Origin: Escherichia coli
Lineage (GTDB): Bacteria; Pseudomonadota; Gammaproteobacteria; Enterobacterales; Enterobacteriaceae
Assembly: GCF_024502345.1 (NCBI RefSeq)
Contig: NZ_JALDNN010000001.1
Length of the DNA stretch: 64,000 nucleotides
Strand: one strand, 5' to 3'
Part shown: piece after piece, positions 1 to 64,000 of the stretch
Layout of the letters: every line of letters starts with the position of its first letter
Position numbering within the stretch: position 1 is the stretch's first letter
The notes under the pieces: model-generated
The model's input: only the letters and a program-made list of their open reading frames with translations
Databases searched by the model: none
What the model was told of the DNA's origin: nothing
Program-made: the position numbers and the translations under genes

Positions 1-672
1 GACCGTTCCGTGGCAAAGCAAAAGTTCAAAATCACCAACTGGCCCACCTACAATAAAGCCCTCATCAACCGTGGCTCCATAACTTTCTGGCTGGATGATG
101 AAGCTATTCAGGCCTGGTATGAGTCAGCAACACCTTCTTCACGAGGCAGACCTCAGCGCTATTCTGACCTTGCCATCACGACTGTGCTGGTCATTAAACG
201 CGTATTCAGGCTGACCCTGCGCGCTGCGCAGGGCTTTATTGATTCCATTTTTTCTCTGATGAACGTTCCGCTACGCTGCCCGGATTACAGCTGTGTCAGC
301 AGGCGGGCAAAGTCGGTTAATGTCAGTTTCAAAACGCCCACCCGGGGTGAAATCGCACACCTGGTAATTGATTCCACCGGGCTGAAGGTCTTCGGTGAAG
401 GCGAGTGGAAAGTCAAAAAGCATGGCCAGGAACGCCGCCGTATCTGGCGTAAGCTGCATCTCGCCGTTGACAGTAAAACACATGAAATCATCTGCGCTGA
501 CCTGTCGCTGAACAACGTTACGGACTCAGAGGCCTTCCCCGGGTTAATCCGGCAAACCCACCGGAAAATCAGGTCAGCCGCCGCCGATGGCGCTTACGAT
601 ACCCGGCTATGTCACGATGAACTGCGGCGTAAGAAAATCAGCGCGCTTATCCCTCCCCGAAAAGGTGCGGGT
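1..672 (+). mobile_element. IS903-like (IS5 family) insertion sequence remnant; transposase N-terminal ~221 aa only, 3' part missing
   Basis: ORF 10..846 begins MAKQKFKITNWPTYNKALINRGS...RLCHDELRRKKISALIPPRKGAG, which I recognise as the IS903 transposase. The match ends near nt 672; downstream frame is read-through antisense to the GTPase gene. The element start lies at or beyond the window edge. Confidence 0.75.
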
Positions 673-1094
673 TGCATCACACCGTTCCAGAACTGCTCGT
701 CCACCGACAGCGCACGGTCATCAGCTTTGATGACCCACAGCACCAGGTCAAGCTCTGGCAGCATACGCCGGTACAGGGCGCGGTATTCATGGTCCCGTTG
801 TCCGTTCTCTCCCACGCCCGGTAAATCAACAATCACCAGACTGTGACGACCACTGCGCAGCCGGAAGCGCAGTATGTCGCGGGTGCAGGCGTTCACATCA
901 CTGACGGCGGAGACTTCCCCCCGAAAGAGTTCGTTACAGAGCGACGACTTACCGGCACCACTCTTGCCCATGATGCCAATCACCGGCTCGTAGTGGGTCA
1001 GATTCTGAATACGTTCAAGAATAAGCTGGCGAAGCGTATCGGGAAGCGACGCCAGCGGTTTTTCCAGGGCCTGAAGGCCATCAGTTTTATTCAT
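672..1094 (-). pseudogene. C-terminally truncated YfjP/YeeP-family GTPase
   Basis: ORF 612..1094 (-) has a P-loop GIMGKSGAGKSS and DLPGVGE motif typical of prophage YfjP/YkfA/YeeP GTPases. Only ~140 aa of an expected ~290 remain before the IS903 junction. Confidence 0.6.
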
Positions 1095-1726
1095 ACAGGG
1101 TTCTCAGCGTGAAAAACAAAAATCCCCGCGCTCCGGTCAGGGAGGCGGGGGATTCACGGAGATAATATCTATCTGAATTTATTTAGAATATAAGCAGGCT
1201 CATGTAACTGTAGCAGTGTCAACTTTACATCACAGCTCATGTTGGCTGGTGGTATTTTGCCAATAGTAGACATTTACGCCTAGGTTTAGATATCGAAATT
1301 AGTACACCAATATAGATACAGCAAAGAGGGAACTGATTTGTCTGCGCGAGACTAGAACCGTTGCCCCCTGTGGTTCGATGGATTGCAGGAAAATCATTTC
1401 CGGTGCTGAAGAGAGCCTCCGATACAACCTGAGAATATTTTAAGAACATCAAAATGAATGACGTAATTTACTCAAAGGCGATTGCCTAATATGTCATGAT
1501 ATTAGTAGCATTTAATTGCGTGAAAGTTTGTATATTCTTTTGAATTTATCTCAAAGCTAAAACCTCGTCAAAAATACACAAAAGGGTTTTGAGAAACAAG
1601 AGCCTGATGCTGAATCTGCTACAGAGCTGGGTTCTGTTCTGTTAAACTTGCGGTTAAAAATTTCCAAGAAAACCTAGGATATGACATGAGTTCACTGCAC
1701 ACCAGTAGTAGCAGCAGGGCGGTCAC

Positions 1727-4540
1727 ATGCCAATGGAGAGCTGTACGCAAATGAACGCCGTAGAAATTGAACAAGCCATCACGGATCTTGCAGAGCAACC
1801 CTTTGATCCTATAGAGTTTCCTTATGCTTTTCTTGAAGCCTTTGGTAACAAGGAAACGACTGTCAAACGCTTGCGCGCCGGTGCATCAAACAAATCCGAC
1901 TTGGGCGGTGTTCTCCAGAGCAATAATATTCACATTCTGACCTGCGAAGCAGGGACTGTGACTCAGATGTTGGCCGCGCTCAAGGCTAGCCCTGCGACAA
2001 CTAAAGCCAAGGCGAAGTTCATCCTGGCTACAGATGGCAAAGATTTCGAAGCTGAAGACCTCGTTAGCGGTCAGACTGTCGCTTGCGCCTTTAAAGACTT
2101 CCCAGATCACTTCGGCTTTTTCTTGCCATTAGCAGGCATTAGCACAGTTCGTCAGATTTGTGAGAACTCCTTTGACATTCGGGCCACTAGCCGGCTGAAT
2201 CGTCTGTATGTCGAGTTGTTGAAAGATAACCCTACCTGGGGGACGGCGGAGCGACGTCATGACATGAACAAATTCATGACTCGGCTGATCTTTTGTTTTT
2301 TCGCTGAGGATACTGACATTTTCGTGGGTAAGGGACGCTTTACTGAAACCGTTGCGCAGATGAGTACAAGAGATTCGTCGAATACGCATGAAGTTATCGC
2401 TACCTTGTTTCGTGCCATGAACACCAGTAACAAAGATAGAGCCGCCGCTGGCATCCCGCGCTGGGCCAATGAGTTTCCTTATGTCAACGGACGCTTGTTC
2501 TCTGGGAGTAATGATGTACCACTGTTCAGTAAGATTGCACGGTCTTATTTGCTCCATGTGGGTAGCCTTGACTGGACCAAGATTAATCCGGATATCTTTG
2601 GCTCGATGATTCAGGCAATTGCCGAAGACGAAGAACGCGGAGAGCTGGGGATGCATTACACCAGCGTACCCAACATCTTAAAAGTTTTGAATCCACTATT
2701 TCTGGACGACCTGCGCGCAAAGCTGGATGAGGCGGGTGACAATCCGCGTATGTTGCTTAACCTGCGTAAGCGCATTTCCCACATCCGTGTGTTCGACCCA
2801 GCGTGCGGTTCTGGTAACTTTTTGGTTATCGCGTACAAGGAAATGCGTGCCATTGAGGCCGAAATCAACAAGCGGCGTAATGAGCCAGATCGCGCCTCGG
2901 ATATCCCACTTACCAACTTTCGCGGGATTGAACTAAGAGATTTCCCGGCAGAGATCGCCCGCCTTGCGCTTGTTATCGCTGAGTACCAATGTGATGTACT
3001 GTACCGTGGGCTGCGGTTGGCCTTGGCTGAGCTTCTTCCGTTACGCAACGAAAATTGGATTACCTGTGGCAATGCACTACGGCTCGACTGGTTAAGAATT
3101 TGCCCGCCGACAGGAACAGGTGTGAAATTACATGGCGATGACTTGTTTGGATCTCCGCTTGATCAGGCAGAGATCGACTTTGAGAATGAAGGCGGAGAGA
3201 CATACATTTGCGGTAACCCACCATACCTTGGTTCAAAGTGGCAGACGGATGAACATAAAGCTGATCTTGGCACAATCTTTTCTGGTCGCGTGAAAAATTG
3301 GAAATCGCTCGATTATGTTGCTGGCTGGTTCCTGAAAGCCGCTGACTATGGTAGCCAGACAAGTTCCCAGGCTGCTTTTGTTGCCACTAATTCAATCAGC
3401 CAAGGGCAGCAAGTGTCGATTCTGTGGCCGGAAATATTCAAGGCAGGACAAGAGATTAGTTTCGCTTACACGAGCTTTAAGTGGTCGAACCTCGCTACTC
3501 ACAACGCCGGGGTCACAGTTGTTATCATCGGAATTTCTAACTGTGTAGGAAAGTCGCGACGCCTCTTTTCGGCTGGAGGAGACAATGGTGCGACGACGTG
3601 TCGTGAGGTGGAGCGCATCAACGCCTATTTGATCGCTGGCCCTAACATCATTGTGGAGGGGGACAGTTGTCCAGCCGACAGTCTTGCAACGATGCAGTTC
3701 GGTAACCACCCGTACTATGGTGCATCACTGATCTTTTCGAGATCTGAAGCACAGCAGATGATGTCTGTCGATCCGCGTACGGCGCGTTTTATTCGCCCAC
3801 TATATGGCTCCCAAGAGTTCATTTCCGCTGTGCCACGAGCCTGTCTATGGATTAACGACGATGAGGCTGACGAAGCGGGGACGATTCCTCTGATAGCTGA
3901 GCGTATGAGCGCCGTAGCAAGTGCTAGACGTGCAAAAAAACAAGACAAGGCAGCCCAGAAACTGGCTAAGACTCCATATCGCTTTCGCGACCAGCAGACA
4001 TCTACGAATCATATTCTTGTGGTTCCTCGAGTCAGTTCAGAGAACCGTCCTTGCTTGCCGGTTGGATTACTTGACTCTGACTCTATCGTTCAAGATCAAG
4101 CATTCGCCCTTTACGACGCTCCTCTCTGGAACCTCGCCATCATAGCGAGTCGCCTGCATCTAGTTTGGATCGCCACGGTTTGTGGAAAGTTAGAGACACG
4201 CTACCGCTATTCAAACACCCTCGGCTGGAATACTTTCCCGCTCCCAACACTCACTGAGAAAAATAAGGCAGACCTCACGCGCTGTGCAGAGGATATTCTT
4301 CTGACTAGGGAGCATCACTTCCCTGCAACCATTGCAGACCTTTATGACCCCGAGAAGATGCCAGACGACCTGCGTATTGTGCACGAGCGTAATGACGAAG
4401 TGCTTGAGCGTATTTACATTGGGCGCCGCTTTAAGAATGACACAGAGCGGCTTGAGAAGCTGTTTGACCTTTATACTAAGATGGCCGCTTCAACTGCATC
4501 GGGCAAAAGCAATAAACGTAAAGTGGGAACCAATGCATGA
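1727..4540 (+). CDS. MmeI-family (type IIG/IIL-like) N6-adenine DNA methyltransferase with target-recognition region; N-terminal nuclease motif apparently degenerate
   Basis: 937-aa ORF. SAM motif I FDPACGSGNFLV, catalytic motif IV GNPPY, and MmeI/PglX hallmarks FPYVNGRLF, HYTSVPNILKVLNPLFLDDL, FVATNSISQGQQVSILWP, RYRYSNTLGWNTFP, LYDPEKMP. Alternative start at 1751 (MNAVEIEQ). Confidence 0.85.
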   Translation: MPMESCTQMNAVEIEQAITDLAEQPFDPIEFPYAFLEAFGNKETTVKRLRAGASNKSDLGGVLQSNNIHILTCEAGTVTQMLAALKASPATTKAKAKFILATDGKDFEAEDLVSGQTVACAFKDFPDHFGFFLPLAGISTVRQICENSFDIRATSRLNRLYVELLKDNPTWGTAERRHDMNKFMTRLIFCFFAEDTDIFVGKGRFTETVAQMSTRDSSNTHEVIATLFRAMNTSNKDRAAAGIPRWANEFPYVNGRLFSGSNDVPLFSKIARSYLLHVGSLDWTKINPDIFGSMIQAIAEDEERGELGMHYTSVPNILKVLNPLFLDDLRAKLDEAGDNPRMLLNLRKRISHIRVFDPACGSGNFLVIAYKEMRAIEAEINKRRNEPDRASDIPLTNFRGIELRDFPAEIARLALVIAEYQCDVLYRGLRLALAELLPLRNENWITCGNALRLDWLRICPPTGTGVKLHGDDLFGSPLDQAEIDFENEGGETYICGNPPYLGSKWQTDEHKADLGTIFSGRVKNWKSLDYVAGWFLKAADYGSQTSSQAAFVATNSISQGQQVSILWPEIFKAGQEISFAYTSFKWSNLATHNAGVTVVIIGISNCVGKSRRLFSAGGDNGATTCREVERINAYLIAGPNIIVEGDSCPADSLATMQFGNHPYYGASLIFSRSEAQQMMSVDPRTARFIRPLYGSQEFISAVPRACLWINDDEADEAGTIPLIAERMSAVASARRAKKQDKAAQKLAKTPYRFRDQQTSTNHILVVPRVSSENRPCLPVGLLDSDSIVQDQAFALYDAPLWNLAIIASRLHLVWIATVCGKLETRYRYSNTLGWNTFPLPTLTEKNKADLTRCAEDILLTREHHFPATIADLYDPEKMPDDLRIVHERNDEVLERIYIGRRFKNDTERLEKLFDLYTKMAASTASGKSNKRKVGTNA

Positions 4541-6582
4541 GCAACAAGATTAGATCTGTACCGTCAGTTTCTGTTACCTACTCACGCAACGGAGCATCGA
4601 CCAAGGCTAATTCTCTTGGGATGCGTCCTATGCAAGAAAGGGCTTATGAGAAGCGCGGAGAACAATATCTTCTCATAAAGTCGCCGCCCGCCTCTGGCAA
4701 GAGTCGTGCGCTGATGTTCGTCGCACTCGATAAACTCGCAAACCAGGGGATCAAACAGGCAATCATTGTCGTGCCGGAAAAATCTATCGGCGCGAGCTTC
4801 AACGATGAACCGCTATCGCAGTTTGGATTCTGGGCTGATTGGCATGTTGAACCTAAGTGGAATCTGTGCAACGCCCCCGGTAACGACAACGGCGGCAAGG
4901 TAAAATCTTTCGGCTCTTTTCTTGAAAGTAGCGACAAGGTGCTTGTTTGTACACACGCAACCTTTCGCTTCGCGGTCGATGCCTACGGTGTAGAGGCGTT
5001 TGACGATCGCCTGATCGCCGTCGATGAATTTCACCATGTGTCCGCTAACCCGGATAACAAGCTTGGTCAGCATCTGGGACAGTTCATTGAGCGTGACAAG
5101 ACGCACATCGTGGCCATGACCGGCTCCTACTTCCGGGGAGATGCGGAAGCCGTTTTGGCTCCTCAGGATGAGTCTAGGTTCGATACCGTCACCTACACCT
5201 ACTACGAACAACTCAACGGTTACGAATACCTCAAACAGCTTGATATCGGATACTTCTTTTATAGTGGATCATACATTGATGACATCCTCAATGTCCTCGA
5301 TCCTGACAAGAAAACGATTATCCATATTCCCAACGTCAATTCGCGCGAGAGTACGAAGGATAAAATTAAGGAGGTGGAGCACATTCTGAGCGAGCTTGGC
5401 GATTGGCAAGGTGCGGATCCTACGACTGGTTTTCAGCTAGTCAAGCGCCCCGATGGCCATGTGTTGCGTATTGCTGACCTGGTGGACCCAGCCAGTCAAG
5501 GCAAGATTCAGGAAAGCCTCCGAGCTCCAGAAATGAAGACAGACCGTGACTATGTAGACATCATTATTGCACTTGGTATGGCGAAGGAAGGTTTCGACTG
5601 GATCTGGTGCGAACATGCGCTGACTGTTGGCTACCGTGCCAGCCTGACTGAGATCGTGCAGATTATCGGTCGCGCTACTCGCGACGCGCCGGGTAAAACC
5701 CGCGCGAGATTTACTAACTTGATCGCCGAGCCCGACGCTGTAGAGGGCGCAGTAACTGAGGCAGTCAACGATACCTTGAAAGCTATCGCGGCGAGCCTGT
5801 TGATGGAACAGGTACTGGCTCCGCGCTTCGAGTTCAAGCCCAAGAATCCTGAAATCGGTCCGACTCCAGGCTTTGATTATGGTGATGGAGGATATGACCC
5901 GGATAGCTGCAATTTTGGTGTTAATGAGCAGACAGGGACGTATCAAATCGAGATTAAGGGACTTGCCGAGCCTAGGAGCAAAGAGGCGGCACGTATCTGC
6001 CAGGAAGATTTAAACGAAGTGATCGCGGCCTTTGTGCAGGATAAGCCCGCCATCGAACGAGGCCTGTTCGATGAAGAGCTGATCCCTGAAGAGTTAACAC
6101 AGGTTCGTATGGGTAAGATCATCAAAGAAAAGTATCCTGAACTTGATGCTGAAGATCAGGAGGCTGTACGTCAGCATGCTATCGCCGCCCTTAACCTCAC
6201 GCAGCAGGCCAAGCGTCTTGCTACCGGTGAAAACGATGGGACGCTCAATACTGCTCTTATTGACGGAGTGCGTCGCTTTGCAATGGATGTGCGCGATTTA
6301 GACATAGACCTTATCGACCGCATCAATCCCTTTGGTGAAGCCTACGCTATCCTTGCTAAGACGATGAGTGAAGACAGTTTGAAGCAGGTCGCGGCGGCCA
6401 TCTCGGCCAAGCGTACTTCGATCACGCCTGAAGATGCCAAGGTGATCGCCAAGCGTGCCGCTGAATTCAAACGTGAACGTGGGCGCCTCCCATCGTTAAC
6501 TTCGCTGGATGCTTGGGAAAAACACCTTGCTGAAGGTGCAGCCGCGTTTATGCGTTTTAGGGCGGAGGGACGTTATGAGTAA
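4537..6582 (+). CDS. SF2 DExH-box helicase with ~280-aa C-terminal extension of unknown function
   Basis: 681-aa ORF. Walker A PPASGKS, motif II VDEFHH, motif III MTGSY, motif VI QIIGRATR. Start ATG overlaps the methyltransferase stop (ATGA at 4537-4540). Confidence 0.8.
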   Translation: MSNKIRSVPSVSVTYSRNGASTKANSLGMRPMQERAYEKRGEQYLLIKSPPASGKSRALMFVALDKLANQGIKQAIIVVPEKSIGASFNDEPLSQFGFWADWHVEPKWNLCNAPGNDNGGKVKSFGSFLESSDKVLVCTHATFRFAVDAYGVEAFDDRLIAVDEFHHVSANPDNKLGQHLGQFIERDKTHIVAMTGSYFRGDAEAVLAPQDESRFDTVTYTYYEQLNGYEYLKQLDIGYFFYSGSYIDDILNVLDPDKKTIIHIPNVNSRESTKDKIKEVEHILSELGDWQGADPTTGFQLVKRPDGHVLRIADLVDPASQGKIQESLRAPEMKTDRDYVDIIIALGMAKEGFDWIWCEHALTVGYRASLTEIVQIIGRATRDAPGKTRARFTNLIAEPDAVEGAVTEAVNDTLKAIAASLLMEQVLAPRFEFKPKNPEIGPTPGFDYGDGGYDPDSCNFGVNEQTGTYQIEIKGLAEPRSKEAARICQEDLNEVIAAFVQDKPAIERGLFDEELIPEELTQVRMGKIIKEKYPELDAEDQEAVRQHAIAALNLTQQAKRLATGENDGTLNTALIDGVRRFAMDVRDLDIDLIDRINPFGEAYAILAKTMSEDSLKQVAAAISAKRTSITPEDAKVIAKRAAEFKRERGRLPSLTSLDAWEKHLAEGAAAFMRFRAEGRYE

Positions 6583-7753
6583 TTCTGATTTAGACGATTT
6601 GGCGGCAGAACTTGCTGAATTTGCACCACCGGAGAAGAAAAAAGGACGTCCAGCCAGCGAGGAACGCATCATCGCAGGTTTTGAGGAAATCCAGCGCTTC
6701 GCTGACCAACATGGACGTGCGCCGCAACACGGCGAAGAGCGTGAGATCTTTGAGCGCCTCTATGCAGTGCGGCTCGACCGGCTACGCAGTCTCCCAGACT
6801 GCCGTGCCTTGCTAGAGCCGCTGGATCATCAAGGCTTATTGGCTGGAGGGGGTGATGTAGCGGAGTCAGCGGACGAAATTATCGATATCGATAATTTGGC
6901 TGCCGAACTGACGGATGTTTCCAGCGAGGATGATATCACAGTCTTGCGTCATGTTCGTGCTAGCGCCGAAAAGCGTGCTGTACAAGGGATCGCGGATCGC
7001 AAGCCGTGCGAGGATTTTGATACATTCAAACCGCTATTTGAACAGGTGCGCAGTGATCTAAGTTCAGGGTTAAGAGTGACCCGACCTTTTGGACAGTATG
7101 CAACGATTGAAGTGGGCCATTGGTTCATCCTGGATGGTCAAACGGCTTATGTGGCTGAGGAAGGTGAAGAGTTCGATTCTCCACAGGGGAAGAAAGATGC
7201 TCGGCTGCGTGTCATTTATTCGAATGGTACAGAAAGTAACCTGCTTCGGCTGTCATTAGTTCGTGCTTTGTATAAAGACGAAACAGCACGTCGAATTACC
7301 GATCCAGACATGGGGCCTTTATTCAGCGATGCTCTAGAAGAGAGCGATCTAGAAAGTGGCACCATTTATGTATTGCGTTCGCTATCAGATAACCCTTATG
7401 TGGCCGAACATCGTGATGTTATTCACAAGATTGGTGTGACTGGCGGCAAGGTCGAGACTCGTATTGCTAATGCTGAACACGATTCCACCTATCTGTTGGC
7501 GAAGGTAGAGGTGGTCGCTTCATACAAACTCGCAGGTATCAACCGCACCCGGATGGAAAACCTGTTTCACAGGTTGTTTGCACCCGCAAGGCTTAACATT
7601 ACCATTAACGACCGTTTCGGCCATCCAGTACAGCCCGAGGAATGGTTTCTCGTTCCGTTATTCGTTATCGATGAGGCTGTTGCACGTATTAAGGATGGTA
7701 GCATCATTGGGTATGTTTATGACCCCATGTCTGCGAAACTGGTGAAGGCATAG
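6575..7753 (+). CDS. T5orf172/MUG113 (GIY-YIG superfamily) domain protein, candidate nuclease, with acidic N-terminal domain of unknown function
   Basis: C-terminal GTIYVLRS...HKIGVTGGKVETRIANAEH...PEEWFLVPL fits the T5orf172 GIY-YIG-like pattern. GGAGGGA Shine-Dalgarno 6 nt upstream of ATG 6575; start overlaps the helicase stop (taa 6580-6582). The ORF track's upstream ATG at 6509 lacks an RBS. Confidence 0.65.
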   Translation: MSNSDLDDLAAELAEFAPPEKKKGRPASEERIIAGFEEIQRFADQHGRAPQHGEEREIFERLYAVRLDRLRSLPDCRALLEPLDHQGLLAGGGDVAESADEIIDIDNLAAELTDVSSEDDITVLRHVRASAEKRAVQGIADRKPCEDFDTFKPLFEQVRSDLSSGLRVTRPFGQYATIEVGHWFILDGQTAYVAEEGEEFDSPQGKKDARLRVIYSNGTESNLLRLSLVRALYKDETARRITDPDMGPLFSDALEESDLESGTIYVLRSLSDNPYVAEHRDVIHKIGVTGGKVETRIANAEHDSTYLLAKVEVVASYKLAGINRTRMENLFHRLFAPARLNITINDRFGHPVQPEEWFLVPLFVIDEAVARIKDGSIIGYVYDPMSAKLVKA

Positions 7754-7779
7754 TGAAGTGACACACTGAATTTGGCCAC

Positions 7780-7812
7780 CTGTTCTGAGGTGAGTATATC
7801 ACCTCAGAACAG
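7780..7812 (+). terminator. Perfect 14-bp-stem hairpin just downstream of the three-gene cassette; no U-tract
   Basis: ctgttctgaggtga / gtata / tcacctcagaacag read directly. Lack of a T-run makes intrinsic-terminator function uncertain; could be an RNA stability or protein-binding element. Confidence 0.3.
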
Positions 7813-7868
7813 CACAGGAATAAAAGATACTGATTTGAATGTACCTATACTTTGCGATGTGAGGATCA

Positions 7869-8660
7869 ATGAATAGTAACCTGACCAAGATATGTTACCG
7901 TGGTGAGACTGGTGAAAGTGATCTAAGAACGTTGATACTTGGTGAGATTCTATATATCTCACTACGAGATGTTTTAATCACGCTGAATAAAGAAAATAGA
8001 GAAATCAACGCTGATTACACAGTAAAATCGATGGCTGGAATAATCAGGGCGCAATTACAGGCTCTTGACCCTGATGAGTATATTACTACAGATGCTGAAA
8101 ATGGTGTTTTTGAAGGTCAGAAAGAGATCTTCGTCACCCAGCCAGGTTTGTATCGAGTCATGTCAAGTGACCGAAGCGCTGCCGGTAAGCGCTTTCAAAA
8201 ATGGTTATTTCATGAAGTCATACCATCATTGACTAAGCATGGTGTATACCCGCCTCCGCCAGAAGCGAAAGGTTCAGCCCTTGCACAAATGGCTGAGATA
8301 CTTGCTCAAAATTCGCGAGCACTTGCTGACGCAATCCATAAACACGAAAAACTGGCCGAAGATGTCTCACAGGTTAAAGGTAAAGTTGCCAACGTTGAAA
8401 GCCGTCTGGAACTGTTAGAATCAGGTCCTTCCACTGTAACTGAAGATATGCATACTCTTGATAGCCGTCTCGCTTATTTGGACATGAGCATGGAAGAAAA
8501 GCATACCACCGAGACATTAGCCTGGTGCGAGAATATTTCTGTTCAAAATAACAGGAAGGTGATTCGCAAGGACTGTAGGGAGAATTCGCTCTTTACAACG
8601 CAGACTATCGACGAAGCAATCGCTATCATGACTGAAAGTGGAAAAATCACACCAAATTGA
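7869..8660 (+). CDS. Bro-N (KilA-N/antirepressor-like) domain protein with coiled-coil C-terminus
   Basis: 263-aa ORF. N-terminal ...DLRTLILGEILYISLRDVLITL...GLYRVMSSDRSAAGKRFQKWLFHEVIPSLTKHGVY resembles the Bro-N fold pattern. GAGGAT RBS upstream. Confidence 0.55.
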   Translation: MNSNLTKICYRGETGESDLRTLILGEILYISLRDVLITLNKENREINADYTVKSMAGIIRAQLQALDPDEYITTDAENGVFEGQKEIFVTQPGLYRVMSSDRSAAGKRFQKWLFHEVIPSLTKHGVYPPPPEAKGSALAQMAEILAQNSRALADAIHKHEKLAEDVSQVKGKVANVESRLELLESGPSTVTEDMHTLDSRLAYLDMSMEEKHTTETLAWCENISVQNNRKVIRKDCRENSLFTTQTIDEAIAIMTESGKITPN

Positions 8661-8716
8661 AGATCCTGGGGTTCAGATTATCTGCTGGCTATCTTATTGA
8701 GCTCTGACGTAAAATA

Positions 8717-8739
8717 GGCCTTCCCACAAAGAGAAGGCC
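8717..8739 (-). terminator. Intrinsic terminator hairpin for the minus-strand YfjJ-like gene, between convergent genes
   Basis: ggccttc / 9-nt loop / gaaggcc, followed on the minus strand by tatttt. Confidence 0.45.
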
Positions 8740-8748
8740 ATTGCCGAC

Positions 8749-9375
8749 TTACAGATCGATTTGGCTACAGCCGAAGTTACGGTCTCCTTCACCAAACACT
8801 TTGCTTTCGACTTTGGTGAGGTAATCCAGTCGGGTTAACAGCGCTTGGTAGTTATGCTGGAAGTCAGCATTATTGGTATCCAGCACGTACTTACAGTTGT
8901 CAGGAAAATGGACCAGACCAGGGTGATCATCCAGTTTCAGTCCCAGGGCGCTGTACCACGCTCCCGTAATCATCCCTCTCAGGTTATCGTGCTGATCGTA
9001 ATCCCCGAGGTGGTAGTAAGCGTCTTTGTTGAACAACAGGCAAATGTGGTAGTGGCATTTACCTGACTCAGAATACTCTTTCGCCCATATAATAAATAAA
9101 GGGCAACGGTAGATGCGTTTACCTTCACGCTCCTTACGGGTACGGTCAGCCTCCAGTTTAGCTCTGAGGGAATCACGCATTCGGGATATCACCCCTGGTT
9201 CAAGATTAGGGAAACAGCAGATATTGTCTCCGTTATCGACTATCTTCGGATAATGCAGATCGACACGTACCGCCGTTAACCTGGGGTAACGGTTAGTCAA
9301 ATAACATAATAATTTTTTAATCTTGATCTGATATTCGAGGATATGTACTCCATGAGTACCTTGATATGTTTTCAT
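8749..9375 (-). CDS. YfjJ/YagK-family (inovirus Gp2-like) prophage protein
   Basis: 208-aa ORF resembling the YagK/YfjJ family of CP4-type islands; in the island-backbone position expected from K-12 CP4-57. Confidence 0.65.
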   Translation of the reverse strand: MKTYQGTHGVHILEYQIKIKKLLCYLTNRYPRLTAVRVDLHYPKIVDNGDNICCFPNLEPGVISRMRDSLRAKLEADRTRKEREGKRIYRCPLFIIWAKEYSESGKCHYHICLLFNKDAYYHLGDYDQHDNLRGMITGAWYSALGLKLDDHPGLVHFPDNCKYVLDTNNADFQHNYQALLTRLDYLTKVESKVFGEGDRNFGCSQIDL

Positions 9376-9397
9376 AATATATATCTGTATTTGGTCC

Positions 9398-9418
9398 TAC
9401 GGTCTATAGCAGACCGTA
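9398..9418. promoter_or_regulatory. Perfect palindrome TACGGTCT-ATAGC-AGACCGTA upstream of the YfjJ-like gene; candidate operator
   Basis: 8-bp arms with 5-bp spacer, ~25 bp upstream of the start codon at 9375. Confidence 0.35.
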
Positions 9419-9509
9419 CAGGGATGCCATACAGGCAGGGCTATTCCTGGTCACTGTTGTCGGTATATACTGGTATCAGATCTTAGTACGGATATACTGA
9501 TCTGATTAC

Positions 9510-9542
9510 TACTCTTACTGGTGAATACAGGTAGTAAGAGTA
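9510..9542. promoter_or_regulatory. 10-bp perfect inverted repeat TACTCTTACT-N13-AGTAAGAGTA; candidate protein-binding or recombination site
   Basis: Read directly; lies between the recombinase-like gene stop (9647) and the YfjJ-like gene. Confidence 0.3.
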
Positions 9543-9646
9543 CACAATGCCATTATATAATACCTATCCAACATCTAAATTTGAGACGAAGGTAGCCCCA
9601 GCCTGTGATGGCTGTTAAAAAGTTACTCTGCAATTAGCTTCTGGAA

Positions 9647-10216
9647 TTAACCGATGATTCCGTTATTCCAGTGCCGCTTCACAGTCGATAAACTGATACT
9701 CAATTTCTTTGCAATCTCAGCCTGAGTAAATCCACCTTTCTTAAGTATTGTGATATCACGTCGGTATTTGCTTCCCTCCTTTCGTCCTAATTTCTTCTTA
9801 ACATGTCGATATCGGCTTTTAGTTGATTTCAGATTGTGAATGTCAATCGTATCCTGACGAGCAATCAAAAAAGACAAGCAACTTTCAGCAGAAGGCTCTA
9901 TCCTTGAAGCTGGATGGTAGCTGTAGATAAAAATTTCTTTTTGAAGGCAAAAAAATAAAATATTCTGTAAGTCCTCCACAGTTCTGCCAAGACAGCTTAG
10001 ATCTGGAATGACAAGCGTGTCCTGCCGGTTCATTTCATGATGAATCAATTGTCTGAGTAAACGTTGCTCTGAAACAACCTCTTTAATATCTACCTGCTCG
10101 ATCACAACATGTTCAGGTAGAATATTAAATTTTTGGCATATCTCAGCAAGTGAGTGATGATCTGTAATGCTTTCTTGCTGTTCGCTACTGCATATGGTGT
10201 AAAAAAATGAACGCAT
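9647..10216 (-). CDS. Serine-recombinase (resolvase/invertase)-like protein with C-terminal HTH, conserved residues partly substituted
   Basis: N-terminus MRSFFYTICSSEQQ matches the resolvase catalytic-serine region and DTLVIPDLSCLGRT the second conserved block; C-terminal GGFTQAEIAKKLSISLSTVKRHW is a Hin-like HTH. The ORF track extends to 10345; start chosen at the internal Met. Confidence 0.55.
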   Translation of the reverse strand: MRSFFYTICSSEQQESITDHHSLAEICQKFNILPEHVVIEQVDIKEVVSEQRLLRQLIHHEMNRQDTLVIPDLSCLGRTVEDLQNILFFCLQKEIFIYSYHPASRIEPSAESCLSFLIARQDTIDIHNLKSTKSRYRHVKKKLGRKEGSKYRRDITILKKGGFTQAEIAKKLSISLSTVKRHWNNGIIG

Positions 10217-10371
10217 CTGATGCACTCCGGTGTCATAAATTATTCTTTGATACCTGAACAATGTCATTTTGTATAAAAAATAACCAAAAATAGAGCGTGA
10301 TTGCCAGCGATACTTTGAGTGGTAAAGTAGTATTTTACCTCTCATAATTGTTTGTCCTTCTTTGTTACCTC

Positions 10372-11085
10372 TTAGGTTCTGCTCTCCTGTGAGTATGGGT
10401 TTATAATGATGTCATCCGGTGCATTAACACGGTTGGAAACATTTGTTTTACGGATCACTGGCAGCATAACCACCATCTCATTGACATGGTAAATATCAAT
10501 CCAACAAACAACCGGATAAGGCATAACAATCCCCTTTCTTCTAAGAACTTCATTTATCCCGAATATAATTAATTGGGATGTTGACAAGAGTAGAGTCTGC
10601 CCGACATCAAAGTAATAATCCTCAAAGGTTGTTCTATGAATAAGAATAATGTTTGAATATCCCAAGACACTTTGATGCTTTACATTAAAATGTCGTTGAT
10701 TGTAAATGTAAATGGCTTTTTCCATATCGTAATTTTCCCTCAGCGAGGATAGCCTTTCACGTATAACTGTTTTTTCATCTTTCCCCATGAATTCATCATT
10801 AGCGTTCAGTTTAAAGTAATCTGTAATTGGGATTTTTAATGGACTCATGATGTTCGTTTTCCAGATTAACGAACAGTATTCTTCCAGAGTCACTTCTTTT
10901 TCACCTCGATTTCGAATAATTCTTTCATTTATAGTGAATCTTAGTAGATCGTTTTTTAGCTCCTTTATTAGCCATTGATAGCGAAGACATTGCTCGAATA
11001 TATGTACCGTCAACGCCACAGAGTCTGATATGACTGAGGAAAGAGATTTATTATTCATCCTGGCATAATGCTCAAGAGTTTCCAT
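10372..11085 (-). CDS. Hypothetical protein, AT-rich orphan island gene
   Basis: 237-aa ORF with no recognisable motif; low GC relative to surroundings. Confidence 0.45.
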   Translation of the reverse strand: METLEHYARMNNKSLSSVISDSVALTVHIFEQCLRYQWLIKELKNDLLRFTINERIIRNRGEKEVTLEEYCSLIWKTNIMSPLKIPITDYFKLNANDEFMGKDEKTVIRERLSSLRENYDMEKAIYIYNQRHFNVKHQSVLGYSNIILIHRTTFEDYYFDVGQTLLLSTSQLIIFGINEVLRRKGIVMPYPVVCWIDIYHVNEMVVMLPVIRKTNVSNRVNAPDDIIINPYSQESRT

Positions 11086-11245
11086 CTCAGATTCATTTTT
11101 GTGCGTAAAAGTGTATTTTTTATTGGAAATGTTTTTTACTCCTTATAATTAACATTGCTATTAATTAATCCTGTTTGTAAAGGAGAAGTTTATTAATAAG
11201 TAAAAGTCCGCCTGCATCAAGACACGATGAAAATGTCTTCCTTTC

Positions 11246-11458
11246 TTACTCTATTGCCCGGGTTCGTTGTAAAATCCATTCGTCTATTTCAGCCTCTATC
11301 CAGCCGACAGATTGCAGCCCCAGACGACGTTGTTTCGGGAACGTTGGGTCATAGCGTGGCGATTTCGGATTGATCCAGTCATAGATTGTTGAACGTGACA
11401 AGCCCGTTTTGTCAATTACTGTAGAAAGACGAAGTATTTTAACATTAGATTTGTTCAT
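11246..11458 (-). CDS. alpA: AlpA-family prophage transcriptional regulator (excision activator)
   Basis: 70-aa ORF MNKSNVKILRLSTVIDKTGLSRSTIYDWINPKSPRYDPTFPKQRRLGLQSVGWIEAEIDEWI matches AlpA. Confidence 0.85.
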   Translation of the reverse strand: MNKSNVKILRLSTVIDKTGLSRSTIYDWINPKSPRYDPTFPKQRRLGLQSVGWIEAEIDEWILQRTRAIE

Positions 11459-11879
11459 AGCTGATTACCTCAAATCGAAGTGCTCTGGATGATGTGAGAT
11501 TAGCTTTAAGGCAGCCAATCTAAAATGTATGTGCCAAAAAAACTTTTTTTTACGAACGGGAAATAAATATCCTATTGAAATTTAATGATTTTATTTTTTT
11601 TCTGTCGGGTCCATCAGAACGGTGTGAATTCAGTTACAGCCTTCCGGTCCGGTAATGGGCCAGTTATATGTTGAGTGGCTGCGCTTCGATGACTTCTGTT
11701 TCAGTGGGCTGGTCTATCTCCGACGTGCTGTGGCAGGTAGCGGTTCAGCAGTAGCCATTATTCGTTCTGCTCCGTCAGTACCGCACCCAGCAGCCGCAAG
11801 ATGCTCTCTTCATTGGGAAGATACCTACCACTGTCAACGCCAAGATTGTTGGCCGTTTCGTCCGCATCCCCTATTGGTC

Positions 11880-12570
11880 ATTAATGTTGTCCGCTTTCCG
11901 CCGTTTCATCTCTTTGTTCAGGCGCTCCAGCGTGTTTGTGGAGTGGGTTTTTCACTTGGTGTGCTTTCGGGAGGCCGAAGGACGCCAGCACGTCTGCCTC
12001 TGCTTCGTCCATCACCCCGGTGACCGCCGGGTTGCTTTTCTCCCATTGACCGGCAACCTTGCACAGGTGGCATGGGCGCTTTTCTCGTCGGTCTGCACGA
12101 ACACCTGTTGCAGCGCCGCACGGACCACCGACTGGTTTGCACGGCTGACGCGGCTCAGCACGTTGCGCATGAAGTGGACCCGGCAGCGCTGCCAGCTGGC
12201 GGAGAACATCTGCCTATCGCCGCCTTCAGGCTCAGCAGGAAGGTCAGCCAGGATGCCGTTTATCCATGCTTCCTGGATAACCGCGTTGAGCGCCTTCTCA
12301 GACAATCTGTGGGCCTCCAGGAAGGGCGGGAAGTACGTCCCTTTAAGCAGCTTCGGAATACGCAGGTCCACAGCGTGCCGAGCTGGCGGGGACTGACGGT
12401 CACGATAGCCGTTGTGGTAGGTTTCGCGCTCATCGCTGCGCTAGTGGGCTCCGCGTTGATGTGCTGAGTGACATCTGCTTCCATAATGCAGTTGAGCATA
12501 AATTCGGTGAGTTCACGCAGAAAATCCTCGCCGCCGAGTAGCATCAGGGTGTTGCTGAATGTCATGCTGT
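11880..12570 (-). pseudogene. IS256-family (Mutator-type) transposase remnant, frameshifted with internal deletion
   Basis: Minus-strand fragments: 12260..12565 (MTFSNTLMLLGGEDFLRELTEFMLNCIMEADVTQ, typical N-terminus) and 12012..12371 (...QRCRVHFMRNVLSRV motif) in different frames; the DDE core between them is absent. Confidence 0.55.
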
Positions 12571-12784
12571 TGTCATTCCGAATTTACACCACGCCCTAAG
12601 ACTCTACCTTATTTTCTTTGCAAAGCAGGCTGCTTGTGCAAGTTGTACATGTAGTTAACAGGCAGTAAGTATGGCAAACCATTATTTCATGTCTTCACAT
12701 CTGGTTCTTCATTCAGTTAAGTAGTAAAAATGAAAGGGATGTCAGAGCAAGAACAGATGACGTTGTGTAACTGACCAATGAAGG

Positions 12785-13558
12785 ATGATATGGAATATGC
12801 TTGATATTTTTTGCTCGGAATTTGAAGAAAAAAGAAACAAATTAAAGACCTACCTTGAAAGCTCGGGATTTCTTTATAGGCATTCTATCATCAAAAAAAT
12901 GTCTCTTTTGGATGGTATGGATGAAAGCCAGAATTTTGAGTTGTTGCAGGCGAAACAATATAATCGTGATGATATACAATGCTGGGAGTATATTAGCTCT
13001 AAGTGGACCGTCGTTCCTATTATGATGGGTTCGCAAAGCCTTAAACACTTTTTTACATGGAATTTTAAGGCCGCTGGGATATTTCAGCGATATGGAAAGG
13101 ATATGTGGGATATCAACAAGATAATTGCAGTTAAATCTTTATTGTTTGCTAGTTCAGTCTTAGGTAGTTGCCTTGGGGTTGCAGGCTATGGCCCGTTGCT
13201 GCCTTCGGAGCTTGCATTAGACAAAAAGAAGCTAACTAAGAAAAAACAGTCAGCAAGAATGGGAGGGATATCTAAGGCTGAATTATATCTCCCGATAAAA
13301 GAAGAGACGATAAGATTGCTCCACCAAAATGTTCCTGTGGATGGTAGATGGAAAAATAAAACGGTTGCAGCAAAGGCAATAGAGGCAGATTTAGTCATCT
13401 TTGTACAAAATTTGAAATCTCAAAACCAAAATCTGGATCTTAATGAAGAAGATATTATTACAGTCGTCAAACGTTGGGAACGCAATGATGAAAGAGTAAA
13501 GGCTGCATTTGAGGGAACGGTGAAGCAAAAAATCTCTGGCAAGAAGGGCTCGGGTTAG
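12785..13558 (+). CDS. Hypothetical AT-rich, lysine-rich protein with one predicted hydrophobic segment
   Basis: 257-aa ORF; hydrophobic stretch IIAVKSLLFASSVLGSCLGVAGYGPLL. No recognisable domain. Confidence 0.45.
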   Translation: MIWNMLDIFCSEFEEKRNKLKTYLESSGFLYRHSIIKKMSLLDGMDESQNFELLQAKQYNRDDIQCWEYISSKWTVVPIMMGSQSLKHFFTWNFKAAGIFQRYGKDMWDINKIIAVKSLLFASSVLGSCLGVAGYGPLLPSELALDKKKLTKKKQSARMGGISKAELYLPIKEETIRLLHQNVPVDGRWKNKTVAAKAIEADLVIFVQNLKSQNQNLDLNEEDIITVVKRWERNDERVKAAFEGTVKQKISGKKGSG

Positions 13559-13589
13559 AACTTCTCATTATTTTTTCCAAAAATAAGAA

Positions 13590-13609
13590 CCGCGCCTTTG
13601 AAGGCGCGG
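13590..13609 (-). terminator. Hairpin terminator between convergent integrase and hypothetical gene
   Basis: ccgcgcc-tttgaa-ggcgcgg, followed on the minus strand by a T-rich tract. Confidence 0.4.
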
Positions 13610-13620
13610 ATTAAGTAGAA

Positions 13621-14862
13621 TCAAACAACAAGTTTTAATGCACCGGCACTAGATTCTACCATGCTTCCTTTATCTGCTCTTTTAACAAAATCAGCCCACC
13701 ATTGCATCATCGGCCTACGTTGCTCAAGATAATCACTGCGGTTATAAGCGCGACGTACCTCATTTTTGTCTACATGAGCAAGTGCGGCTTCAATGACATC
13801 AGGAGGAAATCCTTGCTCATTGAGGGCTGTACTGGCGATAGAACGCAAACCATGTGAAACCAGCACTCCCCCTAAACCGGCACGCTTGAGTGCAGCATTC
13901 ACGGTTTGACTGTTCATCGGCTGAGTGGGCTTAATGCGGCTTGGAAAAATAAAATCTCGGCCACCACTGAGCGGCTTCATCATTTCCAGAATAGCCAGAG
14001 CCCCATCAGATAATGGAACGGTATGGTCCCGGTTCATTTTCATTCGGGCTGCTGGAATTTTCCATTCGTTAGCATCAAAATCGATCTCATTCCACCGAGC
14101 TTCTGCGGCTTCTGCGGGGCGGGTGATGGTGAGAAGTTGCCACATGAACAGACACCGCGTAGACAGGCTGATACTGGCCGTACGCATAGTTTGCATCAAC
14201 TGAGGCAACTGATCCGGACGAATACTGGGCATGTTCTTTTTCTGAGGTTTCTCGAAGGCTTTGCCAATATTAACACTGGGAACTGCATCAATCAGGCCCG
14301 TGTTTTGGGCATAAATCATGACTTCATTGATCCGTTGGCAAAGACGGCGGACAGTTTCCAGTGCTCCTCGGGCCTGAACGGGTTGAACGGCTTGAACCAG
14401 TGTATGGGCTTTAATATCTGTAACGCTTACGTTGCCAATTGCGGGAAATATATCTCTTTCAAGCGAACGCCAGATATCATCAGCATAGTCCTCGGTTACA
14501 CTGGCTTTCTTCACATTCCACCAACGCTCGGCAACTAACAAGAAAGTGTTGGTTTTGGCCTCCTGAGAATTTCTTATCTGTTCTTTTTGGTATTCCTGAG
14601 GATCGATTCCTTTTGCCAGTAATACTTTGGATTCAGCTCTGAGCTTACGAGCATCGGAAAGCGAGACAGCAGGATAGGAACCGAAGCTCTGTTTAGTTCG
14701 CTGTTTTGTCAGAGGTCGGTAATAACGGAATTGCCAGAGCTTACTGCCACTGGATTTGATTAGCAGCGTCAGTCCGTCACCATCATACAACTGATAATCG
14801 GCATCTTTAGATTTGGCTGCTTTGATTTCCGTATCCGTTAACGGCTTGGTTTTTCTTGCCAC
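13621..14862 (-). CDS. intA: P4-type tyrosine integrase of a CP4-57-like island (GTG start)
   Basis: 413-aa ORF beginning (M)ARKTKPLTDTEIKAAKSKDADYQLYDGDGLTLLIKSSGSKLWQFRYY, immediately downstream of ssrA on the same strand. Confidence 0.9.
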   Translation of the reverse strand: MARKTKPLTDTEIKAAKSKDADYQLYDGDGLTLLIKSSGSKLWQFRYYRPLTKQRTKQSFGSYPAVSLSDARKLRAESKVLLAKGIDPQEYQKEQIRNSQEAKTNTFLLVAERWWNVKKASVTEDYADDIWRSLERDIFPAIGNVSVTDIKAHTLVQAVQPVQARGALETVRRLCQRINEVMIYAQNTGLIDAVPSVNIGKAFEKPQKKNMPSIRPDQLPQLMQTMRTASISLSTRCLFMWQLLTITRPAEAAEARWNEIDFDANEWKIPAARMKMNRDHTVPLSDGALAILEMMKPLSGGRDFIFPSRIKPTQPMNSQTVNAALKRAGLGGVLVSHGLRSIASTALNEQGFPPDVIEAALAHVDKNEVRRAYNRSDYLEQRRPMMQWWADFVKRADKGSMVESSAGALKLVV

Positions 14863-15044
14863 GGTGGAGTCTCCATGCTTTTAGGCCCAACAAAGACCAT
14901 AGATCTTTTCGTTGGGCCTATCAATGGGCCTAAAACAATTAGCTTAGGTAGGATCAAATCAGATAGCGCTGGACATAAAAAAGCCCGTAAGTCGTTGTGA
15001 CTACGGGTTTTTTGGTTTTTCTTGGATTGCTTTGGAATAAAATT

Positions 15045-15407
15045 TGGTGGAGCTGGCGGGAGTTGAACCCGCGTCCGAAATTCCTACATCCTCGGTACTA
15101 CATGCTTAGTCAGTCTTTACATTCGCTTGCCAGCTGCGGACGGACACGCCACTAACAAACTAGCCTGATTAAGTTTTAACGCTTCAACCCCAGGCAGGGC
15201 TTCCACGCGATCTCTTTTGGGTTTGACCTCTCTTGATCCCCGTCCTAAGAGCGGAGGCTAGGGAGAGAGGGCTCTAAGCAGGTTATTAAGCTGCTAAAGC
15301 GTAGTTTTCGTCGTTTGCGACTATTTTTTGCGGCTTTTTACGAGGCCAACCGCCCCTCGGCATGCACCTTGGGTTTCGCAAATCCCGTCGAATCCAGAAT
15401 CAGCCCC
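15045..15407 (-). ncRNA. ssrA: tmRNA (SsrA); its 3' end is the island integration site
   Basis: Reverse complement reads GGGGCTGATTCTGGATTCGACGGG...GGGTTCAACTCCCGCCAGCTCCACCA, with the tag-coding region and tRNA-like ends. Confidence 0.95.
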
Positions 15408-15621
15408 AATGTGTAAAGGTAAGTATACCAGATTTATGAGCGCCATGACCAGCCTCAATGGCGTTATCGTTAAAGATTTAGCACCCATGTAGCCTGATTT
15501 TTATTCGATTAAGCAATGGAATGGCAACATTTGTGTCGGATGTGATAACCAATAAGATGTTCATTCGCGCCGCCGGAGAGGGAGGCGCGGTGAGGAACTG
15601 GTCAATAATTGGAGTGCAGGT

Positions 15622-16104
15622 TTAACGGTGGGCGTTTTTCATGATACGCGCTTTATCCACCTGCCATTCGCGCTCTTTGATATCTGAACGTTTATCGTGC
15701 TGTTTCTTACCTTTGGCGACGCCGATTTTCACTTTGCACCAGGCATTTTTCCAGTACAGGGAGAGCGCCACTACGGTATAGCCTTCTCGATTGACGCGAC
15801 CGTACAATGAGTCCAGTTCGCGCTGGTTGAGAAGTAACTTGCGGGTACGGGTAGGGTCGCACACCACATGCGTGGAGGCCACGGCCATTGGCGTGATGTT
15901 AGCGCCAAACAGAAATGCCTCTCCGTCACGCAGAAGGACGTAGCTGTCGCTGATATTGGCTTTTCCTGCGCGCAGGGATTTAACCTCCCAGCCTTGCAGG
16001 GCAAGTCCCGCTTCGAACTCTTCTTCGATAAAGTATTCGTGACGGGCGCGCTTGTTAAGCGCGATGGTCGCTGAACCAGGTTTATGTGCTTTTTTCTTCG
16101 TCAT
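15622..16104 (-). CDS. smpB: SsrA-binding protein SmpB
   Basis: 160-aa [37 protein letters not shown]... Confidence 0.95.
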
Positions 16105-16235
16105 AAGCGTCGTGAATCATCGGTAATCTGAAATCGAAAACACCCCATATCAATCCTGCGGGGGACAAGGCTCTATCTTAGCATGAACCCGATGTTACCC
16201 AGCGCCGGGATAGCGTTTTTTTTACAGCAGGATAA

Positions 16236-16712
16236 ATGATATTATTTGTTGGATTTTTGTTGATGGAAATTGTTATGCCTCAGATTAGCCGGACCGCACT
16301 GGTACCCTACAGCGCGGAGCAAATGTATCAGTTAGTGAATGACGTTCAGTCTTATCCTCAGTTTTTGCCGGGTTGTACCGGAAGTCGGATTCTGGAGTCC
16401 ACTCCTGGGCAGATGACTGCGGCGGTAGATGTCTCTAAGGCTGGGATCAGCAAAACGTTTACTACCCGCAACCAGTTGACCAGTAACCAAAGTATTCTTA
16501 TGAATCTGGTGGATGGGCCGTTCAAGAAATTGATTGGTGGATGGAAGTTTACGCCGCTGAGCCAGGAGGCGTGTCGTATCGAGTTTCATCTCGACTTTGA
16601 GTTTACCAATAAGTTGATTGAACTCGCCTTTGGTCGCGTGTTTAAAGAGCTGGCGTCTAATATGGTCCAGGCTTTTACGGTTCGTGCGAAAGAGGTTTAC
16701 AGTGCCAGGTAA
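16236..16712 (+). CDS. ratA: Ribosome association toxin RatA (YfjG)
   Basis: 158-aa ORF in conserved position. Confidence 0.85.
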
Positions 16713-16992
16713 AATTGCCGTTGAGGTGGCTTATGCGCTACCTGAGAAGCAGTACCTGCAGCGAGTGACGCTGCAGAAGGGCGCGACGGTTGAAGAAGCT
16801 ATTCGCGCCAGTGGCTTGCTGGAATTGCGTACCGATATCGATTTAACTAAAAACAAAGTCGGCATTTACAGCCGTCCGGCAAAACTAAGCGATAGTGTGC
16901 ATGATGGCGATCGGGTGGAGATTTATCGCCCTCTCATTGCCGATCCGAAAGAGCTTCGCAGGCAACGAGCAGAAAAATCAGCGAATAAATAA
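16702..16992 (+). CDS. ratB: RatB/YfjF protein (GTG start overlapping ratA stop)
   Basis: (V)[21 protein letters not shown]...; the ORF track extends upstream in the same frame. Confidence 0.75.
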
Positions 16993-17053
16993 CAGACAGA
17001 AAAAAGGTGCTCATTGAGCACCTTTTTTAACGTCTTTGAGAGCAACTTTATTA

Positions 17054-17395
17054 TTAGTTACCACTCAGCGCAGGTTTGTTATCAATATTGGTCAACACAC
17101 CGCTACTGTTAAAGGTTAGCGTCAGCGTTTGCTGCGTTACACCTTCATGACCTGGTTGCTGGCGGAAGACATAGAACCAGGTATTCGTACCAAATGGATC
17201 GGACATCAGCGGTGTACCCAATGCGTACGCAACTTGTTGTTGCGTCATGCCAACACGTATTTTGGATACGTCGTTAGCGGTCAGATAGTTCCCCTGGTTG
17301 ATGTCAGGACGGTAAACCACTCGCTCCAGAGTGGAACAGCCTGCGGTCAACATCAATAGTACTGCTGCTGCAGCAGTCAGCGTTTTACAGCGCAT
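17054..17395 (-). CDS. bamE: Outer membrane assembly lipoprotein BamE (SmpA)
   Basis: 113-aa ORF with lipoprotein signal ...LTAGCS. Confidence 0.9.
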
Positions 17396-17543
17396 AGTGA
17401 TTTGATTCCTTTTCGGGCCCGAGCAGTACGTGGCTCATCTGTAATATGCCGATGATAATAGACCTTTCATCACTTTAAAACCTTTTGCTTTCCAGTCTTA
17501 CGGCGTTTTGCTGTTTACTCTGACCGTGAAGCAGGGAAAAAGT

Positions 17544-19205
17544 TTACGCCGCAAGCAGTTCTTTCGCATTCGCCAGTGTGTTACGTGTGACTTCACTGCC
17601 ACCAAGCAGGCGCGCCAGCTCTTGTAACCGCGCTTTTTTATCCAGAGATTGCATATGCGTTTCTGTCATCGCACCATCGGTTTCTTTGCTGACAAAATAG
17701 TGTTGATGACCACATCCCGCGACTTGTGGCAGGTGGGTAACACACATCACCTGAGTTGATTCGCCGAGTTGACGCAGCAGTTTGCCGACAACTGCCGCTG
17801 TTGGACCGCTAATCCCTACATCCACTTCATCAAAAATCAGTGCCGGGGTTTCCATTTTACGCGCCGTGATGACCTGAATTGCCAATGCGATGCGGGACAA
17901 TTCACCACCGGATGCGACTTTGGCAATAGGCTGCATTGGCTGACCTGGGTTGGTGGTTACCCGAAACTCAATACGATCGGCGCCGTCAGCGCCCAGGTGA
18001 TGCTCGTCAAATTTGACATCAATCGTAAACTGCCCATGCGGCATTGAGAGCGCATGCATACTGTCGGTGATCAGCTGTGCAAGTTCTTCTGCATAATGCT
18101 GGCGTTGCTGGTGTAATGCGCGCGCCGTTTCCAGTGCCTGCTGATGATGTTTCGTTACCGCCAGCGCGAGCGTTTCTTGTGAGTCGGCCTGATCGTCCAG
18201 TTGCTGCTGTTCTTCCAGTAGCGACTGGTAATACTGTGGCAATGTCTCAGGGCTGACGTGATGTTTACGTGCCAGCGAAATCTGTTTTGAGATGCGCTGT
18301 TCAAGTTCAAACAGTCGGTTGGGATCGAGATCCAGACGATCGCAGTAGTGGCGCAGTTCGTCGCTGGCTTCAACAATCTGGATGGTAGCTTCTTCCAGCA
18401 TATCAAGTACGCCGGACAGTTTGCTGTCCATGCCAATCAATTCGCTAACCAGTTGTTTAGCCGTGTAAAGCTGACTTTGCAGGTTTGCGTCTTCACCGTC
18501 GGCCATTAATGCCAATGCATTCTGGCTGGTGGTCAGCAATTGACCGCTGTTCGCCAGACGTTTGTACTCTTCGTCGATTTGCTCAAACTCTCCGGGCTGC
18601 GGATTAAATTCGTTAAGTTCTTTTAATTGGTATTGCAGCAGTTCCGCACGGGCAGCGCGTTCCTGACTTAACTGTTGATGATGCGCGAGGTCACGGCAGC
18701 TTTGATGCCACAACTGATAACGTGCGGTCATTTCCTGGAGTAGAGAGGTTTCATTGGCATAGCCATCAAGCAGGAACTTTTGGTGCTCGGGTTTGGTGAG
18801 TAACTGATGAGCGTGCTGACCATGGATCTGAATCAGCAACTGACCCAGTTCGCGCAGTTGTGACAGAGGAACAGCTGTACCGTTGATGAAACCACGGGAG
18901 CGACCATCGCTGCTGATCACGCGACGAAGCAAACATTCATGCCCGTCTTCAAGCTGGTTTTCTTCCAGCCAGCGCAGAGCCGCTGGCGTATCTTTCAGAG
19001 AAAAACGGGCGCACAGGTCAGCGCGAGCAGCGCCGGTACGCACCATGTCGGCTTCAGCGCGACCACCGAGACAAAGACCGAGGGCATCTATTGCAATAGA
19101 TTTACCCGCGCCGGTCTCGCCAGTTATTACGGTCATGCCGCTATGAAAATCAATCTCAAGCTCACGAACGATAGCAAAGTTGCTGATGGTCAGTTGTGCC
19201 AACAT
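17544..19205 (-). CDS. recN: DNA repair protein RecN
   Basis: 553-aa ORF with Walker A GETGAGKS and SMC-like architecture. Confidence 0.95.
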
Positions 19206-19215
19206 AGTCGTTTTC

Positions 19216-19271
19216 CTGTATGAAAAACCATTACTGTTATTGTGTACAGTATAAACTGGTTTTATATACAG
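19216..19271 (-). promoter_or_regulatory. recN SOS operator region with LexA boxes
   Basis: CTGT-N8-ACAG at 19234-19249 (perfect), CTGG-N8-ACAG at 19256-19271, and a weaker box at 19216-19231, directly upstream of recN. Confidence 0.7.
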
Positions 19272-19290
19272 TAAAGAGGCTGGCGTAAAA

Positions 19291-20169
19291 TTAGAATAAT
19301 TTTTTTGACCAGCCGAGCTTGGTGCTTAATGTATTGAAATAACTGTAATCTTTCGGATGAATCAGATTCAGATGGTAATCACAGCGACGAATCAGGACAT
19401 CTTCACCTTCCTGAATCGGCAGTGCTATCTGGCTGTCGCAACTGATTTCCAGGTCGTTACGGCGATGCGAAAAACGCAGACGGATCGTGCTGCTGCTGTT
19501 TATGACCAGTGGTCGTGCTGACAACGTATGCGGGAACATGGGCACCAGGGTAATCGCATCCAGAGAGGGGGTCAGAATAGGACCGCCTGCAGAGAGGGAA
19601 TAGGCGGTGGAGCCTGTTGGCGTCGAAATAATTAGTCCATCAGATCGCTGAGAAAACGCAAAGATCTCGTCGATATACACTTCGAACTCAATCATATGCG
19701 CCACTTTGCCTGGATGAAGCACCACTTCATTTATCGCGGTGCTGATGCGTTTCTGGCAATCTTGCTGACAGACTTGCGCTTCCAGCAAAAAACGTTTCTC
19801 GCTGATGTAGTGGCCTTCCAGCACATCGGCTAACTGTTGCTGGGCGTTATCGGGGTCAAGGTCAGTCAGGAAACCCAGGTTGCCACGGTTGATTCCAATA
19901 ACTTTAATATCGTAACGGGCGAGTGTGCGTGCCGCGCCCAGCATATTACCGTCGCCACCAACGACTACCGCGAGATCAGCTAGTTGCCCAATCTCCGCGA
20001 GCGTGCCAGTTTTCACATTCTTCAGTTGCAGTTCGTGAGCGATTTGTTGCTCAACGATGACCTCGTAACCTTTTGTGCACAGCCAGCGGTAGAGCATTTC
20101 ATGTGTTGTCAGTGCAGTGGGGTGCCGTGGGTGTCCCACAATGCCAATACACTTGAAATGATTATTCAT
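19291..20169 (-). CDS. nadK: NAD kinase
   Basis: 292-aa ORF with GGDGN motif. Confidence 0.95.
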
Positions 20170-20217
20170 TTTTCCGAGGTCCTTGTTGCGAAGATTGATG
20201 ACAATGTGAGTGCTTCC

Positions 20218-20246
20218 CTTGAAACCCTGAAACTGATCCCCATAAT
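20218..20246 (+). promoter_or_regulatory. grpE sigma-32 heat-shock promoter
   Basis: CTTGAAA (-35) and CCCCATAAT (-10) with ~13-bp spacer upstream of grpE. Confidence 0.6.
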
Positions 20247-20258
20247 AAGCGAAGTTAG

Positions 20259-20885
<627 letters not shown>

Positions 20886-20939
20886 TTTCTGTTTTCGTAA
20901 TAATTCACGGCCCTGCATGCGAATGCAGGGCCGTTTTCG

Positions 20940-22202
20940 TTACTCCGCCACACTCTCGCGCAGCGGTTTCACAGGAAAAACTTTTACCTGCTTAATCATA
21001 TTGTCCTGTACGTCGAGAATATCGATATCGTACTCGCCAATACGCACGCGGGTGCCTGCGACAGGGATCTCTTCCAGTGCCTCAAGAATGACGCCATTAA
21101 CCGTGCGGGCATCATCTTCCGGTAGATGCCAGTTAAAGGCTTTGTTGATTTCCCGCACGTTGGCAGTGCCATCAATAATCACCGAACCGTCGTTTTGCGG
21201 CGTGACTTCTTCGGCAAGTGTTGGCGACATCGACGTAGTGAAATCGCCGACAATCTCTTCCAGAATATCTTCAACCGTCACTAGCCCCTGAATGTCTCCA
21301 TACTCGTTGACGACCAGGCCGACTTTCTTTTTGTTGCGCTGAAACTTCACCAACTGCGTGCTGAGCGGCGTACCTTCCGGCACAAAATAGATCTCGTCCG
21401 CGGCGCGCAGCATGGTTTCTTTGGTGAACTCTTTTTTCTCCGACATCAACCGCCAGGCTTCACGTACTCGCAGCATACTGATGGCGTCGTCCAGCGAATC
21501 ACGGTAGAGCACGATGCGCCCGTGAGGTGAGTGGGAGAGTTGGCGCAGAATAGATTTCCAGTCATCGTTGATATCAATACCGATAATTTCACTGCGCGGC
21601 ACCATGATGTCATCAACGGTCATTTTTTCCAGATCGAGCACCGACAGCAGCATATCCTGATTGCGACGGGAAATTTGTGAGCGTGATTCGTGCACGATAG
21701 TGCGCAACTCTTCTTTGCTCAAAGAGCCGCTAACCACGATATCGGTTTTGATACCCATCATGCGCATCAGCATACGGGTGATAGCATTCAGCAACCAGAC
21801 CAGCGGCATCATCAAAATTTGCAGCGGAGCCAGCAGAAAACTACTCGGATAAGCGACTTTTTCCGGGTACAGCGCGGCAATGGTTTTCGGCAATACCTCA
21901 GCAAATACCAGTACGACAAAAGTCAGCACACCAGTCGCAATTGCCACGCCTGCATCACCGTACAAACGCATCCCAACAATAGTGCCGAGCGCGGAGGCAA
22001 GAATATTGACCAGGTTATTGCCGATTAACACCAGGCTTATCAGGCGGTCTGGCTTACGCAGCAATTTTTCGACGCGTTTGGCCGAGCGATTATCCTGTTT
22101 CGCCATATGTCGAAGACGATAGCGGTTGAGGGTCATCATTCCGGTTTCGGACCCGGAAAAATAGGCTGAAATGACCACCATGATGATCAGAATAATGATC
22201 AA
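20940..22202 (-). CDS. yfjD: CNNM/CorC-family inner membrane protein with CBS domains (YfjD)
   Basis: 420-aa ORF, hydrophobic N-terminus, conserved position. Confidence 0.85.
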   Translation of the reverse strand: MIIILIIMVVISAYFSGSETGMMTLNRYRLRHMAKQDNRSAKRVEKLLRKPDRLISLVLIGNNLVNILASALGTIVGMRLYGDAGVAIATGVLTFVVLVFAEVLPKTIAALYPEKVAYPSSFLLAPLQILMMPLVWLLNAITRMLMRMMGIKTDIVVSGSLSKEELRTIVHESRSQISRRNQDMLLSVLDLEKMTVDDIMVPRSEIIGIDINDDWKSILRQLSHSPHGRIVLYRDSLDDAISMLRVREAWRLMSEKKEFTKETMLRAADEIYFVPEGTPLSTQLVKFQRNKKKVGLVVNEYGDIQGLVTVEDILEEIVGDFTTSMSPTLAEEVTPQNDGSVIIDGTANVREINKAFNWHLPEDDARTVNGVILEALEEIPVAGTRVRIGEYDIDILDVQDNMIKQVKVFPVKPLRESVAE

Positions 22203-22246
22203 CGTAGTAGTAGAAATGTGTTCCAGGGGAAACTCCTTTTCTGGGT

Positions 22247-23038
22247 TTAGCTGATTAACTGCTGGACAATTCGGCTGCCGAAGTAGGCCAGTGTCAGAAT
22301 GACTGCACCCGCAACGTTAAACCAGACGACGCGGCGTCCACGCCATCCTTCATGATAATGTCCCCACAGCAGCACAATATAGACAAACCACGCCACGATA
22401 GAGAGCACAGCCTTGTCGATATTTTCCATGCTAAATAAGTTGTGCATGTAGAACAGGCCAGTGCAAAGCGTGAGCGTTAGCAGCACCACGCCAATCTGCG
22501 TGATGTGGAACATTTTACGCTCGATACTCATCAATGGCGGCATTTCCTGGTTAAACGCCAGTTTCTTGTTCTTCAGTTGGTAATCAATCCACGCCAGTTG
22601 CAGCGCGTACAGGGCGGCGATAATTAGCGTGGCATAGGAAAAGAGCGATAAGCCAATGTGCACCAGCATCCCAGGCGTAGCTTCCAGATGGGTGATGTAT
22701 TCATTGGGCATGAAGGTTGCCAGCGCCAGGTTGATAAGCGCAAAGGCATAGACAATGGGTAGCAGCAACCAGCCACGATTGCGAGAAGCCACAATGGTCA
22801 TTACCGTACAGATCATCAAACTGACCAATGAACCAACGTTCAGCAGGCTGAGGTTTTGTCCGCTATCACCGTCGGGCAGGATGCGGGCTTCCAGAGCGAT
22901 TGCGTGGCAGACCAGCGCAATGACCGCAGAAATAATAGCCATGCGCCGCCAGCCGCCGTTTTTTTGCAGCAGACCGGGAACAATCAGCGCAAGACTGACG
23001 GAGTAGGCGACAAGCGCGAGCAGAGCAAAAACGGGCAT
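22247..23038 (-). CDS. ypjD: Inner membrane protein YpjD
   Basis: Polytopic membrane ORF; start placed at internal Met (MPVFALLALV) to give 263 aa. Confidence 0.8.
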   Translation of the reverse strand: MPVFALLALVAYSVSLALIVPGLLQKNGGWRRMAIISAVIALVCHAIALEARILPDGDSGQNLSLLNVGSLVSLMICTVMTIVASRNRGWLLLPIVYAFALINLALATFMPNEYITHLEATPGMLVHIGLSLFSYATLIIAALYALQLAWIDYQLKNKKLAFNQEMPPLMSIERKMFHITQIGVVLLTLTLCTGLFYMHNLFSMENIDKAVLSIVAWFVYIVLLWGHYHEGWRGRRVVWFNVAGAVILTLAYFGSRIVQQLIS

Positions 23039-23204
23039 AGTAATGTCGACAGTTTGAGCAATAAGAAAGAGAAGCAGTATAGCGTCAGGTGAACGCTGCT
23101 CCAACCGTTGCATAACAACAAAGACGCCTTCATGTTATACTGCGGCAAAATACTGATGATGTGTCGCGATTGCGGCCAACCGTTTCCACCCCAGGCGAGA
23201 GACA

Positions 23205-24566
23205 ATGTTTGATAATTTAACCGATCGTTTGTCGCGCACGCTGCGCAATATCAGTGGCCGTGGACGCCTCACTGAAGACAACGTAAAAGATACGCTGCGC
23301 GAAGTGCGCATGGCGCTGCTGGAGGCGGACGTCGCTCTGCCGGTAGTGCGTGAGTTTATCAATCGCGTAAAAGAGAAAGCGGTTGGTCATGAAGTTAATA
23401 AGAGCCTGACGCCGGGGCAGGAGTTCGTCAAAATCGTCCGTAACGAACTGGTTGCGGCGATGGGCGAAGAGAACCAGACCCTGAACCTGGCTGCGCAACC
23501 GCCTGCGGTCGTACTGATGGCGGGCCTGCAAGGTGCTGGTAAAACAACCAGCGTTGGTAAACTCGGTAAGTTCCTGCGCGAGAAGCACAAGAAGAAAGTG
23601 CTGGTGGTTTCTGCCGACGTTTATCGCCCGGCGGCAATCAAACAGCTTGAGACGCTGGCAGAGCAGGTGGGCGTTGATTTCTTCCCTTCTGATGTTGGTC
23701 AGAAGCCGGTAGATATCGTTAACGCGGCGCTGAAAGAAGCCAAACTGAAATTCTACGACGTGCTGCTGGTGGATACCGCTGGTCGTCTGCACGTTGACGA
23801 AGCGATGATGGACGAGATCAAACAAGTCCATGCGTCGATTAACCCGGTTGAAACCCTGTTTGTGGTTGACGCCATGACCGGTCAGGATGCGGCCAATACG
23901 GCAAAAGCATTCAATGAAGCGTTACCGCTTACCGGCGTAGTGTTGACCAAAGTGGACGGCGATGCCCGCGGCGGTGCGGCGCTCTCTATTCGTCACATCA
24001 CTGGCAAACCGATCAAGTTCCTCGGTGTTGGCGAGAAAACTGAGGCGCTGGAGCCGTTCCATCCGGACCGCATTGCGTCGCGTATTCTCGGCATGGGCGA
24101 CGTACTGTCGCTGATCGAAGATATCGAAAGCAAAGTTGACCGCGCGCAGGCAGAGAAATTAGCCAGCAAGCTAAAAAAAGGCGACGGCTTCGATCTCAAC
24201 GACTTTCTTGAGCAGCTGCGCCAGATGAAAAATATGGGCGGCATGGCTAGCCTGATGGGCAAGCTGCCGGGCATGGGGCAGATCCCGGATAACGTCAAGT
24301 CGCAGATGGACGATAAAGTGCTGGTGCGTATGGAAGCCATCATCAACTCGATGACGATGAAAGAACGCGCTAAGCCAGAAATCATCAAAGGTTCGCGTAA
24401 ACGCCGTATTGCTGCCGGTTGCGGTATGCAGGTGCAGGACGTTAACCGTCTTCTGAAACAGTTCGACGACATGCAGCGCATGATGAAGAAAATGAAGAAG
24501 GGCGGAATGGCGAAGATGATGAGAAGCATGAAAGGGATGATGCCACCGGGATTTCCTGGTCGCTAA
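23205..24566 (+). CDS. ffh: Signal recognition particle protein Ffh
   Basis: 453-aa ORF with GTPase motifs GLQGAGKTT, DTAGR, TKVDGD and Met-rich C-terminus. Confidence 0.95.
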   Translation: MFDNLTDRLSRTLRNISGRGRLTEDNVKDTLREVRMALLEADVALPVVREFINRVKEKAVGHEVNKSLTPGQEFVKIVRNELVAAMGEENQTLNLAAQPPAVVLMAGLQGAGKTTSVGKLGKFLREKHKKKVLVVSADVYRPAAIKQLETLAEQVGVDFFPSDVGQKPVDIVNAALKEAKLKFYDVLLVDTAGRLHVDEAMMDEIKQVHASINPVETLFVVDAMTGQDAANTAKAFNEALPLTGVVLTKVDGDARGGAALSIRHITGKPIKFLGVGEKTEALEPFHPDRIASRILGMGDVLSLIEDIESKVDRAQAEKLASKLKKGDGFDLNDFLEQLRQMKNMGGMASLMGKLPGMGQIPDNVKSQMDDKVLVRMEAIINSMTMKERAKPEIIKGSRKRRIAAGCGMQVQDVNRLLKQFDDMQRMMKKMKKGGMAKMMRSMKGMMPPGFPGR

Positions 24567-24624
24567 ATGACCTTATGCGACAGAGTTATTAACTGCTGAT
24601 TGCATTTTCTCCAGAAATCAGTAA

Positions 24625-24951
<327 letters not shown>

Positions 24952-24969
24952 TCTGTCACGGTGGTCATG

Positions 24970-25518
24970 ATGAGCAAACAACTCACCGCGCAAGCACCTG
25001 TTGATCCCATCGTTTTGGGAAAAATGGGTTCGTCTTACGGTATTCGTGGGTGGCTCAGAGTGTTTTCTTCCACCGAAGACGCCGAAAGCATTTTTGACTA
25101 TCAGCCCTGGTTTATCCAGAAGGCGGGTCAGTGGCAGCAAGTCCAGCTGGAAAGCTGGAAGCACCACAATCAGGACATGATCATCAAGCTGAAAGGCGTT
25201 GACGATCGTGATGCGGCGAACCTGCTGACGAATTGTGAAATTGTCGTGGATTCATCGCAGCTGCCTCAGCTTGAAGAGGGTGACTACTACTGGAAAGACC
25301 TGATGGGCTGCCAGGTAGTAACCACTGAAGGCTACGATCTCGGTAAAGTCGTCGATATGATGGAAACCGGATCTAATGACGTTCTCGTCATTAAGGCAAA
25401 CCTGAAAGATGCGTTTGGTATCAAGGAACGTCTCGTACCGTTCCTCGATGGGCAGGTTATCAAGAAAGTCGATCTCACTACTCGTTCAATCGAAGTAGAT
25501 TGGGATCCTGGTTTTTAA
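24970..25518 (+). CDS. rimM: Ribosome maturation factor RimM
   Basis: [35 protein letters not shown]... Confidence 0.9.
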
Positions 25519-25548
25519 ACCACCGGATAAACGGTAAAAGACGGCGCT

Positions 25549-26316
25549 ATGTGGATTGGCATAATTAGCCTGTTTCCTGAAATGTTCCGCGCAATTACCG
25601 ATTACGGGGTAACTGGCCGGGCAGTTAAAAATGGCCTGCTGAGCATCCAGAGCTGGAGTCCTCGCGATTTCACGCATGACCGGCACCGTACCGTGGACGA
25701 TCGTCCTTACGGCGGCGGACCGGGGATGTTAATGATGGTGCAACCCTTGCGGGACGCCATTCATGCAGCAAAAGCCGCGGCGGGTGAAGGCGCAAAGGTG
25801 ATTTATCTTTCACCACAGGGACGCAAGCTTGATCAAGCGGGCGTCAGCGAACTGGCAACGAATCAAAAATTGATTCTGGTGTGCGGTCGCTACGAAGGTA
25901 TAGATGAGCGCGTGATCCAAACCGAAATTGACGAAGAATGGTCAATCGGCGATTACGTTCTCAGTGGTGGTGAGTTACCAGCAATGACGCTGATTGACTC
26001 CGTTTCCCGGTTTATTCCGGGAGTACTGGGACATGAAGCCTCGGCAACGGAAGATTCCTTTGCTGAAGGATTGCTGGATTGCCCGCACTATACGCGGCCT
26101 GAGGTGTTAGAAGGGATGGAAGTTCCGCCAGTGTTACTGTCGGGCAACCATGCCGAGATACGTCGCTGGCGTTTGAAACAGTCGCTGGGCCGTACCTGGC
26201 TTAGAAGACCTGAACTTCTGGAAAACCTGGCTCTGACTGAAGAGCAAGCAAGGTTGCTGGCGGAGTTCAAAACGGAACACGCACAACAGCAACATAAACA
26301 TGATGGGATGGCGTAA
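25549..26316 (+). CDS. trmD: tRNA (guanine37-N1)-methyltransferase TrmD
   Basis: 255-aa [16 protein letters not shown]... Confidence 0.95.
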
Positions 26317-26354
26317 GCCCCCGAGATATCAGTTTACCCAGGATAAGAGATTAA

Positions 26355-26705
<351 letters not shown>

Positions 26706-26781
26706 GATTTCGCTTAAGCGACATCCTGTTAAGAAGGGCTGGCCAATTGGCTGGCCCTTTTTTTATCTGTTTGCTCGTGTT

Positions 26782-27264
26782 TTAAGGGGTAGTAATCACC
26801 ACTGCTACGCGGCGGTTCTCGGCGCGGCCCTGGGCGGTCTTGTTACTGGCTATGGGATATTTTTTTCCTAAACCCTGTGTGGTGAGATTGCTGCGTGGAA
26901 TTTGTCCACCCATAGCCCATGCATCGGCCACGACATTCGCCCGTTTCAATGATAAGCCTTCGTTGTAACTGTCTTCACCATAGTTATCGGTGTGTCCATC
27001 CATACGGGCATGTGTTAGCCCTGTCGAGGCCAATTTGGCTGCCATGGTTTGGATCTGTTGCTGGCTTTCCGGGAGCAATTTGTAGTCATTTTTTGCGAAC
27101 AGAATGGCATCTGATAAGCCCAGCGACCAGTCGCCGGCGGATTCAGTAAATCCATAAGATTGCATAGCGGCGACTTGCTCAGGAGTAAACTTTCCCTGAG
27201 GGGACTGGCAGCCAGTCAGTATTAGTGAGGTGAAAATCAGGGGTGCTACCAGGTGCTTTATCAT
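26782..27264 (-). CDS. yfiB: OmpA-family lipoprotein YfiB
   Basis: 160-aa ORF with lipobox LTGCQ and OmpA-like C-terminus. Confidence 0.9.
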   Translation of the reverse strand: MIKHLVAPLIFTSLILTGCQSPQGKFTPEQVAAMQSYGFTESAGDWSLGLSDAILFAKNDYKLLPESQQQIQTMAAKLASTGLTHARMDGHTDNYGEDSYNEGLSLKRANVVADAWAMGGQIPRSNLTTQGLGKKYPIASNKTAQGRAENRRVAVVITTP

Positions 27265-27279
27265 ATCGATATATCCTTG

Positions 27280-28506
27280 TTATCTCACCAGCTTTTCGGC
27301 ACGCTGGTGTTTGGCCTGATACATATTGTGATCGGCAAGCTCTTGTAATTTTTCCGCAGAGGCGTGCGCAATGGTCATCGCGTAACCAATGCTTAATGTC
27401 ATAGTGGTCAGATGGCCATTATGAAGATCAAACGGGCGATTAAAGATTTGTGTCAGTGCTGAGCATATCTGCTGCACTTCAGATTCCGACTGTACATCAT
27501 AGAGCACCATAGCGAATTCATCGCCGCCCAGGCGGTATGCTTTATGTCGCAGCCCGCCAAATTCAGCTAACCGTTTTGCGATTTCAATCAAGACTCTATC
27601 GCCCGTCGCATGACCCCAGGTATCATTGATATATTTGAAATTATCGCCATCAAGAAATAGTAACGCCGACGTTTTTCGGGCATCGGAATTGTTCATCAAC
27701 GTATTGATGCCGCTACGAAACGCTGCGCGGTTAGCCAGCCCGGTTAATGGGTCATGTAGCGCGGTACGCAGAAGCTGCGCATTTTTGGCCTGTAAACGAA
27801 GCTGCCACTCTTCCATTTCATCCAGCAGACTGTTGAAGTCGAGAGCGAAGCGGTGAAACTCAGCGATACGTTCTTCCGAAACTCGTCGGGAAAAATTGCG
27901 GTTGGAACGCACATCATGTACGACATTGGTGATATTTTTCAGTGCTTCCACCAGGCCATTGTGCAAATGGCGGGTGAGGGTAATTGCGATGCCTGATGCC
28001 AGCAGAATACAACCGGTCAGTACGGCGAGCGAAAACCAGATAAAATGGCTGATTGAACTGTCGCGAGCGGTTAAGCGTACTTCGCCAATGGTTTCACCAT
28101 TGTGACGAATCGGCTGAATGATGGGGGCGGGGAAGAGCCAGTGGCTTATGAAATTGCTGAAAGTATCGCCTGGATCCTTACGGGTGTAATGCCAGGACGC
28201 CAGAATATTTTGCTGCTTATCACGTACTTCTGCAGTTGAAAATTGCCCTTGCTGGCCCAGCGCTGCCAGTGTTTCAGTTGCTGCAGGGCCATCGGCAAAA
28301 ACGACAGCTGCTTCCAGACTGTAAGTCATTGTTGCTGCTGTCAGTGCCAGGTTTTTTTGCGCGTACTGTTTCAGGGTCAGCACCGAGGTCACGGAAAGCA
28401 GCAACCAGATCAGCATCATAGTGATAAATATGCTGGTCATACTGATGTTGCGTAATGCTCTTTTAAACGTGGGGCGCTTATTAAGAGAATTATCGTTATC
28501 CATCAT
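27280..28506 (-). CDS. dgcN: Diguanylate cyclase DgcN (YfiN)
   Basis: 408-aa ORF with GGDEF motif (RLGGDEF). Confidence 0.9.
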
Positions 28507-29014
28507 TTTTCTTCCGTGCGAGCATTAAGACATCCGGGTTGACCTTTACACCGCTACGCGATAAGGCATCCAGGTTTACGGCAAATCTGACGTCATTATT
28601 GTGGATGATCAGACAAAAGGCGCTACCAATAATGCACTCGGTATTTTGTTCGGCAATTAATAATAACGCCTTTGACGGATATTGTTCGGTTAATTCCATC
28701 TGGAATGTCGGTGACTCGTTGCCAAAATAAAAACCATTGCAGCCTGAAATCATCGCCTCTTGTTGAGTGTGAATGATGACAGGCAGATAAGGCAAAGATG
28801 TCGCGGCATTCTCTTGTAGGGCGGTACTAAAACGTGAAGATGAAAAGATACATAACTTTGGTGGCCCTGATAGCGCAGGCCAGCGGGTGTAACTGACAAT
28901 ACCGGAAACCATCATACGCACGTTTTTCGCAACGTCAGAAGGCTCCTGAGCGAGTATTGGTGCTCCCGTCAGCAGGAGAATCAGCAGTAAGAACAGTCGG
29001 TGAGAAAAACGCAT
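28496..29014 (-). CDS. yfiR: Periplasmic DgcN repressor YfiR
   Basis: 172-aa ORF with signal peptide; overlaps dgcN start. Confidence 0.9.
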
Positions 29015-29163
29015 TCAGGGATCCCCACCATCTTCGCTCGAAATGCATCGATATTTTTTCAGAATGCTCATTAAAATATCATTATTTCATGCGGTCGTCA
29101 TCATTGTGAGAAATAAAACATAATGAGTAAAATCTTATGTTTAATTTATTTGTGGGGTTTTAA

Positions 29164-29529
29164 TTAATTTAATCGTATTGCGCTGGCATTTTCATCAGCC
29201 CCTTTTTGCCATACTTCATGCAGTTGGCTGGCATTTTCAACATTGTTGCAGCTGGCAGGAAAGCTTTTACCGGAAAGTCCTCGGGCATAAGTAAAATCGG
29301 TCTGGCAAGTTTTCTTTTGTCCTTCGGCATATCCTTTAAGGTATAGACCGCGATCCGCCTGTGAATCGCTAAATGCATCGTCATCTTTTATGGCGCTGCC
29401 CGATATCGCATCTTCCATACCAACATCATACCAGTCGGTGCTGGTCAAGGTTGGCGCGTGAGTATAAGGATCAATCTGGCATCCGCTAACCAGTAAAGCC
29501 AACAAGGGGGCGATAAACTTTTTCATCAT
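29164..29529 (-). CDS. yfiL: Lipoprotein YfiL
   Basis: Lipobox LLVSGCQ; start placed at internal MMKKF to give 121 aa. Confidence 0.8.
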   Translation of the reverse strand: MMKKFIAPLLALLVSGCQIDPYTHAPTLTSTDWYDVGMEDAISGSAIKDDDAFSDSQADRGLYLKGYAEGQKKTCQTDFTYARGLSGKSFPASCNNVENASQLHEVWQKGADENASAIRLN

Positions 29530-29738
29530 TTCTTTCTCCTTTTTCAAAGCATAGCGGATTGTTTTCAAAGGTGGTGTAAATTTATCTATACAGAATCAAG
29601 GGTTGAAAGCGCGAATAAATTGCTTATGTAAAGAAAAATGTACGAAATATGGATTGAAAACTTTACTTTATGTGTTATCGTTACGTCATCCTCGCTGAGG
29701 ATCAACTATCGCAAACGAGCATAAACAGGATCGCCATC

Positions 29739-30809
29739 ATGCAAAAAGACGCGCTGAATAACGTACATATTACCGACGAACAGGTTTTAATGACTCCGGC
29801 ACAACTGAAGGCCGCTTTTCCATTAAGCCTGCAACAAGAAGCCCAGATTGCTGACTCGCGTAAAACCATTTCAGATATTATCGCCGGGCGCGATCCTCGT
29901 CTGCTGGTAGTATGTGGTCCTTGTTCCATTCATGATCCGGAAACTGCTCTGGAATATGCTCGTCGATTTAAAGCCCTTGCCGCAGAGGTCAGCGATAGCC
30001 TCTATCTGGTAATGCGCGTCTATTTTGAAAAACCCCGTACCACTGTCGGCTGGAAAGGGTTAATTAACGATCCCCATATGGATGGCTCTTTTGATGTAGA
30101 AGCCGGGCTGCAGATCGCGCGTAAATTGCTGCTTGAGCTGGTGAATATGGGACTGCCACTGGCGACGGAAGCGTTAGATCCGAATAGCCCGCAATACCTG
30201 GGCGATCTGTTTAGCTGGTCAGCAATTGGTGCTCGTACAACGGAATCGCAAACTCACCGTGAAATGGCCTCCGGGCTTTCCATGCCGGTTGGTTTTAAAA
30301 ACGGCACCGACGGCAGTCTGGCAACAGCAATTAACGCTATGCGCGCCGCCGCCCAGCCGCACCGTTTTGTTGGCATTAACCAGGCAGGGCAGGTTGCGTT
30401 GCTACAAACTCAGGGGAATCCGGACGGGCATGTCATCCTGCGCGGTGGTAAAGCGCCGAACTATAGCCCTGCGGATGTTGCGCAATGTGAAAAAGAGATG
30501 GAACAGGCGGGACTGCGCCCGTCTCTGATGGTAGATTGCAGCCACGGTAATTCCAATAAAGATTATCGCCGTCAGCCTGCGGTGGCAGAATCCGTGGTTG
30601 CTCAAATCAAAGATGGCAATCGCTCAATTATTGGTCTGATGATCGAAAGTAATATCCACGAGGGCAATCAGTCTTCCGAGCAACCGCGCAGTGAAATGAA
30701 ATACGGTGTATCCGTAACCGATGCCTGCATTAGCTGGGAAATGACCGATGCCTTGCTGCGTGAAATTCATCAGGATCTGAACGGGCAGCTGACGGCTCGC
30801 GTGGCTTAA
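29739..30809 (+). CDS. aroF: Tyrosine-sensitive DAHP synthase AroF
   Basis: [30 protein letters not shown]...; the ORF track starts 23 codons upstream. Confidence 0.95.
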
Positions 30810-30819
30810 GAGGTTTATT

Positions 30820-31941
30820 ATGGTTGCTGAATTGACCGCATTACGCGATCAAATTGATGAAGTCGATAAAGCGCTGCTGAATTTATTAGCGAAGCGTCTG
30901 GAACTGGTTGCTGAAGTGGGCGAGGTGAAAAGCCGCTTTGGACTGCCTATTTATGTTCCGGAGCGAGAGGCATCTATGTTGGCCTCGCGTCGTGCAGAGG
31001 CGGAAGCTCTGGGTGTACCGCCAGATCTGATTGAGGATGTTTTGCGTCGGGTGATGCGTGAATCTTACTCCAGTGAAAACGACAAAGGATTTAAAACACT
31101 TTGTCCGTCACTGCGTCCGGTGGTTATCGTCGGCGGTGGCGGTCAGATGGGACGCCTGTTCGAGAAGATGCTGACACTATCGGGTTATCAGGTGCGGATT
31201 CTGGAGCAACATGACTGGGATCGAGCGGCTGATATTGTTGTCGATGCCGGAATGGTGATTGTTAGTGTGCCAATCCACGTTACTGAGCAAGTTATCGGCA
31301 AATTACCGCCTTTACCGAAAGATTGTATTCTGGTTGATCTGGCATCAGTGAAAAATGGACCGTTACAGGCCATGCTGGCGGCGCACGATGGCCCGGTACT
31401 GGGGTTGCACCCGATGTTCGGCCCGGACAGCGGTAGCCTGGCAAAGCAAGTTGTGGTCTGGTGTGATGGACGTAAGCCGGAAGCATACCAATGGTTTCTG
31501 GAGCAAATTCAGGTCTGGGGCGCTCGGTTGCATCGTATTAGCGCTGTCGAGCACGATCAGAATATGGCGTTTATTCAGGCTCTGCGCCACTTTGCTACTT
31601 TTGCTTACGGGCTGCACCTGGCAGAAGAAAATGTTCAGCTTGAGCAACTTCTGGCGCTCTCTTCGCCGATTTACCGCCTTGAGCTGGCGATGGTCGGGCG
31701 ACTGTTTGCTCAGGATCCGCAGCTTTATGCCGACATCATTATGTCGTCAGAGCGTAATCTGGCGTTAATCAAACGTTACTATAAGCGTTTCGGCGAGGCG
31801 ATTGAGTTGCTGGAGCAGGGCGATAAGCAGGCGTTTATTGACAGTTTCCGCAAGGTGGAGCACTGGTTCGGCGATTACGCACAGCGTTTTCAGAGTGAAA
31901 GCCGCGTGTTATTGCGTCAGGCGAATGACAATCGCCAGTAA
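30820..31941 (+). CDS. tyrA: Chorismate mutase / prephenate dehydrogenase TyrA
   Basis: 373-aa ORF. Confidence 0.95.
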
Positions 31942-31983
31942 TAATCCAGTGCCGGATGATTCACATCATCCGGCACCTTTTCA

Positions 31984-33144
31984 TCAGGTTGGATCAACAG
32001 GCACTACGTTCTCACTTGGGTAACAGCCCAATACCTTCATTGAACGGGTGATTTCCCCTAACTCTTTCAATGCTTTTTGCATTTCCGCTGATTCAAGATT
32101 GGCCTGAATATCCAGATAAAACATCTCTTCCCATGGATTACCGTGAATCGGGCGTGATTCCAGACGGGTCATAATCAGATTGTGGTTGCGCAGTACCAGC
32201 AACGCTTCAACCAGCGCACCGGCTTGTTGCCCGGTCGCCATTAACAACGTCGTTTTCGCCGGAACCTGATCAGACACGTTAATGGCTTTACGCGCCAACA
32301 CCACAAATCGGGTGAAGTTTTGTCGCTGATTCGCTTCAATCCGCTCCAGTACCTGCAAACCGTACAAAGTGCCGCCAGCTTCGCTTCCCAACGCAGCAAC
32401 ATGCGGTGATTTTGCCTGTGCAACCTTTTCCATTGCCGCAGACGTACTTTCGGTATATTCAATCTTCCAGTGCGGATAACGATTAAGGAATTTGCTGCAT
32501 TGCTGGAATGGCTGCGGATGGCTGTAGACCGTATTGATGGTGGATAAATCAGTCGTGCCGGAGACTAACAAACAATGGTCGATAGTTAACGTCATCTCGC
32601 CAACAATCGACAAGCTGGTATGTTGCAGCAGATCGTAAACGTCATTTATGGCACCGGAGCTGGTATTTTCAATCGGTACGACGGCATAGTCGGCCTGGCC
32701 GGTTTCCACCTGATTAAAAATATCGGCAAATTTGGCGCAGCCACTTTCAATGAATTGCTCAAAGTGACGGGCAGCATACTGGCGCGCCGCAAGATGGGAA
32801 TAAGAACCTTTGGGGCCGAGAAAAGCGATGCGTGCTGAGTGCGGATTAATTTTATTGAGATGTTGTTGGAGCAAAGCCTGCTGAGTTAATACGGAATCTT
32901 CAATGATGAGCTGGAACAGGCGAGTAATGTAATGGGCGTCCAGATGGTGCGCTTTACCGAGCGTAATTAATCTTTCCAGTAAATCGCGTTCACGATCAAT
33001 ATCACGTACCGGGCGATGCGAGAGCAGTTTGGCTTTTCCCACCTCGACGGCCAGTTCGCGCCGCTCTGCGAGTAATGCTAATAATTTTTCATCCAGCGCG
33101 CTGATTTTCTCTCGCAGCGCCAGTAACGGGTTTTCCGATGTCAT
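31984..33144 (-). CDS. pheA: Chorismate mutase / prephenate dehydratase PheA
   Basis: 386-aa ORF. Confidence 0.95.
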
Positions 33145-33165
33145 AGTGTTGCCTTTTTGTTATCA

Positions 33166-33195
33166 ATAAAAAAGGCCCCCCGATTTGGGAGGCCT
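33166..33195 (-). terminator. pheA attenuator terminator
   Basis: GC-rich hairpin ggcctcccaaatcgggggcc followed by a T-run on the minus strand, between pheL and pheA. Confidence 0.8.
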
Positions 33196-33242
33196 TATTG
33201 TTCGTCTTCGCATTCTGTTTCACACGACGAAACGCCTCCCAT

Positions 33243-33290
33243 TCAGGGGAAGGTAAAAAAGAATGCGAAGAAAAACGGTGTGTGTTTCAT
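33243..33290 (-). CDS. pheL: pheA leader peptide
   Basis: Minus-strand ATG AAA CAC ACA CCG TTT TTC TTC GCA TTC TTT TTT ACC TTC CCC TGA = MKHTPFFFAFFFTFP, seven Phe codons. Confidence 0.85.
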   Translation of the reverse strand: MKHTPFFFAFFFTFP

Positions 33291-33393
33291 GTTTGTTTCC
33301 TTAAGTGACTTTAGTACAGTACCCGTACTGTTTTCACGCTGTCAACAAAAAACGCGCCCGAAGGCGCGTTGGCGATACACTCAATATAAAGGA

Positions 33394-33789
<396 letters not shown>

Positions 33790-34005
33790 TCAAAATGTGT
33801 GATGGAAATCTCATAATTTTGTCACTTTTTGTCAACGAATCTTTTTTGTGAGAAATCGCAGGAAGAGGTGTTTTTTTACTTGAGGAATATCTCAAAGCGA
33901 GCCATATTTGATGAGATAGATAGCGACTAAATCGCTTCAGTTTCACAACTAACAGAATAAAAAAACGGCAGCTCAAGGGCTGCCGTTTTGTGTTTCAGGT
34001 TTCTG

Positions 34006-34743
34006 TTATGTATTGCTGCTGTTTGCGGCGATGATTTTCGCTACTTTTTCAGCTTGCGCATTCATCTGCATCTGACGGTATGCATTTTCCATCAGCGGCA
34101 GCGCATCACGCGTAGCCTGGGTATCCGGGTAGTCGCGCAACATGCCTTCTACGCGGTTAACGACGGCAACCCATGCGCCACGTTCTGTATAGTACTCGGC
34201 AACGGAGTATTCATATTTCGCCAGACGATCTTTCAGGAATACCAGACGTTTGGTGGCATCGGTGGTGTACTGACTGTTCGGATAGCCGCGCACCAGTTTG
34301 GAAAAGTCACTAAACGCAGCTCGTGCATGTTGAGGATCGCGATCGCTACGGTCAACGCCAAAGAACCCTTGCAGCGCACTGTCATCCAGCGCCATATTGG
34401 TCAGGCCACGCATGTACATGACATAATCGATATTCGGATGGGTCGGGTTAAGGCGAATAAAACGATCGATGGCAGCCTGCGCTAACGGCAAATCGGCGTT
34501 TTTATAGTAGGCGTAGATGAGATCCAGCTGCACCTGCTGCGAATACGGACCAAACGGATAGCGATTATCTAACGCTTCCAGTTGCGTTATTGCCTGTCTC
34601 CAGTTACCGTCCTGCAGCTTTTGTTGTGCAGTCGCGTAAATTTCATTTGGCGGATTATCAGGTACTTCTTCCTTTGACCCCGAGCAACCCGCCAAAAACA
34701 GGCTTAGTGTGGCGGCTGCCACCAGATATTTCATGCGCGTCAT
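34006..34743 (-). CDS. bamD: Outer membrane assembly lipoprotein BamD (YfiO)
   Basis: 245-aa ORF with lipobox LAGCSG and TPR-like repeats. Confidence 0.95.
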
Positions 34744-34877
34744 GACGTTTTGACTTTCCTCAAAATGTAATACGGGAGATTCTCTGTTCCTGCTCCCGGT
34801 TAAGACCAGCTACAATAGCACACTATATTAAACGGCAAAGCCGTAAAACCCCAACGATAAACGAAGAAGCAGTATAT

Positions 34878-35858
34878 ATGGCACAACGAGTACAGCTCAC
34901 TGCAACGGTGTCCGAAAACCAACTCGGTCAACGCTTAGATCAGGCTTTGGCCGAAATGTTCCCGGATTATTCACGTTCGCGAATAAAAGAATGGATCCTC
35001 GACCAGCGCGTGCTGGTTAACGGCAAACTTTGTGATAAGCCGAAAGAAAAAGTATTGGGTGGCGAGCAGGTTGCCATCAACGCAGAGATTGAAGAAGAAG
35101 CGCGTTTTGAACCGCAGGATATCCCGCTGGATATCGTCTATGAAGATGAAGACATCATCGTCATTAATAAACCGCGCGACCTGGTGGTTCATCCTGGCGC
35201 GGGTAACCCGGATGGCACGGTACTGAATGCGTTGCTTCATTATTATCCGCCTATTGCCGATGTACCGCGTGCGGGCATCGTCCATCGTCTGGATAAAGAC
35301 ACCACTGGCCTGATGGTTGTGGCAAAAACCGTTCCGGCTCAGACGCGTTTAGTCGAATCTTTGCAAAGGCGTGAAATTACTCGTGAGTACGAAGCGGTGG
35401 CGATTGGTCATATGACCGCTGGCGGTACGGTGGATGAGCCAATCAGTCGCCACCCGACCAAACGTACTCACATGGCGGTGCATCCGATGGGCAAACCAGC
35501 GGTGACTCACTATCGCATCATGGAACACTTCCGTGTGCACACGCGTCTGCGGTTGCGTCTGGAAACTGGACGTACGCACCAGATCCGCGTGCATATGGCC
35601 CATATCACTCATCCGCTGGTGGGCGATCCGGTTTATGGTGGCCGTCCGCGTCCGCCAAAAGGTGCTTCGGAAGCGTTTATCTCCACGCTGCGTAAGTTTG
35701 ACCGCCAGGCGCTTCATGCAACCATGCTGCGTCTTTATCACCCGATCTCCGGCATCGAAATGGAATGGCATGCGCCTATTCCACAAGATATGGTGGAGCT
35801 GATTGAGGCGATGCGTGCCGATTTCGAAGAACATAAGGATGAAGTGGACTGGTTATGA
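34878..35858 (+). CDS. rluD: 23S rRNA pseudouridine synthase RluD
   Basis: 326-aa ORF with S4 domain and HRLDKDTTGL motif. Confidence 0.95.
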   Translation: MAQRVQLTATVSENQLGQRLDQALAEMFPDYSRSRIKEWILDQRVLVNGKLCDKPKEKVLGGEQVAINAEIEEEARFEPQDIPLDIVYEDEDIIVINKPRDLVVHPGAGNPDGTVLNALLHYYPPIADVPRAGIVHRLDKDTTGLMVVAKTVPAQTRLVESLQRREITREYEAVAIGHMTAGGTVDEPISRHPTKRTHMAVHPMGKPAVTHYRIMEHFRVHTRLRLRLETGRTHQIRVHMAHITHPLVGDPVYGGRPRPPKGASEAFISTLRKFDRQALHATMLRLYHPISGIEMEWHAPIPQDMVELIEAMRADFEEHKDEVDWL

Positions 35859-36586
35859 GTAAGCTGATTGTCCCGCAGTGGCCGCTGCCAAAAGGTGTTG
35901 CGGCTTGTAGCTCTACTCGTATCGGCGGCGTGAGCTTGCCCCCGTATGACTCGCTCAACCTCGGTGCCCATTGTGGCGATAACCCGGATCACGTTGAGGA
36001 GAATCGCAAGCGACTTTTTGCTGCGGGCAATTTGCCTTCTAAACCGGTCTGGCTTGAGCAGGTACACGGCAAAGATGTGCTTAAGCTTACTGGCGAACCT
36101 TATGCCTCAAAACGAGCAGATGCCTCTTATAGCAATACGCCTGGCACGGTTTGCGCAGTGATGACTGCCGACTGCCTCCCTGTGCTGTTTTGCAATCGAG
36201 CGGGAACGGAAGTCGCCGCCGCTCATGCTGGCTGGCGTGGACTGTGCGCAGGCGTGCTGGAAGAGACAGTTTCCTGTTTTGCTGATAATCCGGAAAATAT
36301 TCTCGCCTGGTTAGGGCCGGCAATTGGTCCACGCGCGTTCGAAGTGGGGGCGGAGGTTCGCGAGGCGTTTATGGCAGCAGACGCCAAAGCGAGTACAGCT
36401 TTCATTCAGCATGGTGATAAGTATCTGGCGGATATTTATCTGCTTGCCCGGCAGCGTCTGGCGAGCGTTGGTGTTGAACAAATTTTCGGCGGCGACCGTT
36501 GTACATATACGGAAAATGAGACTTTCTTCTCTTATCGTCGCGACAAGACCACCGGGCGTATGGCAAGTTTCATTTGGCTGATATAA
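35855..36586 (+). CDS. yfiH: YfiH/PgeF purine nucleoside phosphorylase-like protein
   Basis: 243-aa ORF overlapping rluD stop. Confidence 0.9.
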   Translation: MSKLIVPQWPLPKGVAACSSTRIGGVSLPPYDSLNLGAHCGDNPDHVEENRKRLFAAGNLPSKPVWLEQVHGKDVLKLTGEPYASKRADASYSNTPGTVCAVMTADCLPVLFCNRAGTEVAAAHAGWRGLCAGVLEETVSCFADNPENILAWLGPAIGPRAFEVGAEVREAFMAADAKASTAFIQHGDKYLADIYLLARQRLASVGVEQIFGGDRCTYTENETFFSYRRDKTTGRMASFIWLI

Positions 36587-36648
36587 CCTAAAGAATCAAG
36601 ACGATCCGGTACGCGTGATTTTCTTTTCACATTAATCTGGTCAATAAC

Positions 36649-36677
36649 CTTGAATAATTGAGGGATGACCTCATTTA
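36649..36677 (+). promoter_or_regulatory. clpB sigma-32 heat-shock promoter
   Basis: CTTGAA (-35) ... CCTCATTTA (-10) upstream of clpB. Confidence 0.6.
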
Positions 36678-36715
36678 ATCTCCAGTAGCAACTTTGATCC
36701 GTTATGGGAGGAGTT

Positions 36716-39289
36716 ATGCGTCTGGATCGTCTTACTAATAAATTCCAGCTTGCTCTTGCCGATGCCCAATCACTTGCACTCGGGCACGACAACCAATTCA
36801 TCGAACCACTTCATTTAATGAGCGCCCTGCTGAATCAGGAAGGGGGTTCGGTTAGTCCTTTATTAACATCCGCTGGCATAAATGCTGGCCAGTTGCGCAC
36901 AGATATCAATCAGGCATTAAATCGTTTACCGCAGGTTGAAGGTACTGGTGGTGATGTCCAGCCATCACAGGATCTGGTGCGCGTTCTTAATCTTTGCGAC
37001 AAGCTGGCGCAAAAACGTGGTGATAACTTTATCTCGTCAGAACTGTTCGTTCTGGCGGCACTTGAGTCTCGCGGCACGCTGGCCGACATCCTGAAAGCAG
37101 CAGGGGCGACCACCGCCAACATTACTCAAGCGATTGAACAAATGCGTGGAGGTGAAAGCGTGAACGATCAAGGTGCTGAAGACCAACGTCAGGCTTTGAA
37201 AAAATATACCATCGACCTTACCGAACGAGCCGAACAGGGCAAACTCGATCCGGTGATTGGTCGTGATGAAGAAATTCGCCGTACCATTCAGGTGCTGCAA
37301 CGTCGTACTAAAAATAACCCGGTACTGATTGGTGAACCCGGCGTCGGTAAAACTGCCATCGTTGAAGGTCTGGCGCAGCGTATTATCAACGGCGAAGTGC
37401 CGGAAGGGTTGAAAGGCCGCCGGGTACTGGCGCTGGATATGGGCGCGCTGGTGGCTGGGGCGAAATATCGCGGTGAGTTTGAAGAACGTTTAAAAGGCGT
37501 GCTTAACGATCTTGCCAAACAGGAAGGCAACGTCATCCTGTTTATCGACGAATTACATACCATGGTCGGCGCGGGTAAAGCCGATGGCGCAATGGACGCC
37601 GGAAACATGCTGAAACCGGCGCTGGCGCGTGGTGAATTGCACTGCGTAGGTGCCACGACGCTTGACGAATATCGCCAGTACATCGAAAAAGATGCTGCGC
37701 TGGAACGTCGTTTCCAGAAAGTGTTTGTTGCCGAGCCTTCTGTTGAAGATACCATTGCGATTCTGCGTGGCCTGAAAGAACGTTACGAATTGCACCACCA
37801 TGTGCAAATTACTGACCCGGCAATTGTTGCAGCGGCGACGTTGTCTCATCGCTACATTGCTGACCGTCAGCTGCCGGATAAAGCCATCGACCTGATCGAT
37901 GAAGCAGCATCCAGCATTCGTATGCAGATTGACTCAAAACCAGAAGAACTCGACCGACTCGATCGCCGTATCATCCAGCTCAAACTGGAACAACAGGCGT
38001 TAATGAAAGAGTCTGATGAAGCCAGTAAAAAACGTCTGGATATGCTCAACGAAGAACTGAGCGACAAAGAACGTCAGTACTCCGAGTTAGAAGAAGAGTG
38101 GAAAGCAGAGAAGGCATCGCTTTCTGGTACGCAGACCATTAAAGCGGAACTGGAACAGGCGAAAATCGCTATTGAACAGGCTCGCCGTGTGGGTGACCTG
38201 GCGCGGATGTCTGAACTGCAATACGGCAAAATCCCGGAACTGGAAAAGCAACTGGAAGCCGCAACGCAGCTCGAAGGCAAAACTATGCGTCTGTTGCGTA
38301 ATAAAGTGACCGACGCCGAAATTGCTGAAGTGCTGGCGCGTTGGACGGGGATTCCGGTTTCTCGCATGATGGAAAGCGAGCGCGAAAAACTGCTGCGTAT
38401 GGAGCAAGAACTGCACCATCGCGTAATTGGTCAGAACGAAGCGGTTGATGCGGTATCTAACGCTATTCGTCGTAGCCGTGCGGGGCTGGCGGATCCAAAT
38501 CGCCCGATTGGTTCATTCCTGTTCCTCGGCCCAACTGGTGTGGGGAAAACTGAGCTTTGTAAGGCGCTGGCGAACTTTATGTTTGATAGCGACGAGGCGA
38601 TGGTCCGTATCGATATGTCCGAGTTTATGGAGAAACACTCGGTGTCTCGTCTGGTTGGTGCGCCTCCGGGATATGTCGGTTATGAAGAAGGTGGCTACCT
38701 GACCGAAGCTGTGCGTCGTCGTCCGTATTCCGTCATCCTGCTGGATGAAGTGGAAAAAGCGCATCCGGATGTCTTCAATATTCTGTTGCAGGTACTGGAT
38801 GATGGGCGTCTGACTGACGGGCAGGGGAGAACGGTCGACTTCCGTAATACGGTTGTCATTATGACCTCTAACCTCGGTTCCGATCTGATTCAGGAACGCT
38901 TCGGTGAACTGGATTATGCGCACATGAAAGAGCTGGTGCTCGGTGTGGTTAGCCATAACTTCCGTCCGGAATTCATTAACCGTATCGATGAAGTGGTGGT
39001 CTTCCATCCGCTGGGTGAACAGCACATTGCGTCGATTGCGCAGATTCAGTTGAAACGTCTGTATAAACGTCTGGAAGAACGTGGTTATGAAATCCACATT
39101 TCTGACGAGGCGCTGAAACTGCTGAGCGAGAACGGTTACGATCCGGTCTATGGTGCACGTCCTCTGAAACGTGCAATTCAGCAGCAGATCGAAAACCCGC
39201 TGGCACAGCAAATACTGTCTGGTGAATTGGTTCCGGGTAAAGTGATTCGCCTGGAAGTTAATGAAGACCGGATTGTCGCCGTCCAGTAA
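36716..39289 (+). CDS. clpB: Disaggregase chaperone ClpB
   Basis: Two AAA+ modules (GEPGVGKT and GPTGVGKT Walker A); start at [11 protein letters not shown] gives 857 aa. Confidence 0.95.
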
Positions 39290-39404
39290 ATGATAAAACG
39301 AGCCCTTCGGGGCTCGTTTTTGTCTATAATTTAGACGGAAAAGACTATATTTAAGATGTTTTGCCTGAAAAGTGAGCGAACGATAAAGTTTTTATATTTT
39401 TCGC

Positions 39405-39432
39405 TTGTCAGGCCGGAATAACTCCCTATAAT
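39405..39432 (+). promoter_or_regulatory. rrnG P1 promoter
   Basis: TTGTCA-N16-TATAAT with AT-rich UP-like tract upstream. Confidence 0.75.
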
Positions 39433-39521
39433 GCGCCACCACTGACACGGAACAACGGCAAACACGCCGCCGGGTCAGCGGGGTTCTTCTGAGAATCTCA
39501 ACAGAGAAAAGCAAAAAATGC

Positions 39522-39549
39522 TTGACTCTGTAGCGGGAAAGCGTATTAT
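39522..39549 (+). promoter_or_regulatory. rrnG P2 promoter
   Basis: TTGACT-N16-TATTAT. Confidence 0.7.
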
Positions 39550-39730
39550 GCACACCCCGCGCCGCTGAGAAAAAGCGAAGCGGCACTGCTCTTTAACAAT
39601 TTATCAGACAATCTGTGTGGGCACTCGAAGATACGGATTCTTAACGTCGCAAGACGAAAAATGAATACCAGGTCTCAAGAGTGAACACGTAATTCATTAC
39701 GAAGTTTAATTCTTTGAGCATCAAACTTTT

Positions 39731-41272
<1,542 letters not shown>

Positions 41273-41357
41273 CCTTAAAGAAGCGTACTTTGTAGTGCTC
41301 ACACAGATTGTCTGATAGAAAGTGAAAAGCAAGGCGTCTTGCGAAGCAGACTGATAC

Positions 41358-41433
41358 GTCCCCTTCGTCTAGAGGCCCAGGACACCGCCCTTTCACGGCG
41401 GTAACAGGGGTTCGAATCCCCTAGGGGACGCCA
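41358..41433 (+). tRNA. gltW: tRNA-Glu (UUC) spacer tRNA
   Basis: GTCCCCTTCGTCTAGAGGCCCAGGACACCGCCCTTTCACGGCGGTAACAGGGGTTCGAATCCCCTAGGGGACGCCA. Confidence 0.97.
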
Positions 41434-41626
41434 CTTGCTGGTTTGTGAGTGAAAGTCACCTGCCTTGATATCTCAAAACTCATCTTCGGGTGATGTTTGA
41501 GATATTTGCTCTTTAAAAATCTGGATCAAGCTGAAAATTGAAACACTGAACAACGAAAGTTGTTCGTGAGTCTCTCAAATTTTCGCAACACGATGATGAA
41601 TCGAAAGAAACATCTTCGGGTTGTGA

Positions 41627-44529
<2,903 letters not shown>

Positions 44530-44621
44530 ACAACGCCGAAGGTGTTTTGGCGGATGAGAGAAGATTTTCAGCCTGATACAGATTAAATCAGAACGCAGAA
44601 GCGGTCTGATAAAACAGAATT

Positions 44622-44741
44622 TGCCTGGCGGCCGTAGCGCGGTGGTCCCACCTGACCCCATGCCGAACTCAGAAGTGAAACGCCGTAGCGCCGATGGTAG
44701 TGTGGGGTCTCCCCATGCGAGAGTAGGGAACTGCCAGGCAT
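44622..44741 (+). rRNA. rrfG: 5S ribosomal RNA
   Basis: TGCCTGGCGGCCGTAGCGCGGTGG...CTGCCAGGCAT; 120 nt. Confidence 0.97.
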
Positions 44742-44754
44742 CAAATAAAGCGAA

Positions 44755-44781
44755 AGGCCATCCTGACAGATGGCCTTTTTG
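44755..44781 (+). terminator. rrn operon intrinsic terminator
   Basis: aggccatc...gatggcct hairpin followed by TTTTT. Confidence 0.75.
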
Positions 44782-45062
44782 CGTTGGTGCAAAAAAATGC
44801 CGGATGCGACGCTTCGCGTCTTATACTCCCACATATGCCAAATTCAGCAACGGATACGGTTTCCCCAACTTGCCCACTTCCATACGTGTCCTCCTTACCA
44901 GAAATTTATCCTTAAGCTCCTCAATAACCATTTTCCTGCTAACTAAATTCATGGTTAAGGTTGTATAATGATACGCAACAAATGTATAACATTTTCTTTA
45001 CCAAAAGAAATAAACAAAAGCGACCGACAAAAGCATCGGATTACGGCAGGAGACATAATGGC

Positions 45063-46361
45063 ATGGCTGAAAGTACTGTAACGGCAGACAGCAAACTGAC
45101 AAGTAGTGATACACGTCGCCGCATTTGGGCGATTGTGGGGGCCTCTTCAGGTAATCTGGTCGAGTGGTTCGATTTCTATGTCTACTCGTTCTGTTCACTC
45201 TACTTTGCCCACATCTTCTTCCCTTCCGGGAACACGACGACTCAACTACTACAAACAGCAGGTGTTTTTGCTGCGGGATTCCTCATGCGCCCAATAGGCG
45301 GTTGGCTATTTGGCCGCATAGCCGATAAACATGGTCGCAAAAAATCGATGCTGCTATCGGTGTGTATGATGTGTTTCGGCTCACTGGTAATCGCCTGTTT
45401 GCCTGGTTATGAAACAATCGGTACGTGGGCTCCGGCATTATTGCTTCTCGCGCGTTTATTTCAGGGATTATCCGTTGGCGGAGAATATGGCACCAGCGCC
45501 ACCTATATGAGTGAAGTTGCCGTTGAAGGGCGCAAAGGTTTTTACGCATCATTTCAGTATGTGACGTTGATCGGCGGACAACTGCTAGCCCTACTGGTTG
45601 TCGTGGTTTTACAACACACCATGGAAGACGCTGCACTCAGAGAGTGGGGATGGCGTATTCCTTTCGCGTTAGGAGCTGTGTTAGCTGTTGTGGCGTTGTG
45701 GTTACGTCGTCAGTTAGATGAAACTTCGCAACAAGAAACGCGCGCTTTAAAAGAAGCTGGATCTCTGAAAGGATTATGGCGCAATCGCCGTGCATTCATC
45801 ATGGTTCTCGGTTTTACCGCTGCGGGCTCCCTTTGTTTCTATACCTTCACCACTTATATGCAGAAGTATCTGGTAAATACTGCGGGAATGCATGCCAACG
45901 TGGCGAGTGGCATTATGGCTGCCGCATTGTTTGTATTTATGCTTATTCAACCACTCATTGGCGCGCTGTCGGATAAGATTGGTCGCCGTACCTCAATGTT
46001 ATGTTTCGGTTCGCTGGCAGCCATTTTTACCGTTCCTATTCTCTCAGCATTGCAAAACGTTTCCTCGCCTTATGCCGCTTTTGGTCTGGTGATGTGTGCC
46101 CTGCTGATAGTGAGTTTTTATACATCAATCAGTGGAATACTGAAGGCTGAGATGTTCCCGGCACAGGTTCGCGCATTAGGCGTTGGTCTGTCATATGCGG
46201 TCGCTAATGCTATATTTGGTGGTTCGGCGGAGTACGTAGCGTTGTCGCTGAAATCAATAGGAATGGAAACAGCCTTCTTCTGGTATGTGACCTTGATGGC
46301 CGTGGTGGCGTTTCTGGTTTCTTTGATGCTACATCGCAAAGGGAAGGGGATGCGTCTTTAG
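45063..46361 (+). CDS. kgtP: Alpha-ketoglutarate permease (MFS transporter)
   Basis: [41 protein letters not shown]...; the ORF track starts 34 codons upstream. Confidence 0.9.
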
Positions 46362-46681
46362 TGATGGGTCAGTTGCCAGACGGTATAGCCGGTGCTTGCA
46401 CCGGCGACATCCCAGGCCAAATCCTTCCAGCTCCAGCCGCTCCCTTCGGGGCGGCTATCCCAAAGCTCTTTTGACGCCCCCAAACTGACAGAGAACATCA
46501 ATCCAAACATGGCACTGCGATCCCGGCTCATCCCCTGATGCTGTGAATATTCATTTCCGGCGGCGGAAAGCATCGCCGAGGCGATAAAGTGTTGAGCTTT
46601 ATCCTGCCCGCTCCAGCTATCGTTAGCCATATGGCTGCATCCAGAAAGTAACAATAGCGAACAGACAAAAAGAATACGCAA
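46358..46681 (-). CDS. yfiM: Lipoprotein YfiM (probable TTG start)
   Basis: (M)[22 protein letters not shown]... lipobox; start codon uncertain. Confidence 0.7.
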
Positions 46682-46726
46682 AACGTGGCCTCCAAAAAAC
46701 AAACCCCGTACAGGACGGGGTTGTGA

Positions 46727-48082
46727 TTACAGGATGCGGCTAATTAATCGGTCGATGCGGATACGGCGCAAACGGCGGATGAGTTTACGAACCTTCACCG
46801 GATAATCGGCAATACTTTGCAGATCGCGATAGTGCTTAACGATGGTGGTATGCTCGCGGATCAGCTCCAGTTCTTTCTCTCGCTGCGGCGCAAGCTCCAG
46901 TTGTGGATCGTGGATTAAAATGGCGTTTTCCAGATCCAGACGCCAGGCGCGCGGGTTCAGGTTATTACCGGTGATCAACATCCACTTATCATCAACCCAC
47001 ATCCCTTTTAGGTGATAGGTGTTGTCGTCATCTTTCCATAACCGAACCACTAGCTGGTCAGTATTGACGTAATACTGCAAACGGCTCAGGAAACGACGCA
47101 GATTGATCTCATAGAGATAAGGCAATGCGCCAATTATCTTGAAAGGTTCATCTTCCGGAATGTAGAAGTCGTTCGCGGTTTTATCACCAACAATAATTTC
47201 GACCTTTTTCCCTTCGCGCAGCAACTGGATAATATTGCGCACAAGGATTGCTGGCAGGTTGAAGTATGGCGTACAGATGGTTAGTTTCTGCTCGGCACAA
47301 GGCATAAGATGGAAAATGGTCTTGTTCAACAGACTCGATTTCCCCAGCCCCACTAGCGGCGTTACGGAAAGCTGATCGTTGTCGGCATCGCCCTGGAAAT
47401 GATAAGCGGCATCACGCAGCTCTTGGCGGAACAGACGAATATCGTTCTTGATTTCCGGGCTTTTTGGCCGATTAACATCATCCAGACGATTAACGCCGCG
47501 GCCATTCATAATATTCTGTGTAACCCATTCAAACATAATGTCTGACATCTTACGGTTACGGATAAGATGATAACGGTCGTAGCGATATTTATCGTGCTGA
47601 TGCAGGTAAACATCGTTCAGGCTGGCACCGCTATAAAGTACGCTATCGTCGATGATAAAGCCTTTAAAGTGCAGAACACCAAGGGCTTCACGGGTATTGA
47701 TTGGAACGCCATAAACCGGAACATCTACGCCCGGATTTTCCTGCGCCATGCGGCAGTACCAGTCAGCGTTAGTGTTAGATGCCGCAGCGCCAATGCGTCC
47801 ACGTTGTGCACGATGCCAGTCGACTAGCACCCGCACATCCAGTTCCGGACGCTGCCTTTTAGCTTCATACAACGCGTTCAGAATGCCTTTGCCACCGTCA
47901 TCCTGTTCGAGATACAGGGCGACAATGCAAATGCGCTGCTTCGCGCTGGCTATTTTTTCCAGCAGCGTCTCCCGGAAGTCGGCGGGAGCGTAAAAGAAAT
48001 CGACATCATCAACTGATTGAGAAATCTTGGGTAGTTGGGCAAGGTGTTGTTGATGTTTATTACGCTTAAATTTTGACAACAT
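46727..48082 (-). CDS. pssA: CDP-diacylglycerol--serine O-phosphatidyltransferase
   Basis: 451-aa ORF MLSKFKRNKHQQHLAQLPKISQS... Confidence 0.95.
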   Translation of the reverse strand: MLSKFKRNKHQQHLAQLPKISQSVDDVDFFYAPADFRETLLEKIASAKQRICIVALYLEQDDGGKGILNALYEAKRQRPELDVRVLVDWHRAQRGRIGAAASNTNADWYCRMAQENPGVDVPVYGVPINTREALGVLHFKGFIIDDSVLYSGASLNDVYLHQHDKYRYDRYHLIRNRKMSDIMFEWVTQNIMNGRGVNRLDDVNRPKSPEIKNDIRLFRQELRDAAYHFQGDADNDQLSVTPLVGLGKSSLLNKTIFHLMPCAEQKLTICTPYFNLPAILVRNIIQLLREGKKVEIIVGDKTANDFYIPEDEPFKIIGALPYLYEINLRRFLSRLQYYVNTDQLVVRLWKDDDNTYHLKGMWVDDKWMLITGNNLNPRAWRLDLENAILIHDPQLELAPQREKELELIREHTTIVKHYRDLQSIADYPVKVRKLIRRLRRIRIDRLISRIL

Positions 48083-48195
48083 CACAGTGCATTTCTTCTC
48101 TGTTCATTGAAGGGTCCTCTGTGCAATGCAGACGACATAAGCGGGCAATAATAACACCAGTCCCGATTAAGTGGTCAACATTTCCAGTACCTTAC

Positions 48196-50856
48196 TCATG
48201 ATTCCTCGCGTTGGGCAAGATTTAGCGTAAGCCCAACGATCCCCTCTTCGAGCTGGATATCAACGTTAAACCCGAGCTTGCGGGCTAGCGCCACCATGCC
48301 ACGATTGTTTGGCATCGTAATACCATTCAGACGTTGTAGTCCGTGATCTCGCGTATAGGTAATCAACTTTTCCATTAAGCGTCGACCTAAGCCTAACCCT
48401 TTGAGATCCGAGCGAACCAGCACAGCAAATTCGGCATCGATGTTATCAGGATCGGAAATCGCACGCGTGACGCCGAGGATCTCTTCCGTTTGATCAATAC
48501 GTCGTACCGCTACAAACGCCATTTCCCGATCGTAGTCGATCTGTGTCATGTTGGCTAAATCTTCATGGGTAAATTCGTTGATCTCGCTAAAGTAGCGGTA
48601 ATAAAGATCTTCTTTGGTGACTCGCGAAATGAATTGCTGAAGTTGTGGCTCATCTTCTGGCAAAATCGGGCGGAACAAGCAGCGTTCACCGTTTTTCAAT
48701 TCTACCCATTCTTCCAGCTGATGCGGATAAGGGCGCACTGCCAGCCGACTCTCGTTATCGCCTTCAAACGGCGCGATATCCAGCGTGACATCCAGCGCGG
48801 TAAATTCACTGCCAGAAGCCAGCAAAGGATGAATATCCAGACGCTGAATTTCCGGGCAATCGACAATCAAGTTGGAAACCTGCACCAGAAGCTGGCTCAA
48901 GCCTGCAACATCCAATGGGCGTAGCGCACTGCGCGCACGAATCTTTTTACTTTTGATCCCCTGAATAACCAGATAGCGGGCCAGGTTCATGTTCAGCGGC
49001 GGCAGTGCGACGACGGCTTGATCTTCAGGACGCCACTCCACACCGCCTTCACCCAGCATGATCAACGGCCCAAAAACCGGATCGTGCTCAACCACAACCC
49101 GCAACTCCTGAGCGCCAGCACGGTTAGCCATACTTTGCACCAACAGGCCGTGGATCCGCGCCTGTGGCCAGGCCATTTTTACGCGATCGAAAATAGCGTT
49201 CGCCGCTTGCTGGACTTCATTGGCTGTACGCAGGTAAAGCATGACGCCCTGAACTTCCGATTTATGTGGAATATCCGGCGAACGTAATTTCAGCGCCACC
49301 GGATAACCAATCTGTTCGGCAATATGCACCGCTTCGGTGCTATCGCTGGCAATCCAGGTAGGGAGCGTGTTCATGCCATACGCTTGCAGGATGGGCTGAA
49401 CTTCATGGGTATCGAGCGACGTAGCCCCTTCGGCAATCGCCTGTTGCAACAGAAGATGCGCTTCTGCGGTATTGGAAGTCAGATTGCTGGGCAACGCCGG
49501 CGTTTCGCGTAGTTGCTTCTGATTACGCCGGTACTCCACCATATGCATAAAAGCAGTGATGGTTCCTTCCGGGGTACGGTAGGTCGGCAGCCCGGCTTCG
49601 CTGAATAAACGTCGTGCCTCTTGCGAGGAGTGCTCGCCGCACCAGTTCGTCAGCAAAGAGACATATTTGCTGCGGGGATGATGCTTTACCGCTTCAATTA
49701 ATACTTGCGCGCTTTCTGTTGCGGGAGCAGCGGCGCTGGGCGAATGAATAACCATCAGCGCATCAAAATCCTGGCTGTGGAGCAGAATGTCCAGCGTTTT
49801 GACATAATGCTCGCTGCTGGCGTCATCGCGCAGATCGAGCGGGTTAGAGACTGCCACATGTTCTGGCAATGCATCGCGCAATTTCTGGCAGGTTTCTTCG
49901 CTTAGCGTTGCCAGCTTGCCATTGCGTGACCATAAGGCATCCAGCGCCAGCGCGGCAGGCGCAGCACCGTTGCTGATAATCATCAACCGGTCGCCACGCA
50001 GCGGGCGCATATGGCTAAGGGTTTCCACCGCCGAAAACAGTTCGTGGGTATCCTGTACCCGCAACAAACCGGCACGCTGAATAGCCGCATCCCATGCCGG
50101 GTCCATTCCTGCCGTCGTGTTGAGCAGTCGCTGTGCCGCCGGGCTACGTCCGCTTTTAATCACCAGAATCGGTTTATTACGCGAGGCACTACGGGCTGCC
50201 GAAACAAAGCGTCGCGCGTCGCTTAACTGTTCGAGATAGAGCAGGATGGCGCTGGTTTTACTGTCGCGCGCCAGATAGTCGAGCAATTCATCAACGTCGA
50301 TATCCAGGCTGTCGCCGAGCGCAATAAAGTAGGAAAAGCCCATCTCACGCTGTTGCGCCCAGTCGAGGATGGTGTTGGAGACGGCTGCCGATTGTGAAAT
50401 AAACGCCAGCTTGCCGCGTTTAATCGGCACAGGCGAAAAGCTGGCATTCAGACCTTGCCAGGGAGCCAGTAAACCCAGACTGTTTGGTCCAAGCAGGCGC
50501 ATGTTATGGCGCAGGGCGCAGGCGCGGAGATCTTCGTGTTGCGATGCCGGGGCGGAAAGAATAATGCAGGTTTTACAGCCTTTCTCGCCGAGCTCTTCCA
50601 GAAGAGCAAGATTACGGCTGGCATTGGTACATAAAACCGCAAGGTCGGGTGTAAAGGGCAAGCTGGCAATATCCGGCCAGGCCAACACACCCAACACCGC
50701 TTTCCAGGCTGGCGTCACCGGGAGTACCGGTCCGTTAAAGCCTCCCGCCAGCAGGTTACGCATCATCAGGTAACCTGCGCGATTGGGTTTCATCGACGCG
50801 CCAATTACCGCTATCGATTTTGGTCGCAGTAGTGCTTCCAGTCCTCGCTGACTCAT
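48196..50856 (-). CDS. patZ: Protein lysine acetyltransferase PatZ (YfiQ/Pka)
   Basis: 886-aa ORF with CoA-binding/acyl-CoA synthetase-like region and C-terminal GNAT domain. Confidence 0.9.
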   Translation of the reverse strand: MSQRGLEALLRPKSIAVIGASMKPNRAGYLMMRNLLAGGFNGPVLPVTPAWKAVLGVLAWPDIASLPFTPDLAVLCTNASRNLALLEELGEKGCKTCIILSAPASQHEDLRACALRHNMRLLGPNSLGLLAPWQGLNASFSPVPIKRGKLAFISQSAAVSNTILDWAQQREMGFSYFIALGDSLDIDVDELLDYLARDSKTSAILLYLEQLSDARRFVSAARSASRNKPILVIKSGRSPAAQRLLNTTAGMDPAWDAAIQRAGLLRVQDTHELFSAVETLSHMRPLRGDRLMIISNGAAPAALALDALWSRNGKLATLSEETCQKLRDALPEHVAVSNPLDLRDDASSEHYVKTLDILLHSQDFDALMVIHSPSAAAPATESAQVLIEAVKHHPRSKYVSLLTNWCGEHSSQEARRLFSEAGLPTYRTPEGTITAFMHMVEYRRNQKQLRETPALPSNLTSNTAEAHLLLQQAIAEGATSLDTHEVQPILQAYGMNTLPTWIASDSTEAVHIAEQIGYPVALKLRSPDIPHKSEVQGVMLYLRTANEVQQAANAIFDRVKMAWPQARIHGLLVQSMANRAGAQELRVVVEHDPVFGPLIMLGEGGVEWRPEDQAVVALPPLNMNLARYLVIQGIKSKKIRARSALRPLDVAGLSQLLVQVSNLIVDCPEIQRLDIHPLLASGSEFTALDVTLDIAPFEGDNESRLAVRPYPHQLEEWVELKNGERCLFRPILPEDEPQLQQFISRVTKEDLYYRYFSEINEFTHEDLANMTQIDYDREMAFVAVRRIDQTEEILGVTRAISDPDNIDAEFAVLVRSDLKGLGLGRRLMEKLITYTRDHGLQRLNGITMPNNRGMVALARKLGFNVDIQLEEGIVGLTLNLAQREES

Positions 50857-50887
50857 ACCGGTCTCCCGCAGAAGTGACCGAATGATT

Positions 50888-51586
50888 TTAAACGCTTTCT
50901 AACTGTTCTGCTGTGATGCTACCCAGATGTTGCGTTTTTCCTGCCAGATAGCGTGTTTTAAAGCGGGTAAAATGCTCGCCTAACCCTGCTGCCGCCCCGG
51001 TATCGCCGGCCATATCTAACAGTGCGATGGCTACCTCGGCAGTACAATATTGGCCTGCAGCCTGGGCTTCACGCAGGCGATAGGCAGAAAGCCGGGAAAG
51101 ATCGACGGAAATGACGGGAAGATTATCCAGATACGGACTTTTACGAAACATCTTGCGAGCTTCCGGCCAGGTACCATCGAGCATGATAAACAGCGGTGGC
51201 TTACCGGCAGGTGGTGTGAAGATCACTTCCCGTTGCTCATCAGCATACGAGGCGGGAAAGACCACCATTGGCTGATAATCCGGGTTTTGTACCAGATCCA
51301 GCAAATCCTGCGAGGGTTCGGTACGCGACCATTGAAACGCAACGGTATCAGGCAAAATATCAGCAATCAGACGCCCGGTATTACTGGGCTTCATTGGCTC
51401 GGTGTCGAACATCAGCAAACAGAAGCGACTTTTTGCTTGTGCTGGGGTAATTGTCGAACAGAGACATAATTTCTCTGGCAAAAGACAGCGTTGGCAGCGA
51501 CGAACGCGATTACCGCGGGCAAGAAAAGGACGTGTTGCGCGCGCAATACGCTCGGCGCGTAACTGGAGAACAGCGTTTTCGGTCAT
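50888..51586 (-). CDS. yfiP: DTW-domain tRNA-modifying protein YfiP (TapT)
   Basis: MTENAVLQLRAERIARATRPF... with Cys cluster and DTW motif (MLDGTWPEA). Confidence 0.85.
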   Translation of the reverse strand: MTENAVLQLRAERIARATRPFLARGNRVRRCQRCLLPEKLCLCSTITPAQAKSRFCLLMFDTEPMKPSNTGRLIADILPDTVAFQWSRTEPSQDLLDLVQNPDYQPMVVFPASYADEQREVIFTPPAGKPPLFIMLDGTWPEARKMFRKSPYLDNLPVISVDLSRLSAYRLREAQAAGQYCTAEVAIALLDMAGDTGAAAGLGEHFTRFKTRYLAGKTQHLGSITAEQLESV

Positions 51587-51654
51587 AAGAGAGCGTCGAA
51601 AAAACGCCATTGTCGCAGAGGAGAAAACGGGGCACAAGATGCGCCCCGGTAAGA

Positions 51655-52074
51655 TTAAAGAGATTCGTTCAGCCAGCTATCGAACGGCGCTTTCGGTACT
51701 GCGCCATTAAGCATGTCGACAACCTGACCGTTTTTGAAAATCATGATCGTCGGTATACTACGAATTCCAAAGCGACTGCTCAATTCACGTTCAGCTTCGG
51801 TATTCACTTTCACAAAGCGCACTTTACCGCTACGCTCTTGCGCGACATCTTCAAAAATTGGTGCGAAATTACGGCAGGGGCCGCACCACGGTGCCCAGAA
51901 GTCGATCACCACTGGTAGATCATCTTTCAGCAATTTGTCGAGCGTTTCACCGGTCGCATTAATCACCTCTCCGTCAAACAAGTCGTGACCGCAGCGTCCG
52001 CATTTTGCCGCATCTTCGATCCGATCGTCGGGAATGCGATTGATGGCCTGACAATGGGTACAAACGGTATTCAT
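51655..52074 (-). CDS. trxC: Thioredoxin 2
   Basis: 139-aa ORF with N-terminal zinc-binding cysteines and WCGPC active site. Confidence 0.95.
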
Positions 52075-52280
52075 AACTAACCTCGGGATGAGTAAGGAGA
52101 CTTATCGGCAACAACGCCGGTATGTTTCTAATATGTTACATATTATCGGGGACATTGTTCCAGACAACAATCTGTTTTATTCAATAGGTATGATAGTCGC
52201 AGGCTTTGGTACGAAATCATGGCGAACCGCGCGGACTTCGGGTAATCTGCGCGCTTCGCGCAGCGCTGGTGGAGAAAAGC

Positions 52281-53318
52281 ATGAACGATGAAATGAAAGG
52301 TAAAAGCGGCAAGGTCAAAGTGATGTATGTCCGCAGTGATGATGATTCTGATAAACGTACCCACAACCCGCGTACCGGGAAAGGGGGCGGGCGTCCAGGA
52401 AAATCTCGTGCTGACGGTGGCCGTCGCCCCGCCCGCGATGACAAACAGAGTCAGCCCCGTGACCGCAAGTGGGAAGATTCGCCGTGGCGCACGGTTTCCC
52501 GCGCGCCGGGTGATGAGACGCCGGAAAAGGCCGATCACGGTGGCATCAGTGGTAAAAGTTTTATTGATCCGGAAGTGTTGCGTCGTCAGCGTGCGGAAGA
52601 AACCCGCGTCTACGGCGAAAACGCCTGTCAGGCACTGTTCCAGAGCCGTCCGGAAGCGATTGTTCGCGCCTGGTTTATCCAGAGTGTAACGCCGCGTTTT
52701 AAAGAAGCCTTGCGCTGGATGGCAGCAAACCGCAAAGCGTACCATGTGGTAGATGAAGCGGAATTGACAAAAGCGTCAGGCACGGAACATCACGGTGGCG
52801 TTTGCTTCCTGATCAAAAAGCGTAATGGCACAACCGTGCAGCAGTGGGTAAGCCAGGCAGGCGCGCAGGATTGTGTTCTGGCACTGGAAAACGAATCTAA
52901 CCCGCATAACCTGGGTGGCATGATGCGCAGCTGCGCGCACTTTGGCGTGAAAGGTGTTGTGGTGCAGGATGCGGCACTGCTGGAGTCGGGTGCGGCTATC
53001 CGTACCGCAGAAGGCGGCGCAGAGCACGTTCAGCCGATTACTGGCGACAACATTGTTAACGTGCTGGATGATTTCCGTCAGGCGGGTTACACCGTAGTGA
53101 CAACTTCCAGCGAGCAGGGGAAACCGCTGTTCAAAACCAGCCTGCCAGCGAAAATGGTACTGGTGCTGGGTCAGGAATATGAAGGGTTACCGGATGCCGC
53201 ACGCGATCCGAACGATCTGCGCGTGAAGATTGACGGTACGGGCAACGTTGCCGGGCTGAATATCTCTGTTGCAACAGGCGTTTTGCTTGGTGAATGGTGG
53301 CGTCAGAATAAAGCCTGA
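52281..53318 (+). CDS. yfiF: SpoU-family RNA methyltransferase YfiF
   Basis: [22 protein letters not shown]...; basic N-terminal region plus SpoU-type C-terminus. Confidence 0.85.
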
Positions 53319-53365
53319 TAAATCAGCCGGGTGGCAACTCTGCCATCCGGCATTTTCCCGCAAAT

Positions 53366-54055
53366 TTACTCACTCTCTGCCGGTAATACTGGCATCCAGT
53401 CAATCGGCGTCTCGCCATGTTGTTCCAGCCACTGATTTGCCAGCACAAAATGGTTGCAGCCAAAGAATCCACGATGCGCCGAAAGCGGCGACGGATGCGG
53501 TGCTTTCAGTACATGATGGCGTTGCTTATCTATAATCGCCCCTTTCTTTTGCGCATGCGATCCCCACAACAAAAACACCACGCCTTCGCGATGCTGGTTA
53601 ATCAGGCTGATCACTTTATCGGTGAAGGTTTCCCAGCCGAGGCTGGCGTGGGAATGCGCCTGACCTGCGCGTACCGTCAACACAGTATTGAGTAGCAGAA
53701 CGCCCTGACGCGCCCAGCTTTCAAGATAACCATGATTAGGGCGGGTGAAGCCCGGAATAGTATTTTCCAGCTCTTTATACATATTCAGCAGTGACGGAGG
53801 AGTGGCGATTCCGGGGCGAACGGAAAATGCCAGCCCATGCGCCTGTCCCGGTCCGTGATAAGGATCCTGGCCGAGAATCACCACTTTAACGTCACCCAAC
53901 TCGGTAAAGCGGAACGCGTTAAAGACATCTTTTTGTGGTGGATAGATAGTGATGCCGGACTGCCGCTCGCTGGCGACGGTCTGAAGGGTATTAAGAAAAT
54001 AGGGTTGCTGCTTCTCTTCAGCCAGCACGTCATGCCATGTTAATTCGTTAGCCAT
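53366..54055 (-). CDS. ung: Uracil-DNA glycosylase
   Basis: 229-aa ORF with GQDPYH motif. Confidence 0.95.
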
Positions 54056-54359
54056 CTCGCTCTCCTGCGAATCTTCAATCCGCCTAGCTTAACTGCTTCT
54101 TTCTACAGAACAAAATCATGCTCATTTTTTAGACTTAAACGAGTGCAAAAAAATGTAAATTGGTAAAATTTCACACCCGCATAAGTTGATGTAAAACAAT
54201 AAAATCCATTTGCGACCACAATCGATGTGTGATTTTTATTGATTTAAATCAAAGAATAAAGGGTGTTTGAGGAGTATATATACACTCAAGCAACAATGGT
54301 TTTACCAATTGGCCGCGACAGGCTGAACAAATCAAATAATTTTGCCGGGGAGGCATCAC

Positions 54360-54743
54360 ATGATTACAGGTATCCAGATTACTAAAGCCGCTAACGACGA
54401 TCTGCTGAACTCTTTCTGGCTGCTGGACAGCGAAAAAGGCGAAGCACGTTGCATCGTTGCGAAAGCAGGTTTTGCAGAAGACGAAGTGGTTGCAGTAAGC
54501 AAACTGGGTGACATTGAGTACCGTGAAGTTCCAGTAGAAGTGAAACCAGAAGTTCGCGTTGAAGGTGGTCAGCACCTGAACGTTAACGTTCTGCGTCGTG
54601 AAACTCTGGAAGATGCAGTTAAGCATCCGGAAAAATATCCGCAGCTGACCATCCGTGTATCCGGTTATGCAGTTCGCTTTAACTCTCTGACTCCGGAACA
54701 GCAGCGCGACGTTATCGCTCGTACCTTTACTGAAAGCCTGTAA
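54360..54743 (+). CDS. grcA: Autonomous glycyl radical cofactor GrcA (YfiD)
   Basis: [20 protein letters not shown]...[12 protein letters not shown] glycyl-radical motif. Confidence 0.95.
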
Positions 54744-54765
54744 GGCTTAAGTAGCAAGTTACTAA

Positions 54766-54797
54766 GCGGAAGAGGGCGACCTCTTCCGCTTTTTTTC
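54766..54797 (+). terminator. grcA intrinsic terminator
   Basis: gcggaagagg / gcga / cctcttccgc followed by TTTTTTT. Confidence 0.8.
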
Positions 54798-54798
54798 A

Positions 54799-55386
54799 TT
54801 AATAAAAAATGCGTACCGCGCAATAGATCAGCAGCAGCGCCAGCACGATATTTAACTGGCGACCATACTGGCGAAACAATCGCTGAAACAGATGCCCCGC
54901 CAGCGCCCAGCACACATTACCAAACGTCCCAATCATTGCCAGCAAAACGCTGACGCCAACTATCCAGCTTAACGCCTGTGTTTGCGGCAGAACAAATGTC
55001 GACAGTGCCGTAACACCGTACAAAATGATTTTGACGTTCACAAACTGCAAAGCAAAGCTGGCCCAAAAACTGATTGGTTTTGTCTGAAGCCCGTCTTCCT
55101 TTGTTGGACTGGTAGCGATTTTCCACGCCAGCCAGACAATATATGCCGCCCCCGCCCAACTCAACAGATGCACAGCTGCCGGGTCGATAACAGCCAGTGA
55201 AAACGAAATGCCCGCACACAGCAACATGACGATTAAAAATCCCAGACTCATCCCTGCCAGCACGCGGGTACTTTGACGAAATCCATGCGACGTAGCAGAG
55301 CTAAGGGCGAGAATATTGTTCGGTCCTGGCGTCATAGCGGTAATCAGGGTGTAAGTCCAAAAAGCACTTAAAAGGGTCGGTGTCAC
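54799..55386 (-). CDS. eamB: Cysteine/O-acetylserine exporter EamB (YfiK), LysE/RhtB family
   Basis: 195-aa hydrophobic ORF. Confidence 0.9.
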   Translation of the reverse strand: MTPTLLSAFWTYTLITAMTPGPNNILALSSATSHGFRQSTRVLAGMSLGFLIVMLLCAGISFSLAVIDPAAVHLLSWAGAAYIVWLAWKIATSPTKEDGLQTKPISFWASFALQFVNVKIILYGVTALSTFVLPQTQALSWIVGVSVLLAMIGTFGNVCWALAGHLFQRLFRQYGRQLNIVLALLLIYCAVRIFY

Positions 55387-55488
55387 TTGTTATCTCCTCT
55401 GTTTTGGTAGACAGTACCCGACACGGAACATTTAAAAAAATGAATGTTTTTATATTCTAGATTCGATATTTTCGATAGGTTTGGGGTT

Positions 55489-56370
55489 ATGGATCTGCGC
55501 CGTTTTATTACGCTTAAAACCGTGGTGGAAGAGGGTTCCTTTTTGCGAGCTTCGCAAAAATTGTGCTGTACACAATCGACGGTGACTTTTCATATTCAGC
55601 AGCTTGAGCAGGAGTTTTCAGTCCAGTTATTTGAGAAAATTGGCCGACGGATGTGCCTTACCCGCGAAGGAAAAAAGTTGCTGCCGCACATTTATGAACT
55701 TACCCGAGTGATGGATACGCTTCGTGAGGCTGCCAAAAAGGAGTCAGATCCGGACGGGGAACTACGCGTTGTTTCGGGCGAAACGTTGCTCTCTTACCGA
55801 ATGCCGCAGGTGTTGCAGCGTTTTCGGCAACGCGCACCAAAAGTGCGTTTATCGTTGCAGTCGCTGAACTGTTACGTGATCCGTGATGCGCTACTGAATG
55901 ATGAGGCCGATGTCGGCGTCTTTTATCGCGTAGGGAATGATGATGCCCTGAACCGACGAGAGTTGGGTGAACAATCGCTGGTGCTGGTGGCTTCACCGCA
56001 AATTGCAGATGTCGATTTTACTGAGCCGGGAAGACATAACGCCTGTAGCTTTATTATCAACGAACCGCAATGTGTCTTCCGGCAGATATTTGAGAGCACG
56101 CTGCGTCAGCGGCGGATCACGGTGGAAAACACCATTGAGCTGTTAAGCATTGAAAGTATCAAACGTTGTGTCGCGGCGAATATCGGTGTCAGTTACTTGC
56201 CCCGCTTTGCGGTGGAAAAAGAGCTTGAGAGCGGAGAATTAATTGAATTGCCTTTTGGCGAACAGTCGCAGACCATTACGGCCATGTGCGCACACCATGC
56301 TGGAAAAGCGGTTAGCCCGGCGATGCACACTTTTATTCAGTGTGTTGAAGAGAGTTTTGTGGCTGGATAA
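55489..56370 (+). CDS. yfiE: LysR-family transcriptional regulator YfiE
   Basis: MDLRRFITLKTVVEEGSFLRASQKLCCTQSTVTFHIQQLE... HTH plus substrate-binding domain. Confidence 0.85.
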   Translation: MDLRRFITLKTVVEEGSFLRASQKLCCTQSTVTFHIQQLEQEFSVQLFEKIGRRMCLTREGKKLLPHIYELTRVMDTLREAAKKESDPDGELRVVSGETLLSYRMPQVLQRFRQRAPKVRLSLQSLNCYVIRDALLNDEADVGVFYRVGNDDALNRRELGEQSLVLVASPQIADVDFTEPGRHNACSFIINEPQCVFRQIFESTLRQRRITVENTIELLSIESIKRCVAANIGVSYLPRFAVEKELESGELIELPFGEQSQTITAMCAHHAGKAVSPAMHTFIQCVEESFVAG

Positions 56371-56428
56371 AAATAATGTCGGGATTAAACCCGGCATTTA
56401 ACTTGTCGACAAAGTGCGCTTTATTCAT

Positions 56429-56526
56429 GCCGGATGCGGCGTGAACGCCTTATCCGGCCTACAAGATCGTGCAAATTCAATATATTGCATGAGCCACGTA
56501 GGCCTGATAAGCGTAGCGCATCAGGC
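56429..56526. repeat. REP/BIME element (two inverted REP copies)
   Basis: gccggatgcggcgtgaacgccttatccggcctac and gtaggcctgataagcgtagcgcatcaggc match the E. coli REP consensus. Confidence 0.85.
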
Positions 56527-56578
56527 AGTTTTGCGTTTGCCAGCACTTTTAATACCAGGCTTAAACCCGGCATTGAGA

Positions 56579-57913
56579 TTACTCTTCTGTCGTTTGCGGT
56601 GGCACGCCCGTTCCGCTTGGTTTACGGCGCTTACCAATATTTTTGGTGTCGCGATGGCGTTTTTTCACCCGCGGTTTCTCTTTCTCTTTAGCTTTTTTCT
56701 TCTCGGCGCGTTTTGCCAGTACTTTCTTCGATGGCTTGCCGGTCTGCTTCTCGCTTGGCGCACGCGTTTTCGGGCGTAACTCATCAATAACGCGAGCTTT
56801 AATCGGCTCTTCAATGTAACGGCCAACCTTGCCCAGCAGCAAATGGTCATGGGCTTCCACCAGCGAAATTGCGGTGCCTTTACGACCGGCGCGCGCGGTA
56901 CGTCCGATACGGTGCAAATAAGTATCGCCACTGCGCGGCATATCGAAGTTAAAGACGTGGCTGACGTCAGGAATGTCGATACCGCGCGCGGCAACATCGG
57001 TTGCAACCAGTACGTTTACGCGACCTTCGGTCAAACGCTTGATCGCTTCGTTACGCTTGCCTTGTACCATCTCACCTTCGAGATAGCAGTTGTTGATGCC
57101 CGCTTCGCGCAGCCAGTTTGCCAGCTCATGCACACGTTCACGCTTACGCACAAACACAATTGAGCGGGTCGCTTCCGGCTGTTTTAACAGATGCACCAGC
57201 AATGCGGTTTTATGTTCCAGGTCATCGGCGCGGTAATACCACTGATGAATTTTTTTGCGCTCACGGGTGGACGGATTGGCAGAAACCTCCACCGGATCTT
57301 CCAGCAGACGCTCGGCAAAGTCCTGAATCGCATCGCCTTCCAGCGTTGCCGAAAAGAGCAGGGTCTGTTTACGCCAGCGCGTTTCGCCAGCAATATGTTC
57401 GATATCCTGAGCGAAGCCCATATCCAGCATACGGTCTGCTTCGTCGAGGATCAGCGTTTCAACCGCGCGGCAATCGAAGTTCTCTTCTTTTATGTATTGC
57501 AGCAGACGTCCGGTCGTGGCGACCACGATGTCCTGATTTTCGCTGAACACTTCCGCGTGGTTCATATAGGCTACGCCGCCGGTGATGGTGGCGATATCCA
57601 GATGCGTATGTTTCGCCAGTTCGCGGGCATGATCGGCCACCTGCATCGCCAGCTCGCGAGTTGGGGTGAGGATCAAAATACGCGGCGGACCGGATTTCTT
57701 ACGTGGGAAATCGAGCAGGTGCTGCAACGCTGGCAGCAGATACGCCGCCGTTTTACCGGTGCCTGTCGGCGCAGAACCGAGTACATCACGGCCATCGAGC
57801 GCAGGCGGAATGGCGGCAGCCTGAATGGCGGTCGGGCGAGTGAAACCTTTATCCTGGAGGGCTTCCAGCAGGCTTTCGTCGAGTTCAAGTTCGGAAAAAG
57901 TCGTTACAGTCAT
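56579..57913 (-). CDS. srmB: DEAD-box RNA helicase SrmB
   Basis: 444-aa ORF with [17 protein letters not shown] motifs and basic C-terminal tail. Confidence 0.95.
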
Positions 57914-58044
57914 GTTCTACCTCTGTGTGGGGCGCTGATTATAGACGTTACGGCTGCAATCTTCATCTGTTTGTATGGATATCGCTTCTCGGGTATTGTT
58001 CTCACCCGGTGCTATCGCCGTTTTTCCTGCAAGGTTTTATTTTC

Positions 58045-60398
<2,354 letters not shown>

Positions 60399-60686
60399 TT
60401 AATTTACTAAACACCGTTTGGTCAGCATAGCATCATGTTGTGCGAATAAACACCTGCTATTTTAATATTTGTTACAGTGGCTAAACACGCTGACGCAGGG
60501 CGGCGAGAAAAAGAGAAGTTACTGGCTGGTGGAGGATTAGGTGGTGAAATAAAAAGGCCGTTGGGTTACTCTTCAGGCAGTTAAATGGGCATTTCTACAC
60601 AGAGAATGCGATGTTCAGATTCTGTAGACTTATAATGATAGATAATGATCCGTCTACAGCATGACAAACAAAAACAGATGCGTTAC

Positions 60687-60714
60687 GGAACTTTACAAAA
60701 ACGAGACACTCTAA
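60687..60714 (+). promoter_or_regulatory. Sigma-E-dependent rpoE promoter
   Basis: GGAACTT-N16-TCTAA matches the sigma-E consensus. Confidence 0.7.
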
Positions 60715-60796
60715 CCCTTTGCTTGCTCAAATTGCAGCTAATGGAGTGGCGTTTCGATAGCGCGTGGAAATTTGGTTTGGGGAGACTTTACCTCGG

Positions 60797-61372
60797 ATGA
60801 GCGAGCAGTTAACGGACCAGGTCCTGGTTGAACGGGTCCAGAAGGGAGATCAGAAAGCCTTTAACTTACTGGTAGTGCGCTATCAGCATAAAGTGGCGAG
60901 TCTGGTTTCCCGCTATGTGCCGTCGGGTGATGTTCCCGATGTGGTACAAGAAGCTTTTATTAAAGCCTATCGTGCGCTGGATTCGTTCCGGGGAGATAGC
61001 GCTTTTTATACATGGCTGTATCGGATTGCTGTAAATACAGCGAAAAATTACCTGGTTGCTCAGGGGCGTCGTCCACCTTCCAGTGATGTGGATGCCATTG
61101 AAGCTGAAAACTTCGAAAGTGGCGGCGCGTTGAAAGAAATTTCGAACCCTGAGAACTTAATGTTGTCAGAAGAACTGAGACAGATAGTTTTCCGAACTAT
61201 TGAGTCCCTCCCGGAAGATTTGCGCATGGCAATAACCTTGCGGGAGCTGGATGGCCTGAGCTATGAAGAGATAGCCGCTATCATGGATTGTCCGGTAGGT
61301 ACGGTGCGTTCACGTATCTTCCGAGCGAGGGAAGCTATTGATAACAAAGTTCAACCGCTTATCAGGCGTTGA
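60797..61372 (+). CDS. rpoE: RNA polymerase sigma-E factor
   Basis: MSEQLTDQVLVERVQKGDQKAFNLLVVRYQHKV...; 191 aa. Confidence 0.95.
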   Translation: MSEQLTDQVLVERVQKGDQKAFNLLVVRYQHKVASLVSRYVPSGDVPDVVQEAFIKAYRALDSFRGDSAFYTWLYRIAVNTAKNYLVAQGRRPPSSDVDAIEAENFESGGALKEISNPENLMLSEELRQIVFRTIESLPEDLRMAITLRELDGLSYEEIAAIMDCPVGTVRSRIFRAREAIDNKVQPLIRR

Positions 61373-61404
61373 CGATAGCGGGATACTGGATAAGGGTATT
61401 AGGC

Positions 61405-62055
61405 ATGCAGAAAGAACAACTTTCCGCTTTAATGGATGGCGAAACGCTGGATAGTGAGCTGCTTAACGAACTGGCTCATAACCCAGAAATGCAGAAAACC
61501 TGGGAAAGCTATCACTTAATCCGTGATTCAATGCGGGGTGATACTCCCGAGGTGCTCCATTTCGATATCTCTTCACGCGTGATGGCCGCCATTGAAGAAG
61601 AGCCAGTACGTCAACCGGCGACATTGATCCCGGAAGCCCAGCCTGCGCCGCATCAATGGCAGAAAATGCCATTCTGGCAGAAAGTACGTCCGTGGGCGGC
61701 ACAGCTTACCCAAATGGGCGTAGCAGCATGCGTATCGCTTGCAGTTATCGTTGGCGTCCAGCACTATAATGGACAATCTGAAACGTCCCAGCAGCCCGAA
61801 ACGCCGGTATTTAATACACTGCCGATGATGGGTAAAGCCAGCCCGGTAAGCCTGGGAGTACCTTCTGAAGCGACCGCAAACAATGGTCAACAGCAGCAGG
61901 TACAGGAGCAGCGTCGTCGCATTAATGCAATGTTGCAGGATTACGAACTGCAACGCCGACTCCACTCTGAACAGCTTCAGTTTGAGCAGGCGCAAACCCA
62001 GCAAGCCGCTGTACAGGTGCCAGGAATTCAAACTTTAGGAACGCAATCGCAGTAA
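61405..62055 (+). CDS. rseA: Anti-sigma-E factor RseA
   Basis: MQKEQLSALMDGETLDSELLNELAH...; single transmembrane segment. Confidence 0.95.
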   Translation: MQKEQLSALMDGETLDSELLNELAHNPEMQKTWESYHLIRDSMRGDTPEVLHFDISSRVMAAIEEEPVRQPATLIPEAQPAPHQWQKMPFWQKVRPWAAQLTQMGVAACVSLAVIVGVQHYNGQSETSQQPETPVFNTLPMMGKASPVSLGVPSEATANNGQQQQVQEQRRRINAMLQDYELQRRLHSEQLQFEQAQTQQAAVQVPGIQTLGTQSQ

Positions 62056-63011
62056 TGAAGCAACTTTGGTTTGCCATGTCATTAGTGACAGGTAGCCTGT
62101 TATTCTCTGCTAACGCCTCGGCCACTCCCGCGTCCGGGGCGTTATTACAGCAGATGAACCTGGCCAGTCAGTCACTGAATTACGAGCTGTCATTCATCAG
62201 CATCAATAAACAGGGTGTTGAGTCTCTGCGTTATCGACATGCACGCCTCGATAACCGTCCTCTTGCACAATTGTTGCAAATGGATGGCCCGCGCCGGGAA
62301 GTGGTACAGCGCGGCAATGAAATCAGCTATTTTGAACCGGGACTTGAACCGTTCACGCTTAATGGCGATTACATTGTTGATTCTCTGCCATCGCTTATCT
62401 ATACCGATTTCAAACGCCTTTCTCCTTACTACGACTTTATCTCCGTCGGGCGCACGCGTATTGCTGATCGTCTTTGCGAAGTCATTCGCGTGGTTGCCCG
62501 AGATGGTACACGCTACAGCTACATCGTGTGGATGGACACCGAATCGAAATTACCGATGCGGGTTGATCTCCTTGATCGCGATGGTGAAACGCTGGAACAA
62601 TTTCGCGTGATTGCTTTTAACGTCAATCAGGATATCAGCAGCAGTATGCAGACGCTGGCGAAGGCAAATTTGCCGCCGTTGCTTTCTGTTCCTGTAGGTG
62701 AAAAAGCTAAATTCAGCTGGACGCCAACCTGGTTGCCACAGGGTTTTAGCGAAGTTTCCAGTAGTCGACGTCCGCTACCGACGATGGACAACATGCCTAT
62801 CGAATCACGTCTCTATTCCGACGGATTATTCAGCTTCTCGGTAAACGTTAACCGCGCTACGCCATCGAGCACCGATCAGATGTTGCGCACCGGACGCAGA
62901 ACCGTCAGTACAAGCGTACGTGATAACGCCGAAATCACTATTGTCGGTGAACTGCCGCCGCAAACGGCGAAACGCATTGCCGAGAATATTAAGTTCGGGG
63001 CAGCGCAATGA
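62055..63011 (+). CDS. rseB: Sigma-E regulatory protein RseB
   Basis: 318-aa ORF with signal peptide; overlaps rseA stop. Confidence 0.95.
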   Translation: MKQLWFAMSLVTGSLLFSANASATPASGALLQQMNLASQSLNYELSFISINKQGVESLRYRHARLDNRPLAQLLQMDGPRREVVQRGNEISYFEPGLEPFTLNGDYIVDSLPSLIYTDFKRLSPYYDFISVGRTRIADRLCEVIRVVARDGTRYSYIVWMDTESKLPMRVDLLDRDGETLEQFRVIAFNVNQDISSSMQTLAKANLPPLLSVPVGEKAKFSWTPTWLPQGFSEVSSSRRPLPTMDNMPIESRLYSDGLFSFSVNVNRATPSSTDQMLRTGRRTVSTSVRDNAEITIVGELPPQTAKRIAENIKFGAAQ

Positions 63012-63487
63012 TCAAAGAGTGGGCTACCGTCGTCTCCTGGCAAAACGGGCAGGCGCTGGTCAGTTGTGATGTTAAAGCTTCATGCAGCAGCTGCGCTTCA
63101 CGCGCCGGTTGCGGTAGCCGCGTGTTGAATAAACTTGGCCCGCAAACCACGCATACCATTGTCGTACCCTGTGATGAACCGTTAGTGCCGGGGCAAAAAG
63201 TGGAATTGGGGATCGCCGAAGGCAGCCTGCTTAGCTCCGCATTACTGGTTTATATGTCGCCGCTGGTGGGATTATTCCTTATCGCTTCGCTATTTCAGCT
63301 ACTCTTTGCTTCTGACGTCGCAGCATTATGTGGTGCGGTCCTCGGCGGTATTGGCGGGTTCCTGATTGCGCGCGGCTACTCGCGTAAGTTTGCTGCCCGG
63401 GCAGAATGGCAACCGATCATCTTAAGCGTGGCATTGCCGCCTGGCCTTGTGCGATTTGAAACATCTTCGGAAGACGCGAGCCAGTGA
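63008..63487 (+). CDS. rseC: RseC (SoxR-reducing system protein)
   Basis: 159-aa ORF with Cys motifs and hydrophobic C-terminal half. Confidence 0.9.
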   Translation: MIKEWATVVSWQNGQALVSCDVKASCSSCASRAGCGSRVLNKLGPQTTHTIVVPCDEPLVPGQKVELGIAEGSLLSSALLVYMSPLVGLFLIASLFQLLFASDVAALCGAVLGGIGGFLIARGYSRKFAARAEWQPIILSVALPPGLVRFETSSEDASQ

Positions 63488-63684
63488 TTTCACTGGCTTT
63501 GTTGCATTTTGCATAACAAATGCGAGGACGTTTCCAGATACCACAATCCATACGGTATGAACATTTCCTCGCCTCAATGTTGTAGTGTAGAATGCGGCGT
63601 TTCTATTAATACAGACGTTAAGCTCAGAACAGCGACTTCTAAAAGCCTGGTTAACCGGGCATTAAGGCACAATAATCATACTTT

Positions 63685-64000
63685 ATGAAGAATATACGTA
63701 ACTTTTCGATCATAGCTCACATTGACCACGGTAAATCGACGCTGTCTGACCGTATTATCCAGATCTGCGGTGGCCTGTCTGACCGTGAAATGGAGGCGCA
63801 GGTTCTCGATTCCATGGATCTTGAGCGTGAGCGTGGCATTACCATCAAAGCGCAAAGCGTGACGCTGGACTACAAAGCGTCTGACGGCGAAACCTATCAG
63901 CTTAACTTTATCGACACCCCGGGCCACGTAGACTTCTCCTATGAAGTTTCCCGTTCGCTGGCTGCCTGTGAAGGTGCATTGCTGGTGGTCGACGCCGGGC
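63685..64000 (+). CDS. lepA: Elongation factor 4 (LepA), 5' partial, runs off window end
   Basis: ATG at 63685 opens [26 protein letters not shown]...DTPGHVDF; not in the ORF track because no stop falls inside the window. Confidence 0.9.

What the first reader, a model, noticed from the sequence alone, without database searches (positions are those of the whole stretch)
6400..6760. Short shared motif at the helicase C-terminus and the nuclease N-terminus
Helicase tail ...RAAEFKRERGRLPS...AEGAAAFMRFRAEG and nuclease N-terminus ...LAEFAPPEKKKGRPAS...IAGFEEIQRFADQHG share the pattern AEF...GR.PS...AxG..F.RF...G. This may reflect a duplicated interaction peptide, or a remnant of gene fission or fusion across the overlapping junction. 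It could also be chance.
Basis: seen in the sequence. Interest (0 to 1): 0.3.

Follow-up and report, generated by a model that had tools for sequence, protein, structure and literature searches.

The report
Shared helical module, not the reported motif
The motif as drawn is a chance resemblance, but about 22 residues out of register the end of the helicase and the start of the neighbouring nuclease do share a small, anciently related helical module, in an already described but poorly understood three-gene restriction-like cassette.

Summary
They lie in helicase aa 640-678 and nuclease aa 13-47, in genes 4537-6582 and 6575-7753. The pattern fits both proteins only with variable gaps. The best local alignment of the two ends is at chance level (score 25-26, shuffle p 0.14-0.36). 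The nuclease 'GRPAS' is not conserved in homologues.

A real similarity exists in a different register. Helicase 632-676 (helix, GRLPS loop, helix) aligns with nuclease 30-75 (helix, GRAPQ loop, helix). Profile-profile P is 7e-8, and 0 of 200 column shuffles come near the score. A profile of the nuclease module finds the C-terminal tails of distant helicases (E 8e-6 and 1.5e-4). Both modules give sub-threshold hits to Pfam PMBR with the loop proline at the same profile position. AlphaFold models both modules confidently.

In 87 loci the two genes are always adjacent, usually overlapping by 8 nt, and never fused. The cassette is the known DnmA/YeeB/YeeC type: MmeI-like methyltransferase, SF2 helicase and GIY-YIG nuclease.

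The likely role is docking or assembly of helicase and nuclease. This is inferred, not shown. Interest is modest.

The parts
1727..4540 (+). MmeI-like (type IIG/IIL-like) N6-adenine DNA methyltransferase, DnmA/YeeA-type; first gene of the cassette
   Evidence: Pfam MmeI_N, MmeI_hel, MmeI_Mtase, MmeI_TRD and MmeI_C all above cut-off. PADLOC REase_MTase_IIG, E 3.9e-284.
4537..6582 (+). SF2 DEAD/ResIII helicase, YeeB-type, 681 aa
   Evidence: Pfam DEAD 27.1 bits and ResIII 25.3 bits, both above cut-off. Annotated DEAD/DEAH box helicase in E. coli.
6427..6564 (+). Helicase C-terminal helical hairpin module (aa 631-676): helix 631-648, loop GRLPSLTSLD 649-658, helix 659-676
   Evidence: AlphaFold pLDDT 92-96. 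hhalign to the nuclease module: P 7.4e-8, probability 94.5%, 45 columns. PMBR sub-threshold hit at aa 628-653.
6564..6569 (+). Shine-Dalgarno-like GGAGGG for the nuclease, lying in the codons of the helicase's conserved C-terminal A-E-G (aa 676-678)
   Evidence: Read from the sequence. An SD-like GGAG/GAGG/AGGA at -18..-4 is present in 64 of 80 related loci.
6575..6582 (+). 8-nt gene overlap ATGAGTAA (nuclease ATG 6575-6577, helicase TAA 6580-6582), a translational-coupling junction
   Evidence: The same 8-nt overlap occurs in 61 of 80 loci, and the other 19 overlap by 11-26 nt.
6575..7753 (+). GIY-YIG / T5orf172 nuclease, YeeC-type, 392 aa
   Evidence: Pfam MUG113 50.6 bits and T5orf172 43.9 bits at aa 262-372. 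PGAP start agrees. AlphaFold mean pLDDT 88.8.
6587..6622 (+).
   Evidence: Predicted helix 4-14. Conserved as DD.LLAELG or LDDIL.DD.LGLL in homologues. Co-varies with peptide 2.
6644..6658 (+).
   Evidence: Conservation tables.
6653..6844 (+). Nuclease N-terminal three-helix module (aa 27-90): helix 27-46, loop GRAPQHGEERE 47-57, helix 58-72, helix 74-83, then DHQGLL. The part homologous to the helicase hairpin is aa 30-75 (6662-6799).
   Evidence: pLDDT 95-97. The two peptide patterns the locus-search tool picked as the most conserved stretches of the nuclease alignment both fall inside this module. hhalign. Sub-threshold PMBR, HA and HNH_repeat hits.
6884..6919 (+). Acidic amphipathic peptide 2 (aa 104-115, DIDNLAAELTDV) in a low-confidence linker
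   Evidence: Helix 105-113 at pLDDT about 55. Self versus non-self peptide similarity 31.4 vs 21.1, permutation p < 2e-4.

Best explanation
What it is (well supported). The extreme C-terminus of the helicase (aa 631-676) and the N-terminal region of the nuclease (aa 27-90) each carry one copy of the same small helical module. Its signature is an amphipathic helix ending in F-x3-(h)G-R-x-P, a roughly 10-residue loop, and a second helix starting E-x-x-(L/M)-A. The nuclease copy has a third helix. The helicase copy stops after the second helix.

The two copies are remote paralogues (7 of 46 identities in this window). They belong to the loose group of 'hGRxP' helical repeats that Pfam models as PMBR, HA and HNH_repeat.

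How it works (inferred). The two genes are translationally coupled. They share an 8-nt overlap, and the nuclease's ribosome-binding site lies in the helicase's last codons, so the proteins are made together. The modules sit at the two ends that face each other across the junction. The helicase hairpin is mildly basic. The nuclease N-terminal 125 aa are strongly acidic and also carry two co-varying acidic amphipathic peptides.

The most likely role is therefore assembly. The modules either pack against each other or dock on the same site of a common partner, such as the N-terminal domain of the MmeI-like methyltransferase. Either way the GIY-YIG nuclease would be tethered to the translocating helicase in a type-I-like restriction complex.
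For: - Profile-profile alignment of helicase tails and nuclease modules: P 2.5e-5 with close homologues only.
- After adding 7 distant helicase tails: P 7.4e-8, probability 94.5%, 45 columns.
- Column-shuffle nulls reach at most 18.3 and 15.5, against observed scores of 24.9 and 36.7. None of 300 and none of 200 shuffles match.
- An HMM of the nuclease module alone finds the C-terminal tail of distant helicases, L089 at E 8e-6 and L087 at E 1.5e-4. Where it matches the window's helicase and the other distant ones, it does so only at the extreme C-terminus; the aligned profile positions coincide for the window and 5 of the 7 distant helicases.
- PMBR is hit by 25 of 25 helicase tails (best E 2.7e-7) and 23 of 67 nuclease modules (best E 5e-4). 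The GRxP proline falls on PMBR profile position 28 in both.
- AlphaFold models both modules as helix-loop-helix at pLDDT 92-97.
- The genes are adjacent and overlapping in 80 of 80 genome loci, with an SD-like site in 64 of 80. The order is kept in 7 distant loci.
- Net charge: helicase hairpin mean +2.3; nuclease N-terminal region mean -12.7.
- Morgan et al. 2009 had already proposed that these three proteins act as one complex (PMC2731913).
Against: - The window's own pair is not detectably similar. The score in the correct register is -10, with 7 of 46 identities.
- The nuclease-module HMM scores the window helicase only at E 3.3 among 768 ORFs. The reciprocal search gives E 56.
- All Pfam hits for the window sequences are below gathering cut-offs.
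- A similar 'F..hGRxP' helix-turn also appears in unrelated proteins such as the UBA1 four-helix bundle. Convergence on a stable hairpin is therefore possible.
- No interaction, stoichiometry or DNA-binding data exist. No complex model could be run.
- The HA domain, the only one of the three related Pfam families (PMBR, HA, HNH_repeat) for which I found a nucleic-acid role reported, is said to bind DNA (Mills 2013, cited in PMC12191111). That would favour DNA binding over docking.
Confidence: 0.5

Rival explanations
1. Independent DNA-binding modules. Both copies are HA-like small helical DNA-binding domains. Each contacts DNA on its own, one helping the helicase and the other positioning the nuclease, with no direct pairing.
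For: Five of 67 nuclease modules give sub-threshold hits to Pfam HA that in the two hits inspected cover helix 1 and most or all of the rest of the module (best E 0.006). The HA domain of BVU_0683 was reported to bind DNA (Mills et al. 2013, cited in PMC12191111). The helicase hairpin is mildly basic, mean +2.3.
Against: The nuclease module is on average acidic (-2.1). It is embedded in a very acidic N-terminal region, mean -12.7 over 125 aa, which is unusual for a DNA binder. HA hits are far below cut-off (17.3 vs 28.4 bits). The profile did not find the solved HA structure in the PDB at E <= 10.
Confidence: 0.22
2. Convergent structural motif. The two segments are unrelated helical hairpins that independently use the common 'hydrophobic helix, GRxP turn, Glu-capped helix' solution. 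The similarity carries no shared ancestry or shared function.
For: The same short signature gives weak hits in unrelated proteins: E1_4HB/UBA1, PMBR and HNH_repeat. The conserved residues (F, G, R, P, E, A/L) look structural. The window pair shares only 7 of 46 residues.
Against: The hhalign match spans both helices and the loop (45 columns, P 7.4e-8), not just the turn. The nuclease HMM hits distant helicase tails at E 8e-6 across positions 12-47. Location at the facing ends of two coupled genes, in every locus examined, would be a coincidence.
Confidence: 0.15
3. Remnant of gene fission or fusion. An ancestral helicase-nuclease polypeptide carried a tandem pair of these repeats in its middle and was split between them, or the two genes are on the way to fusing.
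For: As far as I recall, PMBR, HA and HNH_repeat modules typically occur in tandem arrays; the solved pseudomurein endoisopeptidase has four. Read through, the two copies here would sit about 35 residues apart. The genes overlap.
Against: No fused form was found in 80 genome loci from Proteobacteria, Bacteroidota and an archaeal MAG, in 7 distant metagenome loci, or among the 150 best cluster representatives, the longest of which is 521 aa. The genes are in different frames. The copies are so diverged that any split predates the whole family.
Confidence: 0.08
4. Pure chance. There is nothing shared between the two ends at all.
For: Pairwise statistics: p 0.14-0.36. Single-profile searches against the window sequences are not significant.
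Against: and the identical PMBR register in both proteins.
Confidence: 0.05

Closest known systems
DnmA(YeeA)-YeeB-YeeC type three-gene cassette (MmeI homologues lacking the endonuclease motif, flanked by a DEAD helicase and a GIY-YIG protein; Morgan et al. 2009, PMC2731913; Fernandez et al. 2023, PMC9973331)
   Same: Same three families in the same order: MmeI-like methyltransferase, SF2 helicase, T5orf172/GIY-YIG protein. It lies in a mobile or defence island. It was proposed to act as a type-I-like complex, with the methyltransferase giving specificity.
   Different: The papers I could read do not describe a shared module at the helicase C-terminus and the nuclease N-terminus, nor the coupled junction. 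The B. subtilis system showed no restriction or anti-phage activity, while Vibrio homologues did affect phage sensitivity. Activity of this E. coli-type cassette is untested.
Pfam PMBR (PF09373, pseudomurein-binding repeat of archaeal/phage PeiW/PeiP endoisopeptidases)
   Same: Helix 1 plus the G-R-x-P turn align to PMBR positions 4-29 in the same register in both proteins. All 25 helicase tails tested hit it.
   Different: The window sequences score below the cut-off (21.3 and 17.2 bits vs 24.9). Only the first half of the module is covered. There is a single copy rather than a tandem array of four. The context is a cytoplasmic nucleic-acid enzyme, so a cell-wall-binding role is implausible.
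Pfam HA (PF03457, helicase-associated domain) and HNH_repeat (PF18780, homing-endonuclease-associated repeat)
   Same: Small three-helix units attached to helicases and nucleases. Some nuclease modules align to most or nearly all of the HA profile. The window nuclease aa 36-54 aligns to HNH_repeat.
   Different: All hits are sub-threshold (at most 17.3 vs 28.4 bits; 15.8 vs 26 bits). Those domains usually come in multiple tandem copies on one protein, as far as I recall. Here there is one copy on each of two adjacent proteins.
Type I restriction-modification enzymes (HsdR helicase-nuclease docking on the HsdM/HsdS methyltransferase)
   Same: Separate specificity/methylation and motor/nuclease components presumed to assemble. 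There is an SF2 motor.
   Different: Motor and nuclease are separate polypeptides here. The nuclease is GIY-YIG, not PD-(D/E)xK. The methyltransferase is a single MmeI-like chain with its own TRD. No homology of the docking elements was tested.

Membership tests
DnmA/YeeB/YeeC-type MmeI-like three-gene system | MmeI-family methyltransferase with MTase, TRD and C-terminal domains | tested here: met
   All five MmeI Pfam domains are above cut-off.
DnmA/YeeB/YeeC-type MmeI-like three-gene system | Immediately followed by a DEAD-type helicase and then a GIY-YIG/T5orf172 protein, all on the same strand | tested here: met
   The helicase-nuclease adjacency is kept in 80 of 80 genome loci; the full methyltransferase-helicase-nuclease order was seen in the distant loci whose contigs reach the upstream gene.
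DnmA/YeeB/YeeC-type MmeI-like three-gene system | The methyltransferase lacks the PD-ExK endonuclease motif of true MmeI enzymes | tested here: inconclusive
   By eye, I found no D-x(n)-E-x-K motif in the first ~130 residues of the translation. The Pfam MmeI_N domain still matches, and no alignment to MmeI itself was made.
Pfam PMBR (PF09373) | Score at or above the gathering cut-off of 24.9 bits | tested here: not met
   Window helicase: 17.2 bits for the full protein and 21.3 bits for the tail alone. Window nuclease: no PMBR hit. Homologues: 25 of 25 tails and 23 of 67 modules hit at E < 1.
Pfam PMBR (PF09373) | Tandem array that binds pseudomurein cell wall | tested here: not met
   There is a single copy per protein; the HMM scan found no further copies. 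The host is a bacterium and the proteins are DNA enzymes. Binding itself is not testable here.
Pfam HA (PF03457) | Score at or above the gathering cut-off of 28.4 bits | tested here: not met
   Best 17.3 bits, in 5 of 67 nuclease modules. None for the window sequences.
Pfam HNH_repeat (PF18780) | Score at or above the gathering cut-off of 26 bits | tested here: not met
   Window nuclease: 13.3 bits (full protein) and 15.8 bits (module alone), at aa 36-54.
GIY-YIG / T5orf172 nuclease | Pfam T5orf172 or MUG113 above cut-off | tested here: met
   43.9 bits (cut-off 20) and 50.6 bits (cut-off 22.3) at aa 262-372. Catalytic activity is not testable here.
Translationally coupled gene pair | Stop/start overlap with a ribosome-binding site inside the upstream gene | tested here: met
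   ATGAGTAA overlap at 6575-6582 and GGAGGG at 6564-6569. Conserved in 61 of 80 and 64 of 80 loci respectively. Actual coupling of translation is not testable here.

The most novel reading that the evidence does not exclude
The helicase's two-helix hairpin is an incomplete copy of the nuclease's three-helix module. It is completed in trans by the nuclease, either by the nuclease's own module or by one of its two co-varying acidic peptides. This would form the physical latch that couples a GIY-YIG nuclease to an SF2 translocase in MmeI-like three-component restriction systems. If so, it is a previously undescribed, modular 'split repeat' assembly interface that could be reused across defence systems.
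Probability: 0.2. Interest if true: 0.5.

Novelty: new variant of a known kind. Interest (0 to 1): 0.3.

Why it matters
The DnmA/YeeB/YeeC-type cassette is widespread. It is present in 202 of 5426 complete E. coli genomes. At 60-95% nuclease identity it is found across many Proteobacteria, with single hits in a Bacteroidota and an archaeal metagenome-assembled genome. How its three proteins cooperate is unknown, and published tests of its activity disagree.

A defined pair of related modules at the helicase-nuclease junction gives concrete deletion and point-mutation targets for asking whether the two proteins form a complex and whether that is needed for restriction.

For the scan itself, the lesson is methodological. 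An eye-drawn gapped motif was chance. The real relationship lay one helix away and was visible only with profiles.

Tried and rejected
- **Pairwise alignment of the two ends.** Not significant.
- **Single-profile HMM searches against the window.** The nuclease-module HMM scores the window helicase at E 3.3, and the helicase-tail HMM scores the window nuclease at E 56. The link needs profile-profile comparison or distant helicase tails.
- **The search for related loci with 87- and 26-sequence alignments.** A 7-sequence alignment worked.
- **Foldseek of both AlphaFold models against the PDB.** Nothing at E < 0.001. The helicase-tail hits are generic helical bundles. The nuclease hits concern its middle beta domain.
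- **Profile searches of PDB sequences.** No significant hit. The best for the helicase tail is the PMB repeats of 8z4f at E 0.63.
- **Idea that the acidic peptides mimic the module's third element (D..GLL).** Not supported: hhalign P 0.009 and 0.16.
- **hhalign of peptide 1 against peptide 2.** Formally weak, P 0.005. The self versus non-self test was used instead.
- **Rfam scan of 6000-7200.** Only a sub-threshold gut-2 hit. No RNA element at the junction.
- **Literature search on 'PMBR'.** Returned only unrelated acronyms.
- **Mills et al. 2013 (HA-domain paper).** Not held in the library.
- **Shorter nuclease 'homologues'.** They turned out to be contig-edge fragments or a split ORF, not natural N-terminal truncations. 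The planned co-loss test could not be done.
- **NCBIfam and PADLOC.** No model for the helicase-nuclease pair.
Full report
**Anatomy**

The flagged stretch, 6400-6760, spans the junction of two + strand genes. A 681-aa SF2 helicase occupies 4537-6582. A 392-aa GIY-YIG/T5orf172 nuclease starts at ATG 6575, not at the longer ORF start 6509. NCBI's PGAP annotation of a 98% identical E. coli chromosome uses the same start.

The genes overlap by 8 nt (ATGAGTAA). A GGAGGG lies 5 nt upstream of the ATG, in the codons of the helicase's conserved C-terminal A-E-G (aa 676-678). Upstream lies an MmeI-like methyltransferase (1727-4540) with all five MmeI Pfam domains. Downstream lies a BRO-N gene.

This is the DnmA(YeeA)/YeeB/YeeC-type cassette. 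Morgan et al. 2009 noted it as MmeI homologues 'invariably' flanked by a DEAD helicase and a GIY-YIG protein, and proposed that the three act together (PMC2731913). In B. subtilis it showed no restriction or anti-phage activity, while Vibrio homologues affected phage sensitivity (PMC9973331).

**Checking the observation**

The quoted residues are present. The pattern as written fits both proteins only if nearly every spacer is allowed to vary. The nuclease also has GRPAS rather than GR.PS.

Its score of 25-26 is ordinary for shuffled sequences (p 0.14-0.36).

In close nuclease homologues (>=80% identity) K23, P26 and S28 are only 45-57% conserved. In 37-64% identical homologues the 'GRPAS' stretch is not recognisable. 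The 'AEF' belongs to a different element, an N-terminal acidic peptide. The helicase tail is nearly invariant among the 114 close (>=91% identical) homologues aligned, so it carries no information at that depth.

**What is really there**

Pfam gave two weak but suggestive hits. One was PMBR on helicase 628-653. The other was HNH_repeat on nuclease 36-54. Together these imply a different register, GRLPS opposite GRAPQ.

I collected three sets of relatives:
- diverse nuclease homologues;
- 80 genome loci;
- 7 distant metagenome loci with their upstream helicases.

Four lines of evidence then support a shared module.
- **Profile-profile comparison.** Helicase tails against nuclease modules gave P 2.5e-5 with close homologues. 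With distant tails included it gave P 7.4e-8 (probability 94.5%, 45 columns), aligning helicase 632-676 with nuclease 30-75. Column-shuffled controls never approached the observed scores: maxima 18.3 and 15.5 against 24.9 and 36.7.
- **Cross-detection.** An HMM of the nuclease module alone detects the extreme C-termini of distant helicases, at E 8e-6 and 1.5e-4. Its matches to the other distant helicases and to the window helicase, all individually non-significant, also fall at the extreme C-terminus, and the aligned profile positions coincide for the window and five of the seven distant helicases.
- **Common Pfam family.** Both modules hit PMBR: 25 of 25 helicase tails and 23 of 67 nuclease modules. 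The loop proline falls on profile position 28 in each.
- **Structure prediction.** AlphaFold models helicase 631-648 / 649-658 / 659-676 as helix-loop-helix at pLDDT 92-96. It models nuclease 27-46 / 47-57 / 58-72 / 74-83 as helix-loop-helix-helix at pLDDT 95-97.

In the window's own pair the relationship is invisible: 7 of 46 identities and a BLOSUM62 score of -10. Single-profile searches against the window sequences are not significant either.

**Fusion or fission**

In all 80 genome loci the helicase lies directly upstream of the nuclease, in a different frame. The two genes overlap by 8 nt in 61 loci and by 11-26 nt in 19. None is fused.

The 7 distant loci keep separate genes, with junctions from -14 to +10 nt. 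None of the 150 best cluster representatives of the nuclease exceeds 521 aa. Apparent short nucleases were contig-edge fragments or a split ORF.

**Mechanism**

Shown:
- two related helical modules sit at the facing ends of two proteins;
- the junction carries the sequence hallmarks of translational coupling.

Inferred: the modules serve assembly. The arguments for this are as follows.
- The position at the very C-terminus of one protein and near the N-terminus of the next.
- The helicase copy lacks the third helix.
- The helicase hairpin is mildly basic (+2.3), while the nuclease N-terminal 125 aa are strongly acidic (-12.7 on average). That region also carries two acidic amphipathic peptides that resemble each other more within a protein than between proteins (31.4 vs 21.1, permutation p < 2e-4).
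- Morgan et al. had already suggested that the three proteins form one enzyme.

The main rival is that both are HA-like DNA-binding units. The HA domain is reported to bind DNA (Mills 2013, cited in PMC12191111). The acidity of the nuclease region argues against this for the nuclease copy.

Convergence on a common 'helix, GRxP, helix' hairpin cannot be excluded. The same short signature gives weak hits in unrelated proteins such as the UBA1 four-helix bundle.

**Comparison with known families**

The cassette is a member of the known DnmA/YeeB/YeeC type. The modules resemble PMBR, HA and HNH_repeat, but the window sequences fail every Pfam gathering cut-off. I therefore do not file them as members of any of these families. 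No solved structure matched by sequence or fold. PADLOC and NCBIfam have no model for the helicase-nuclease pair.

**Verdict**

The motif as reported is chance. A genuine but remote shared module exists one helix out of register, in a known system.

I did not find the shared module described in the papers I could search. This is a modest refinement rather than a new kind of system. Interest 0.3.

Noticed in passing
window 6587-6622 and 6884-6919: The nuclease carries two copies of a short acidic amphipathic peptide, DLDDLAAELAEF and DIDNLAAELTDV, flanking its helical module. In distant homologues the peptide reads sLDDIL.DD.LGLL. Across 87 homologues the two copies resemble each other more within a protein than between proteins (31.4 vs 21.1, p < 2e-4), which suggests a shared binding partner.
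   Followed up: partly
window 6564-6582: The helicase's conserved C-terminal residues A/E/G-R-Y-E are dual-coded. The codons GCG-GAG-GGA supply the nuclease's Shine-Dalgarno site, and TAT-GAG-TAA contains its ATG. This may explain why the helicase's last residues are so conserved in the close family (8-nt overlap in 61 of 80 loci, SD-like site in 64 of 80).
   Followed up: yes
window 6526-6540 and 6611-6625: A 15-nt direct DNA repeat, CTTGCTGAAGGTGCA / CTTGCTGAATTTGCA (13 of 15 identical). It is in frame in both genes (helicase LAEGA, nuclease LAEFA). About 0.2 such matches are expected by chance in 700 nt, so it is probably coincidence.
   Followed up: partly
window about 6990-7325 (nuclease aa ~140-250): The nuclease's middle domain is a confidently modelled beta-rich domain. 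It has weak Foldseek resemblance to the eIF5A/EF-P N-domain and to tudor/SAWADEE barrels (E 0.01-0.4). Its function is unknown; it is possibly a nucleic-acid or modification reader.
   Followed up: no
window 6298-6333 (helicase aa 588-599): The motif LDIDLIDRINPF is the most invariant stretch of the helicase C-terminal region, even in helicases that are 26-35% identical over the C-terminal 130 aa (I39, L41, I42 and P47 of alignment A6). It lies in a segment AlphaFold models poorly in isolation.
   Followed up: no
L092 2685-3876: In one low-coverage metagenome contig the nuclease is split into a 104-aa ORF (the N-terminal region) and a 291-aa ORF (the rest), exactly at the disordered linker. 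This is probably an assembly or frameshift artefact, but it would be a natural place for domain separation.
   Followed up: no
L044, L079 and other loci: The cassette occurs at 60-95% nuclease identity across Gamma-, Beta-, Alpha- and Deltaproteobacteria, in a Bacteroidota MAG and in a Methanoregulaceae (archaeal) MAG. This implies wide horizontal spread. The archaeal contig is only 4 kb and could be a binning contaminant.
   Followed up: no
window 7869-8660 and L001: A BRO-N domain gene follows the cassette. In the closest E. coli genome the region sits in an integrase-bearing island, next to yagL/yagM-like genes, IS66/IS256 remnants and a WYL-domain gene.
   Followed up: no
window 6048-6101: A sub-threshold Rfam hit to gut-2 sRNA (22.1 bits vs 39.8, E 0.04) inside the helicase coding sequence. 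Most likely chance.
   Followed up: no

What the first reader, a model, noticed from the sequence alone, without database searches (positions are those of the whole stretch)
7780..7812. Perfect 14-bp-stem hairpin after the cassette, lacking a U-tract
A strong stem-loop lies 27 nt after the stop of gene 3 and before the Bro-N gene, but it is not followed by a T-run on either strand. It may be a weak terminator or insulator, an RNase-protective 3' end, or a protein-binding palindrome.
Basis: seen in the sequence. Interest (0 to 1): 0.3.

Follow-up and report, generated by a model that had tools for sequence, protein, structure and literature searches.

The report
Hairpin inside a dead insertion-sequence end
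The hairpin is real, but it is part of a 65-base leftover of an IS911/ISEc52-type insertion sequence that landed right after the defence cassette; replication errors lengthened its stem and have repeatedly flipped its loop between strains.

Summary
Arms 7780-7793 and 7799-7812 form 14 perfect pairs around the loop GTATA, with no T-run on either strand, and chance does not explain it.

The hairpin is not a feature of the cassette. Window 7754-7818 is the left end of an IS911/ISEc52-group (IS3 family) element. It starts directly after the GIY-YIG stop codon and is cut off about 9 nt before the orfA start.

E. coli KCJ3K291 and two metagenome contigs carry the same insertion with orfA still attached. 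E. coli TC24 has the cassette without it.

In intact elements the stem has only 7 pairs and brackets the element's own -10-like hexamer. It also forms the inner helix of a predicted fold that covers the orfA ribosome-binding site. This reading is inferred from sequence and folding.

Here, three A-to-T changes fall exactly on the three mismatches, and one further change gives 14 pairs. This is the signature of template-switch homogenisation of a quasi-palindrome.

The loop is polymorphic by inversion: GTATA in about 13 E. coli genomes and TATAC in about 45, with at least three independent flips.

The hairpin is most likely a neutral scar and a mutational hotspot, not a terminator. The flip also removes or restores a promoter-like site facing Bro-N; whether that matters is untested.

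The parts
7751..7753 (+). TAG stop codon of the GIY-YIG/T5orf172 gene, the last gene of the MmeI-like methyltransferase / DEAD helicase / GIY-YIG cassette. The insertion-sequence relic starts at the next base.
   Evidence: In E. coli TC24 (L005) homology to the cassette ends exactly here and unrelated DNA follows.
7754..7818 (+). 65-bp orphan left end (IRL plus 5' leader) of an IS911/ISEc52-group IS3-family insertion sequence. It is truncated after CACAGG, about 9 nt before where orfA would start.
   Evidence: It matches left ends of IS911-type elements in 4027 of 5426 E. coli genomes at 80-90% identity and in 120 loci across Gammaproteobacteria. The same insertion with orfA still attached is in L135, L133 and L134. 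That orfA fragment matches HTH_Tnp_1.
7754..7779 (+). Outer part of the IRL: terminal TG, then TGAAGTGACACACTGAATTTGGCCAC. It holds the conserved GGCCACC block and a -35-like TTGGCC at 7772-7777.
   Evidence: It differs at 0-1 positions from the nearest IS911-type left ends. TTGGCC is paired with a -10 hexamer by the scan in the other loop allele.
7780..7793 (+). Left arm of the hairpin. Bases 7783-7786 (TTCT) replace the family's AACA and are the exact reverse complement of AGAA in the right arm.
   Evidence: None of 61 unique family left ends has TTCT. The probability that 3 random substitutions give a stem of 13 bp or more is about 5e-6.
7794..7798 (+). Loop GTATA. It is the inverted form of TATAC, which is the orientation matching the family's -10-like hexamer (TANNN plus T). 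In this window the TATACT hexamer therefore lies on the minus strand (AGTATA, 7793-7798).
   Evidence: Both loop states occur in cassette-linked copies. Family loops are TATGC, TATCA, TATTC and similar. A promoter-like site is found only in the TATAC allele.
7799..7812 (+). Right arm of the hairpin. G7812 is A in most family members and in L135, and it adds the 14th pair.
7815..7818 (+). CAGG, the truncated remnant of the element's CAGGTG ribosome-binding-site block. The deletion junction lies between 7818 and 7819.
   Evidence: Intact elements continue CAGGTGC(C/T)..ATG. Homology to the Bro-N upstream region of islands without the cassette begins at 7819.
7869..8660 (+). Bro-N domain gene, 56 nt downstream of the hairpin on the same strand. 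It belongs to the island backbone, not to the relic.

Best explanation
The hairpin is a molecular fossil. An IS911/ISEc52-type insertion sequence (IS3 family) inserted directly after the stop codon of the GIY-YIG gene, in the same orientation as the cassette.

In this group the left end carries a short 7-bp inverted repeat (GAGGTGA / TCACCTC). The repeat brackets the -10-like hexamer of the element's own weak promoter. In transcripts that enter from outside, it forms the inner helix of a nested fold whose outer helix (CCACCUG : CAGGUG) covers the orfA ribosome-binding site.

While the element still had orfA, a replication template switch copied one arm from the other (AACA to TTCT), turning the quasi-palindrome into a 13-bp stem. 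One more change (A to G at 7812) gave 14 pairs, and a loop change gave TATAC. A deletion then removed everything from just before orfA and joined the relic to the Bro-N upstream region.

The perfect palindrome is now a hotspot for template switching that inverts its 5-nt loop (TATAC to GTATA and back). The window carries the inverted form.

In its present place the hairpin has most likely no selected function. It cannot act as an intrinsic terminator. Any RNA-stabilising or promoter effect is incidental.

Shown: the identity of the relic, the intermediate forms, the clustering of changes, and the recurrent loop inversion. Inferred: the template-switch mechanism, the promoter and RBS-masking roles in the intact element, and the neutrality of the relic.
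For: Identity of the relic:
- 7754-7818 aligns with IS911-type left ends. An example is L001/L006, which continue into ATGAAAAAAAGAAATTTC, the orfA start.
- Such ends occur in 4027 of 5426 E. coli genomes and in 120 loci from many Gammaproteobacteria.

Same insertion, less decayed:
- E. coli KCJ3K291 (L135) and metagenome contigs L133 and L134 have TAG|TGAAGTGACACAC... followed by orfA.
- The L135 cassette differs from the window's by 1 SNP in about 7 kb.

Cassette without the relic: L005.

Progression of the hairpin:
- Active ISEc52: AACA / TATGC / CAA, 7-bp stem.
- L135: TTCT / TATGC / CAA, 13 bp.
- Relic: TTCT / TATAC or GTATA / CAG, 14 bp.

Clustering of differences from the nearest IS911 end:
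- 9-10 of 33 positions differ inside the hairpin, against 0-1 of 32 outside.
- The three arm changes hit exactly the three mismatches (random expectation about 5e-6).

Loop inversion:
- About 13 genomes have GTATA and about 45 have TATAC.
- Both states occur on each of several backgrounds: with the 1-nt deletion and intact Bro-N (L131 / L137), with the same IS5 insertion (L004 / L132), and with the 9-nt duplication plus IS911 insertion (L127, L138, L139 / L128). In the last group the cassettes differ by 0-1 SNP in 6 kb.

Literature:
- Template switching homogenises inverted-repeat arms and inverts spacers, recurrently and reversibly (PMC8604942; PMC8794818).

Folding:
- Intact elements fold into the nested structure that masks the ribosome-binding site.

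Promoter:
- 60 of 61 family loops start with TA and are followed by T.
- IS2, also IS3 family, has an extended -10 promoter starting TGAT just inside its IRL (PMC3299598).
Against: - No experiment here shows template switching. The arm changes could also reflect selection for a stronger stem while the element sat downstream of an expressed operon.
- Loop states could in principle have been shuffled by very short recombination tracts. The nearest flanking markers are only 9-100 nt away.
- The positions of the IS911 promoter hexamers could not be checked in the primary papers, which are not held.
- Neutrality is an absence-of-evidence argument. The stem is invariant in about 60 genomes, but only about one change would be expected there anyway.
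- The history needs at least one recombination. The relic sits next to cassette variants that differ by about 15%, and the last 216 nt of the GIY-YIG gene are shared by all of them.
Confidence: 0.8

Rival explanations
1. The hairpin is kept because it serves the cassette's transcript. It would be a factor-independent pause or weak terminator, or a barrier to 3'-to-5' exonucleases that stabilises the upstream mRNA, as intercistronic REP hairpins do.
For: It lies 27 nt after the stop codon on the sense strand and is very stable. All four derived changes increase pairing. The stem is invariant in about 60 genomes.
Against: There is no T-run. The cassette exists without it (L005) and with only the IS version (L135). 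The stem came from an insertion sequence. Template switching both creates and maintains perfect stems without selection. Only about one substitution would be expected in 28 stem bases at the observed flank divergence of about 3%.
Confidence: 0.12
2. The loop carries the -10 hexamer of the relic's promoter, so loop inversion is a recombinase-free on/off switch for transcription into Bro-N.
For: The TATAC allele gives TTGGCC-16-TATACT with a TG extension, 9 of 12 matches, pointing at Bro-N. The window's GTATA allele gives no promoter-like site on either strand. Flips are recurrent. The loop change G to A (TATGCT to TATACT) raised the -10 match from 4 of 6 to 5 of 6 consensus positions (the hexamers are; the count is mine).
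Against: Consensus matches are not activity, and one such site is expected by chance in the scanned region. Intact and disrupted Bro-N genes both occur with both loop states. The flip frequency looks like a mutational hotspot rather than phase variation: roughly one flip per lineage where cassettes differ by 0-5 SNPs in 6 kb. The indigenous promoter of IS911 is described as weak (PMC9330008).
Confidence: 0.1
3. The palindrome is a protein-binding site. It would be an operator for the IS-encoded OrfA/OrfAB protein, still bound in trans by transposase from resident IS911/ISEc52 copies, making the relic a recombination-prone solo end.
For: GAGGTGA / TCACCTC flanks the promoter and repeats the CACCT of the conserved GGCCACCTG block across the family. 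OrfAB binds a subterminal region of the IRs (PMC2909936). In IS2, OrfA binds next to PIRL. Most E. coli genomes carry related elements. The surrounding DNA is crowded with IS insertions.
Against: No binding data exist for this motif. The core of the stem was fixed by my search pattern, so its conservation is partly ascertainment. The extended outer stem is unique to this relic and is absent from active elements.
Confidence: 0.1
4. The two loop orientations are assembly or sequencing artefacts at a palindrome, or come from homologous recombination between alleles, not from repeated mutation.
For: Palindromes can trouble some sequencing chemistries. The haplotypes are clearly mosaic.
Against: The palindrome is only 33 nt, far shorter than reads. 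Independent assemblies of the same strain or clone agree: AW1.7 assembled twice, the AH02/AH04/CT01/CX08/CX12 set, 2022H047/2022H048, and HCP5S3_I2/LCP30S3_I5. Recombination would need crossovers within 9-100 nt on both sides of the loop, several times over.
Confidence: 0.05

Closest known systems
Left inverted repeat and leader of IS911 / ISEc52 (IS3 family, IS3 group)
   Same: It has the terminal TG, the TGAAGTG..TTTGGCCACCTG block, the GAGGTGA-N5-TCACCTC repeat and the CACAGG(TG) block, all at the same spacing. There are 0-1 differences outside the hairpin. The same insertion still carries orfA in L135.
   Different: Only 65 bp remain. There is no orfA/orfB, no right end and no direct repeat. 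The stem is 14 bp instead of 7, and the loop is inverted.
Quasi-palindrome template-switch mutations. These were first proposed by Ripley in 1982 and are documented for yeast inverted repeats in PMC8604942 and for RNA hairpins in PMC8794818. The E. coli hotspot work is recalled from my own knowledge.
   Same: An imperfect inverted repeat becomes perfect through several simultaneous complementary changes. The spacer inverts, and the inversion is recurrent and reversible.
   Different: This case is a natural polymorphism in an intergenic IS relic across E. coli and a Klebsiella plasmid. The inverted spacer happens to hold a -10-like hexamer.
Left-end inverted repeats of IS10 and IS50, which mask the transposase translation start in read-through transcripts (recalled from my own knowledge of the Mahillon and Chandler 1998 review; not read here)
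   Same: In intact IS911-group elements the predicted fold pairs CCACCUG with CAGGUG, the ribosome-binding site. The element's own -10-like hexamer lies inside the fold, so native transcripts would lack the 5' halves.
   Different: This is predicted only. In the window the ribosome-binding site and the gene are gone, so only the inner helix is left.
Intrinsic (Rho-independent) terminators and REP-type mRNA stabilisers
   Same: A stable stem-loop just after the last gene of an operon.
   Different: There is no U-tract, no REP or Rfam match, and the origin is an IS.
Invertible promoter switches such as fimS
   Same: A promoter element changes strand by inversion between inverted repeats.
   Different: Only 5 nt invert between 14-bp arms. 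No recombinase gene is associated. The frequency looks like a mutational hotspot rather than programmed switching.

Membership tests
IS3-family insertion sequence, IS911/ISEc52 group (as a truncated relic) | A terminal inverted repeat starting 5'-TG and matching the group's IRL | tested here: met
   7754-7789 matches IS911-type IRLs with 0-1 differences outside the hairpin. There are thousands of matches in E. coli.
IS3-family insertion sequence, IS911/ISEc52 group (as a truncated relic) | orfA (HTH_Tnp_1) and orfB transposase genes downstream of the IRL | tested here: not met
   They are absent in the window, where the sequence after 7818 is the Bro-N upstream region. They are present at the same insertion in L135, L133 and L134. 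The window therefore holds a relic, not an element.
IS3-family insertion sequence, IS911/ISEc52 group (as a truncated relic) | A right inverted repeat and a 3-bp target duplication | tested here: not met
   There is no partner IRR next to the relic. An active ISEc52 copy (L136) shows both ends and a TTG duplication.
Intrinsic terminator | A G+C-rich stem-loop followed directly by a run of T | tested here: not met
   The stem is present, but it is followed by CACAGGAATAAAAG on the + strand and by GTGGCCAAATTC on the - strand. The scan finds no terminator-like site.
Intrinsic terminator | Transcript 3' ends map at the site | not testable with these tools
   No transcriptome data are available here.
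Template-switch (quasi-palindrome) mutation hotspot | The ancestral imperfect inverted repeat is converted so that one arm is the exact complement of the other, through clustered changes | tested here: met
   The family has AACA, whereas L135 and the relic have TTCT, which is the reverse complement of AGAA. Differences cluster in the hairpin.
Template-switch (quasi-palindrome) mutation hotspot | Spacer inversion between perfect arms, recurring independently | tested here: met
   TATAC and GTATA both occur on at least three shared backgrounds.
Template-switch (quasi-palindrome) mutation hotspot | Dependence on replication and on exonucleases that suppress template switching | not testable with these tools
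   This needs genetics.
Described RNA families (Rfam 15) | A match to a covariance model | tested here: not met
   Nothing in 1-14000 overlaps the hairpin at E-values up to 1.
Recombinase-driven invertible promoter | A dedicated invertase or recombinase and an invertible segment that carries a promoter | tested here: inconclusive
   A -10-like hexamer does change strand. However, the segment is only 5 nt, and no invertase appears among the genes annotated around the relic in the carrier loci I fetched.

The most novel reading that the evidence does not exclude
The perfected hairpin would act as a recombinase-free invertible promoter. The extended -10 hexamer (TGaTATACT) sits in the loop, so each template-switch inversion moves it to the other strand. 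That would switch transcription from the IS relic into the Bro-N gene on (TATAC, about 45 genomes) or off (GTATA, this window and about 13 genomes). If so, replication errors at a short palindrome would give a heritable, reversible expression polymorphism next to a defence cassette.
Probability: 0.1. Interest if true: 0.65.

Novelty: new member of a known kind. Interest (0 to 1): 0.35.

Why it matters
For annotation, the result removes a false lead. The stem-loop after this methyltransferase/helicase/GIY-YIG cassette is an insertion-sequence scar, not a regulatory element of the defence system. It marks the edge where the cassette was joined to the island backbone.

For mutation biology, it offers a well-resolved natural series in E. 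coli: 7-bp stem, 13-bp stem, 14-bp stem, then flip and flop of the loop. The series shows template switching building a long perfect hairpin and then repeatedly inverting its loop. Because intermediate states survive in sequenced strains, rates and genetic requirements can be measured directly.

It also warns that perfect stems, and apparent compensatory changes in them, need not reflect selection on RNA structure.

Tried and rejected
- Rfam scan of 1-14000 at E-values up to 1: nothing at the hairpin.
- Terminator and promoter scans of the window around the hairpin: nothing on either strand.
- Does the hairpin travel with the cassette? No. The cassette occurs without it (L005). In some genomes IS26 cuts the relic after its first 5 bases (L002).
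- Does loop orientation correlate with an intact Bro-N gene? No. Intact Bro-N occurs with GTATA (2013C-4282) and with TATAC (CFSAN051542, ECC-1470). Disrupted copies also occur with both.
- Covariation test of the family fold: not run. My collection pattern fixed the 5' halves and the stem core, so the pair counts would be circular. Only conservation of the unconstrained CAGGTG block and the predicted folds are reported.
- Exact hexamers of the IS911 promoter in the primary papers (EMBO J 1997 and 2001): the papers are not held. The assignment rests on sequence, family conservation and the IS2 parallel.
- Search for an active element that already has the perfect hairpin: none among 120 genome loci. 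The metagenome scan found only the cassette-linked copy.
- The full order of events among cassette haplotypes could not be resolved. The haplotypes are recombinant, with a breakpoint about 217 nt before the stop codon.

Full report
**1. The observation**

Positions 7780-7793 (CTGTTCTGAGGTGA) and 7799-7812 (TCACCTCAGAACAG) are perfectly complementary around the loop GTATA. The left arm begins 27 nt after the TAG stop codon (7751-7753) of the third cassette gene.

The 45-nt stretch holding the hairpin folds at about -25 kcal/mol as RNA. As DNA (43 nt) it folds at -15.6 kcal/mol, with z = -7.4 against shuffles. No T-run follows on either strand, and the terminator scan finds nothing in 7650-7980.

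It is the only hairpin in the window with 14-bp arms and a 3-8 nt loop. Forty Markov simulations of the window gave no hairpin with arms of 12 bp or more.

**2. What the sequence is**

A similarity search of 7650-7950 against complete E. coli genomes split the region into three blocks:
- The cassette, up to 7753.
- A 65-base block, 7754-7818.
- The Bro-N side, from 7819.

The middle block on its own matched a plasmid site that continues into ATGAAAAAAAGAAATTTCAGC. I recognise this as the start of IS911 orfA; RefSeq labels related copies 'IS3-like element ISEc52 family transposase'.

Searched alone, the block hits 4027 of 5426 E. coli genomes at 80-90% identity. Copies at 95% or more occur only next to this cassette.

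A pattern scan of one genome per species returned 120 loci across Enterobacterales, Photobacterium, Aeromonas, Oceanospirillales and other groups. All share one architecture:

TG(A/T)AGTGG - 8 variable bases - AATTTGGCCACCTG - N5 - AGGTGA - TATNN - TCACCTC - about 10 bases - ACAGGTG - 5-6 bases - ATG.

Window 7754-7818 is therefore the left inverted repeat and leader of such an element. It is cut off after CACAGG, about 9 nt before the start codon.

**3. The same insertion, less decayed**

A metagenome scan looked for the window-type left arm followed by an intact AGGTG block. It found two contigs (L133, L134). In both, the GIY-YIG gene ends ...GGCATAG and is followed by TGAAGTGACACAC..., the hairpin, CACAGGTGCCATAATGAAAAAAAG and orfA.

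E. coli KCJ3K291 (L135) has the same junction at 100% identity. Its orfA fragment matches HTH_Tnp_1 and is then interrupted by IS30. Its cassette differs from the window's by one SNP in about 7 kb.

E. coli TC24 (L005) has the cassette with unrelated DNA directly after TAG. An active ISEc52 copy in flgL (L136) shows both ends and a 3-bp duplication.

So an IS landed immediately after the stop codon. The window retains only its first 65 bases, joined to the Bro-N upstream sequence. That upstream sequence is shared with islands that lack the cassette (L003).

**4. How a 7-bp stem became 14 bp**

| State | Left arm segment | Loop | Outer right arm | Stem |
|---|---|---|---|---|
| Active elements (e.g. 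L136) | AACA | TATGC | CAA | 7 bp |
| L135, L133, L134 | TTCT | TATGC | CAA | 13 bp |
| Relic | TTCT | TATAC or GTATA | CAG | 14 bp |

- In active elements only GAGGTGA / TCACCTC pairs. The next positions, AACA against AGAA, give three A-A mismatches.
- Against the nearest IS911-type ends, the window differs at 9-10 of 33 hairpin positions but at only 0-1 of 32 outside it.
- The three left-arm changes are exactly the complements of the right arm at the three mismatched positions.
- Three random substitutions reach a 13-bp stem with probability of about 5e-6.
- None of 61 unique family ends has TTCT.

This is the known signature of template switching at a quasi-palindrome. One arm is copied from the other, and several complementary changes appear at once (PMC8604942; PMC8794818). 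Selection for a stronger stem cannot be excluded but is not needed.

**5. The loop flips**

After seeing the family loops (TATNC), I predicted that the window's GTATA is an inverted TATAC (note). Cassette-linked copies from other strains then showed exactly that:
- L128, L129, L130, L132 and L137 have TATAC.
- The window, L004, L127, L131, L138 and L139 have GTATA.

With a 121-nt query across complete E. coli genomes, 13 genomes carry the window's form. About 45 carry the other form, recognisable because the palindrome also matches on the opposite strand.

Both states occur on each of three shared backgrounds:
- A 1-nt deletion with an intact Bro-N gene: L131 versus L137.
- The same deletion plus an identical IS5 insertion: the Klebsiella plasmid L004 versus E. 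coli L132.
- A 9-nt duplication plus an IS911-type insertion in Bro-N: L127, L138 and L139 versus L128. The cassettes in this group differ by 0-1 SNP in 6 kb.

Taking TATAC as ancestral, because it matches the family orientation, at least three inversions are needed.

Replicate assemblies of the same strain or clone agree with each other, which argues against artefact. Recombination would need repeated crossovers within 9-100 nt of the loop.

Spacer inversion between perfect arms is described as recurrent and reversible. It is attributed to intermolecular template switching (PMC8604942). Loop inversions at perfect hairpins are also reported in PMC8794818.

**6. What the structure does in an intact element (inferred)**

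Sixty of 61 family loops begin with TA and are followed by T, which is the TANNNT pattern of a -10 hexamer. The hexamer is preceded by TG one base upstream and lies 16 nt after TTGGCC.

IS2, of the same family, has a weak extended -10 promoter that starts with TGAT just inside its left repeat, with the OrfA repressor site next to it (PMC3299598). IS911 is described as having a weak indigenous promoter and a -10 motif in its IRL (PMC9330008; PMC2909936).

Folding the leaders of six diverse intact members gives a nested structure. The outer helix is GGCC.ACCUG: CAGGU.GCC, which includes the ribosome-binding site. The inner helix is GAGGUGA: UCACCUC.

A transcript starting at the element's own promoter would begin after the loop and lack the 5' halves. 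A transcript reading in from outside would contain them and would mask the ribosome-binding site. This is the design I recall for IS10 and IS50.

In L135 the extended stem lowers the fold from about -20 to -31.6 kcal/mol. That could have been useful for an element sitting directly downstream of an expressed operon.

**7. What it does in the window**

The gene it regulated is gone. The hairpin lacks the defining feature of an intrinsic terminator. It may still slow 3'-to-5' decay of the cassette mRNA, but nothing here shows that.

The promoter scan finds TTGGCC-16-TATACT, with the TG extension, pointing at Bro-N in the TATAC allele. It finds nothing on either strand in the window's GTATA allele. 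The unmodified ISEc52 end scores below the scan's threshold.

The flip therefore removes or restores a promoter-like site. This is the most novel reading that the evidence does not exclude. However, intact and disrupted Bro-N genes are found with both loop states, and the flip frequency is what a mutational hotspot would give.

**8. Context and limits**

The cassette is an MmeI-like type IIG methyltransferase, a DEAD/ResIII helicase and a T5orf172/GIY-YIG protein. It lies in an integrase-bearing island with Bro-N, a Gp2-family gene, yagL, yagM and an AlpA-like gene.

Cassette variants differ by about 15%, mostly in the methyltransferase. All share the last 216 nt of the GIY-YIG gene and the relic. 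Recombination has therefore moved the relic, or the cassette, between backgrounds, and the exact order of events is not fully resolved.

**Verdict**

The hairpin is real and its origin is explained. It is an ordinary object, an IS scar, with an instructive mutational history and one untested regulatory possibility.

Noticed in passing
window 1727-7753: The three-gene cassette is an MmeI-like type IIG methyltransferase (all five MmeI domains), a DEAD/ResIII helicase and a T5orf172/MUG113 GIY-YIG protein. PADLOC recognises only the methyltransferase, so the helicase and nuclease partners are not in its models of known defence systems. In E. coli TC24 (L005) the cassette is followed by a 1650-aa AAA-domain gene and a 478-aa gene instead of the relic.
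   Followed up: partly
window about 7537 (217 nt before the GIY-YIG stop codon): There is a sharp recombination breakpoint. The last 216 nt of the GIY-YIG gene are identical or nearly so in all cassette haplotypes, including the one without the relic. Immediately upstream, divergence is about 10%, and the methyltransferase differs by up to about 40% in some 300-nt blocks.
   Followed up: partly
window 7758/7759 (L002 3110): In at least six E. coli genomes IS26 is inserted after the first 5 bases (TGAAG) of the relic. This links the cassette to an aac(6')-Ib-cr / blaOXA-1 / catB3 resistance module.
   Followed up: no
window 7869-7965 (Bro-N 5' part); L127-L129, L004, L132: Bro-N is disrupted repeatedly in carrier genomes. 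An IS911/ISEc52-type element (its right-end repeat, TGAAGTGGTCAAC..., appears first on the + strand) is inserted after ...ATATCTCACTA. IS5 is inserted after CCAAG (7889). A 9-nt duplication GGTGAAAGT is also present. Only three complete genomes keep relic and intact Bro-N adjacent.
   Followed up: partly
L130 9182-9290: Another IS3-family left end is inserted 13 nt after the relic. It also has a CACCTC ... GAGGTGCCCATG arrangement, with an anti-RBS block upstream of the RBS. This suggests the masking design is general in the family.
   Followed up: no
L047 10776-10866; L007, L118, L045, L072, L123, L030: Several other genomes hold IS911-group left ends truncated just after the hairpin. In Cedecea neteri a second full left end starts right after ...CAGAACAAC. 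In L118 an IS66-type end (GTAAGCG...) abuts ACAGG, the same position as the window's junction. In L007 an IS66-type end follows ...CACAAAA. This may be a preferred breakage or insertion zone.
   Followed up: no
window 17000-17028: AAAAAAGGTGCTCA-T-TGAGCACCTTTTTT is a perfect 14-bp inverted repeat with a 1-nt spacer, flanked by A6 and T6. It looks like a bidirectional intrinsic terminator.
   Followed up: no
window 8717-8739 (- strand): GGCCTTCTCTTTGTGGGAAGGCC followed by TATTTTAC is a terminator-like site between Bro-N and the convergent Gp2-family gene. It is the likely real end of transcription through Bro-N.
   Followed up: no
L135 9343-17700; L127-L129 9330-12800: Downstream of the cassette many genomes hold an 'IS graveyard': IS911-type interrupted by IS30 (as in K-12, L006), an IS3 element with an AL1L pseudoknot, a group II intron, IS110, IS1414 and IS66 fragments.
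   Followed up: no

What the first reader, a model, noticed from the sequence alone, without database searches (positions are those of the whole stretch)
7869..8660. Bro-N domain gene immediately downstream of the cassette
Bro-N/KilA-N proteins are usually phage antirepressors, but this one is co-directional with the cassette and follows it by ~115 bp, in an AT-rich stretch of different composition. It could be an unrelated island gene, or a regulator or sensor associated with the defence module.
Basis: partly seen in the sequence, partly recalled or inferred. Interest (0 to 1): 0.4.

Follow-up and report, generated by a model that had tools for sequence, protein, structure and literature searches.

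The report
Island Bro-N gene, not cassette part
The gene is real and encodes a Bro-N DNA-binding-type protein, but it is a self-contained mobile-element gene on the edge of a slot where many different phage-defence systems get inserted, not a fourth part of the restriction-like cassette beside it.

Summary

The cassette is the known three-gene DnmA/YeeA-YeeB-YeeC unit: an MmeI-like methyltransferase, a DEAD helicase and a T5orf172/GIY-YIG protein.

The four-gene arrangement is not conserved:
- About 100 complete E. coli genomes carry the cassette, and only 3 have an intact Bro-N gene after it. The rest show at least five other downstream junctions.
- Cassettes in Enterobacter, Pseudomonas and Herbaspirillum have no Bro-N gene.
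- None of 22 Bro-N loci from other species has the cassette.

The Bro-N family travels as a single-gene module with its own roughly 50-bp leader. It occurs as Vibrio cholerae integron cassettes, at accessory positions in prophages, and as the last backbone gene of integrase islands.

In those islands it borders a cargo slot holding many different defence systems: Shosta, Gabija, PD-Lambda-4, Drt4, DarTG, type I and type III-like restriction-modification (RM), and here YeeABC.

Most likely it is an autonomous antirepressor-like island gene at a defence hotspot boundary. Its biochemical role is untested.

The parts
7869..8660 (+). Bro-N family gene, 263 aa. It has a Bro-N/APSES-like domain (aa ~1-125), one long helix (aa 137-184, probable coiled coil) and a small alpha/beta C-terminal domain (aa ~195-263) found only in this family.
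   Evidence: dN/dS 0.04-0.09
7819..7868 (+). Leader that travels with the gene in every genomic context. It contains a conserved -10-like box (TATACT in most relatives, GATACT here at 7826-7831) and the Shine-Dalgarno GAGGA at 7861-7865. It is probably the gene's own promoter and 5'UTR; this is inferred, not shown.
   Evidence: Homology of Bro-N-only loci begins at window 7819 or 7851-7856. Alignment of upstream regions from 14 loci. The generic sigma-70 scan found no full promoter here.
7780..7812 (+). Perfect 14-bp stem with a 5-nt loop and no T-run, in the 115-bp gap. It is present only in the E. coli-type cassette/Bro-N junction. It is absent from cassettes of other taxa and from Bro-N genes in other contexts.
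8717..8739 (-). GC-rich hairpin followed by a T-run on the - strand, lying between the convergent Bro-N and yagK genes. It looks like a terminator for yagK and may also stop Bro-N transcripts.
1727..4540 (+). Context: MmeI-like type IIG/IIL methyltransferase of the DnmA/YeeA type, first gene of the cargo cassette.
   Evidence: literature
4537..6582 (+). Context: DEAD/ResIII helicase of the YeeB type.
6575..7753 (+). Context: T5orf172/MUG113 (GIY-YIG-like) protein of the YeeC type. RefSeq relatives start at the position equivalent to 6575, not at the longest-ORF start 6509.
8749..9375 (-). Context: yagK/yfjJ-type gene (inovirus Gp2 family), the first island backbone gene, convergent with Bro-N.
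13621..14862 (-). Context: P4-type tyrosine integrase of the island.
15045..15407 (-). Context: tmRNA gene (ssrA), the island's integration site.

Best explanation
The gene is an autonomous single-gene module of mobile genetic elements.

Shown:
- It encodes a three-part protein: an N-terminal Bro-N domain with the APSES-type DNA-binding fold, a ~48-residue helix, and a small C-terminal domain found only in this family.
- In this window it is the outermost backbone gene of an ssrA-integrated, P4-integrase-type island (int ... yagM-yagL-yagK-BroN).
- It borders the island's cargo slot. Here that slot holds the three-gene DnmA/YeeA-YeeB-YeeC restriction-like cassette.
- The adjacency therefore comes from island architecture and not from a shared function.
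- A stretch inside the gene has been exchanged by recombination between two otherwise near-identical islands.

Inferred:
- The protein is a dimeric, antirepressor-like DNA- or protein-binding regulator. It acts in the element's dealings with phages or other mobile elements.
- It is transcribed from its own short leader.
- Its conserved sequence serves as a homologous-recombination anchor through which different cargo cassettes are swapped in.
For: Independence from the cassette:
- In 5,426 complete E. coli genomes, about 100 carry the cassette and only 3 have an intact Bro-N gene behind it.
- The other downstream junctions fall at window 7753/7758, 7818, 7831, 7889 and 7964-7967. They lead into IS26 plus resistance genes, IS remnants, or an AAA protein of 1650 aa.
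- YeeC-type proteins form at least 8000 clusters across Gamma- and Betaproteobacteria, against 119 clusters for the Bro-N family.
- Cassettes in Enterobacter, P. aeruginosa and Herbaspirillum are followed by other genes, with no Bro-N homologue within 7 kb.
- Published work treats the cassette as a three-gene unit (PMC2731913, PMC9973331).
- None of 22 Bro-N loci from other species has YeeA, YeeB or YeeC within 10 kb.

Autonomy:
- A 45%-identical homologue is a single-gene cassette in five different V. cholerae integron-like arrays.
- Homologues of 43-44% identity sit between nin-type genes and lysis genes of P22-like prophages.
- In Escherichia phage LLS the homologue lies next to attP.
- In Shewanella and other marine bacteria it lies between housekeeping genes.
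- The ~50 bp upstream, with a TATACT box and the Shine-Dalgarno, move with the gene.

Backbone and boundary position:
- The order Int-x-YagK/Gp2-DUF3987-AlpA-~600aa-BroN | cargo recurs in E. coli, Providencia and another Enterobacterales genome.
- The order Int..YagM-YagL-YagK-BroN | cargo occurs in the window, two E. coli genomes and Citrobacter.
- In Klebsiella pasteurii the slot is empty: GTPase | BroN | DUF4431 | integrase.

Cargo found directly upstream, on the same strand:
- YeeABC.
- N6_N4 methyltransferase plus ResIII helicase.
- Helicase, DUF4391 and type III RM.
- Type I RM plus an FtsK-like ATPase.
- ShosA/ShosT.
- GajA/GajB.
- Retron-type RT plus PD-Lambda-4 A/B.
- Drt4.
- DarT-NADAR.
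- Methyltransferase, helicase and deaminase.

Other support:
- GC content matches the backbone and not the cassette.
- The window and CP027579 are almost identical except for 15-19% divergence confined to 8100-8700 inside Bro-N, which indicates a recombination tract.
- Purifying selection acts on the gene, with dN/dS 0.04-0.09.
Against: - No experiment bears on function. 'Antirepressor' is only an annotation carried by the PHROG families.
- The KilAC/ANT C-terminal domain of classical Bro-N antirepressors was not detected, and the C-terminal domain has no known relative.
- No full sigma-70 promoter was found by the generic scan. In this window the -10-like box is weakened to GATACT, so read-through from the cassette cannot be excluded.
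- About half of the E. coli cassettes retain the first 21-99 bp of Bro-N. The cassette/Bro-N junction was therefore ancestral in that lineage, which is compatible with a former link.
- Defence systems sit upstream and on the same strand very consistently, including in distant genera without the same backbone. That pattern could mean more than hotspot architecture.
Confidence: 0.7

Rival explanations
1. The Bro-N protein is a dedicated fourth component (regulator, sensor or specificity factor) of the MmeI-like/helicase/GIY-YIG cassette. It would echo the known Bro-N + T5orf172 domain fusions of phage homing-endonuclease-like proteins.
For: - It is on the same strand, 115 bp downstream.
- Bro-N and T5orf172 domains are known to co-occur in single viral proteins (PMC8096241).
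- The junction is retained as a 5' remnant in many E. coli genomes.
Against: - Only 3 of about 100 E. coli cassettes keep an intact gene, and cassettes persist with it truncated or absent.
- It is absent next to cassettes in other genera.
- There is no cassette near any of 22 Bro-N loci from other species.
- Family sizes differ by roughly 70-fold.
- The literature finds only YeeB and YeeC as conserved neighbours.
- The composition differs from the cassette.
- There is no sequence similarity between YeeC and the Bro-N protein.
Confidence: 0.04
2. The family is itself a defence-island gene. It would be either a stand-alone anti-phage (for example abortive-infection) protein or a general regulator or sensor that can serve many different neighbouring defence systems.
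For: - At least 10 different known or likely defence systems lie immediately upstream on the same strand, in several genera.
- Defence-type genes lie on the other side too: TIR, patatin, caspase-like and PLD-helicase-DUF3427.
- Homologues are single-gene cassettes in V. cholerae chromosomal integrons. Integron cassettes have been reported to be rich in defence genes (bioRxiv 10.1101/2024.07.02.601686).
- Homologues occupy moron-type positions in prophages.
Against: - There is no PADLOC match.
- No effector-type domain is present. The protein has only a DNA-binding-type fold, a helix and a 70-aa domain.
- Defence islands and mobile-element backbones overlap heavily, so association alone is weak evidence.
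- Several contexts have no defence genes nearby: GNAT/CdiA pathogenicity island, LacI/EAL, tRNA synthetase.
- The paper on integron defence cassettes does not mention such a protein.
Confidence: 0.18
3. It is a classical prophage-type antirepressor that binds and inactivates a CI-like repressor of a resident or incoming phage, or of the island itself.
For: - PHROG matches are to families annotated anti-repressor Ant.
- The architecture (Bro-N, linker, small C-terminal domain) resembles that of many annotated antirepressors.
- Homologues occur in temperate phages.
Against: - No KilAC/ANT domain was detected.
- The gene is not located in an immunity region or next to a repressor in any context examined.
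- None of the matched families was checked for experimental support.
- This reading overlaps with the inferred part of the best explanation and is not exclusive of it.
Confidence: 0.25
4. It is the toxin of a Bro-Xre type toxin-antitoxin pair.
For: Bro-Xre modules have been described (PMC11638225, seen).
Against: - There is no Xre/HTH partner gene adjacent in the window. The neighbours are YeeC upstream and convergent yagK downstream.
- No such partner appears in the integron, prophage or island contexts examined.
Confidence: 0.02

Closest known systems
Bro-N domain proteins (Pfam PF02498), i.e. phage/prophage 'antirepressor (Ant)-like' proteins and baculovirus BRO proteins
   Same: - The N-terminal domain matches the Pfam model above threshold.
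- It has the APSES/KilA-N-type fold.
- The gene sits on mobile elements.
- PHROG matches are to families annotated anti-repressor.
   Different: - The C-terminal half (coiled coil plus a ~70-aa domain with a conserved W-C motif) is confined to a small family of 56 representatives among 1.84 billion proteins.
- It is not the KilAC/ANT domain.
- The gene is not in an immunity region.
DnmA/YeeA-YeeB-YeeC three-gene cluster (MmeI-like methyltransferase lacking its own nuclease, DEAD helicase, T5orf172/GIY-YIG protein)
   Same: This is what the neighbouring 'cassette' is. The gene order, overlaps and domains match the published description.
   Different: The Bro-N gene is not part of that unit. It is not among the conserved neighbours in the literature or in the loci examined here.
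Conserved genes flanking defence hotspots in mobile elements (for example the P2/P4 hotspots, and integration hotspot #9 at the tmRNA locus of E. coli, PMC10121019)
   Same: - A conserved gene borders a slot that holds a different defence system in each genome.
- The island sits at ssrA.
- There are recombination signs in the flanking gene.
   Different: - The backbone here is CP4-57/CP4-6-like (yagK/yfjJ, yagL, yagM, AlpA, DUF3987), not P2 or P4.
- I did not find the Bro-N gene described as a hotspot flank in the papers I could search.
Bro-N + T5orf172 fusion proteins of phages (homing-endonuclease-like; relatives of ICP1 proteins and PLE CapR)
   Same: Here a Bro-N gene lies next to a T5orf172 gene, and these are the two domains that are fused in those proteins.
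   Different: - They are separate genes with no conserved linkage.
- The T5orf172 protein belongs to the YeeC family, which occurs almost always without Bro-N.

Membership tests
Bro-N domain family (PF02498) | Sequence match to the Pfam model above the gathering score | tested here: met
   31.4 bits against a cutoff of 25.6, E 2.9e-7, aa 20-119
Bro-N domain family (PF02498) | KilA-N/APSES-type DNA-binding fold | tested here: met
Bro-N domain family (PF02498) | DNA binding | not testable with these tools
   Needs EMSA or ChIP.
Classical phage antirepressor (Bro-N/AntA N-domain + KilAC/ANT C-domain, acting on a CI-type repressor) | KilAC/ANT (PF03374) or another known antirepressor C-terminal domain | tested here: not met
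   Pfam scan of aa 131-263 and 189-263 at E up to 10 gave only weak coiled-coil-type hits. No PDB relatives were found by sequence or fold.
Classical phage antirepressor (Bro-N/AntA N-domain + KilAC/ANT C-domain, acting on a CI-type repressor) | Similarity to phage protein families annotated as antirepressor | tested here: met
   phrog_130 at E 2.8e-15 and five further 'anti-repressor' PHROGs. This is annotation only, not tested function.
Classical phage antirepressor (Bro-N/AntA N-domain + KilAC/ANT C-domain, acting on a CI-type repressor) | Binds and inactivates a repressor | not testable with these tools
   Needs interaction and induction assays.
DnmA/YeeA-YeeB-YeeC system | The gene is a conserved neighbour of the methyltransferase, helicase and T5orf172 genes across genomes | tested here: not met
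   - Intact in 3 of about 100 E. coli genomes with the cassette.
- Absent in Enterobacter, Pseudomonas and Herbaspirillum loci.
- 0 of 22 Bro-N loci from other species have the cassette.
- The literature lists only three genes.
Known anti-phage defence protein families (PADLOC-DB 2.0) | Match to any defence-system protein model | tested here: not met
   0 families at E <= 0.01.
Bro-Xre toxin-antitoxin modules | Adjacent Xre-type HTH partner gene | tested here: not met
   The neighbours are YeeC-type (upstream) and yagK (downstream, convergent). No such partner was seen in other contexts.
Backbone/flank gene of a defence hotspot in integrase-type genomic islands | Conserved position next to integrase-proximal backbone genes, with different cargo on the other side in different genomes | tested here: met
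   Two backbone types in at least 5 genera, and at least 10 different cargo sets, most with strong PADLOC or Pfam defence matches.

The most novel reading that the evidence does not exclude
This small Bro-N/coiled-coil/unique-C-domain family may be a so far unrecognised defence-associated module. One possibility is a stand-alone anti-phage or anti-mobile-element protein that can travel as a single integron cassette. The other is a portable regulator or sensor placed at the 3' end of many unrelated defence systems (Shosta, Gabija, PD-Lambda-4, Drt4, DarTG, types I, III and IIG-like RM). Either way its gene would mark and perhaps organise a previously undescribed defence hotspot in CP4-57/CP4-6-type islands.
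Probability: 0.18. Interest if true: 0.55.

Novelty: new member of a known kind. Interest (0 to 1): 0.27.

Why it matters
For this finding, the result prevents a mis-annotation. The restriction-like system here is the known three-gene YeeABC-type unit, and the Bro-N gene should not be counted as a fourth component.

More generally, the gene is a handy landmark. In several Enterobacterales genera the DNA just upstream of it is a slot that holds a different anti-phage system in each genome. Scanning upstream of this family could therefore turn up new defence genes, such as the uncharacterised 888-aa TPR protein, the 170-aa protein and the methyltransferase/helicase/deaminase sets seen here.

Whether the Bro-N protein itself contributes to defence or to island biology is an open question that could be tested cheaply.

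Tried and rejected
- Sequence search of the PDB with the protein and with the family profile gave only coiled-coil noise.
- Pfam on the C-terminal half alone gave nothing meaningful.
- A profile search of 1.84 billion representatives with the C-terminal half found only 56 proteins. Almost all have the same ~260-aa architecture or are fragments of it. There are no alternative domain combinations to give a functional hint.
- The idea that YeeC's undescribed N-terminal region is itself Bro-N-like, or related to the neighbour, was rejected: there is no similarity.
- The idea that the 14-bp-stem hairpin is the cassette's own terminator was rejected. It is missing from cassettes in other taxa and from one E. 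coli junction type.
- The generic promoter scan found no sigma-70 promoter in front of the gene. The -10-like box is proposed only from conservation.
- Literature searches for Bro-N in defence systems, defence hotspots, COG3617 or PD-Lambda-4 contexts found nothing on this family.
- The phage collection holds only one full-length relative, Escherichia phage LLS.

Full report
**Observation**

A GAGGA ribosome-binding site sits just upstream. Pfam recognises a Bro-N domain at aa 20-119 above the curated threshold, 31.4 bits against 25.6. Six PHROG families annotated 'anti-repressor' also match.

The gene before it ends at 7753, so the gap is 115 bp, and both genes are on the + strand. Bro-N has GC 0.428 and GC3 0.379. 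The three cassette genes have GC 0.50-0.52. The island backbone genes yagL and yagM have GC 0.36-0.38. The AT-rich observation therefore holds, and the composition groups the gene with the backbone.

The gene is not a chance ORF. It has 119 homologous protein clusters. Against ten orthologues, dN/dS is 0.04-0.09, and the N-terminal domain is more constrained than the C-terminal half.

**The surroundings**

Upstream lie three genes:
- an MmeI-like methyltransferase with all five MmeI Pfam domains (1727-4540);
- a DEAD/ResIII helicase (4537-6582);
- a T5orf172/MUG113 (GIY-YIG-like) protein (RefSeq-style start 6575, stop 7753).

This is the DnmA/YeeA-YeeB-YeeC arrangement. Morgan et al. [quoted passage not shown] A 2023 mBio paper analysed its neighbourhoods and again found only YeeB and YeeC as conserved neighbours (PMC2731913, PMC9973331).

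Downstream, on the opposite strand, are yagK/yfjJ (8749-9375), a yagL-like resolvase/HTH gene, a yagM-like gene and a P4-type integrase (13621-14862). The tmRNA gene follows at 15045-15407. The region is therefore a CP4-57/CP4-6-type island integrated at ssrA.

**Is the four-gene arrangement conserved?**

It is not.

*E. coli.* Among 5,426 complete genomes, the closest relative (CP027579) has the same arrangement, and two further genomes share it. The cassette itself is present in about 100 genomes, but the homology to the window stops at different points:
- at 7753/7758, followed by IS26 and resistance genes, or by a 1650-aa AAA protein;
- at 7818;
- at 7831;
- at 7889;
- at 7964-7967, the largest group, where IS remnants follow.

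The last three classes keep only the first 0-99 bp of the Bro-N ORF. In that lineage the junction was ancestral, and the cassette has been retained after the Bro-N gene was destroyed.

In the other direction, 77 genomes carry a full-length Bro-N homologue and only 3 of them have the cassette.

*Other taxa.* YeeC-type proteins form at least 8000 clusters, 80-90% identical across Gamma- and Betaproteobacteria. The cassettes I inspected in Enterobacter, P. aeruginosa and Herbaspirillum are followed by DUF932 or by unrelated hypothetical proteins. No Bro-N homologue lies within 7 kb.

A scan of one genome per species found 22 loci with a relative of the Bro-N protein. None has YeeA, YeeB or YeeC within 10 kb.

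**What the Bro-N gene travels with**

In loci where only the Bro-N gene is shared with the window, the homology starts at 7819 or at 7851-7856. An alignment of 14 upstream regions shows that about 50 bp move with the gene. This leader holds a conserved TATACT box (GATACT here, 7826-7831) and the TGAGGA ribosome-binding site.

The perfect 14-bp-stem hairpin at 7780-7812 belongs to neither module. It occurs only in the E. coli cassette/Bro-N junction type.

Full-length relatives occur in several other settings:
- as single-gene cassettes in five different V. cholerae arrays with the typical superintegron make-up of small co-directional genes, acetyltransferases and toxin-antitoxin pairs;
- between nin-type genes and the lysis genes of P22-like prophages in Pectobacterium and Yersinia;
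- beside attP in the temperate Escherichia phage LLS, the only full-length relative in the phage collection;
- between housekeeping genes in Shewanella and other marine bacteria.

The gene therefore behaves as a self-contained unit.

**A recurring position at a cargo boundary**

In Enterobacterales islands the gene is the last backbone gene before variable cargo. Two backbone types show this:
- Int-x-YagK/Gp2-DUF3987-AlpA-~600aa-BroN, in E. coli at yafT, in Providencia at ssrA, and in an unclassified Enterobacterales genome;
- Int...YagM-YagL-YagK-BroN, in the window, in two E. coli genomes and in Citrobacter.

In Klebsiella pasteurii the slot is empty, reading GTPase | BroN | DUF4431 | integrase.

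The cargo directly upstream, on the same strand, differs from genome to genome:

| Cargo upstream of Bro-N | Calls |
|---|---|
| YeeABC-type cassette | this window |
| N6_N4 methyltransferase plus ResIII helicase | 11, 18, 52 |
| Helicase, DUF4391 and type III RM (followed by only a fragment of Bro-N) | 28 |
| Type I RM plus an FtsK-like ATPase | 44 |
| ShosA/ShosT | 94 |
| GajA/GajB plus a TPR protein | 51, 94 |
| Retron-type RT plus PD-Lambda-4 A/B | 94 |

The same holds for distant relatives in other orders:
- Drt4 upstream, with a patatin-like gene on the other side;
- DarT-NADAR upstream, with a caspase-like gene on the other side;
- a methyltransferase/helicase/deaminase set upstream, with a PLD-helicase-DUF3427 gene on the other side.

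Some contexts have no defence genes: a GNAT gene and CdiA remnants in a pathogenicity island, which is the commonest E. coli context; LacI/EAL; and IS elements.

**Recombination inside the gene**

The window and CP027579 are essentially identical from 1700 to 6400 and again from 8700 onward. They differ by 15-19% between 8100 and 8700, the C-terminal two-thirds of the Bro-N gene, and mostly at synonymous sites. This looks like a recombination tract. It fits a gene shared by many islands that serves as a homology anchor.

**The protein**

The AlphaFold2 model (pLDDT 82) has three parts:
- an alpha/beta domain at aa 1-125;
- one helix at aa 137-184;
- a small alpha/beta domain at aa 195-263.

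The helix matches only coiled coils. The C-terminal domain matches nothing in Pfam or the PDB. A profile of the C-terminal half finds only 56 representatives among 1.84 billion proteins, and nearly all have the same ~260-aa architecture. PADLOC has no model for it.

**Interpretation**

The adjacency to the cassette is best explained by island architecture. The Bro-N gene is an autonomous mobile-element gene at the edge of a cargo slot, and in this island that slot received a YeeABC-type cassette.

That it acts as a dimeric antirepressor-like regulator is inferred. The inference rests on the fold, the coiled coil and the annotations of related phage families. Nothing here tests it. The absence of a KilAC/ANT domain, and of any nearby repressor gene, argues against filing it as a classical antirepressor.

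A dedicated role in the YeeABC cassette is very unlikely. A Bro-Xre toxin role is unlikely because there is no partner gene.

One reading remains open. The family may have a general defence-related function of its own, given the striking run of defence systems beside it and its occurrence as integron cassettes. I put this at roughly one in five. Backbone genes of defence-carrying islands show the same association without having a defence role.

**Verdict**

The gene is a new member of a known kind, namely Bro-N proteins of mobile elements. Interest is low to moderate. It comes mainly from the gene's use as a marker of a defence hotspot and from the uncharacterised C-terminal domain.

Noticed in passing
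window 8100-8700 (compared with L001 = CP027579): There is a sharp mosaic. The two islands are about 100% identical on both sides, but differ by 15-19% in the C-terminal two-thirds of the Bro-N gene, mostly at synonymous sites. A milder divergent patch covers 6500-7600 in the YeeC-type gene.
   Followed up: partly
window 7780-7812; L004 14274-14306; L005: The perfect 14-bp hairpin between the cassette and Bro-N has its 5-nt loop inverted between genomes (GTATA here, TATAC in CP158441). It has no T-run. It belongs to neither the cassette module nor the Bro-N module. Its origin is unknown.
   Followed up: partly
window 1727-4540 compared with L004, L011, L056-L061: The MmeI-like methyltransferase is much more divergent between genomes (69-80% aa identity) than the helicase and the T5orf172 protein of the same cassettes (87-97%). 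This is what would be expected if the target-recognition part is being exchanged. I did not map where the differences lie.
   Followed up: no
window 6509-6582: The longest ORF of the T5orf172 gene starts at 6509 and overlaps the helicase gene by 74 bp. RefSeq relatives are annotated from the position equivalent to 6575, an 8-bp overlap giving 392 aa.
   Followed up: partly
window 11750-12500: A GC-rich patch (0.59-0.60) with overlapping ORFs on both strands lies inside the otherwise AT-rich island backbone. The corresponding place in CP027579 carries a frameshifted IS256-family transposase.
   Followed up: no
window 10-846: A DDE transposase ORF (DDE_Tnp_1_5/DDE_Tnp_1) sits at the very start of the window, upstream of the cassette. 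Relatives have IS66 remnants at that place, and a yeeP/yfjP-type GTPase gene further left.
   Followed up: no
L036 3939-9886 (Enterobacterales bacterium CwR94): A retron-type reverse transcriptase and a full-length PD-Lambda-4 A/B pair lie directly upstream of the Bro-N homologue. In L035 an uncharacterised 888-aa TPR protein lies between Gabija and Bro-N. In L008 a 170-aa unknown protein lies between ShosTA and Bro-N. These unknowns are candidates for accessory or new defence genes.
   Followed up: no
L020 5704-6669 (V. cholerae integron-like array): A T5orf172/MUG113 single-gene cassette lies four cassettes away from the Bro-like cassette in the same array. This is probably coincidental, but these are the two domains that are fused in some phage proteins.
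   Followed up: no
L038 4720-9976 (Pseudoalteromonas sp. B95): A SAM methyltransferase, a ResIII helicase fused to an S24 peptidase domain, and a cytidine-deaminase/zinc-ribbon protein end 10 bp before the Bro-N homologue. This looks like an undescribed defence-type operon.
   Followed up: no

What the first reader, a model, noticed from the sequence alone, without database searches (positions are those of the whole stretch)
9376..9646. Repeat-rich intergenic region between the recombinase-like gene and the YfjJ-like gene
The region contains a perfect palindrome TACGGTCT-N5-AGACCGTA (9398-9418), a perfect 10-bp inverted repeat TACTCTTACT-N13-AGTAAGAGTA (9510-9542), and several short ATATACTG/ATCAGATC-type repeats. 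This density of symmetric sites next to a recombinase-like gene suggests an operator cluster or a recombination site.
Basis: seen in the sequence. Interest (0 to 1): 0.4.

Follow-up and report, generated by a model that had tools for sequence, protein, structure and literature searches.

The report
Promoter and structured leader of yagK

Summary
There are three perfect inverted repeats of 8-10 bp in 271 bp, against 0.09 expected; 0 of 2000 shuffles reach three.

The spacer lies between yagL-like (9647-10345, -) and yagK-like (8749-9375, -) genes of a CP4-6/CP4-57-type island inserted at ssrA. It has two parts.

1. An 86-bp core (9637-9552, minus strand).
- It carries the sigma-70 promoter TTTAGA-16-TATAAT, which genomic SELEX reported for K-12.
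- It is 84-100% identical in islands whose flanking genes are only 62-85% identical.
- Two boxes sit exactly 51 bp apart in 38 of 42 variants.
- It is followed by a yagK/yfjJ homolog in 68 of 69 occurrences.

2. A leader of about 170 nt (about 9545-9376).
- The 10-bp repeat is a 5'-terminal hairpin. It shows compensatory changes at 5 of its 10 pairs.
- The 8-bp palindrome sits inside a long-range helix that pairs CCUGUAU with the ribosome-binding site. That helix shows A-U/G-C covariation.

No second copy of the repeats exists, and YagL is not a credible recombinase. The best reading is promoter plus translation- and stability-controlling leader RNA (confidence about 0.6). The main rival is an origin or nick site for the HUH protein YagK. 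This is a new member of a known kind, of moderate interest.

The parts
8749..9375 (-). yagK-like gene (208 aa), an HUH-nuclease (Rep-like) protein; this is the gene the spacer controls
9647..10345 (-). yagL-like gene (232 aa), a degenerate resolvase-like protein with a C-terminal HTH; it ends 9 nt before the core
   Evidence: In K-12 a Rho-dependent 3' end maps inside the yagL 3' end, about window 9679.
9552..9637 (-). Conserved 86-bp core (promoter module), the most conserved part of the locus
   Evidence: 100% identical to K-12 and 84-97% identical to relatives whose yagK and yagL coding sequences are 62-85% identical. Found in 42 sequence variants. 68 of 69 occurrences are followed by a yagK/yfjJ homolog.
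9625..9636 (-). Left box TAATTGCAGAGT, centred near -84 from the predicted start
   Evidence: AGAGT is invariant in the core alignment. It lies exactly 51 bp from the right box in 38 of 42 variants; the others are 50, 52, 52 and 61 bp.
9599..9614 (-). Small dyad or hairpin CAGCC-ATCACA-GGCTG inside the 51-bp spacer, preceded by a T-tract
   Evidence: CAGTC (a G-U pair on the yagK-sense strand) occurs in most variants, and CTGCC/GGCAG in L016. In the divergent cores L014 (CATTG/CAATG) and L037 (CCAAT/ATTGG), read by eye, an unrelated dyad lies within the spacer at a nearby but not identical offset. Others (L011, L015, L029) show only weak 3-4-bp pairings, some elsewhere in the spacer.
9560..9573 (-). 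Right box TGTTGGATAGGTAT, filling the promoter spacer directly upstream of the -10
   Evidence: Consensus TGTnGGAwAGkTAw is kept in all variants, including loci whose YagK is about 40% identical (L045, L046, L050).
9574..9579 (-). -35-like hexamer TTTAGA
   Evidence: Promoter scan. The same TTTAGA-16-TATAAT is listed as an RpoD 'constitutive promoter' with H-NS binding in the K-12 yagK/yagL spacer (PMC3946193).
9552..9557 (-). -10 hexamer TATAAT; the predicted transcription start is about 9545
   Evidence: The start position is inferred (7 nt downstream of the -10) and is not mapped. The 16-bp spacer is due to a TA insertion found only in some sequences of the window/K-12/Mixta clade, not in all of its close relatives; other variants have 14 bp.
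9510..9542 (-).
   Evidence: I5. On the model-fitted alignment A6, 5 of 10 pairs carry changes on both sides. Over the whole 23-pair H1+H2 model there are 14 such cells, against 5.0 +/- 1.7 in shuffles (0 of 500 reach it). 91.6% of cells are paired, against 24-39% when the partner is slid.
9475..9506 (-).
   Evidence: (I13, D6). The sequence is conserved: 91% of cells pair, with no change on both sides in the outer stem.
9462..9473 (-). Conserved 12-mer CCAGTATATACC; it can pair with the ribosome-binding region or with GTACT of H2
   Evidence: Nearly invariant in 32 of 33 long leaders. It pairs with the SD region in the window's MFE fold and with probability 0.3-0.5 in the window clade only. 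No covariation.
9425..9437 (-). H3: short hairpin UGCC-UGUAU-GGCA, mutually exclusive with the SD-sequestering helix
   Evidence: RNAalifold. 96.8% of cells pair, and the changes are G-U wobbles.
9398..9418 (-).
   Evidence: I11. 91-92% of cells pair. 13 G-U cells arise from changes on one side, and there is no change on both sides.
9429..9435 (-). 5' strand (CCUGUAU) of the long-range anti-Shine-Dalgarno helix
   Evidence: It pairs with 9384-9390; 90.3% of cells pair. Pair 15/71 is G-C in 15 sequences and A-U in 7, with at least two independent switches (L079 against L065; the window clade against the rest).
9384..9390 (-). 3' strand (AUACAGA; AUACAGG in K-12 and relatives), which is the Shine-Dalgarno region 8 nt before the ATG at 9375-9373
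   Evidence: The window alone has AGG changed to AGA at 9384.

Best explanation
The spacer is the control region of the yagK/yfjJ-family HUH-nuclease gene. It works at two levels.

DNA level (9637-9552).
- An 86-bp module carries the yagK promoter, with -10 TATAAT at 9557-9552 and TTTAGA at 9579-9574.
- A left box (TAATTGCAGAGT) and a right box (TGTTGGATAGGTAT, filling the promoter spacer) sit 51 bp apart.
- This fits a helically phased protein-DNA architecture. RNA polymerase probably binds together with a factor that always travels with the module. The best candidates are YagK itself or a host protein.

RNA level (about 9545-9376).
- Transcription yields a 5' untranslated leader of about 170 nt.
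- H1 probably protects the message from 5'-end-dependent decay.
- A long-range helix between CCUGUAU (9435-9429) and the ribosome-binding site (9390-9384) encloses H4 and hides the Shine-Dalgarno sequence.
- The small hairpin H3 competes with that helix. Translation of the Rep-like protein is therefore held low and could be switched.

What is shown and what is inferred.
- Shown: the anatomy, conservation, covariation and fixed spacing; RNA polymerase binding to this spacer in K-12 (from the literature).
- Inferred: the exact start site, the roles in stability and translation, the trigger, and the identity of the factor binding the core.
For: Location.
- Both flanking genes are on the minus strand, so the spacer lies upstream of yagK.
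- The only promoter-like site in the spacer faces yagK. It is the TTTAGA-16-TATAAT that genomic SELEX listed for K-12, and the K-12 core is 100% identical.
- Read-through from yagL ends at a Rho-dependent 3' end just upstream in K-12.

Structure.
- The leader folds better than shuffles: z -3.3 in the window, mean -3.0 over 33 unique leaders.
- H1 has 5 of 10 pairs with compensatory changes.
- The anti-SD helix has A-U/G-C covariation. 90% of its cells pair, against 24-49% when the partner is slid.
- H3 and H4 vary mostly by G-U wobbles that pair only on the yagK-sense strand: 20 G-U against 13 A-C cells, or 20 against 6 without the loop-closing pair. H1 and H2 give 29 against 17.
- The sense strand has the lower z-score in 26 of 33 leaders.
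- H1 starts 0-4 nt from the predicted start in every subfamily.

Core.
- It is more conserved than both coding sequences.
- It is linked to yagK homologs in 68 of 69 occurrences.
- The box spacing is 51 bp in 38 of 42 variants and 61 bp in one, even where the intervening sequence is unrelated.

Exclusions.
- No Rfam family matches.
- No terminator-like hairpin occurs in the spacer.
- No ORF is conserved on either strand.
Against: - The transcription start has not been mapped for this window, and the SELEX evidence is in vitro.
- Most family members have only 14 bp between TTTAGA and TATAAT, so the promoter may be weak or activator-dependent outside the window/K-12 clade.
- H2, H3 and H4 show no change on both sides; they are simply conserved in sequence.
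- The alignments used for the H1 and anti-SD counts were fitted to the model and the sequences are related. The shuffle controls therefore overstate significance.
- A-C mismatches are not rare (17 and 13 cells).
- In the window itself the antisense strand folds as well as the sense strand (z -3.35 against -3.32).
- Predicted pairing of the conserved 12-mer with the SD is seen only in the window clade.
- No trigger for a switch is known.
- The K-12 Term-seq tables searched list no leader-internal 3' ends.
Confidence: 0.6

Rival explanations
1. Origin or nick site for the HUH protein. The core hairpin and/or the leader hairpins extrude as single-stranded DNA. YagK nicks them to start rolling-circle replication or transfer of the excised island, and the same region acts as the autoregulated rep promoter. 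This is the layout seen in geminivirus, circovirus and parvovirus origins and in the double-strand origins of rolling-circle plasmids.
For: - YagK has the HUH fold with invariant HUH and YxxK motifs, so it should have a DNA substrate.
- The core is the only non-coding element invariably linked to it and is more conserved than the gene.
- A small dyad recurs within the 51-bp spacer, with unrelated sequences in the divergent cores L014 and L037.
- G-T wobble on one strand is as compatible with single-stranded DNA as with RNA.
- Many relatives place a DUF3987 helicase-like gene directly upstream.
- Related tmRNA islands in Pseudomonas keep a Gp2-like gene as a core function.
Against: - The helix with the clearest covariation pairs with the Shine-Dalgarno sequence, which makes sense only in mRNA.
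- H1 sits at the predicted 5' end of the transcript in all subfamilies.
- The loops of H1 and H4 are not conserved, so they hold no conserved nick motif.
- No iteron pattern is present.
- The leader hairpins are absent from short-leader relatives that keep the core.
- The core dyad is only 5 bp.
Confidence: 0.15
2. The palindromes are double-stranded DNA operators for island regulators (YagL, AlpA or YagK) that block or roadblock yagK transcription.
For: - H2 and H4 are conserved in sequence rather than by compensation.
- YagL and AlpA are HTH proteins encoded just upstream.
- H-NS binding is reported in this spacer in K-12.
Against: - H1 keeps complementarity while its sequence changes.
- All three palindromes lie downstream of the -10.
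- Relatives with the DUF3987 gene instead of yagM-yagL can carry the same long leader (L010).
- Window and K-12 share a 98-100% identical spacer but have AlpA-like proteins only 12% identical.
- The one-sided changes are biased to G-U on one strand.
Confidence: 0.1
3. The promoter loads an AlpA-type (Q-like) antiterminator. The conserved promoter spacer is an AlpA binding element, and the structured leader is the barrier that modified RNA polymerase reads through.
For: - In P. aeruginosa, AlpA binds GGGACG-N5-GGTA between -35 and -10 of its target promoters and makes polymerase termination-resistant (PMC7969949).
- Here the promoter spacer is the most conserved stretch and carries GGTA next to the -10.
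- An AlpA-family gene lies upstream in the window (PF05930, 1.4e-21).
- Strong Rho terminators silence this operon in K-12.
Against: - Only the GGTA half of the motif is present.
- The same right box accompanies three AlpA-like types that are 12-29% identical.
- No intrinsic terminator occurs in the leader, and no C-rich, G-poor stretch typical of Rho loading.
- No second copy of the right box exists elsewhere in the window.
Confidence: 0.07
4. The spacer is a site-specific recombination or inversion site used by the resolvase-like YagL.
For: Inverted repeats sit next to a gene with faint Resolvase and HTH_7 similarity.
Against: - There is no partner copy of the 10-mer in 64 kb, even with one mismatch (12). 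The 8-mer's other copies are scattered, one of them inside the yagK coding sequence.
- The Resolvase match is below Pfam's threshold and lacks the N-terminal catalytic part.
- No serine recombinase in the PDB matches at E<=1.
- The same leader occurs in loci without yagL (L010).
- None of the 378 E. coli records reported a rearranged orientation, and nearly all hits are single full-length matches.
Confidence: 0.03

Closest known systems
5'-terminal stem-loop stabilisers of E. coli mRNAs (ompA 5' UTR type; from my own knowledge of Emory, Bouvet and Belasco 1992)
   Same: A stable hairpin begins within 0-4 nt of the predicted 5' end of a long untranslated leader. Its structure, rather than its sequence, is conserved (H1).
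   Different: No half-life data exist and the start site is only predicted. H1 is one of four stems, and the leader also sequesters its ribosome-binding site.
Shine-Dalgarno-sequestering leaders (fold-back inhibition in IS10 transposase mRNA, RNA thermometers, riboswitch expression platforms; from my own knowledge)
   Same: A helix pairs an upstream CCU-containing strand with the SD AGG. It is supported by covariation, and a mutually exclusive hairpin (H3) could act as the switch.
   Different: No ligand, temperature or sRNA trigger has been identified. No Rfam family matches. The long-range helix spans about 45 nt and encloses another hairpin.
Copy-control leaders of rolling-circle plasmid rep genes (pT181 repC attenuator, pMV158 repB with RNAII; from my own knowledge)
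   Same: A gene for an HUH initiator is preceded by a structured leader that limits its expression.
   Different: No antisense promoter or terminator for a countertranscript was found on the plus strand. No attenuator-type terminator is present. The element is chromosomal and integrated at ssrA.
Origins of HUH-Rep replicons, where a stem-loop and Rep-binding sites overlap the rep promoter (geminivirus or circovirus intergenic region, parvovirus or AAV origin)
   Same: A conserved non-coding module with a small hairpin sits immediately upstream of, and is inseparable from, an HUH gene whose nearest structural relatives are NS1 and Rep nuclease domains.
   Different: No conserved loop nonamer is present and no iterons. 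The stem is only 5 bp. Nicking is untested.
P. aeruginosa AlpA-dependent promoters (ABE between -35 and -10; PMC7969949)
   Same: A conserved element fills the promoter spacer, GGTA abuts the -10, and an AlpA-family gene is in the island.
   Different: The GGGACG half is absent and no downstream intrinsic terminator exists. The element does not co-vary with the AlpA type.
Serine-recombinase inversion or resolution sites (hix, gix, res)
   Same: Short inverted repeats lie next to a resolvase-like ORF.
   Different: No second site exists, the recombinase is degenerate, and the repeats behave as RNA stems.

Membership tests
cis-regulatory mRNA leader with SD sequestration | Lies between a promoter or transcription start and the start codon, on the coding strand | tested here: met
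   The -10 is at 9557-9552 and the ATG at 9375. The promoter was predicted and reported for the identical K-12 sequence. The start site itself is not mapped.
cis-regulatory mRNA leader with SD sequestration | A helix that includes the Shine-Dalgarno sequence | tested here: met
   CCUGUAU (9435-9429) pairs with AUACAG(G/A) (9390-9384). 90.3% of cells pair in 25 distinct sequences.
cis-regulatory mRNA leader with SD sequestration | Covariation supporting the structure | tested here: met
   H1 has 5 of 10 pairs with changes on both sides. The anti-SD helix has G-C in 15 sequences and A-U in 7 at one pair. H2, H3 and H4 show only one-sided (wobble) changes. The alignments were fitted to the model.
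cis-regulatory mRNA leader with SD sequestration | Measured effect on translation or stability | not testable with these tools
   Needs reporter fusions and half-life measurements.
Known RNA families (Rfam 15) | Covariance-model match | tested here: not met
   No match at E<=1 in 8500-10500 on either strand.
Intrinsic terminator or attenuator | G+C-rich hairpin followed by a U-run | tested here: not met
   No terminator-like site occurs inside 9376-9646. None of the three stems is followed by a T-run.
Serine-recombinase recombination site (hix, gix, res) | Two or more copies of the crossover site bounding a segment | tested here: not met
   The 10-mer occurs only as the two arms at 9510 and 9533, even with one mismatch allowed.
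Serine-recombinase recombination site (hix, gix, res) | Adjacent catalytically competent serine recombinase | tested here: not met
   The Resolvase match is 21.6 bits, below the 23.3 cut-off, and covers residues 95-185 only. No PDB recombinase matches at E<=1.
Double-stranded DNA operator palindromes | Half-site sequence conserved, rather than complementarity alone | tested here: inconclusive
   Not met for H1, where complementarity is kept while the sequence changes. H2 and H4 are conserved in sequence, so binding cannot be excluded.
HUH-Rep origin or nick site | Cognate HUH protein with intact catalytic motifs encoded next to the site | tested here: met
   The HUH and YxxK motifs are invariant and the fold matches HUH nucleases.
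HUH-Rep origin or nick site | Hairpin with a conserved nick sequence, and repeated Rep-binding sites | tested here: inconclusive
   The core dyad loop ATCRCA is conserved within the main group but replaced in divergent cores. No iterons were found. The H1 and H4 loops are variable.
HUH-Rep origin or nick site | Site-specific nicking or replication dependent on the protein | not testable with these tools
   A biochemical or genetic assay is needed.
AlpA/Q-type antiterminator loading promoter | ABE (GGGACG-N5-GGTA) between -35 and -10, with a terminator downstream | tested here: not met
   Only GGTA is present. No terminator is found. The same spacer element accompanies AlpA-like proteins 12-29% identical.

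The most novel reading that the evidence does not exclude
The 86-bp core is a combined origin (nick site) and autoregulated promoter for the HUH protein YagK/YfjJ. It is built like the origin-promoter regions of Rep-encoding single-stranded DNA viruses. The conserved hairpins of the leader double as single-strand DNA signals. Under this reading, the CP4-6/CP4-57-type islands of Enterobacterales (integrase, AlpA, helicase or YagM-YagL, HUH protein) are satellites that replicate or transfer by a rolling-circle mechanism after excision.
Probability: 0.12. Interest if true: 0.7.

Novelty: new member of a known kind. Interest (0 to 1): 0.4.

Why it matters
YagK/YfjJ-type 'inovirus Gp2 family' proteins are uncharacterised. 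Yet they are a core gene of tmRNA- and tRNA-inserted defence islands in Enterobacterales, and related Pseudomonas islands behave as phage satellites.

The work defines three things: the promoter module, its fixed 51-bp geometry, and a leader that hides the ribosome-binding site. That gives concrete handles for asking when this Rep-like protein is made. The 86-bp core is also the obvious first substrate to test for nicking or binding.

It also supplies a candidate new cis-regulatory RNA motif, with 33 unique long-leader sequences, that is not in Rfam.

Tried and rejected
- Rfam search of the region: nothing at E<=1.
- Similarity to phages, including P4-type satellites: none. The plasmid hits are only F' plasmids carrying the K-12 segment. 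This gave no support for a P4 CI-RNA-like immunity leader.
- Second copy of the 10-mer or of the right box in the window: none.
- Iteron idea (YNGTAY motif, five copies in the window leader): only one copy is conserved and the spacing is irregular.
- Rho-loading region: no C-rich, G-poor stretch.
- Countertranscript: no plus-strand promoter or terminator in the spacer.
- Leader peptide or antisense small ORF: no ORF is conserved in length or frame.
- Pairing of the conserved 12-mer CCAGUAUAUACC with the SD: predicted only in the window clade and without covariation. It is kept as a minor possibility.
- AlpA-specific binding of the promoter spacer: weakened because unrelated AlpA types share the same core.
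- My first pattern for the collection scans was off by one base, so one viral and one metagenome scan were wasted. The corrected pattern found 40 loci.
- Plain MAFFT plus RNAalifold on whole leaders missed H1 and H2 because of loop-length differences. Covariance models were used instead.
Full report
**What is there**

The finding covers the 271-bp spacer 9376-9646. Both flanking ORFs are on the minus strand. One is a 232-aa ORF at 9647-10345 and the other a 208-aa ORF at 8749-9375. The segment matches the yagM-yagL-yagK part of cryptic prophage CP4-6 in 376 of 5426 complete E. coli genomes.

The 208-aa protein is a YagK_YfjJ_C (PF11726) protein with E 1e-65. The 232-aa protein has only sub-threshold Resolvase and HTH matches.

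Going upstream along the minus strand from the spacer (rising window coordinates), the genes run: yagL, yagM-like, an AlpA-family gene (11246-11458; PF05930, 1.4e-21), a disrupted IS256, an integrase (13621-14862), and tmRNA (15045-15407). The locus is therefore a CP4-6/CP4-57-type island inserted at ssrA. The best-matching genome annotates a methyltransferase, a DEAD/DEAH helicase, a GIY-YIG nuclease and a BRO-N gene on the far side of yagK.

**Observation check**

- The spacer holds three perfect inverted repeats of at least 8 bp with loops of 3-20 nt.
- Dinucleotide shuffles give a mean of 0.094, and 0 of 2000 reach three.
- A 10-bp repeat appears in 0.5% of shuffles.
- None of the 236 other 271-bp tiles of the window has three.

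**Orientation and promoter**

Because both genes are on the minus strand, the spacer is the upstream region of yagK. The only promoter-like site in it faces yagK: TTTAGA (9579-9574), 16 bp, TATAAT (9557-9552).
- A genomic SELEX study lists exactly TTTAGA-16-TATAAT, with H-NS binding, as an RpoD holoenzyme site in the K-12 yagK/yagL spacer (PMC3946193).
- The K-12 core is 100% identical to the window's.
- In K-12, strong Rho-dependent termination acts on yagM and yagL (PMC9160355).
- A Rho-dependent 3' end maps inside the 3' end of yagL, at about window 9679 (PMC7815308 supplement).

yagK is therefore likely to depend on its own promoter. All three palindromes lie downstream of the -10, in a predicted 5' leader of about 170 nt.

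**Comparative data**

I collected 59 loci encoding YagK relatives from reference genomes. A further 40 came from viral and metagenome contigs through a conserved DNA pattern.

Two upstream architectures exist:
- AlpA, then a DUF3987 helicase-like gene (yfjI type), then the spacer, then the HUH gene.
- An AlpA-like gene, then YagM, then YagL, then the spacer, then the HUH gene.

In both, the spacer begins with the same core of about 86 bp (window 9637-9552).
- 68 of 69 core matches are followed by a yagK/yfjJ homolog.
- After the core comes either a short leader of about 90 nt or the long leader of 170-215 nt seen here.
- The core is 84-100% identical to relatives whose yagK and yagL coding sequences are 62-85% identical. 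The long leader is 61-98% identical.

**The core is a DNA-level element**

It consists of these parts, in order:
- a left box, TAATTGCAGAGT;
- a T-tract;
- a small dyad, CAGyC-N6-GGCTG;
- a second T-rich stretch;
- AAATTTAGA;
- a right box, TGTnGGAwAGkTAw;
- the -10 hexamer.

The distance from CAGAGT to TGTnGGA is exactly 51 bp in 38 of 42 distinct variants. It is 50 or 52 bp in three and 61 bp in one. The 51-bp distance also holds in seven cores whose intervening sequence is unrelated (L011, L012, L014, L015, L028, L029, L037). A fixed length with a one-turn exception points to helical phasing of protein contacts. The left box would sit near -84, or near -94 in the exception.

The right box fills the promoter spacer. 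Most variants have only 14 bp between TTTAGA and TATAAT. Some sequences of the window/K-12/Mixta clade carry a TA insertion that makes it 16 bp. This may explain why the K-12 version behaves as a factor-independent promoter; that link is my inference.

P. aeruginosa AlpA binds an element in the same position, GGGACG-N5-GGTA (PMC7969949). Here only GGTA is shared, no terminator follows, and the same core accompanies three AlpA-like types that are 12-29% identical. Window and K-12 have AlpA-like proteins only 12% identical yet identical cores. The constant partner of the core is therefore YagK itself or a host factor.

**The leader behaves as RNA**

The 33 unique long leaders keep the same series of elements.

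- It starts 0-4 nt after the predicted start in every subfamily.
- On a covariance-model alignment of 27 distinct sequences, 5 of its 10 pairs show changes on both sides. Examples are C-G to G-C at the loop-proximal pair and U-A to C-G.
- Over the 23-pair H1+H2 model there are 14 such cells, against 5.0 +/- 1.7 in shuffles (0 of 500 reach it).
- 91.6% of cells pair, against 24-39% when the partner is slid.

H2 (9506-9475) explains the ATCAGATC and ATATACTG repeats. It is conserved in sequence without compensation.

Both are likewise conserved. Their variation is mainly G-U wobble on the yagK-sense strand.

The most informative feature is a long-range helix between CCUGU(A/G)U (9435-9429) and A(U/C)ACAGG (9390-9384).
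- The second strand is the Shine-Dalgarno region, 8 nt before the ATG.
- The A-U pair of the window clade is G-C elsewhere. L079 and L065 show an independent switch, and L025 is an A-C intermediate.
- On the model alignment 90.3% of cells pair, and that pair is G-C in 15 sequences and A-U in 7.
- This helix encloses H4 and is mutually exclusive with H3, so the leader could switch between SD-hidden and SD-free states.

Further points on the leader:
- Leaders fold better than shuffles (mean z -3.0), and the sense strand scores better in 26 of 33. In the window itself the two strands are equal.
- There is no Rfam match, no terminator-like site and no conserved small ORF.
- The window's own SD is weakened, AGG to AGA at 9384. 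K-12 and all relatives keep AGG.

**What the controlled gene is**

It is therefore probably a nicking enzyme with a DNA substrate. That keeps alive the rival reading that the core, or single-stranded forms of the hairpins, is its origin or nick site. Four points count against this rival for the palindromes:
- the SD-pairing helix makes sense only in mRNA;
- H1 sits at the 5' end of the transcript;
- the H1 and H4 loops are variable;
- the leader hairpins are absent from short-leader relatives that keep the core.

A recombination or inversion site is not supported.
- There is no partner copy of the 10-mer.
- The Resolvase match is sub-threshold and partial.
- No solved serine recombinase matches YagL.
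- The same leader occurs without yagL (L010).

An operator cluster is not supported for H1 and is unproven for H2 and H4.

**Verdict**

The spacer is real, non-random and conserved. The best explanation is the promoter module plus a structured, SD-sequestering 5' leader of the yagK HUH-nuclease gene (confidence about 0.6). The rivals are:
- an HUH origin or nick site (0.15);
- DNA operators (0.10);
- AlpA-type antitermination (0.07);
- a recombination site (0.03).

In kind this is an ordinary regulatory arrangement. The specific module and leader motif appear undescribed: there is no Rfam family, and nothing turned up in the paper searches.

**Limits**
- The transcription start is not mapped.
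- The covariance alignments lean towards the modelled structure.
- The sequences are related, so counts of cells are not counts of independent events.

Noticed in passing
window 9552-9559; compare L004-L009, L020-L026: Some sequences of the window/K-12/Mixta clade carry an extra TA in the -10 region (TATTATATAAT against TATTATAAT). This lengthens the TTTAGA-to-TATAAT spacer from 14 to 16 bp. Some close relatives in the same clade (L064, L068, L091) lack the insertion. It may be what makes the K-12 version a factor-independent promoter.
   Followed up: partly
window 9384: The window alone has the Shine-Dalgarno AGG changed to AGA. K-12 and all 32 other long leaders keep GG. The change weakens both the ribosome-binding site and the anti-SD helix.
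   Followed up: partly
window 11246-11458 against L002 8633-8857: Window and K-12 share a 98-100% identical yagL-yagK spacer and a 98.7% identical yagL, but their AlpA-like genes are unrelated in sequence (12% identity). L010 joins a yfjI-type (DUF3987) upstream gene to a window-type core, leader and yagK. This is mosaic exchange, with a module boundary at the left edge of the core (CTAATT).
   Followed up: partly
window 9475-9482 and 9499-9506: Each arm of hairpin H2 contains a GATC (Dam) site. The two sites are 24 bp apart and are conserved in most long leaders.
   Followed up: no
window 8778-8785, 32526-32533, 57430-57437: The 8-mer TACGGTCT occurs five times in the window, against 0.96 expected (1 of 100 shuffles reaches five). 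One copy lies in the 3' end of yagK, in the codons of the conserved GDRNFG motif, and could pair with the 5' arm of H4. This is probably coincidence.
   Followed up: no
window about 1750-8660 (from the annotation of L001): Beyond yagK lie a class I SAM-dependent DNA methyltransferase, a DEAD/DEAH helicase, a GIY-YIG nuclease and a BRO-N gene. This looks like defence-type cargo, as in other tmRNA islands.
   Followed up: no
window 10372-11085: The yagM-like ORF is 237 aa here against 284 aa in K-12. It is annotated as N-terminally truncated in the closest genome. A frameshifted IS256 lies between alpA and the integrase.
   Followed up: no
window about 9679 (K-12 293252, minus strand): Published Term-seq data place a Rho-dependent 3' end inside the last 35 nt of yagL, about 40 nt upstream of the core.
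   Followed up: partly
L016, L018, L019, L021, L022 (short leaders), about 20-50 nt before the ATG: Short-leader relatives carry a different hairpin (ATATCCCTGTG...CACAGGGATAT). It shows compensatory changes in L021 and L022 (AGTCCTGTG/CACAGGACT). Its 5' arm is also complementary to the SD (AGGGAU or AGAGAU), which suggests the same anti-SD logic with another design.
   Followed up: partly
L012 and L060: Contigs binned as 'Flavobacterium psychrophilum' and 'Bacillota' MAGs carry yagK relatives. L012 has an enterobacterial-type locus (57% identical, with a core). L060 is only 30% identical and no core was detected in it. L012 at least is probably a mis-binned contig.
   Followed up: no
L045, L046, L050 (YagK about 40% identical): The right box TGTTGGATTGGTAw is kept even in this distant group. 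There a CAGAGT lies 74 bp upstream instead of 51 bp.
   Followed up: no

What the first reader, a model, noticed from the sequence alone, without database searches (positions are those of the whole stretch)
11880..12570. Decayed IS256-family transposase separating alpA from the integrase
The transposase is in at least two frames, and the DDE core between the N-terminal block and the QRCRVHFMRN block is missing, so it cannot be functional. Its position between the excision activator gene and the integrase may have uncoupled AlpA control of integrase expression, which could help fix the island and its cargo in the chromosome.
Basis: partly seen in the sequence, partly recalled or inferred. Interest (0 to 1): 0.3.

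Follow-up and report, generated by a model that had tools for sequence, protein, structure and literature searches.

The report
Dead ISEae1-like insertion sequence scar
A long-dead insertion sequence of the IS256 family sits in the spacer upstream of the excision-regulator gene alpA in an E. coli ssrA island; it is an ordinary IS scar, and nothing supports the idea that it disconnects AlpA from the integrase.

Summary
The remnant spans about 11603-12608 (1006 bp, minus strand), not 11880-12570. It derives from an ISEae1-like IS256-family element whose intact form is about 1373 bp. Both terminal inverted repeats survive. There are 14 indels and two in-frame stops. D161 and D227 of the DDE triad are deleted, and the E333 codon is out of frame. 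A 67-bp stub of an IS21-family end is nested inside.

The same insertion occurs in only 6 of 5,426 complete E. coli genomes, where RefSeq already annotates it as a transposase pseudogene. Klebsiella oxytoca and one metagenomic relative show the uninterrupted site.

The mechanistic reading is not supported. The scar lies in the divergent spacer between alpA and a yfjH-like gene, 144-145 bp upstream of alpA. It is separated from intA by a whole gene and a terminator, and it lies about 2.3 kb from the intA upstream region. K-12 CP4-57 has the same alpA / yfjH / intA order, so the two genes were never adjacent. AlpA expressed from plasmids drives excision in trans.

A cis effect on alpA's own promoter cannot be excluded. 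Overall this is an ordinary finding of low interest.

The parts
11603..12608 (-). Whole remnant of an ISEae1-like IS256-family insertion sequence: 1006 bp against about 1373 bp for intact ISEae1
   Evidence: Three-way and pairwise alignment with intact ISEae1 from plasmid pSB89A and with the longer copy in E. coli 2013C-4282. Identity is 87.2% over 943 aligned positions, with 14 indels. G+C is 56.8%, against 30-38% in the flanks.
12578..12608 (-). Left terminal inverted repeat (IRL): GGTAGAGTCTTAGGGCGTGGTGTAAATTCGG
   Evidence: 30 of 31 positions identical to the ISEae1 IRL. A 78-bp gap relative to ISEae1 follows directly. It removes the leader, the ribosome-binding site and the first ATG.
11603..11633 (+). 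Right terminal inverted repeat (IRR), decayed: TGTCGGGTCCATCAGAACGGTGTGAATTCAG
   Evidence: 23 of 31 positions identical to the ISEae1 IRR. The outward TTGACG hexamer of ISEae1 reads CTGATG here.
12252..12574 (-). N-terminal transposase fragment, codons 3-110, in two frames, with an in-frame TAG at codon 47
   Evidence: tblastn against the ISEae1 transposase, 93% and 78% identity, E=1.8e-47.
11670..12250 (-). C-terminal transposase fragments: codons 206-214, then about 234-400. Contains QRCRVHFMRN and the out-of-frame E333 motif. Broken by five 1-5 bp indels, an in-frame TAA and a 60-bp net insertion
   Evidence: tblastn, indel list, Pfam PF00872 E=3.5e-17.
11832..11898 (+). Nested 67-bp stub of the right end of an IS21-family element (TGTCAACGCCAAGATT...). 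It replaces 7 bp of the IS256-type sequence
   Evidence: This segment matches the termini downstream of istB in many E. coli IS21-like elements (81-84% over about 90 bp, E down to 1e-10). Alignment with the copy on E24377A plasmid pETEC_73 is. Absent from ISEae1 and from the 2013C-4282 copy.
11246..11458 (-). alpA, intact, 70 aa
   Evidence: Pfam PF05930 Phage_AlpA, E=1.4e-21. 71% identical to K-12 AlpA over 68 aa.
11459..11602 (-). alpA-proximal part of the divergent spacer (144 bp, 30% G+C)
   Evidence: Visibly conserved in alignment with the uninterrupted K. oxytoca and metagenomic loci, up to the insertion point. Only weak sigma-70 candidates are present.
12609..12784 (+). yfjH-like-proximal part of the divergent spacer. 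It begins with TTATTTTC, a possible 8-bp target duplication
   Evidence: Alignment with the empty sites. The left counterpart reads TTATTTTTTTTC, and the T-run length differs between the two E. coli alleles.
12785..13558 (+). yfjH-like gene (257-aa ORF; RefSeq aa)
   Evidence: 29% identity to K-12 YfjH over 201 aa, E=4e-21. Same position and orientation as yfjH in CP4-57. No Pfam or PADLOC match.
13590..13609 (.). G+C-rich hairpin terminator between the convergent yfjH-like gene and intA
   Evidence: Terminator scan: 8 pairs, 7 of them G-C, followed by a T-run.
13621..14862 (-). intA, intact tyrosine integrase, 413 aa
   Evidence: Pfam Arm-DNA-bind_3, Phage_int_M and Phage_integrase. 92% identical to K-12 IntA.
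14896..14934 (-). Candidate intA promoter (TTGATA-17-TATGGT), overlapped by a doublet of TGGGCCTA repeats
   Evidence: The only sigma-70-like site upstream of intA. The same doublet recurs at the far end of the island in strain 2013C-4282. The function is inferred, not shown.
15045..15407 (-). ssrA (tmRNA), the integration target
   Evidence: ARAGORN; Rfam RF00023, 295.8 bits.

Best explanation
The feature is the inert scar of one ancient insertion of an ISEae1-like IS256-family element. It inserted into the AT-rich divergent spacer between alpA and a yfjH-like gene of a CP4-57-type island at ssrA. The element then decayed in place. It lost its leader and start codon, and two internal deletions removed D161 and D227. 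It accumulated frameshifts, stop codons and substitutions biased from GC to AT. Other insertion sequences also hit it, and later deletions left only stubs of them.

The scar encodes nothing functional. It does not change the AlpA-to-IntA relationship. AlpA is a diffusible DNA-binding protein, intA is an independent transcription unit with its own upstream region next to ssrA and its own terminator, and both genes are intact.

Shown here: the identity, extent and lesions of the scar, the insertion site, the empty sites, and the ancestral gene order. Inferred: the order of decay events, and the absence of any regulatory consequence.
For: Identity and decay:
- Pfam PF00872.
- The nearly full-length allele in strain 2013C-4282 translates to about 90% amino-acid identity with ISEae1 transposases on Enterobacter and Klebsiella plasmids.
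- Lesion map against ISEae1.

Single ancestral insertion:
- All six complete E. coli genomes with this module carry the element at the same site.
- Both alleles share the deletion that follows the IRL.
- Uninterrupted spacers exist in K. oxytoca (446 bp) and in a metagenomic contig (458 bp) with the same gene order.

Neutral decay:
- The two alleles differ by 11% inside the element, against 2.0-2.4% in the flanks, where flanking-gene dS is 0.03-0.06.
- 36 of the 66 window-specific substitutions are GC-to-AT.

Nested IS traffic:
- An IS21-family stub in the window.
- An IS3-family stub in the 2013C-4282 copy, at the place where the window has its 284-bp deletion.
- A different transposase in the same spacer of a Salmonella relative.

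No uncoupling:
- K-12 CP4-57 has the same alpA / yfjH / intA order.
- A terminator follows intA, and the only promoter-like site is upstream of intA next to ssrA.
- alpA and intA are intact.
- AlpA acts in trans from plasmids (PMC3105296, PMC10107115, PMC5148205, PMC6092414).
Against: The scar is only 144-145 bp upstream of the alpA start codon, and the alpA promoter has not been mapped here. Only weak sigma-70 candidates were found. In PICIs, AlpA activates its own promoter (PMC6092414). In Shewanella, H-NS silences the alpA promoter (PMC5148205). A 1-kb G+C-rich block placed in this AT-rich region could therefore change alpA expression.

The substitution excess in the window lineage (66 against 31, binomial p=0.0005), with the opposite asymmetry in the flanks (21 against 47), is not fully explained by simple neutral decay.

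The target-site duplication is not clean (TTATTTTC against TTATTTTTTTTC).

The far end of the island (attR) is outside the window, so the island's ability to excise could not be assessed.
Confidence: 0.8

Rival explanations
1. Cis effect on alpA. The scar changed transcription of alpA itself, and so changed excision frequency. Three routes are possible:
- It could displace upstream activator, autoregulatory or silencer sequences.
- It could split the AT-rich H-NS/Hha-type silencing tract.
- It could let transcription from the element read through into alpA, because the transposase orientation points toward alpA.
For: The insertion point is 144-145 bp upstream of alpA, in a spacer that is 446-458 bp long when uninterrupted. 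The remnant reads toward alpA, and no minus-strand terminator-like hairpin was found inside it. Weak hybrid promoter candidates straddle the IRR/flank junction: CTGATG-18-TAAAAT and CCGACA-18-TAAATT, each 8 of 12 matches. In intact ISEae1 the first hexamer is TTGACG. AlpA autoactivates PalpA in PICIs (PMC6092414), and H-NS silences PalpA in CP4So (PMC5148205).
Against: The 144-145 bp block next to alpA is conserved with the empty-site relatives right up to the insertion point, which suggests the core promoter was kept. The candidate hybrid promoters are weak, and the former -35 has mutated. The element's own leader is deleted. H-NS is reported not to control CP4-57 excision in E. coli (discussion in PMC5148205). 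Even the direction of any effect, more or less excision, cannot be predicted.
Confidence: 0.14
2. The insertion physically separated alpA from intA, uncoupled AlpA control of integrase expression, and thereby helped to fix the island and its cargo in the chromosome.
For: The scar does lie between the alpA and intA genes on the map. Earlier work cited in PMC6092414 (Kirby 1994, Trempy 1994) suggested that AlpA controls int expression in CP4-57.
Against: alpA and intA are separated by yfjH in the archetype too. The scar is on the far side of a whole gene and a terminator from the 3' end of intA, and about 2.3 kb from the intA upstream region. AlpA works in trans from plasmids (PMC3105296, PMC10107115, PMC5148205). 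Both genes are intact. The scar-bearing module sits in different local contexts in different genomes: directly at ssrA in some, and behind other integrated elements in KCJ3K291 and 873.10.
Confidence: 0.03
3. Non-autonomous mobile element. Because both terminal inverted repeats survive, the scar could still be moved in trans by an intact ISEae1-type transposase, in the manner of a MITE.
For: The IRL is 30 of 31 identical to ISEae1, and the IRR is still recognisable at 23 of 31.
Against: There is exactly one copy per genome, always at the same site, in the six complete E. coli genomes that have it. No intact ISEae1-like element was found in any of the 5,426 genomes. The IRR has 8 mismatches. 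No other copy is present in the window.
Confidence: 0.02

Closest known systems
ISEae1 (IS256 family; Enterobacter/Klebsiella plasmids, often next to blaIMI-2)
   Same: Both have a transposase of the Mutator/IS256 type (PF00872). The 2013C-4282 allele is about 90% identical to the ISEae1 transposase at the amino-acid level, and the window remnant is 87% identical at the nucleotide level. The terminal inverted repeats match (IRL 30/31, IRR 23/31), as does the motif order WLDATY ... SDSHSG ... QRCRVHFMRN ... NTLERLN.
   Different: The remnant is 1006 bp instead of about 1373 bp. The leader and start codon are deleted, D161 and D227 are deleted, and E333 is out of frame. There are two stop codons and 14 indels, and a foreign IS21-family stub lies inside. 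It is chromosomal, single-copy and immobile.
Transposase pseudogenes annotated by RefSeq/PGAP at this same locus in E. coli KCJ3K291, 873.10, NH-21 and two ST536 assemblies, and 'IS256 family transposase, frameshifted' in 2013C-4282
   Same: The sequence is identical or nearly identical (99.4-100% over 2451 bp) at the same site between alpA and the yfjH-like gene.
   Different: PGAP marks two partial pseudogene pieces, corresponding to window 11760-12214 and 12263-12564. It does not name the family in the short allele, does not mark the inverted repeats, and does not mark the nested IS21 stub.
CP4-57 cryptic prophage of E. coli K-12 (ssrA-intA-yfjH-alpA module)
   Same: Both integrate at the 3' end of ssrA. 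IntA is 92% identical, AlpA 71% identical and the YfjH homologue 29% identical, with the same gene order and orientations. A YfjJ/YagK-type gene lies downstream.
   Different: K-12 has only 43 bp between alpA and yfjH and no insertion sequence there. The cargo also differs: here it is an MmeI-like type IIG restriction-modification enzyme, a helicase, a T5orf172 protein and a Bro-N protein.

Membership tests
IS256 family insertion sequence (ISEae1 group) | Transposase homologous to the Mutator/IS256 type (Pfam PF00872) | tested here: met
   PF00872 E=3.5e-17. tblastn with the ISEae1 transposase gives E=1.8e-47 and 7e-36.
IS256 family insertion sequence (ISEae1 group) | Single uninterrupted transposase ORF of about 400 aa with a complete DDE triad | tested here: not met
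   D161 and D227 are deleted and E333 is out of frame. There are two in-frame stops, 14 indels and no first ATG. It is a remnant of a family member, not a functional member.
IS256 family insertion sequence (ISEae1 group) | Imperfect terminal inverted repeats of about 25-40 bp | tested here: met
   IRL at 12578-12608 is 30/31 identical to ISEae1. IRR at 11603-11633 is 23/31 identical.
IS256 family insertion sequence (ISEae1 group) | 8-9 bp target-site duplication | tested here: inconclusive
   The right flank reads TTATTTTC and the left flank TTATTTTTTTTC. They agree only if a T-run expanded. The run length does differ between the two E. coli alleles.
CP4-57-type integrative island with an AlpA/IntA excision module | P4-type tyrosine integrase gene next to the 3' end of ssrA | tested here: met
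   intA is 182 bp from ssrA, has three integrase Pfam domains, and is 92% identical to K-12 IntA.
CP4-57-type integrative island with an AlpA/IntA excision module | AlpA-family (PF05930) regulator gene in the order alpA / yfjH / intA | tested here: met
   PF05930 E=1.4e-21. AlpA is 71% identical to K-12 AlpA. The order and orientations match K-12.
CP4-57-type integrative island with an AlpA/IntA excision module | Second attachment site (attR) bounding the island | tested here: inconclusive
   No repeat of the ssrA 3' end occurs in the 15 kb of island held in the window. The island probably runs off the window. In strain 2013C-4282 the arm-like doublet recurs about 25.6 kb away.
CP4-57-type integrative island with an AlpA/IntA excision module | AlpA-dependent excision | not testable with these tools
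   This needs attB / circular-junction PCR with and without alpA induction.

The most novel reading that the evidence does not exclude
The 1-kb G+C-rich scar is not neutral. By splitting the AT-rich alpA / yfjH-like control region 144-145 bp upstream of alpA, or by supplying read-through or hybrid-promoter transcription, it reset alpA expression and hence the excision rate of a defence-cargo island at ssrA. That could explain why every known E. coli copy of this island variant keeps the scar.
Probability: 0.1. Interest if true: 0.3.

Novelty: already known. Interest (0 to 1): 0.08.

Why it matters
It matters little. Decayed insertion sequences are routine in genomic islands, and this one is already flagged as a transposase pseudogene in RefSeq genomes.

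The useful outcome is negative. The scar should not be read as evidence that the island is locked in place. The alpA, intA and attL-side elements look intact, and the archetype has the same non-adjacent arrangement.

There are three minor points of value:
- A precise lesion map of the remnant.
- Proof of the empty site in other species.
- Evidence that this spacer is a repeated landing pad for insertion sequences.

Tried and rejected
- I looked for an uninterrupted (empty) site in E. coli with joined flanks. None was found in 5,426 complete genomes. The one contig returned for the 100%-identical YfjH-like protein also carries the scar. Empty sites were found only in K. oxytoca and a metagenomic contig.
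- I looked for an intact copy of the element in E. coli chromosomes and found none. Intact relatives are on Enterobacter and Klebsiella plasmids.
- I tested whether the insertion truncated the yfjH-like gene. The upstream frame is full of stop codons, so it did not.
- I searched for attR in the window and did not find it.
- The Rfam scan of 11000-15500 found only tmRNA, apart from a sub-threshold hit to its permuted form that overlaps the same gene. A weak STnc50-like hit (E=0.29) over the terminator was dismissed.
- The generic repeat finder did not recover the terminal inverted repeats because the IRR has decayed. They were defined by alignment to ISEae1 instead.
- Promoter scans for alpA gave only weak candidates, so the alpA promoter remains unmapped.
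- The original 1994 AlpA/SlpA papers are not in the held library. Their content is cited only through PMC6092414.
- The long plus-strand ORFs across the remnant (for example 11884-12396) were regarded as antisense artefacts of G+C-rich DNA and not pursued.

Full report
**Context.** The window carries smpB (15622-16104, minus strand), ssrA (15045-15407, minus) and, directly downstream of the ssrA 3' end, a CP4-57-type island. The island holds the following genes:
- intA at 13621-14862 (minus), with three integrase Pfam domains and 92% identity to K-12 IntA.
- A convergent 257-aa gene at 12785-13558 (plus). It is a distant YfjH homologue (29% identity over 201 aa, E=4e-21).
- alpA at 11246-11458 (minus), which hits PF05930 at E=1.4e-21 and is 71% identical to K-12 AlpA.
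- YagM-, YagL- and YagK-like genes, followed by cargo: an MmeI-like type IIG restriction-modification enzyme, a helicase, a T5orf172 protein and a Bro-N protein.

**Observation.** The finding is real.
- The ORF at 12012-12371 hits Pfam Transposase_mut at E=3.5e-17.
- The closest intact relative is ISEae1, an IS256-family element on Enterobacter and Klebsiella plasmids. A transposase reconstructed from the nearly full-length allele in strain 2013C-4282 is about 90% identical to it at the amino-acid level.
- tblastn with the 401-aa ISEae1 transposase recovers codons 3-45, 46-110, 206-214 and about 224-400. The first two pieces are in different reading frames.
- The last piece is a single-frame alignment at 44% identity with in-frame stops. 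The indel map shows further frameshifts within it.

**Lesion map.** Pairwise alignment with the intact element gives 87.2% identity over 943 positions and 14 indels:
- A 78-bp loss directly after the left inverted repeat, which removes the leader and the first ATG.
- A 284-bp deletion of codons 111-205, which takes out D161.
- A 57-bp deletion of codons 215-233, which takes out D227.
- Seven 1-2 bp frameshifting indels and one 5-bp deletion.
- A 60-bp net insertion.

There are also in-frame TAG and TAA codons. The E333 motif is present but out of frame.

**Extent.** Alignment with ISEae1 and with a longer allele shows both terminal inverted repeats. The IRL is at 12578-12608 (30 of 31 identical to ISEae1) and the IRR is at 11603-11633 (23 of 31). 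The scar is therefore 1006 bp, at 11603-12608.

That stub matches the right terminus of IS21-family elements, downstream of istB. Its inner junction falls in a short stretch that resembles both elements, which is what a deletion removing the rest of that second IS would leave.

**Population and history.**
- The alpA-scar-yfjH-like-intA module occurs in only 6 of 5,426 complete E. coli genomes, always with the element at the same site.
- Five genomes have the window's short allele at 99.4-100% identity. RefSeq annotates it there as two partial, frameshifted 'transposase' pseudogenes.
- Strain 2013C-4282 has a 1210-bp 'IS256 family transposase, frameshifted' that keeps the DDE codons. It is interrupted by an IS3-family stub exactly where the window has its 284-bp deletion.
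- Both alleles share the deletion after the IRL, so the insertion predates their split.
- No intact relative exists in any of the complete E. coli genomes.
- Uninterrupted spacers occur in Klebsiella oxytoca (446 bp) and in a metagenomic contig (458 bp), with the same gene order.
- Those empty sites place the insertion in a T-rich tract. A possible 8-bp duplication, TTATTTTC, is blurred by T-run expansion.
- A Salmonella relative carries a different transposase in the same spacer, so the site attracts insertion sequences repeatedly.

**Decay pattern.** The two E. coli alleles differ by 11% inside the element but by only 2.0-2.4% in the flanks, where flanking-gene dS is 0.03-0.06. Of the 66 window-specific substitutions, 36 are GC-to-AT, as expected for unconstrained G+C-rich DNA (56.8% G+C against 30-38% in the flanks). 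The excess in the window lineage (66 against 31) runs opposite to the asymmetry in the flanks (21 against 47). I leave this as a minor unexplained point. Recombination, or gene conversion of the longer allele, could account for it.

**Interpretation.** The uncoupling idea does not survive mapping, for four reasons:
- K-12 CP4-57 has the same order, alpA (minus) / yfjH (plus) / intA (minus). alpA and intA were never adjacent or co-transcribed.
- The scar lies in the alpA / yfjH-like divergent spacer, 144-145 bp from the alpA start codon and 176 bp from the yfjH-like start codon.
- Between the scar and intA lie a whole gene and a strong hairpin terminator at 13590-13609. The only sigma-70-like site upstream of intA is at 14924-14896, next to ssrA. 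It overlaps a TGGGCCTA doublet that recurs at the far end of the island in strain 2013C-4282.
- AlpA works in trans. Plasmid-expressed alpA excises CP4-57 (PMC3105296, PMC10107115) and CP4So (PMC5148205). In E. coli PICIs it activates its own promoter from a separate plasmid and does not control int there (PMC6092414).

alpA, intA and the spacer next to alpA are all intact and conserved.

What remains possible is a cis effect on alpA's own transcription. No convincing alpA promoter was found. The element points toward alpA, and weak hybrid promoter candidates straddle the IRR junction. I give this about 0.14 and cannot predict its direction.

**Verdict.** This is an ordinary insertion-sequence scar that is already annotated as a pseudogene. 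The transposase is certainly non-functional. The proposed regulatory uncoupling and island fixation are not supported. Whether the island can excise cannot be judged from the window, because attR lies outside it.

Noticed in passing
window 14912-14934: The doublet TTGGGCCTATCAATGGGCCTAAA lies between ssrA and intA and overlaps the -35 of the only promoter-like site upstream of intA. The same doublet recurs at the far end of the related island in strain 2013C-4282 (L012 20844-20866). These are likely integrase arm-type or AlpA/RDF binding sites near attL and attR.
   Followed up: partly
window 11832-11898: A 67-bp stub of the right end of an IS21-family element (TGTCAACGCCAAGATT...) is nested in the IS256 remnant. 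It is the trace of a second IS that inserted and was later deleted.
   Followed up: yes
L002 5073-5190 (strain 2013C-4282): The longer allele of the same scar carries an IS3-family end stub at the position where the window has its 284-bp deletion. This suggests the window's deletion removed that third IS together with flanking transposase sequence.
   Followed up: partly
L008 3836-4880 (Salmonella enterica serovar Java): A related island has a different transposase (DDE_Tnp_1_assoc / DDE_Tnp_1) in the same alpA / yfjH-like spacer. That island is not at ssrA; type VI secretion genes are next to its integrase.
   Followed up: partly
window 11603-12608 compared with flanks 10372-11602 and 12609-14862: The two E. 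coli alleles differ by 11% inside the scar and by 2.0-2.4% in the flanks (flanking-gene dS 0.03-0.06). Window-specific changes outnumber those of the other allele 66 to 31 inside the scar, but 21 to 47 in the flanks. This asymmetry is not fully explained.
   Followed up: partly
window 1727-8660: The island cargo looks like a defence cluster. It comprises an MmeI-like type IIG restriction-modification enzyme (937 aa; PADLOC REase_MTase_IIG, E=3.9e-284), a DEAD/ResIII helicase (681 aa), a T5orf172/MUG113 protein (414 aa) and a Bro-N protein (263 aa).
   Followed up: partly
window 10-846: A 278-aa ORF with DDE_Tnp_1_5 / DDE_Tnp_1 transposase domains lies at the left edge of the window. It is another insertion sequence in the island.
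   Followed up: no
L001 7663-10450 and L003 19664-34451: In strains KCJ3K291 and 873.10 the same intA is not next to ssrA. Other integrated elements lie between them: a methylase / AAA-ATPase element in one, and a P2-like prophage with its own integrase in the other. These are tandem arrays at the ssrA site.
   Followed up: no
L007 4790-4920 and L011 equivalents, compared with window 12644-12645: The uninterrupted spacers of K. oxytoca and the metagenomic contig hold about 115-140 bp that both E. coli alleles lack, roughly 36 bp from the IS end on the yfjH-like side.
   Followed up: no
window 10372-11085: RefSeq marks the YagM-like gene as a pseudogene missing its N-terminus. However, the 237-aa ORF here has the same length as the K. 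oxytoca homologue, which hits PF27701. It may be intact.
   Followed up: no
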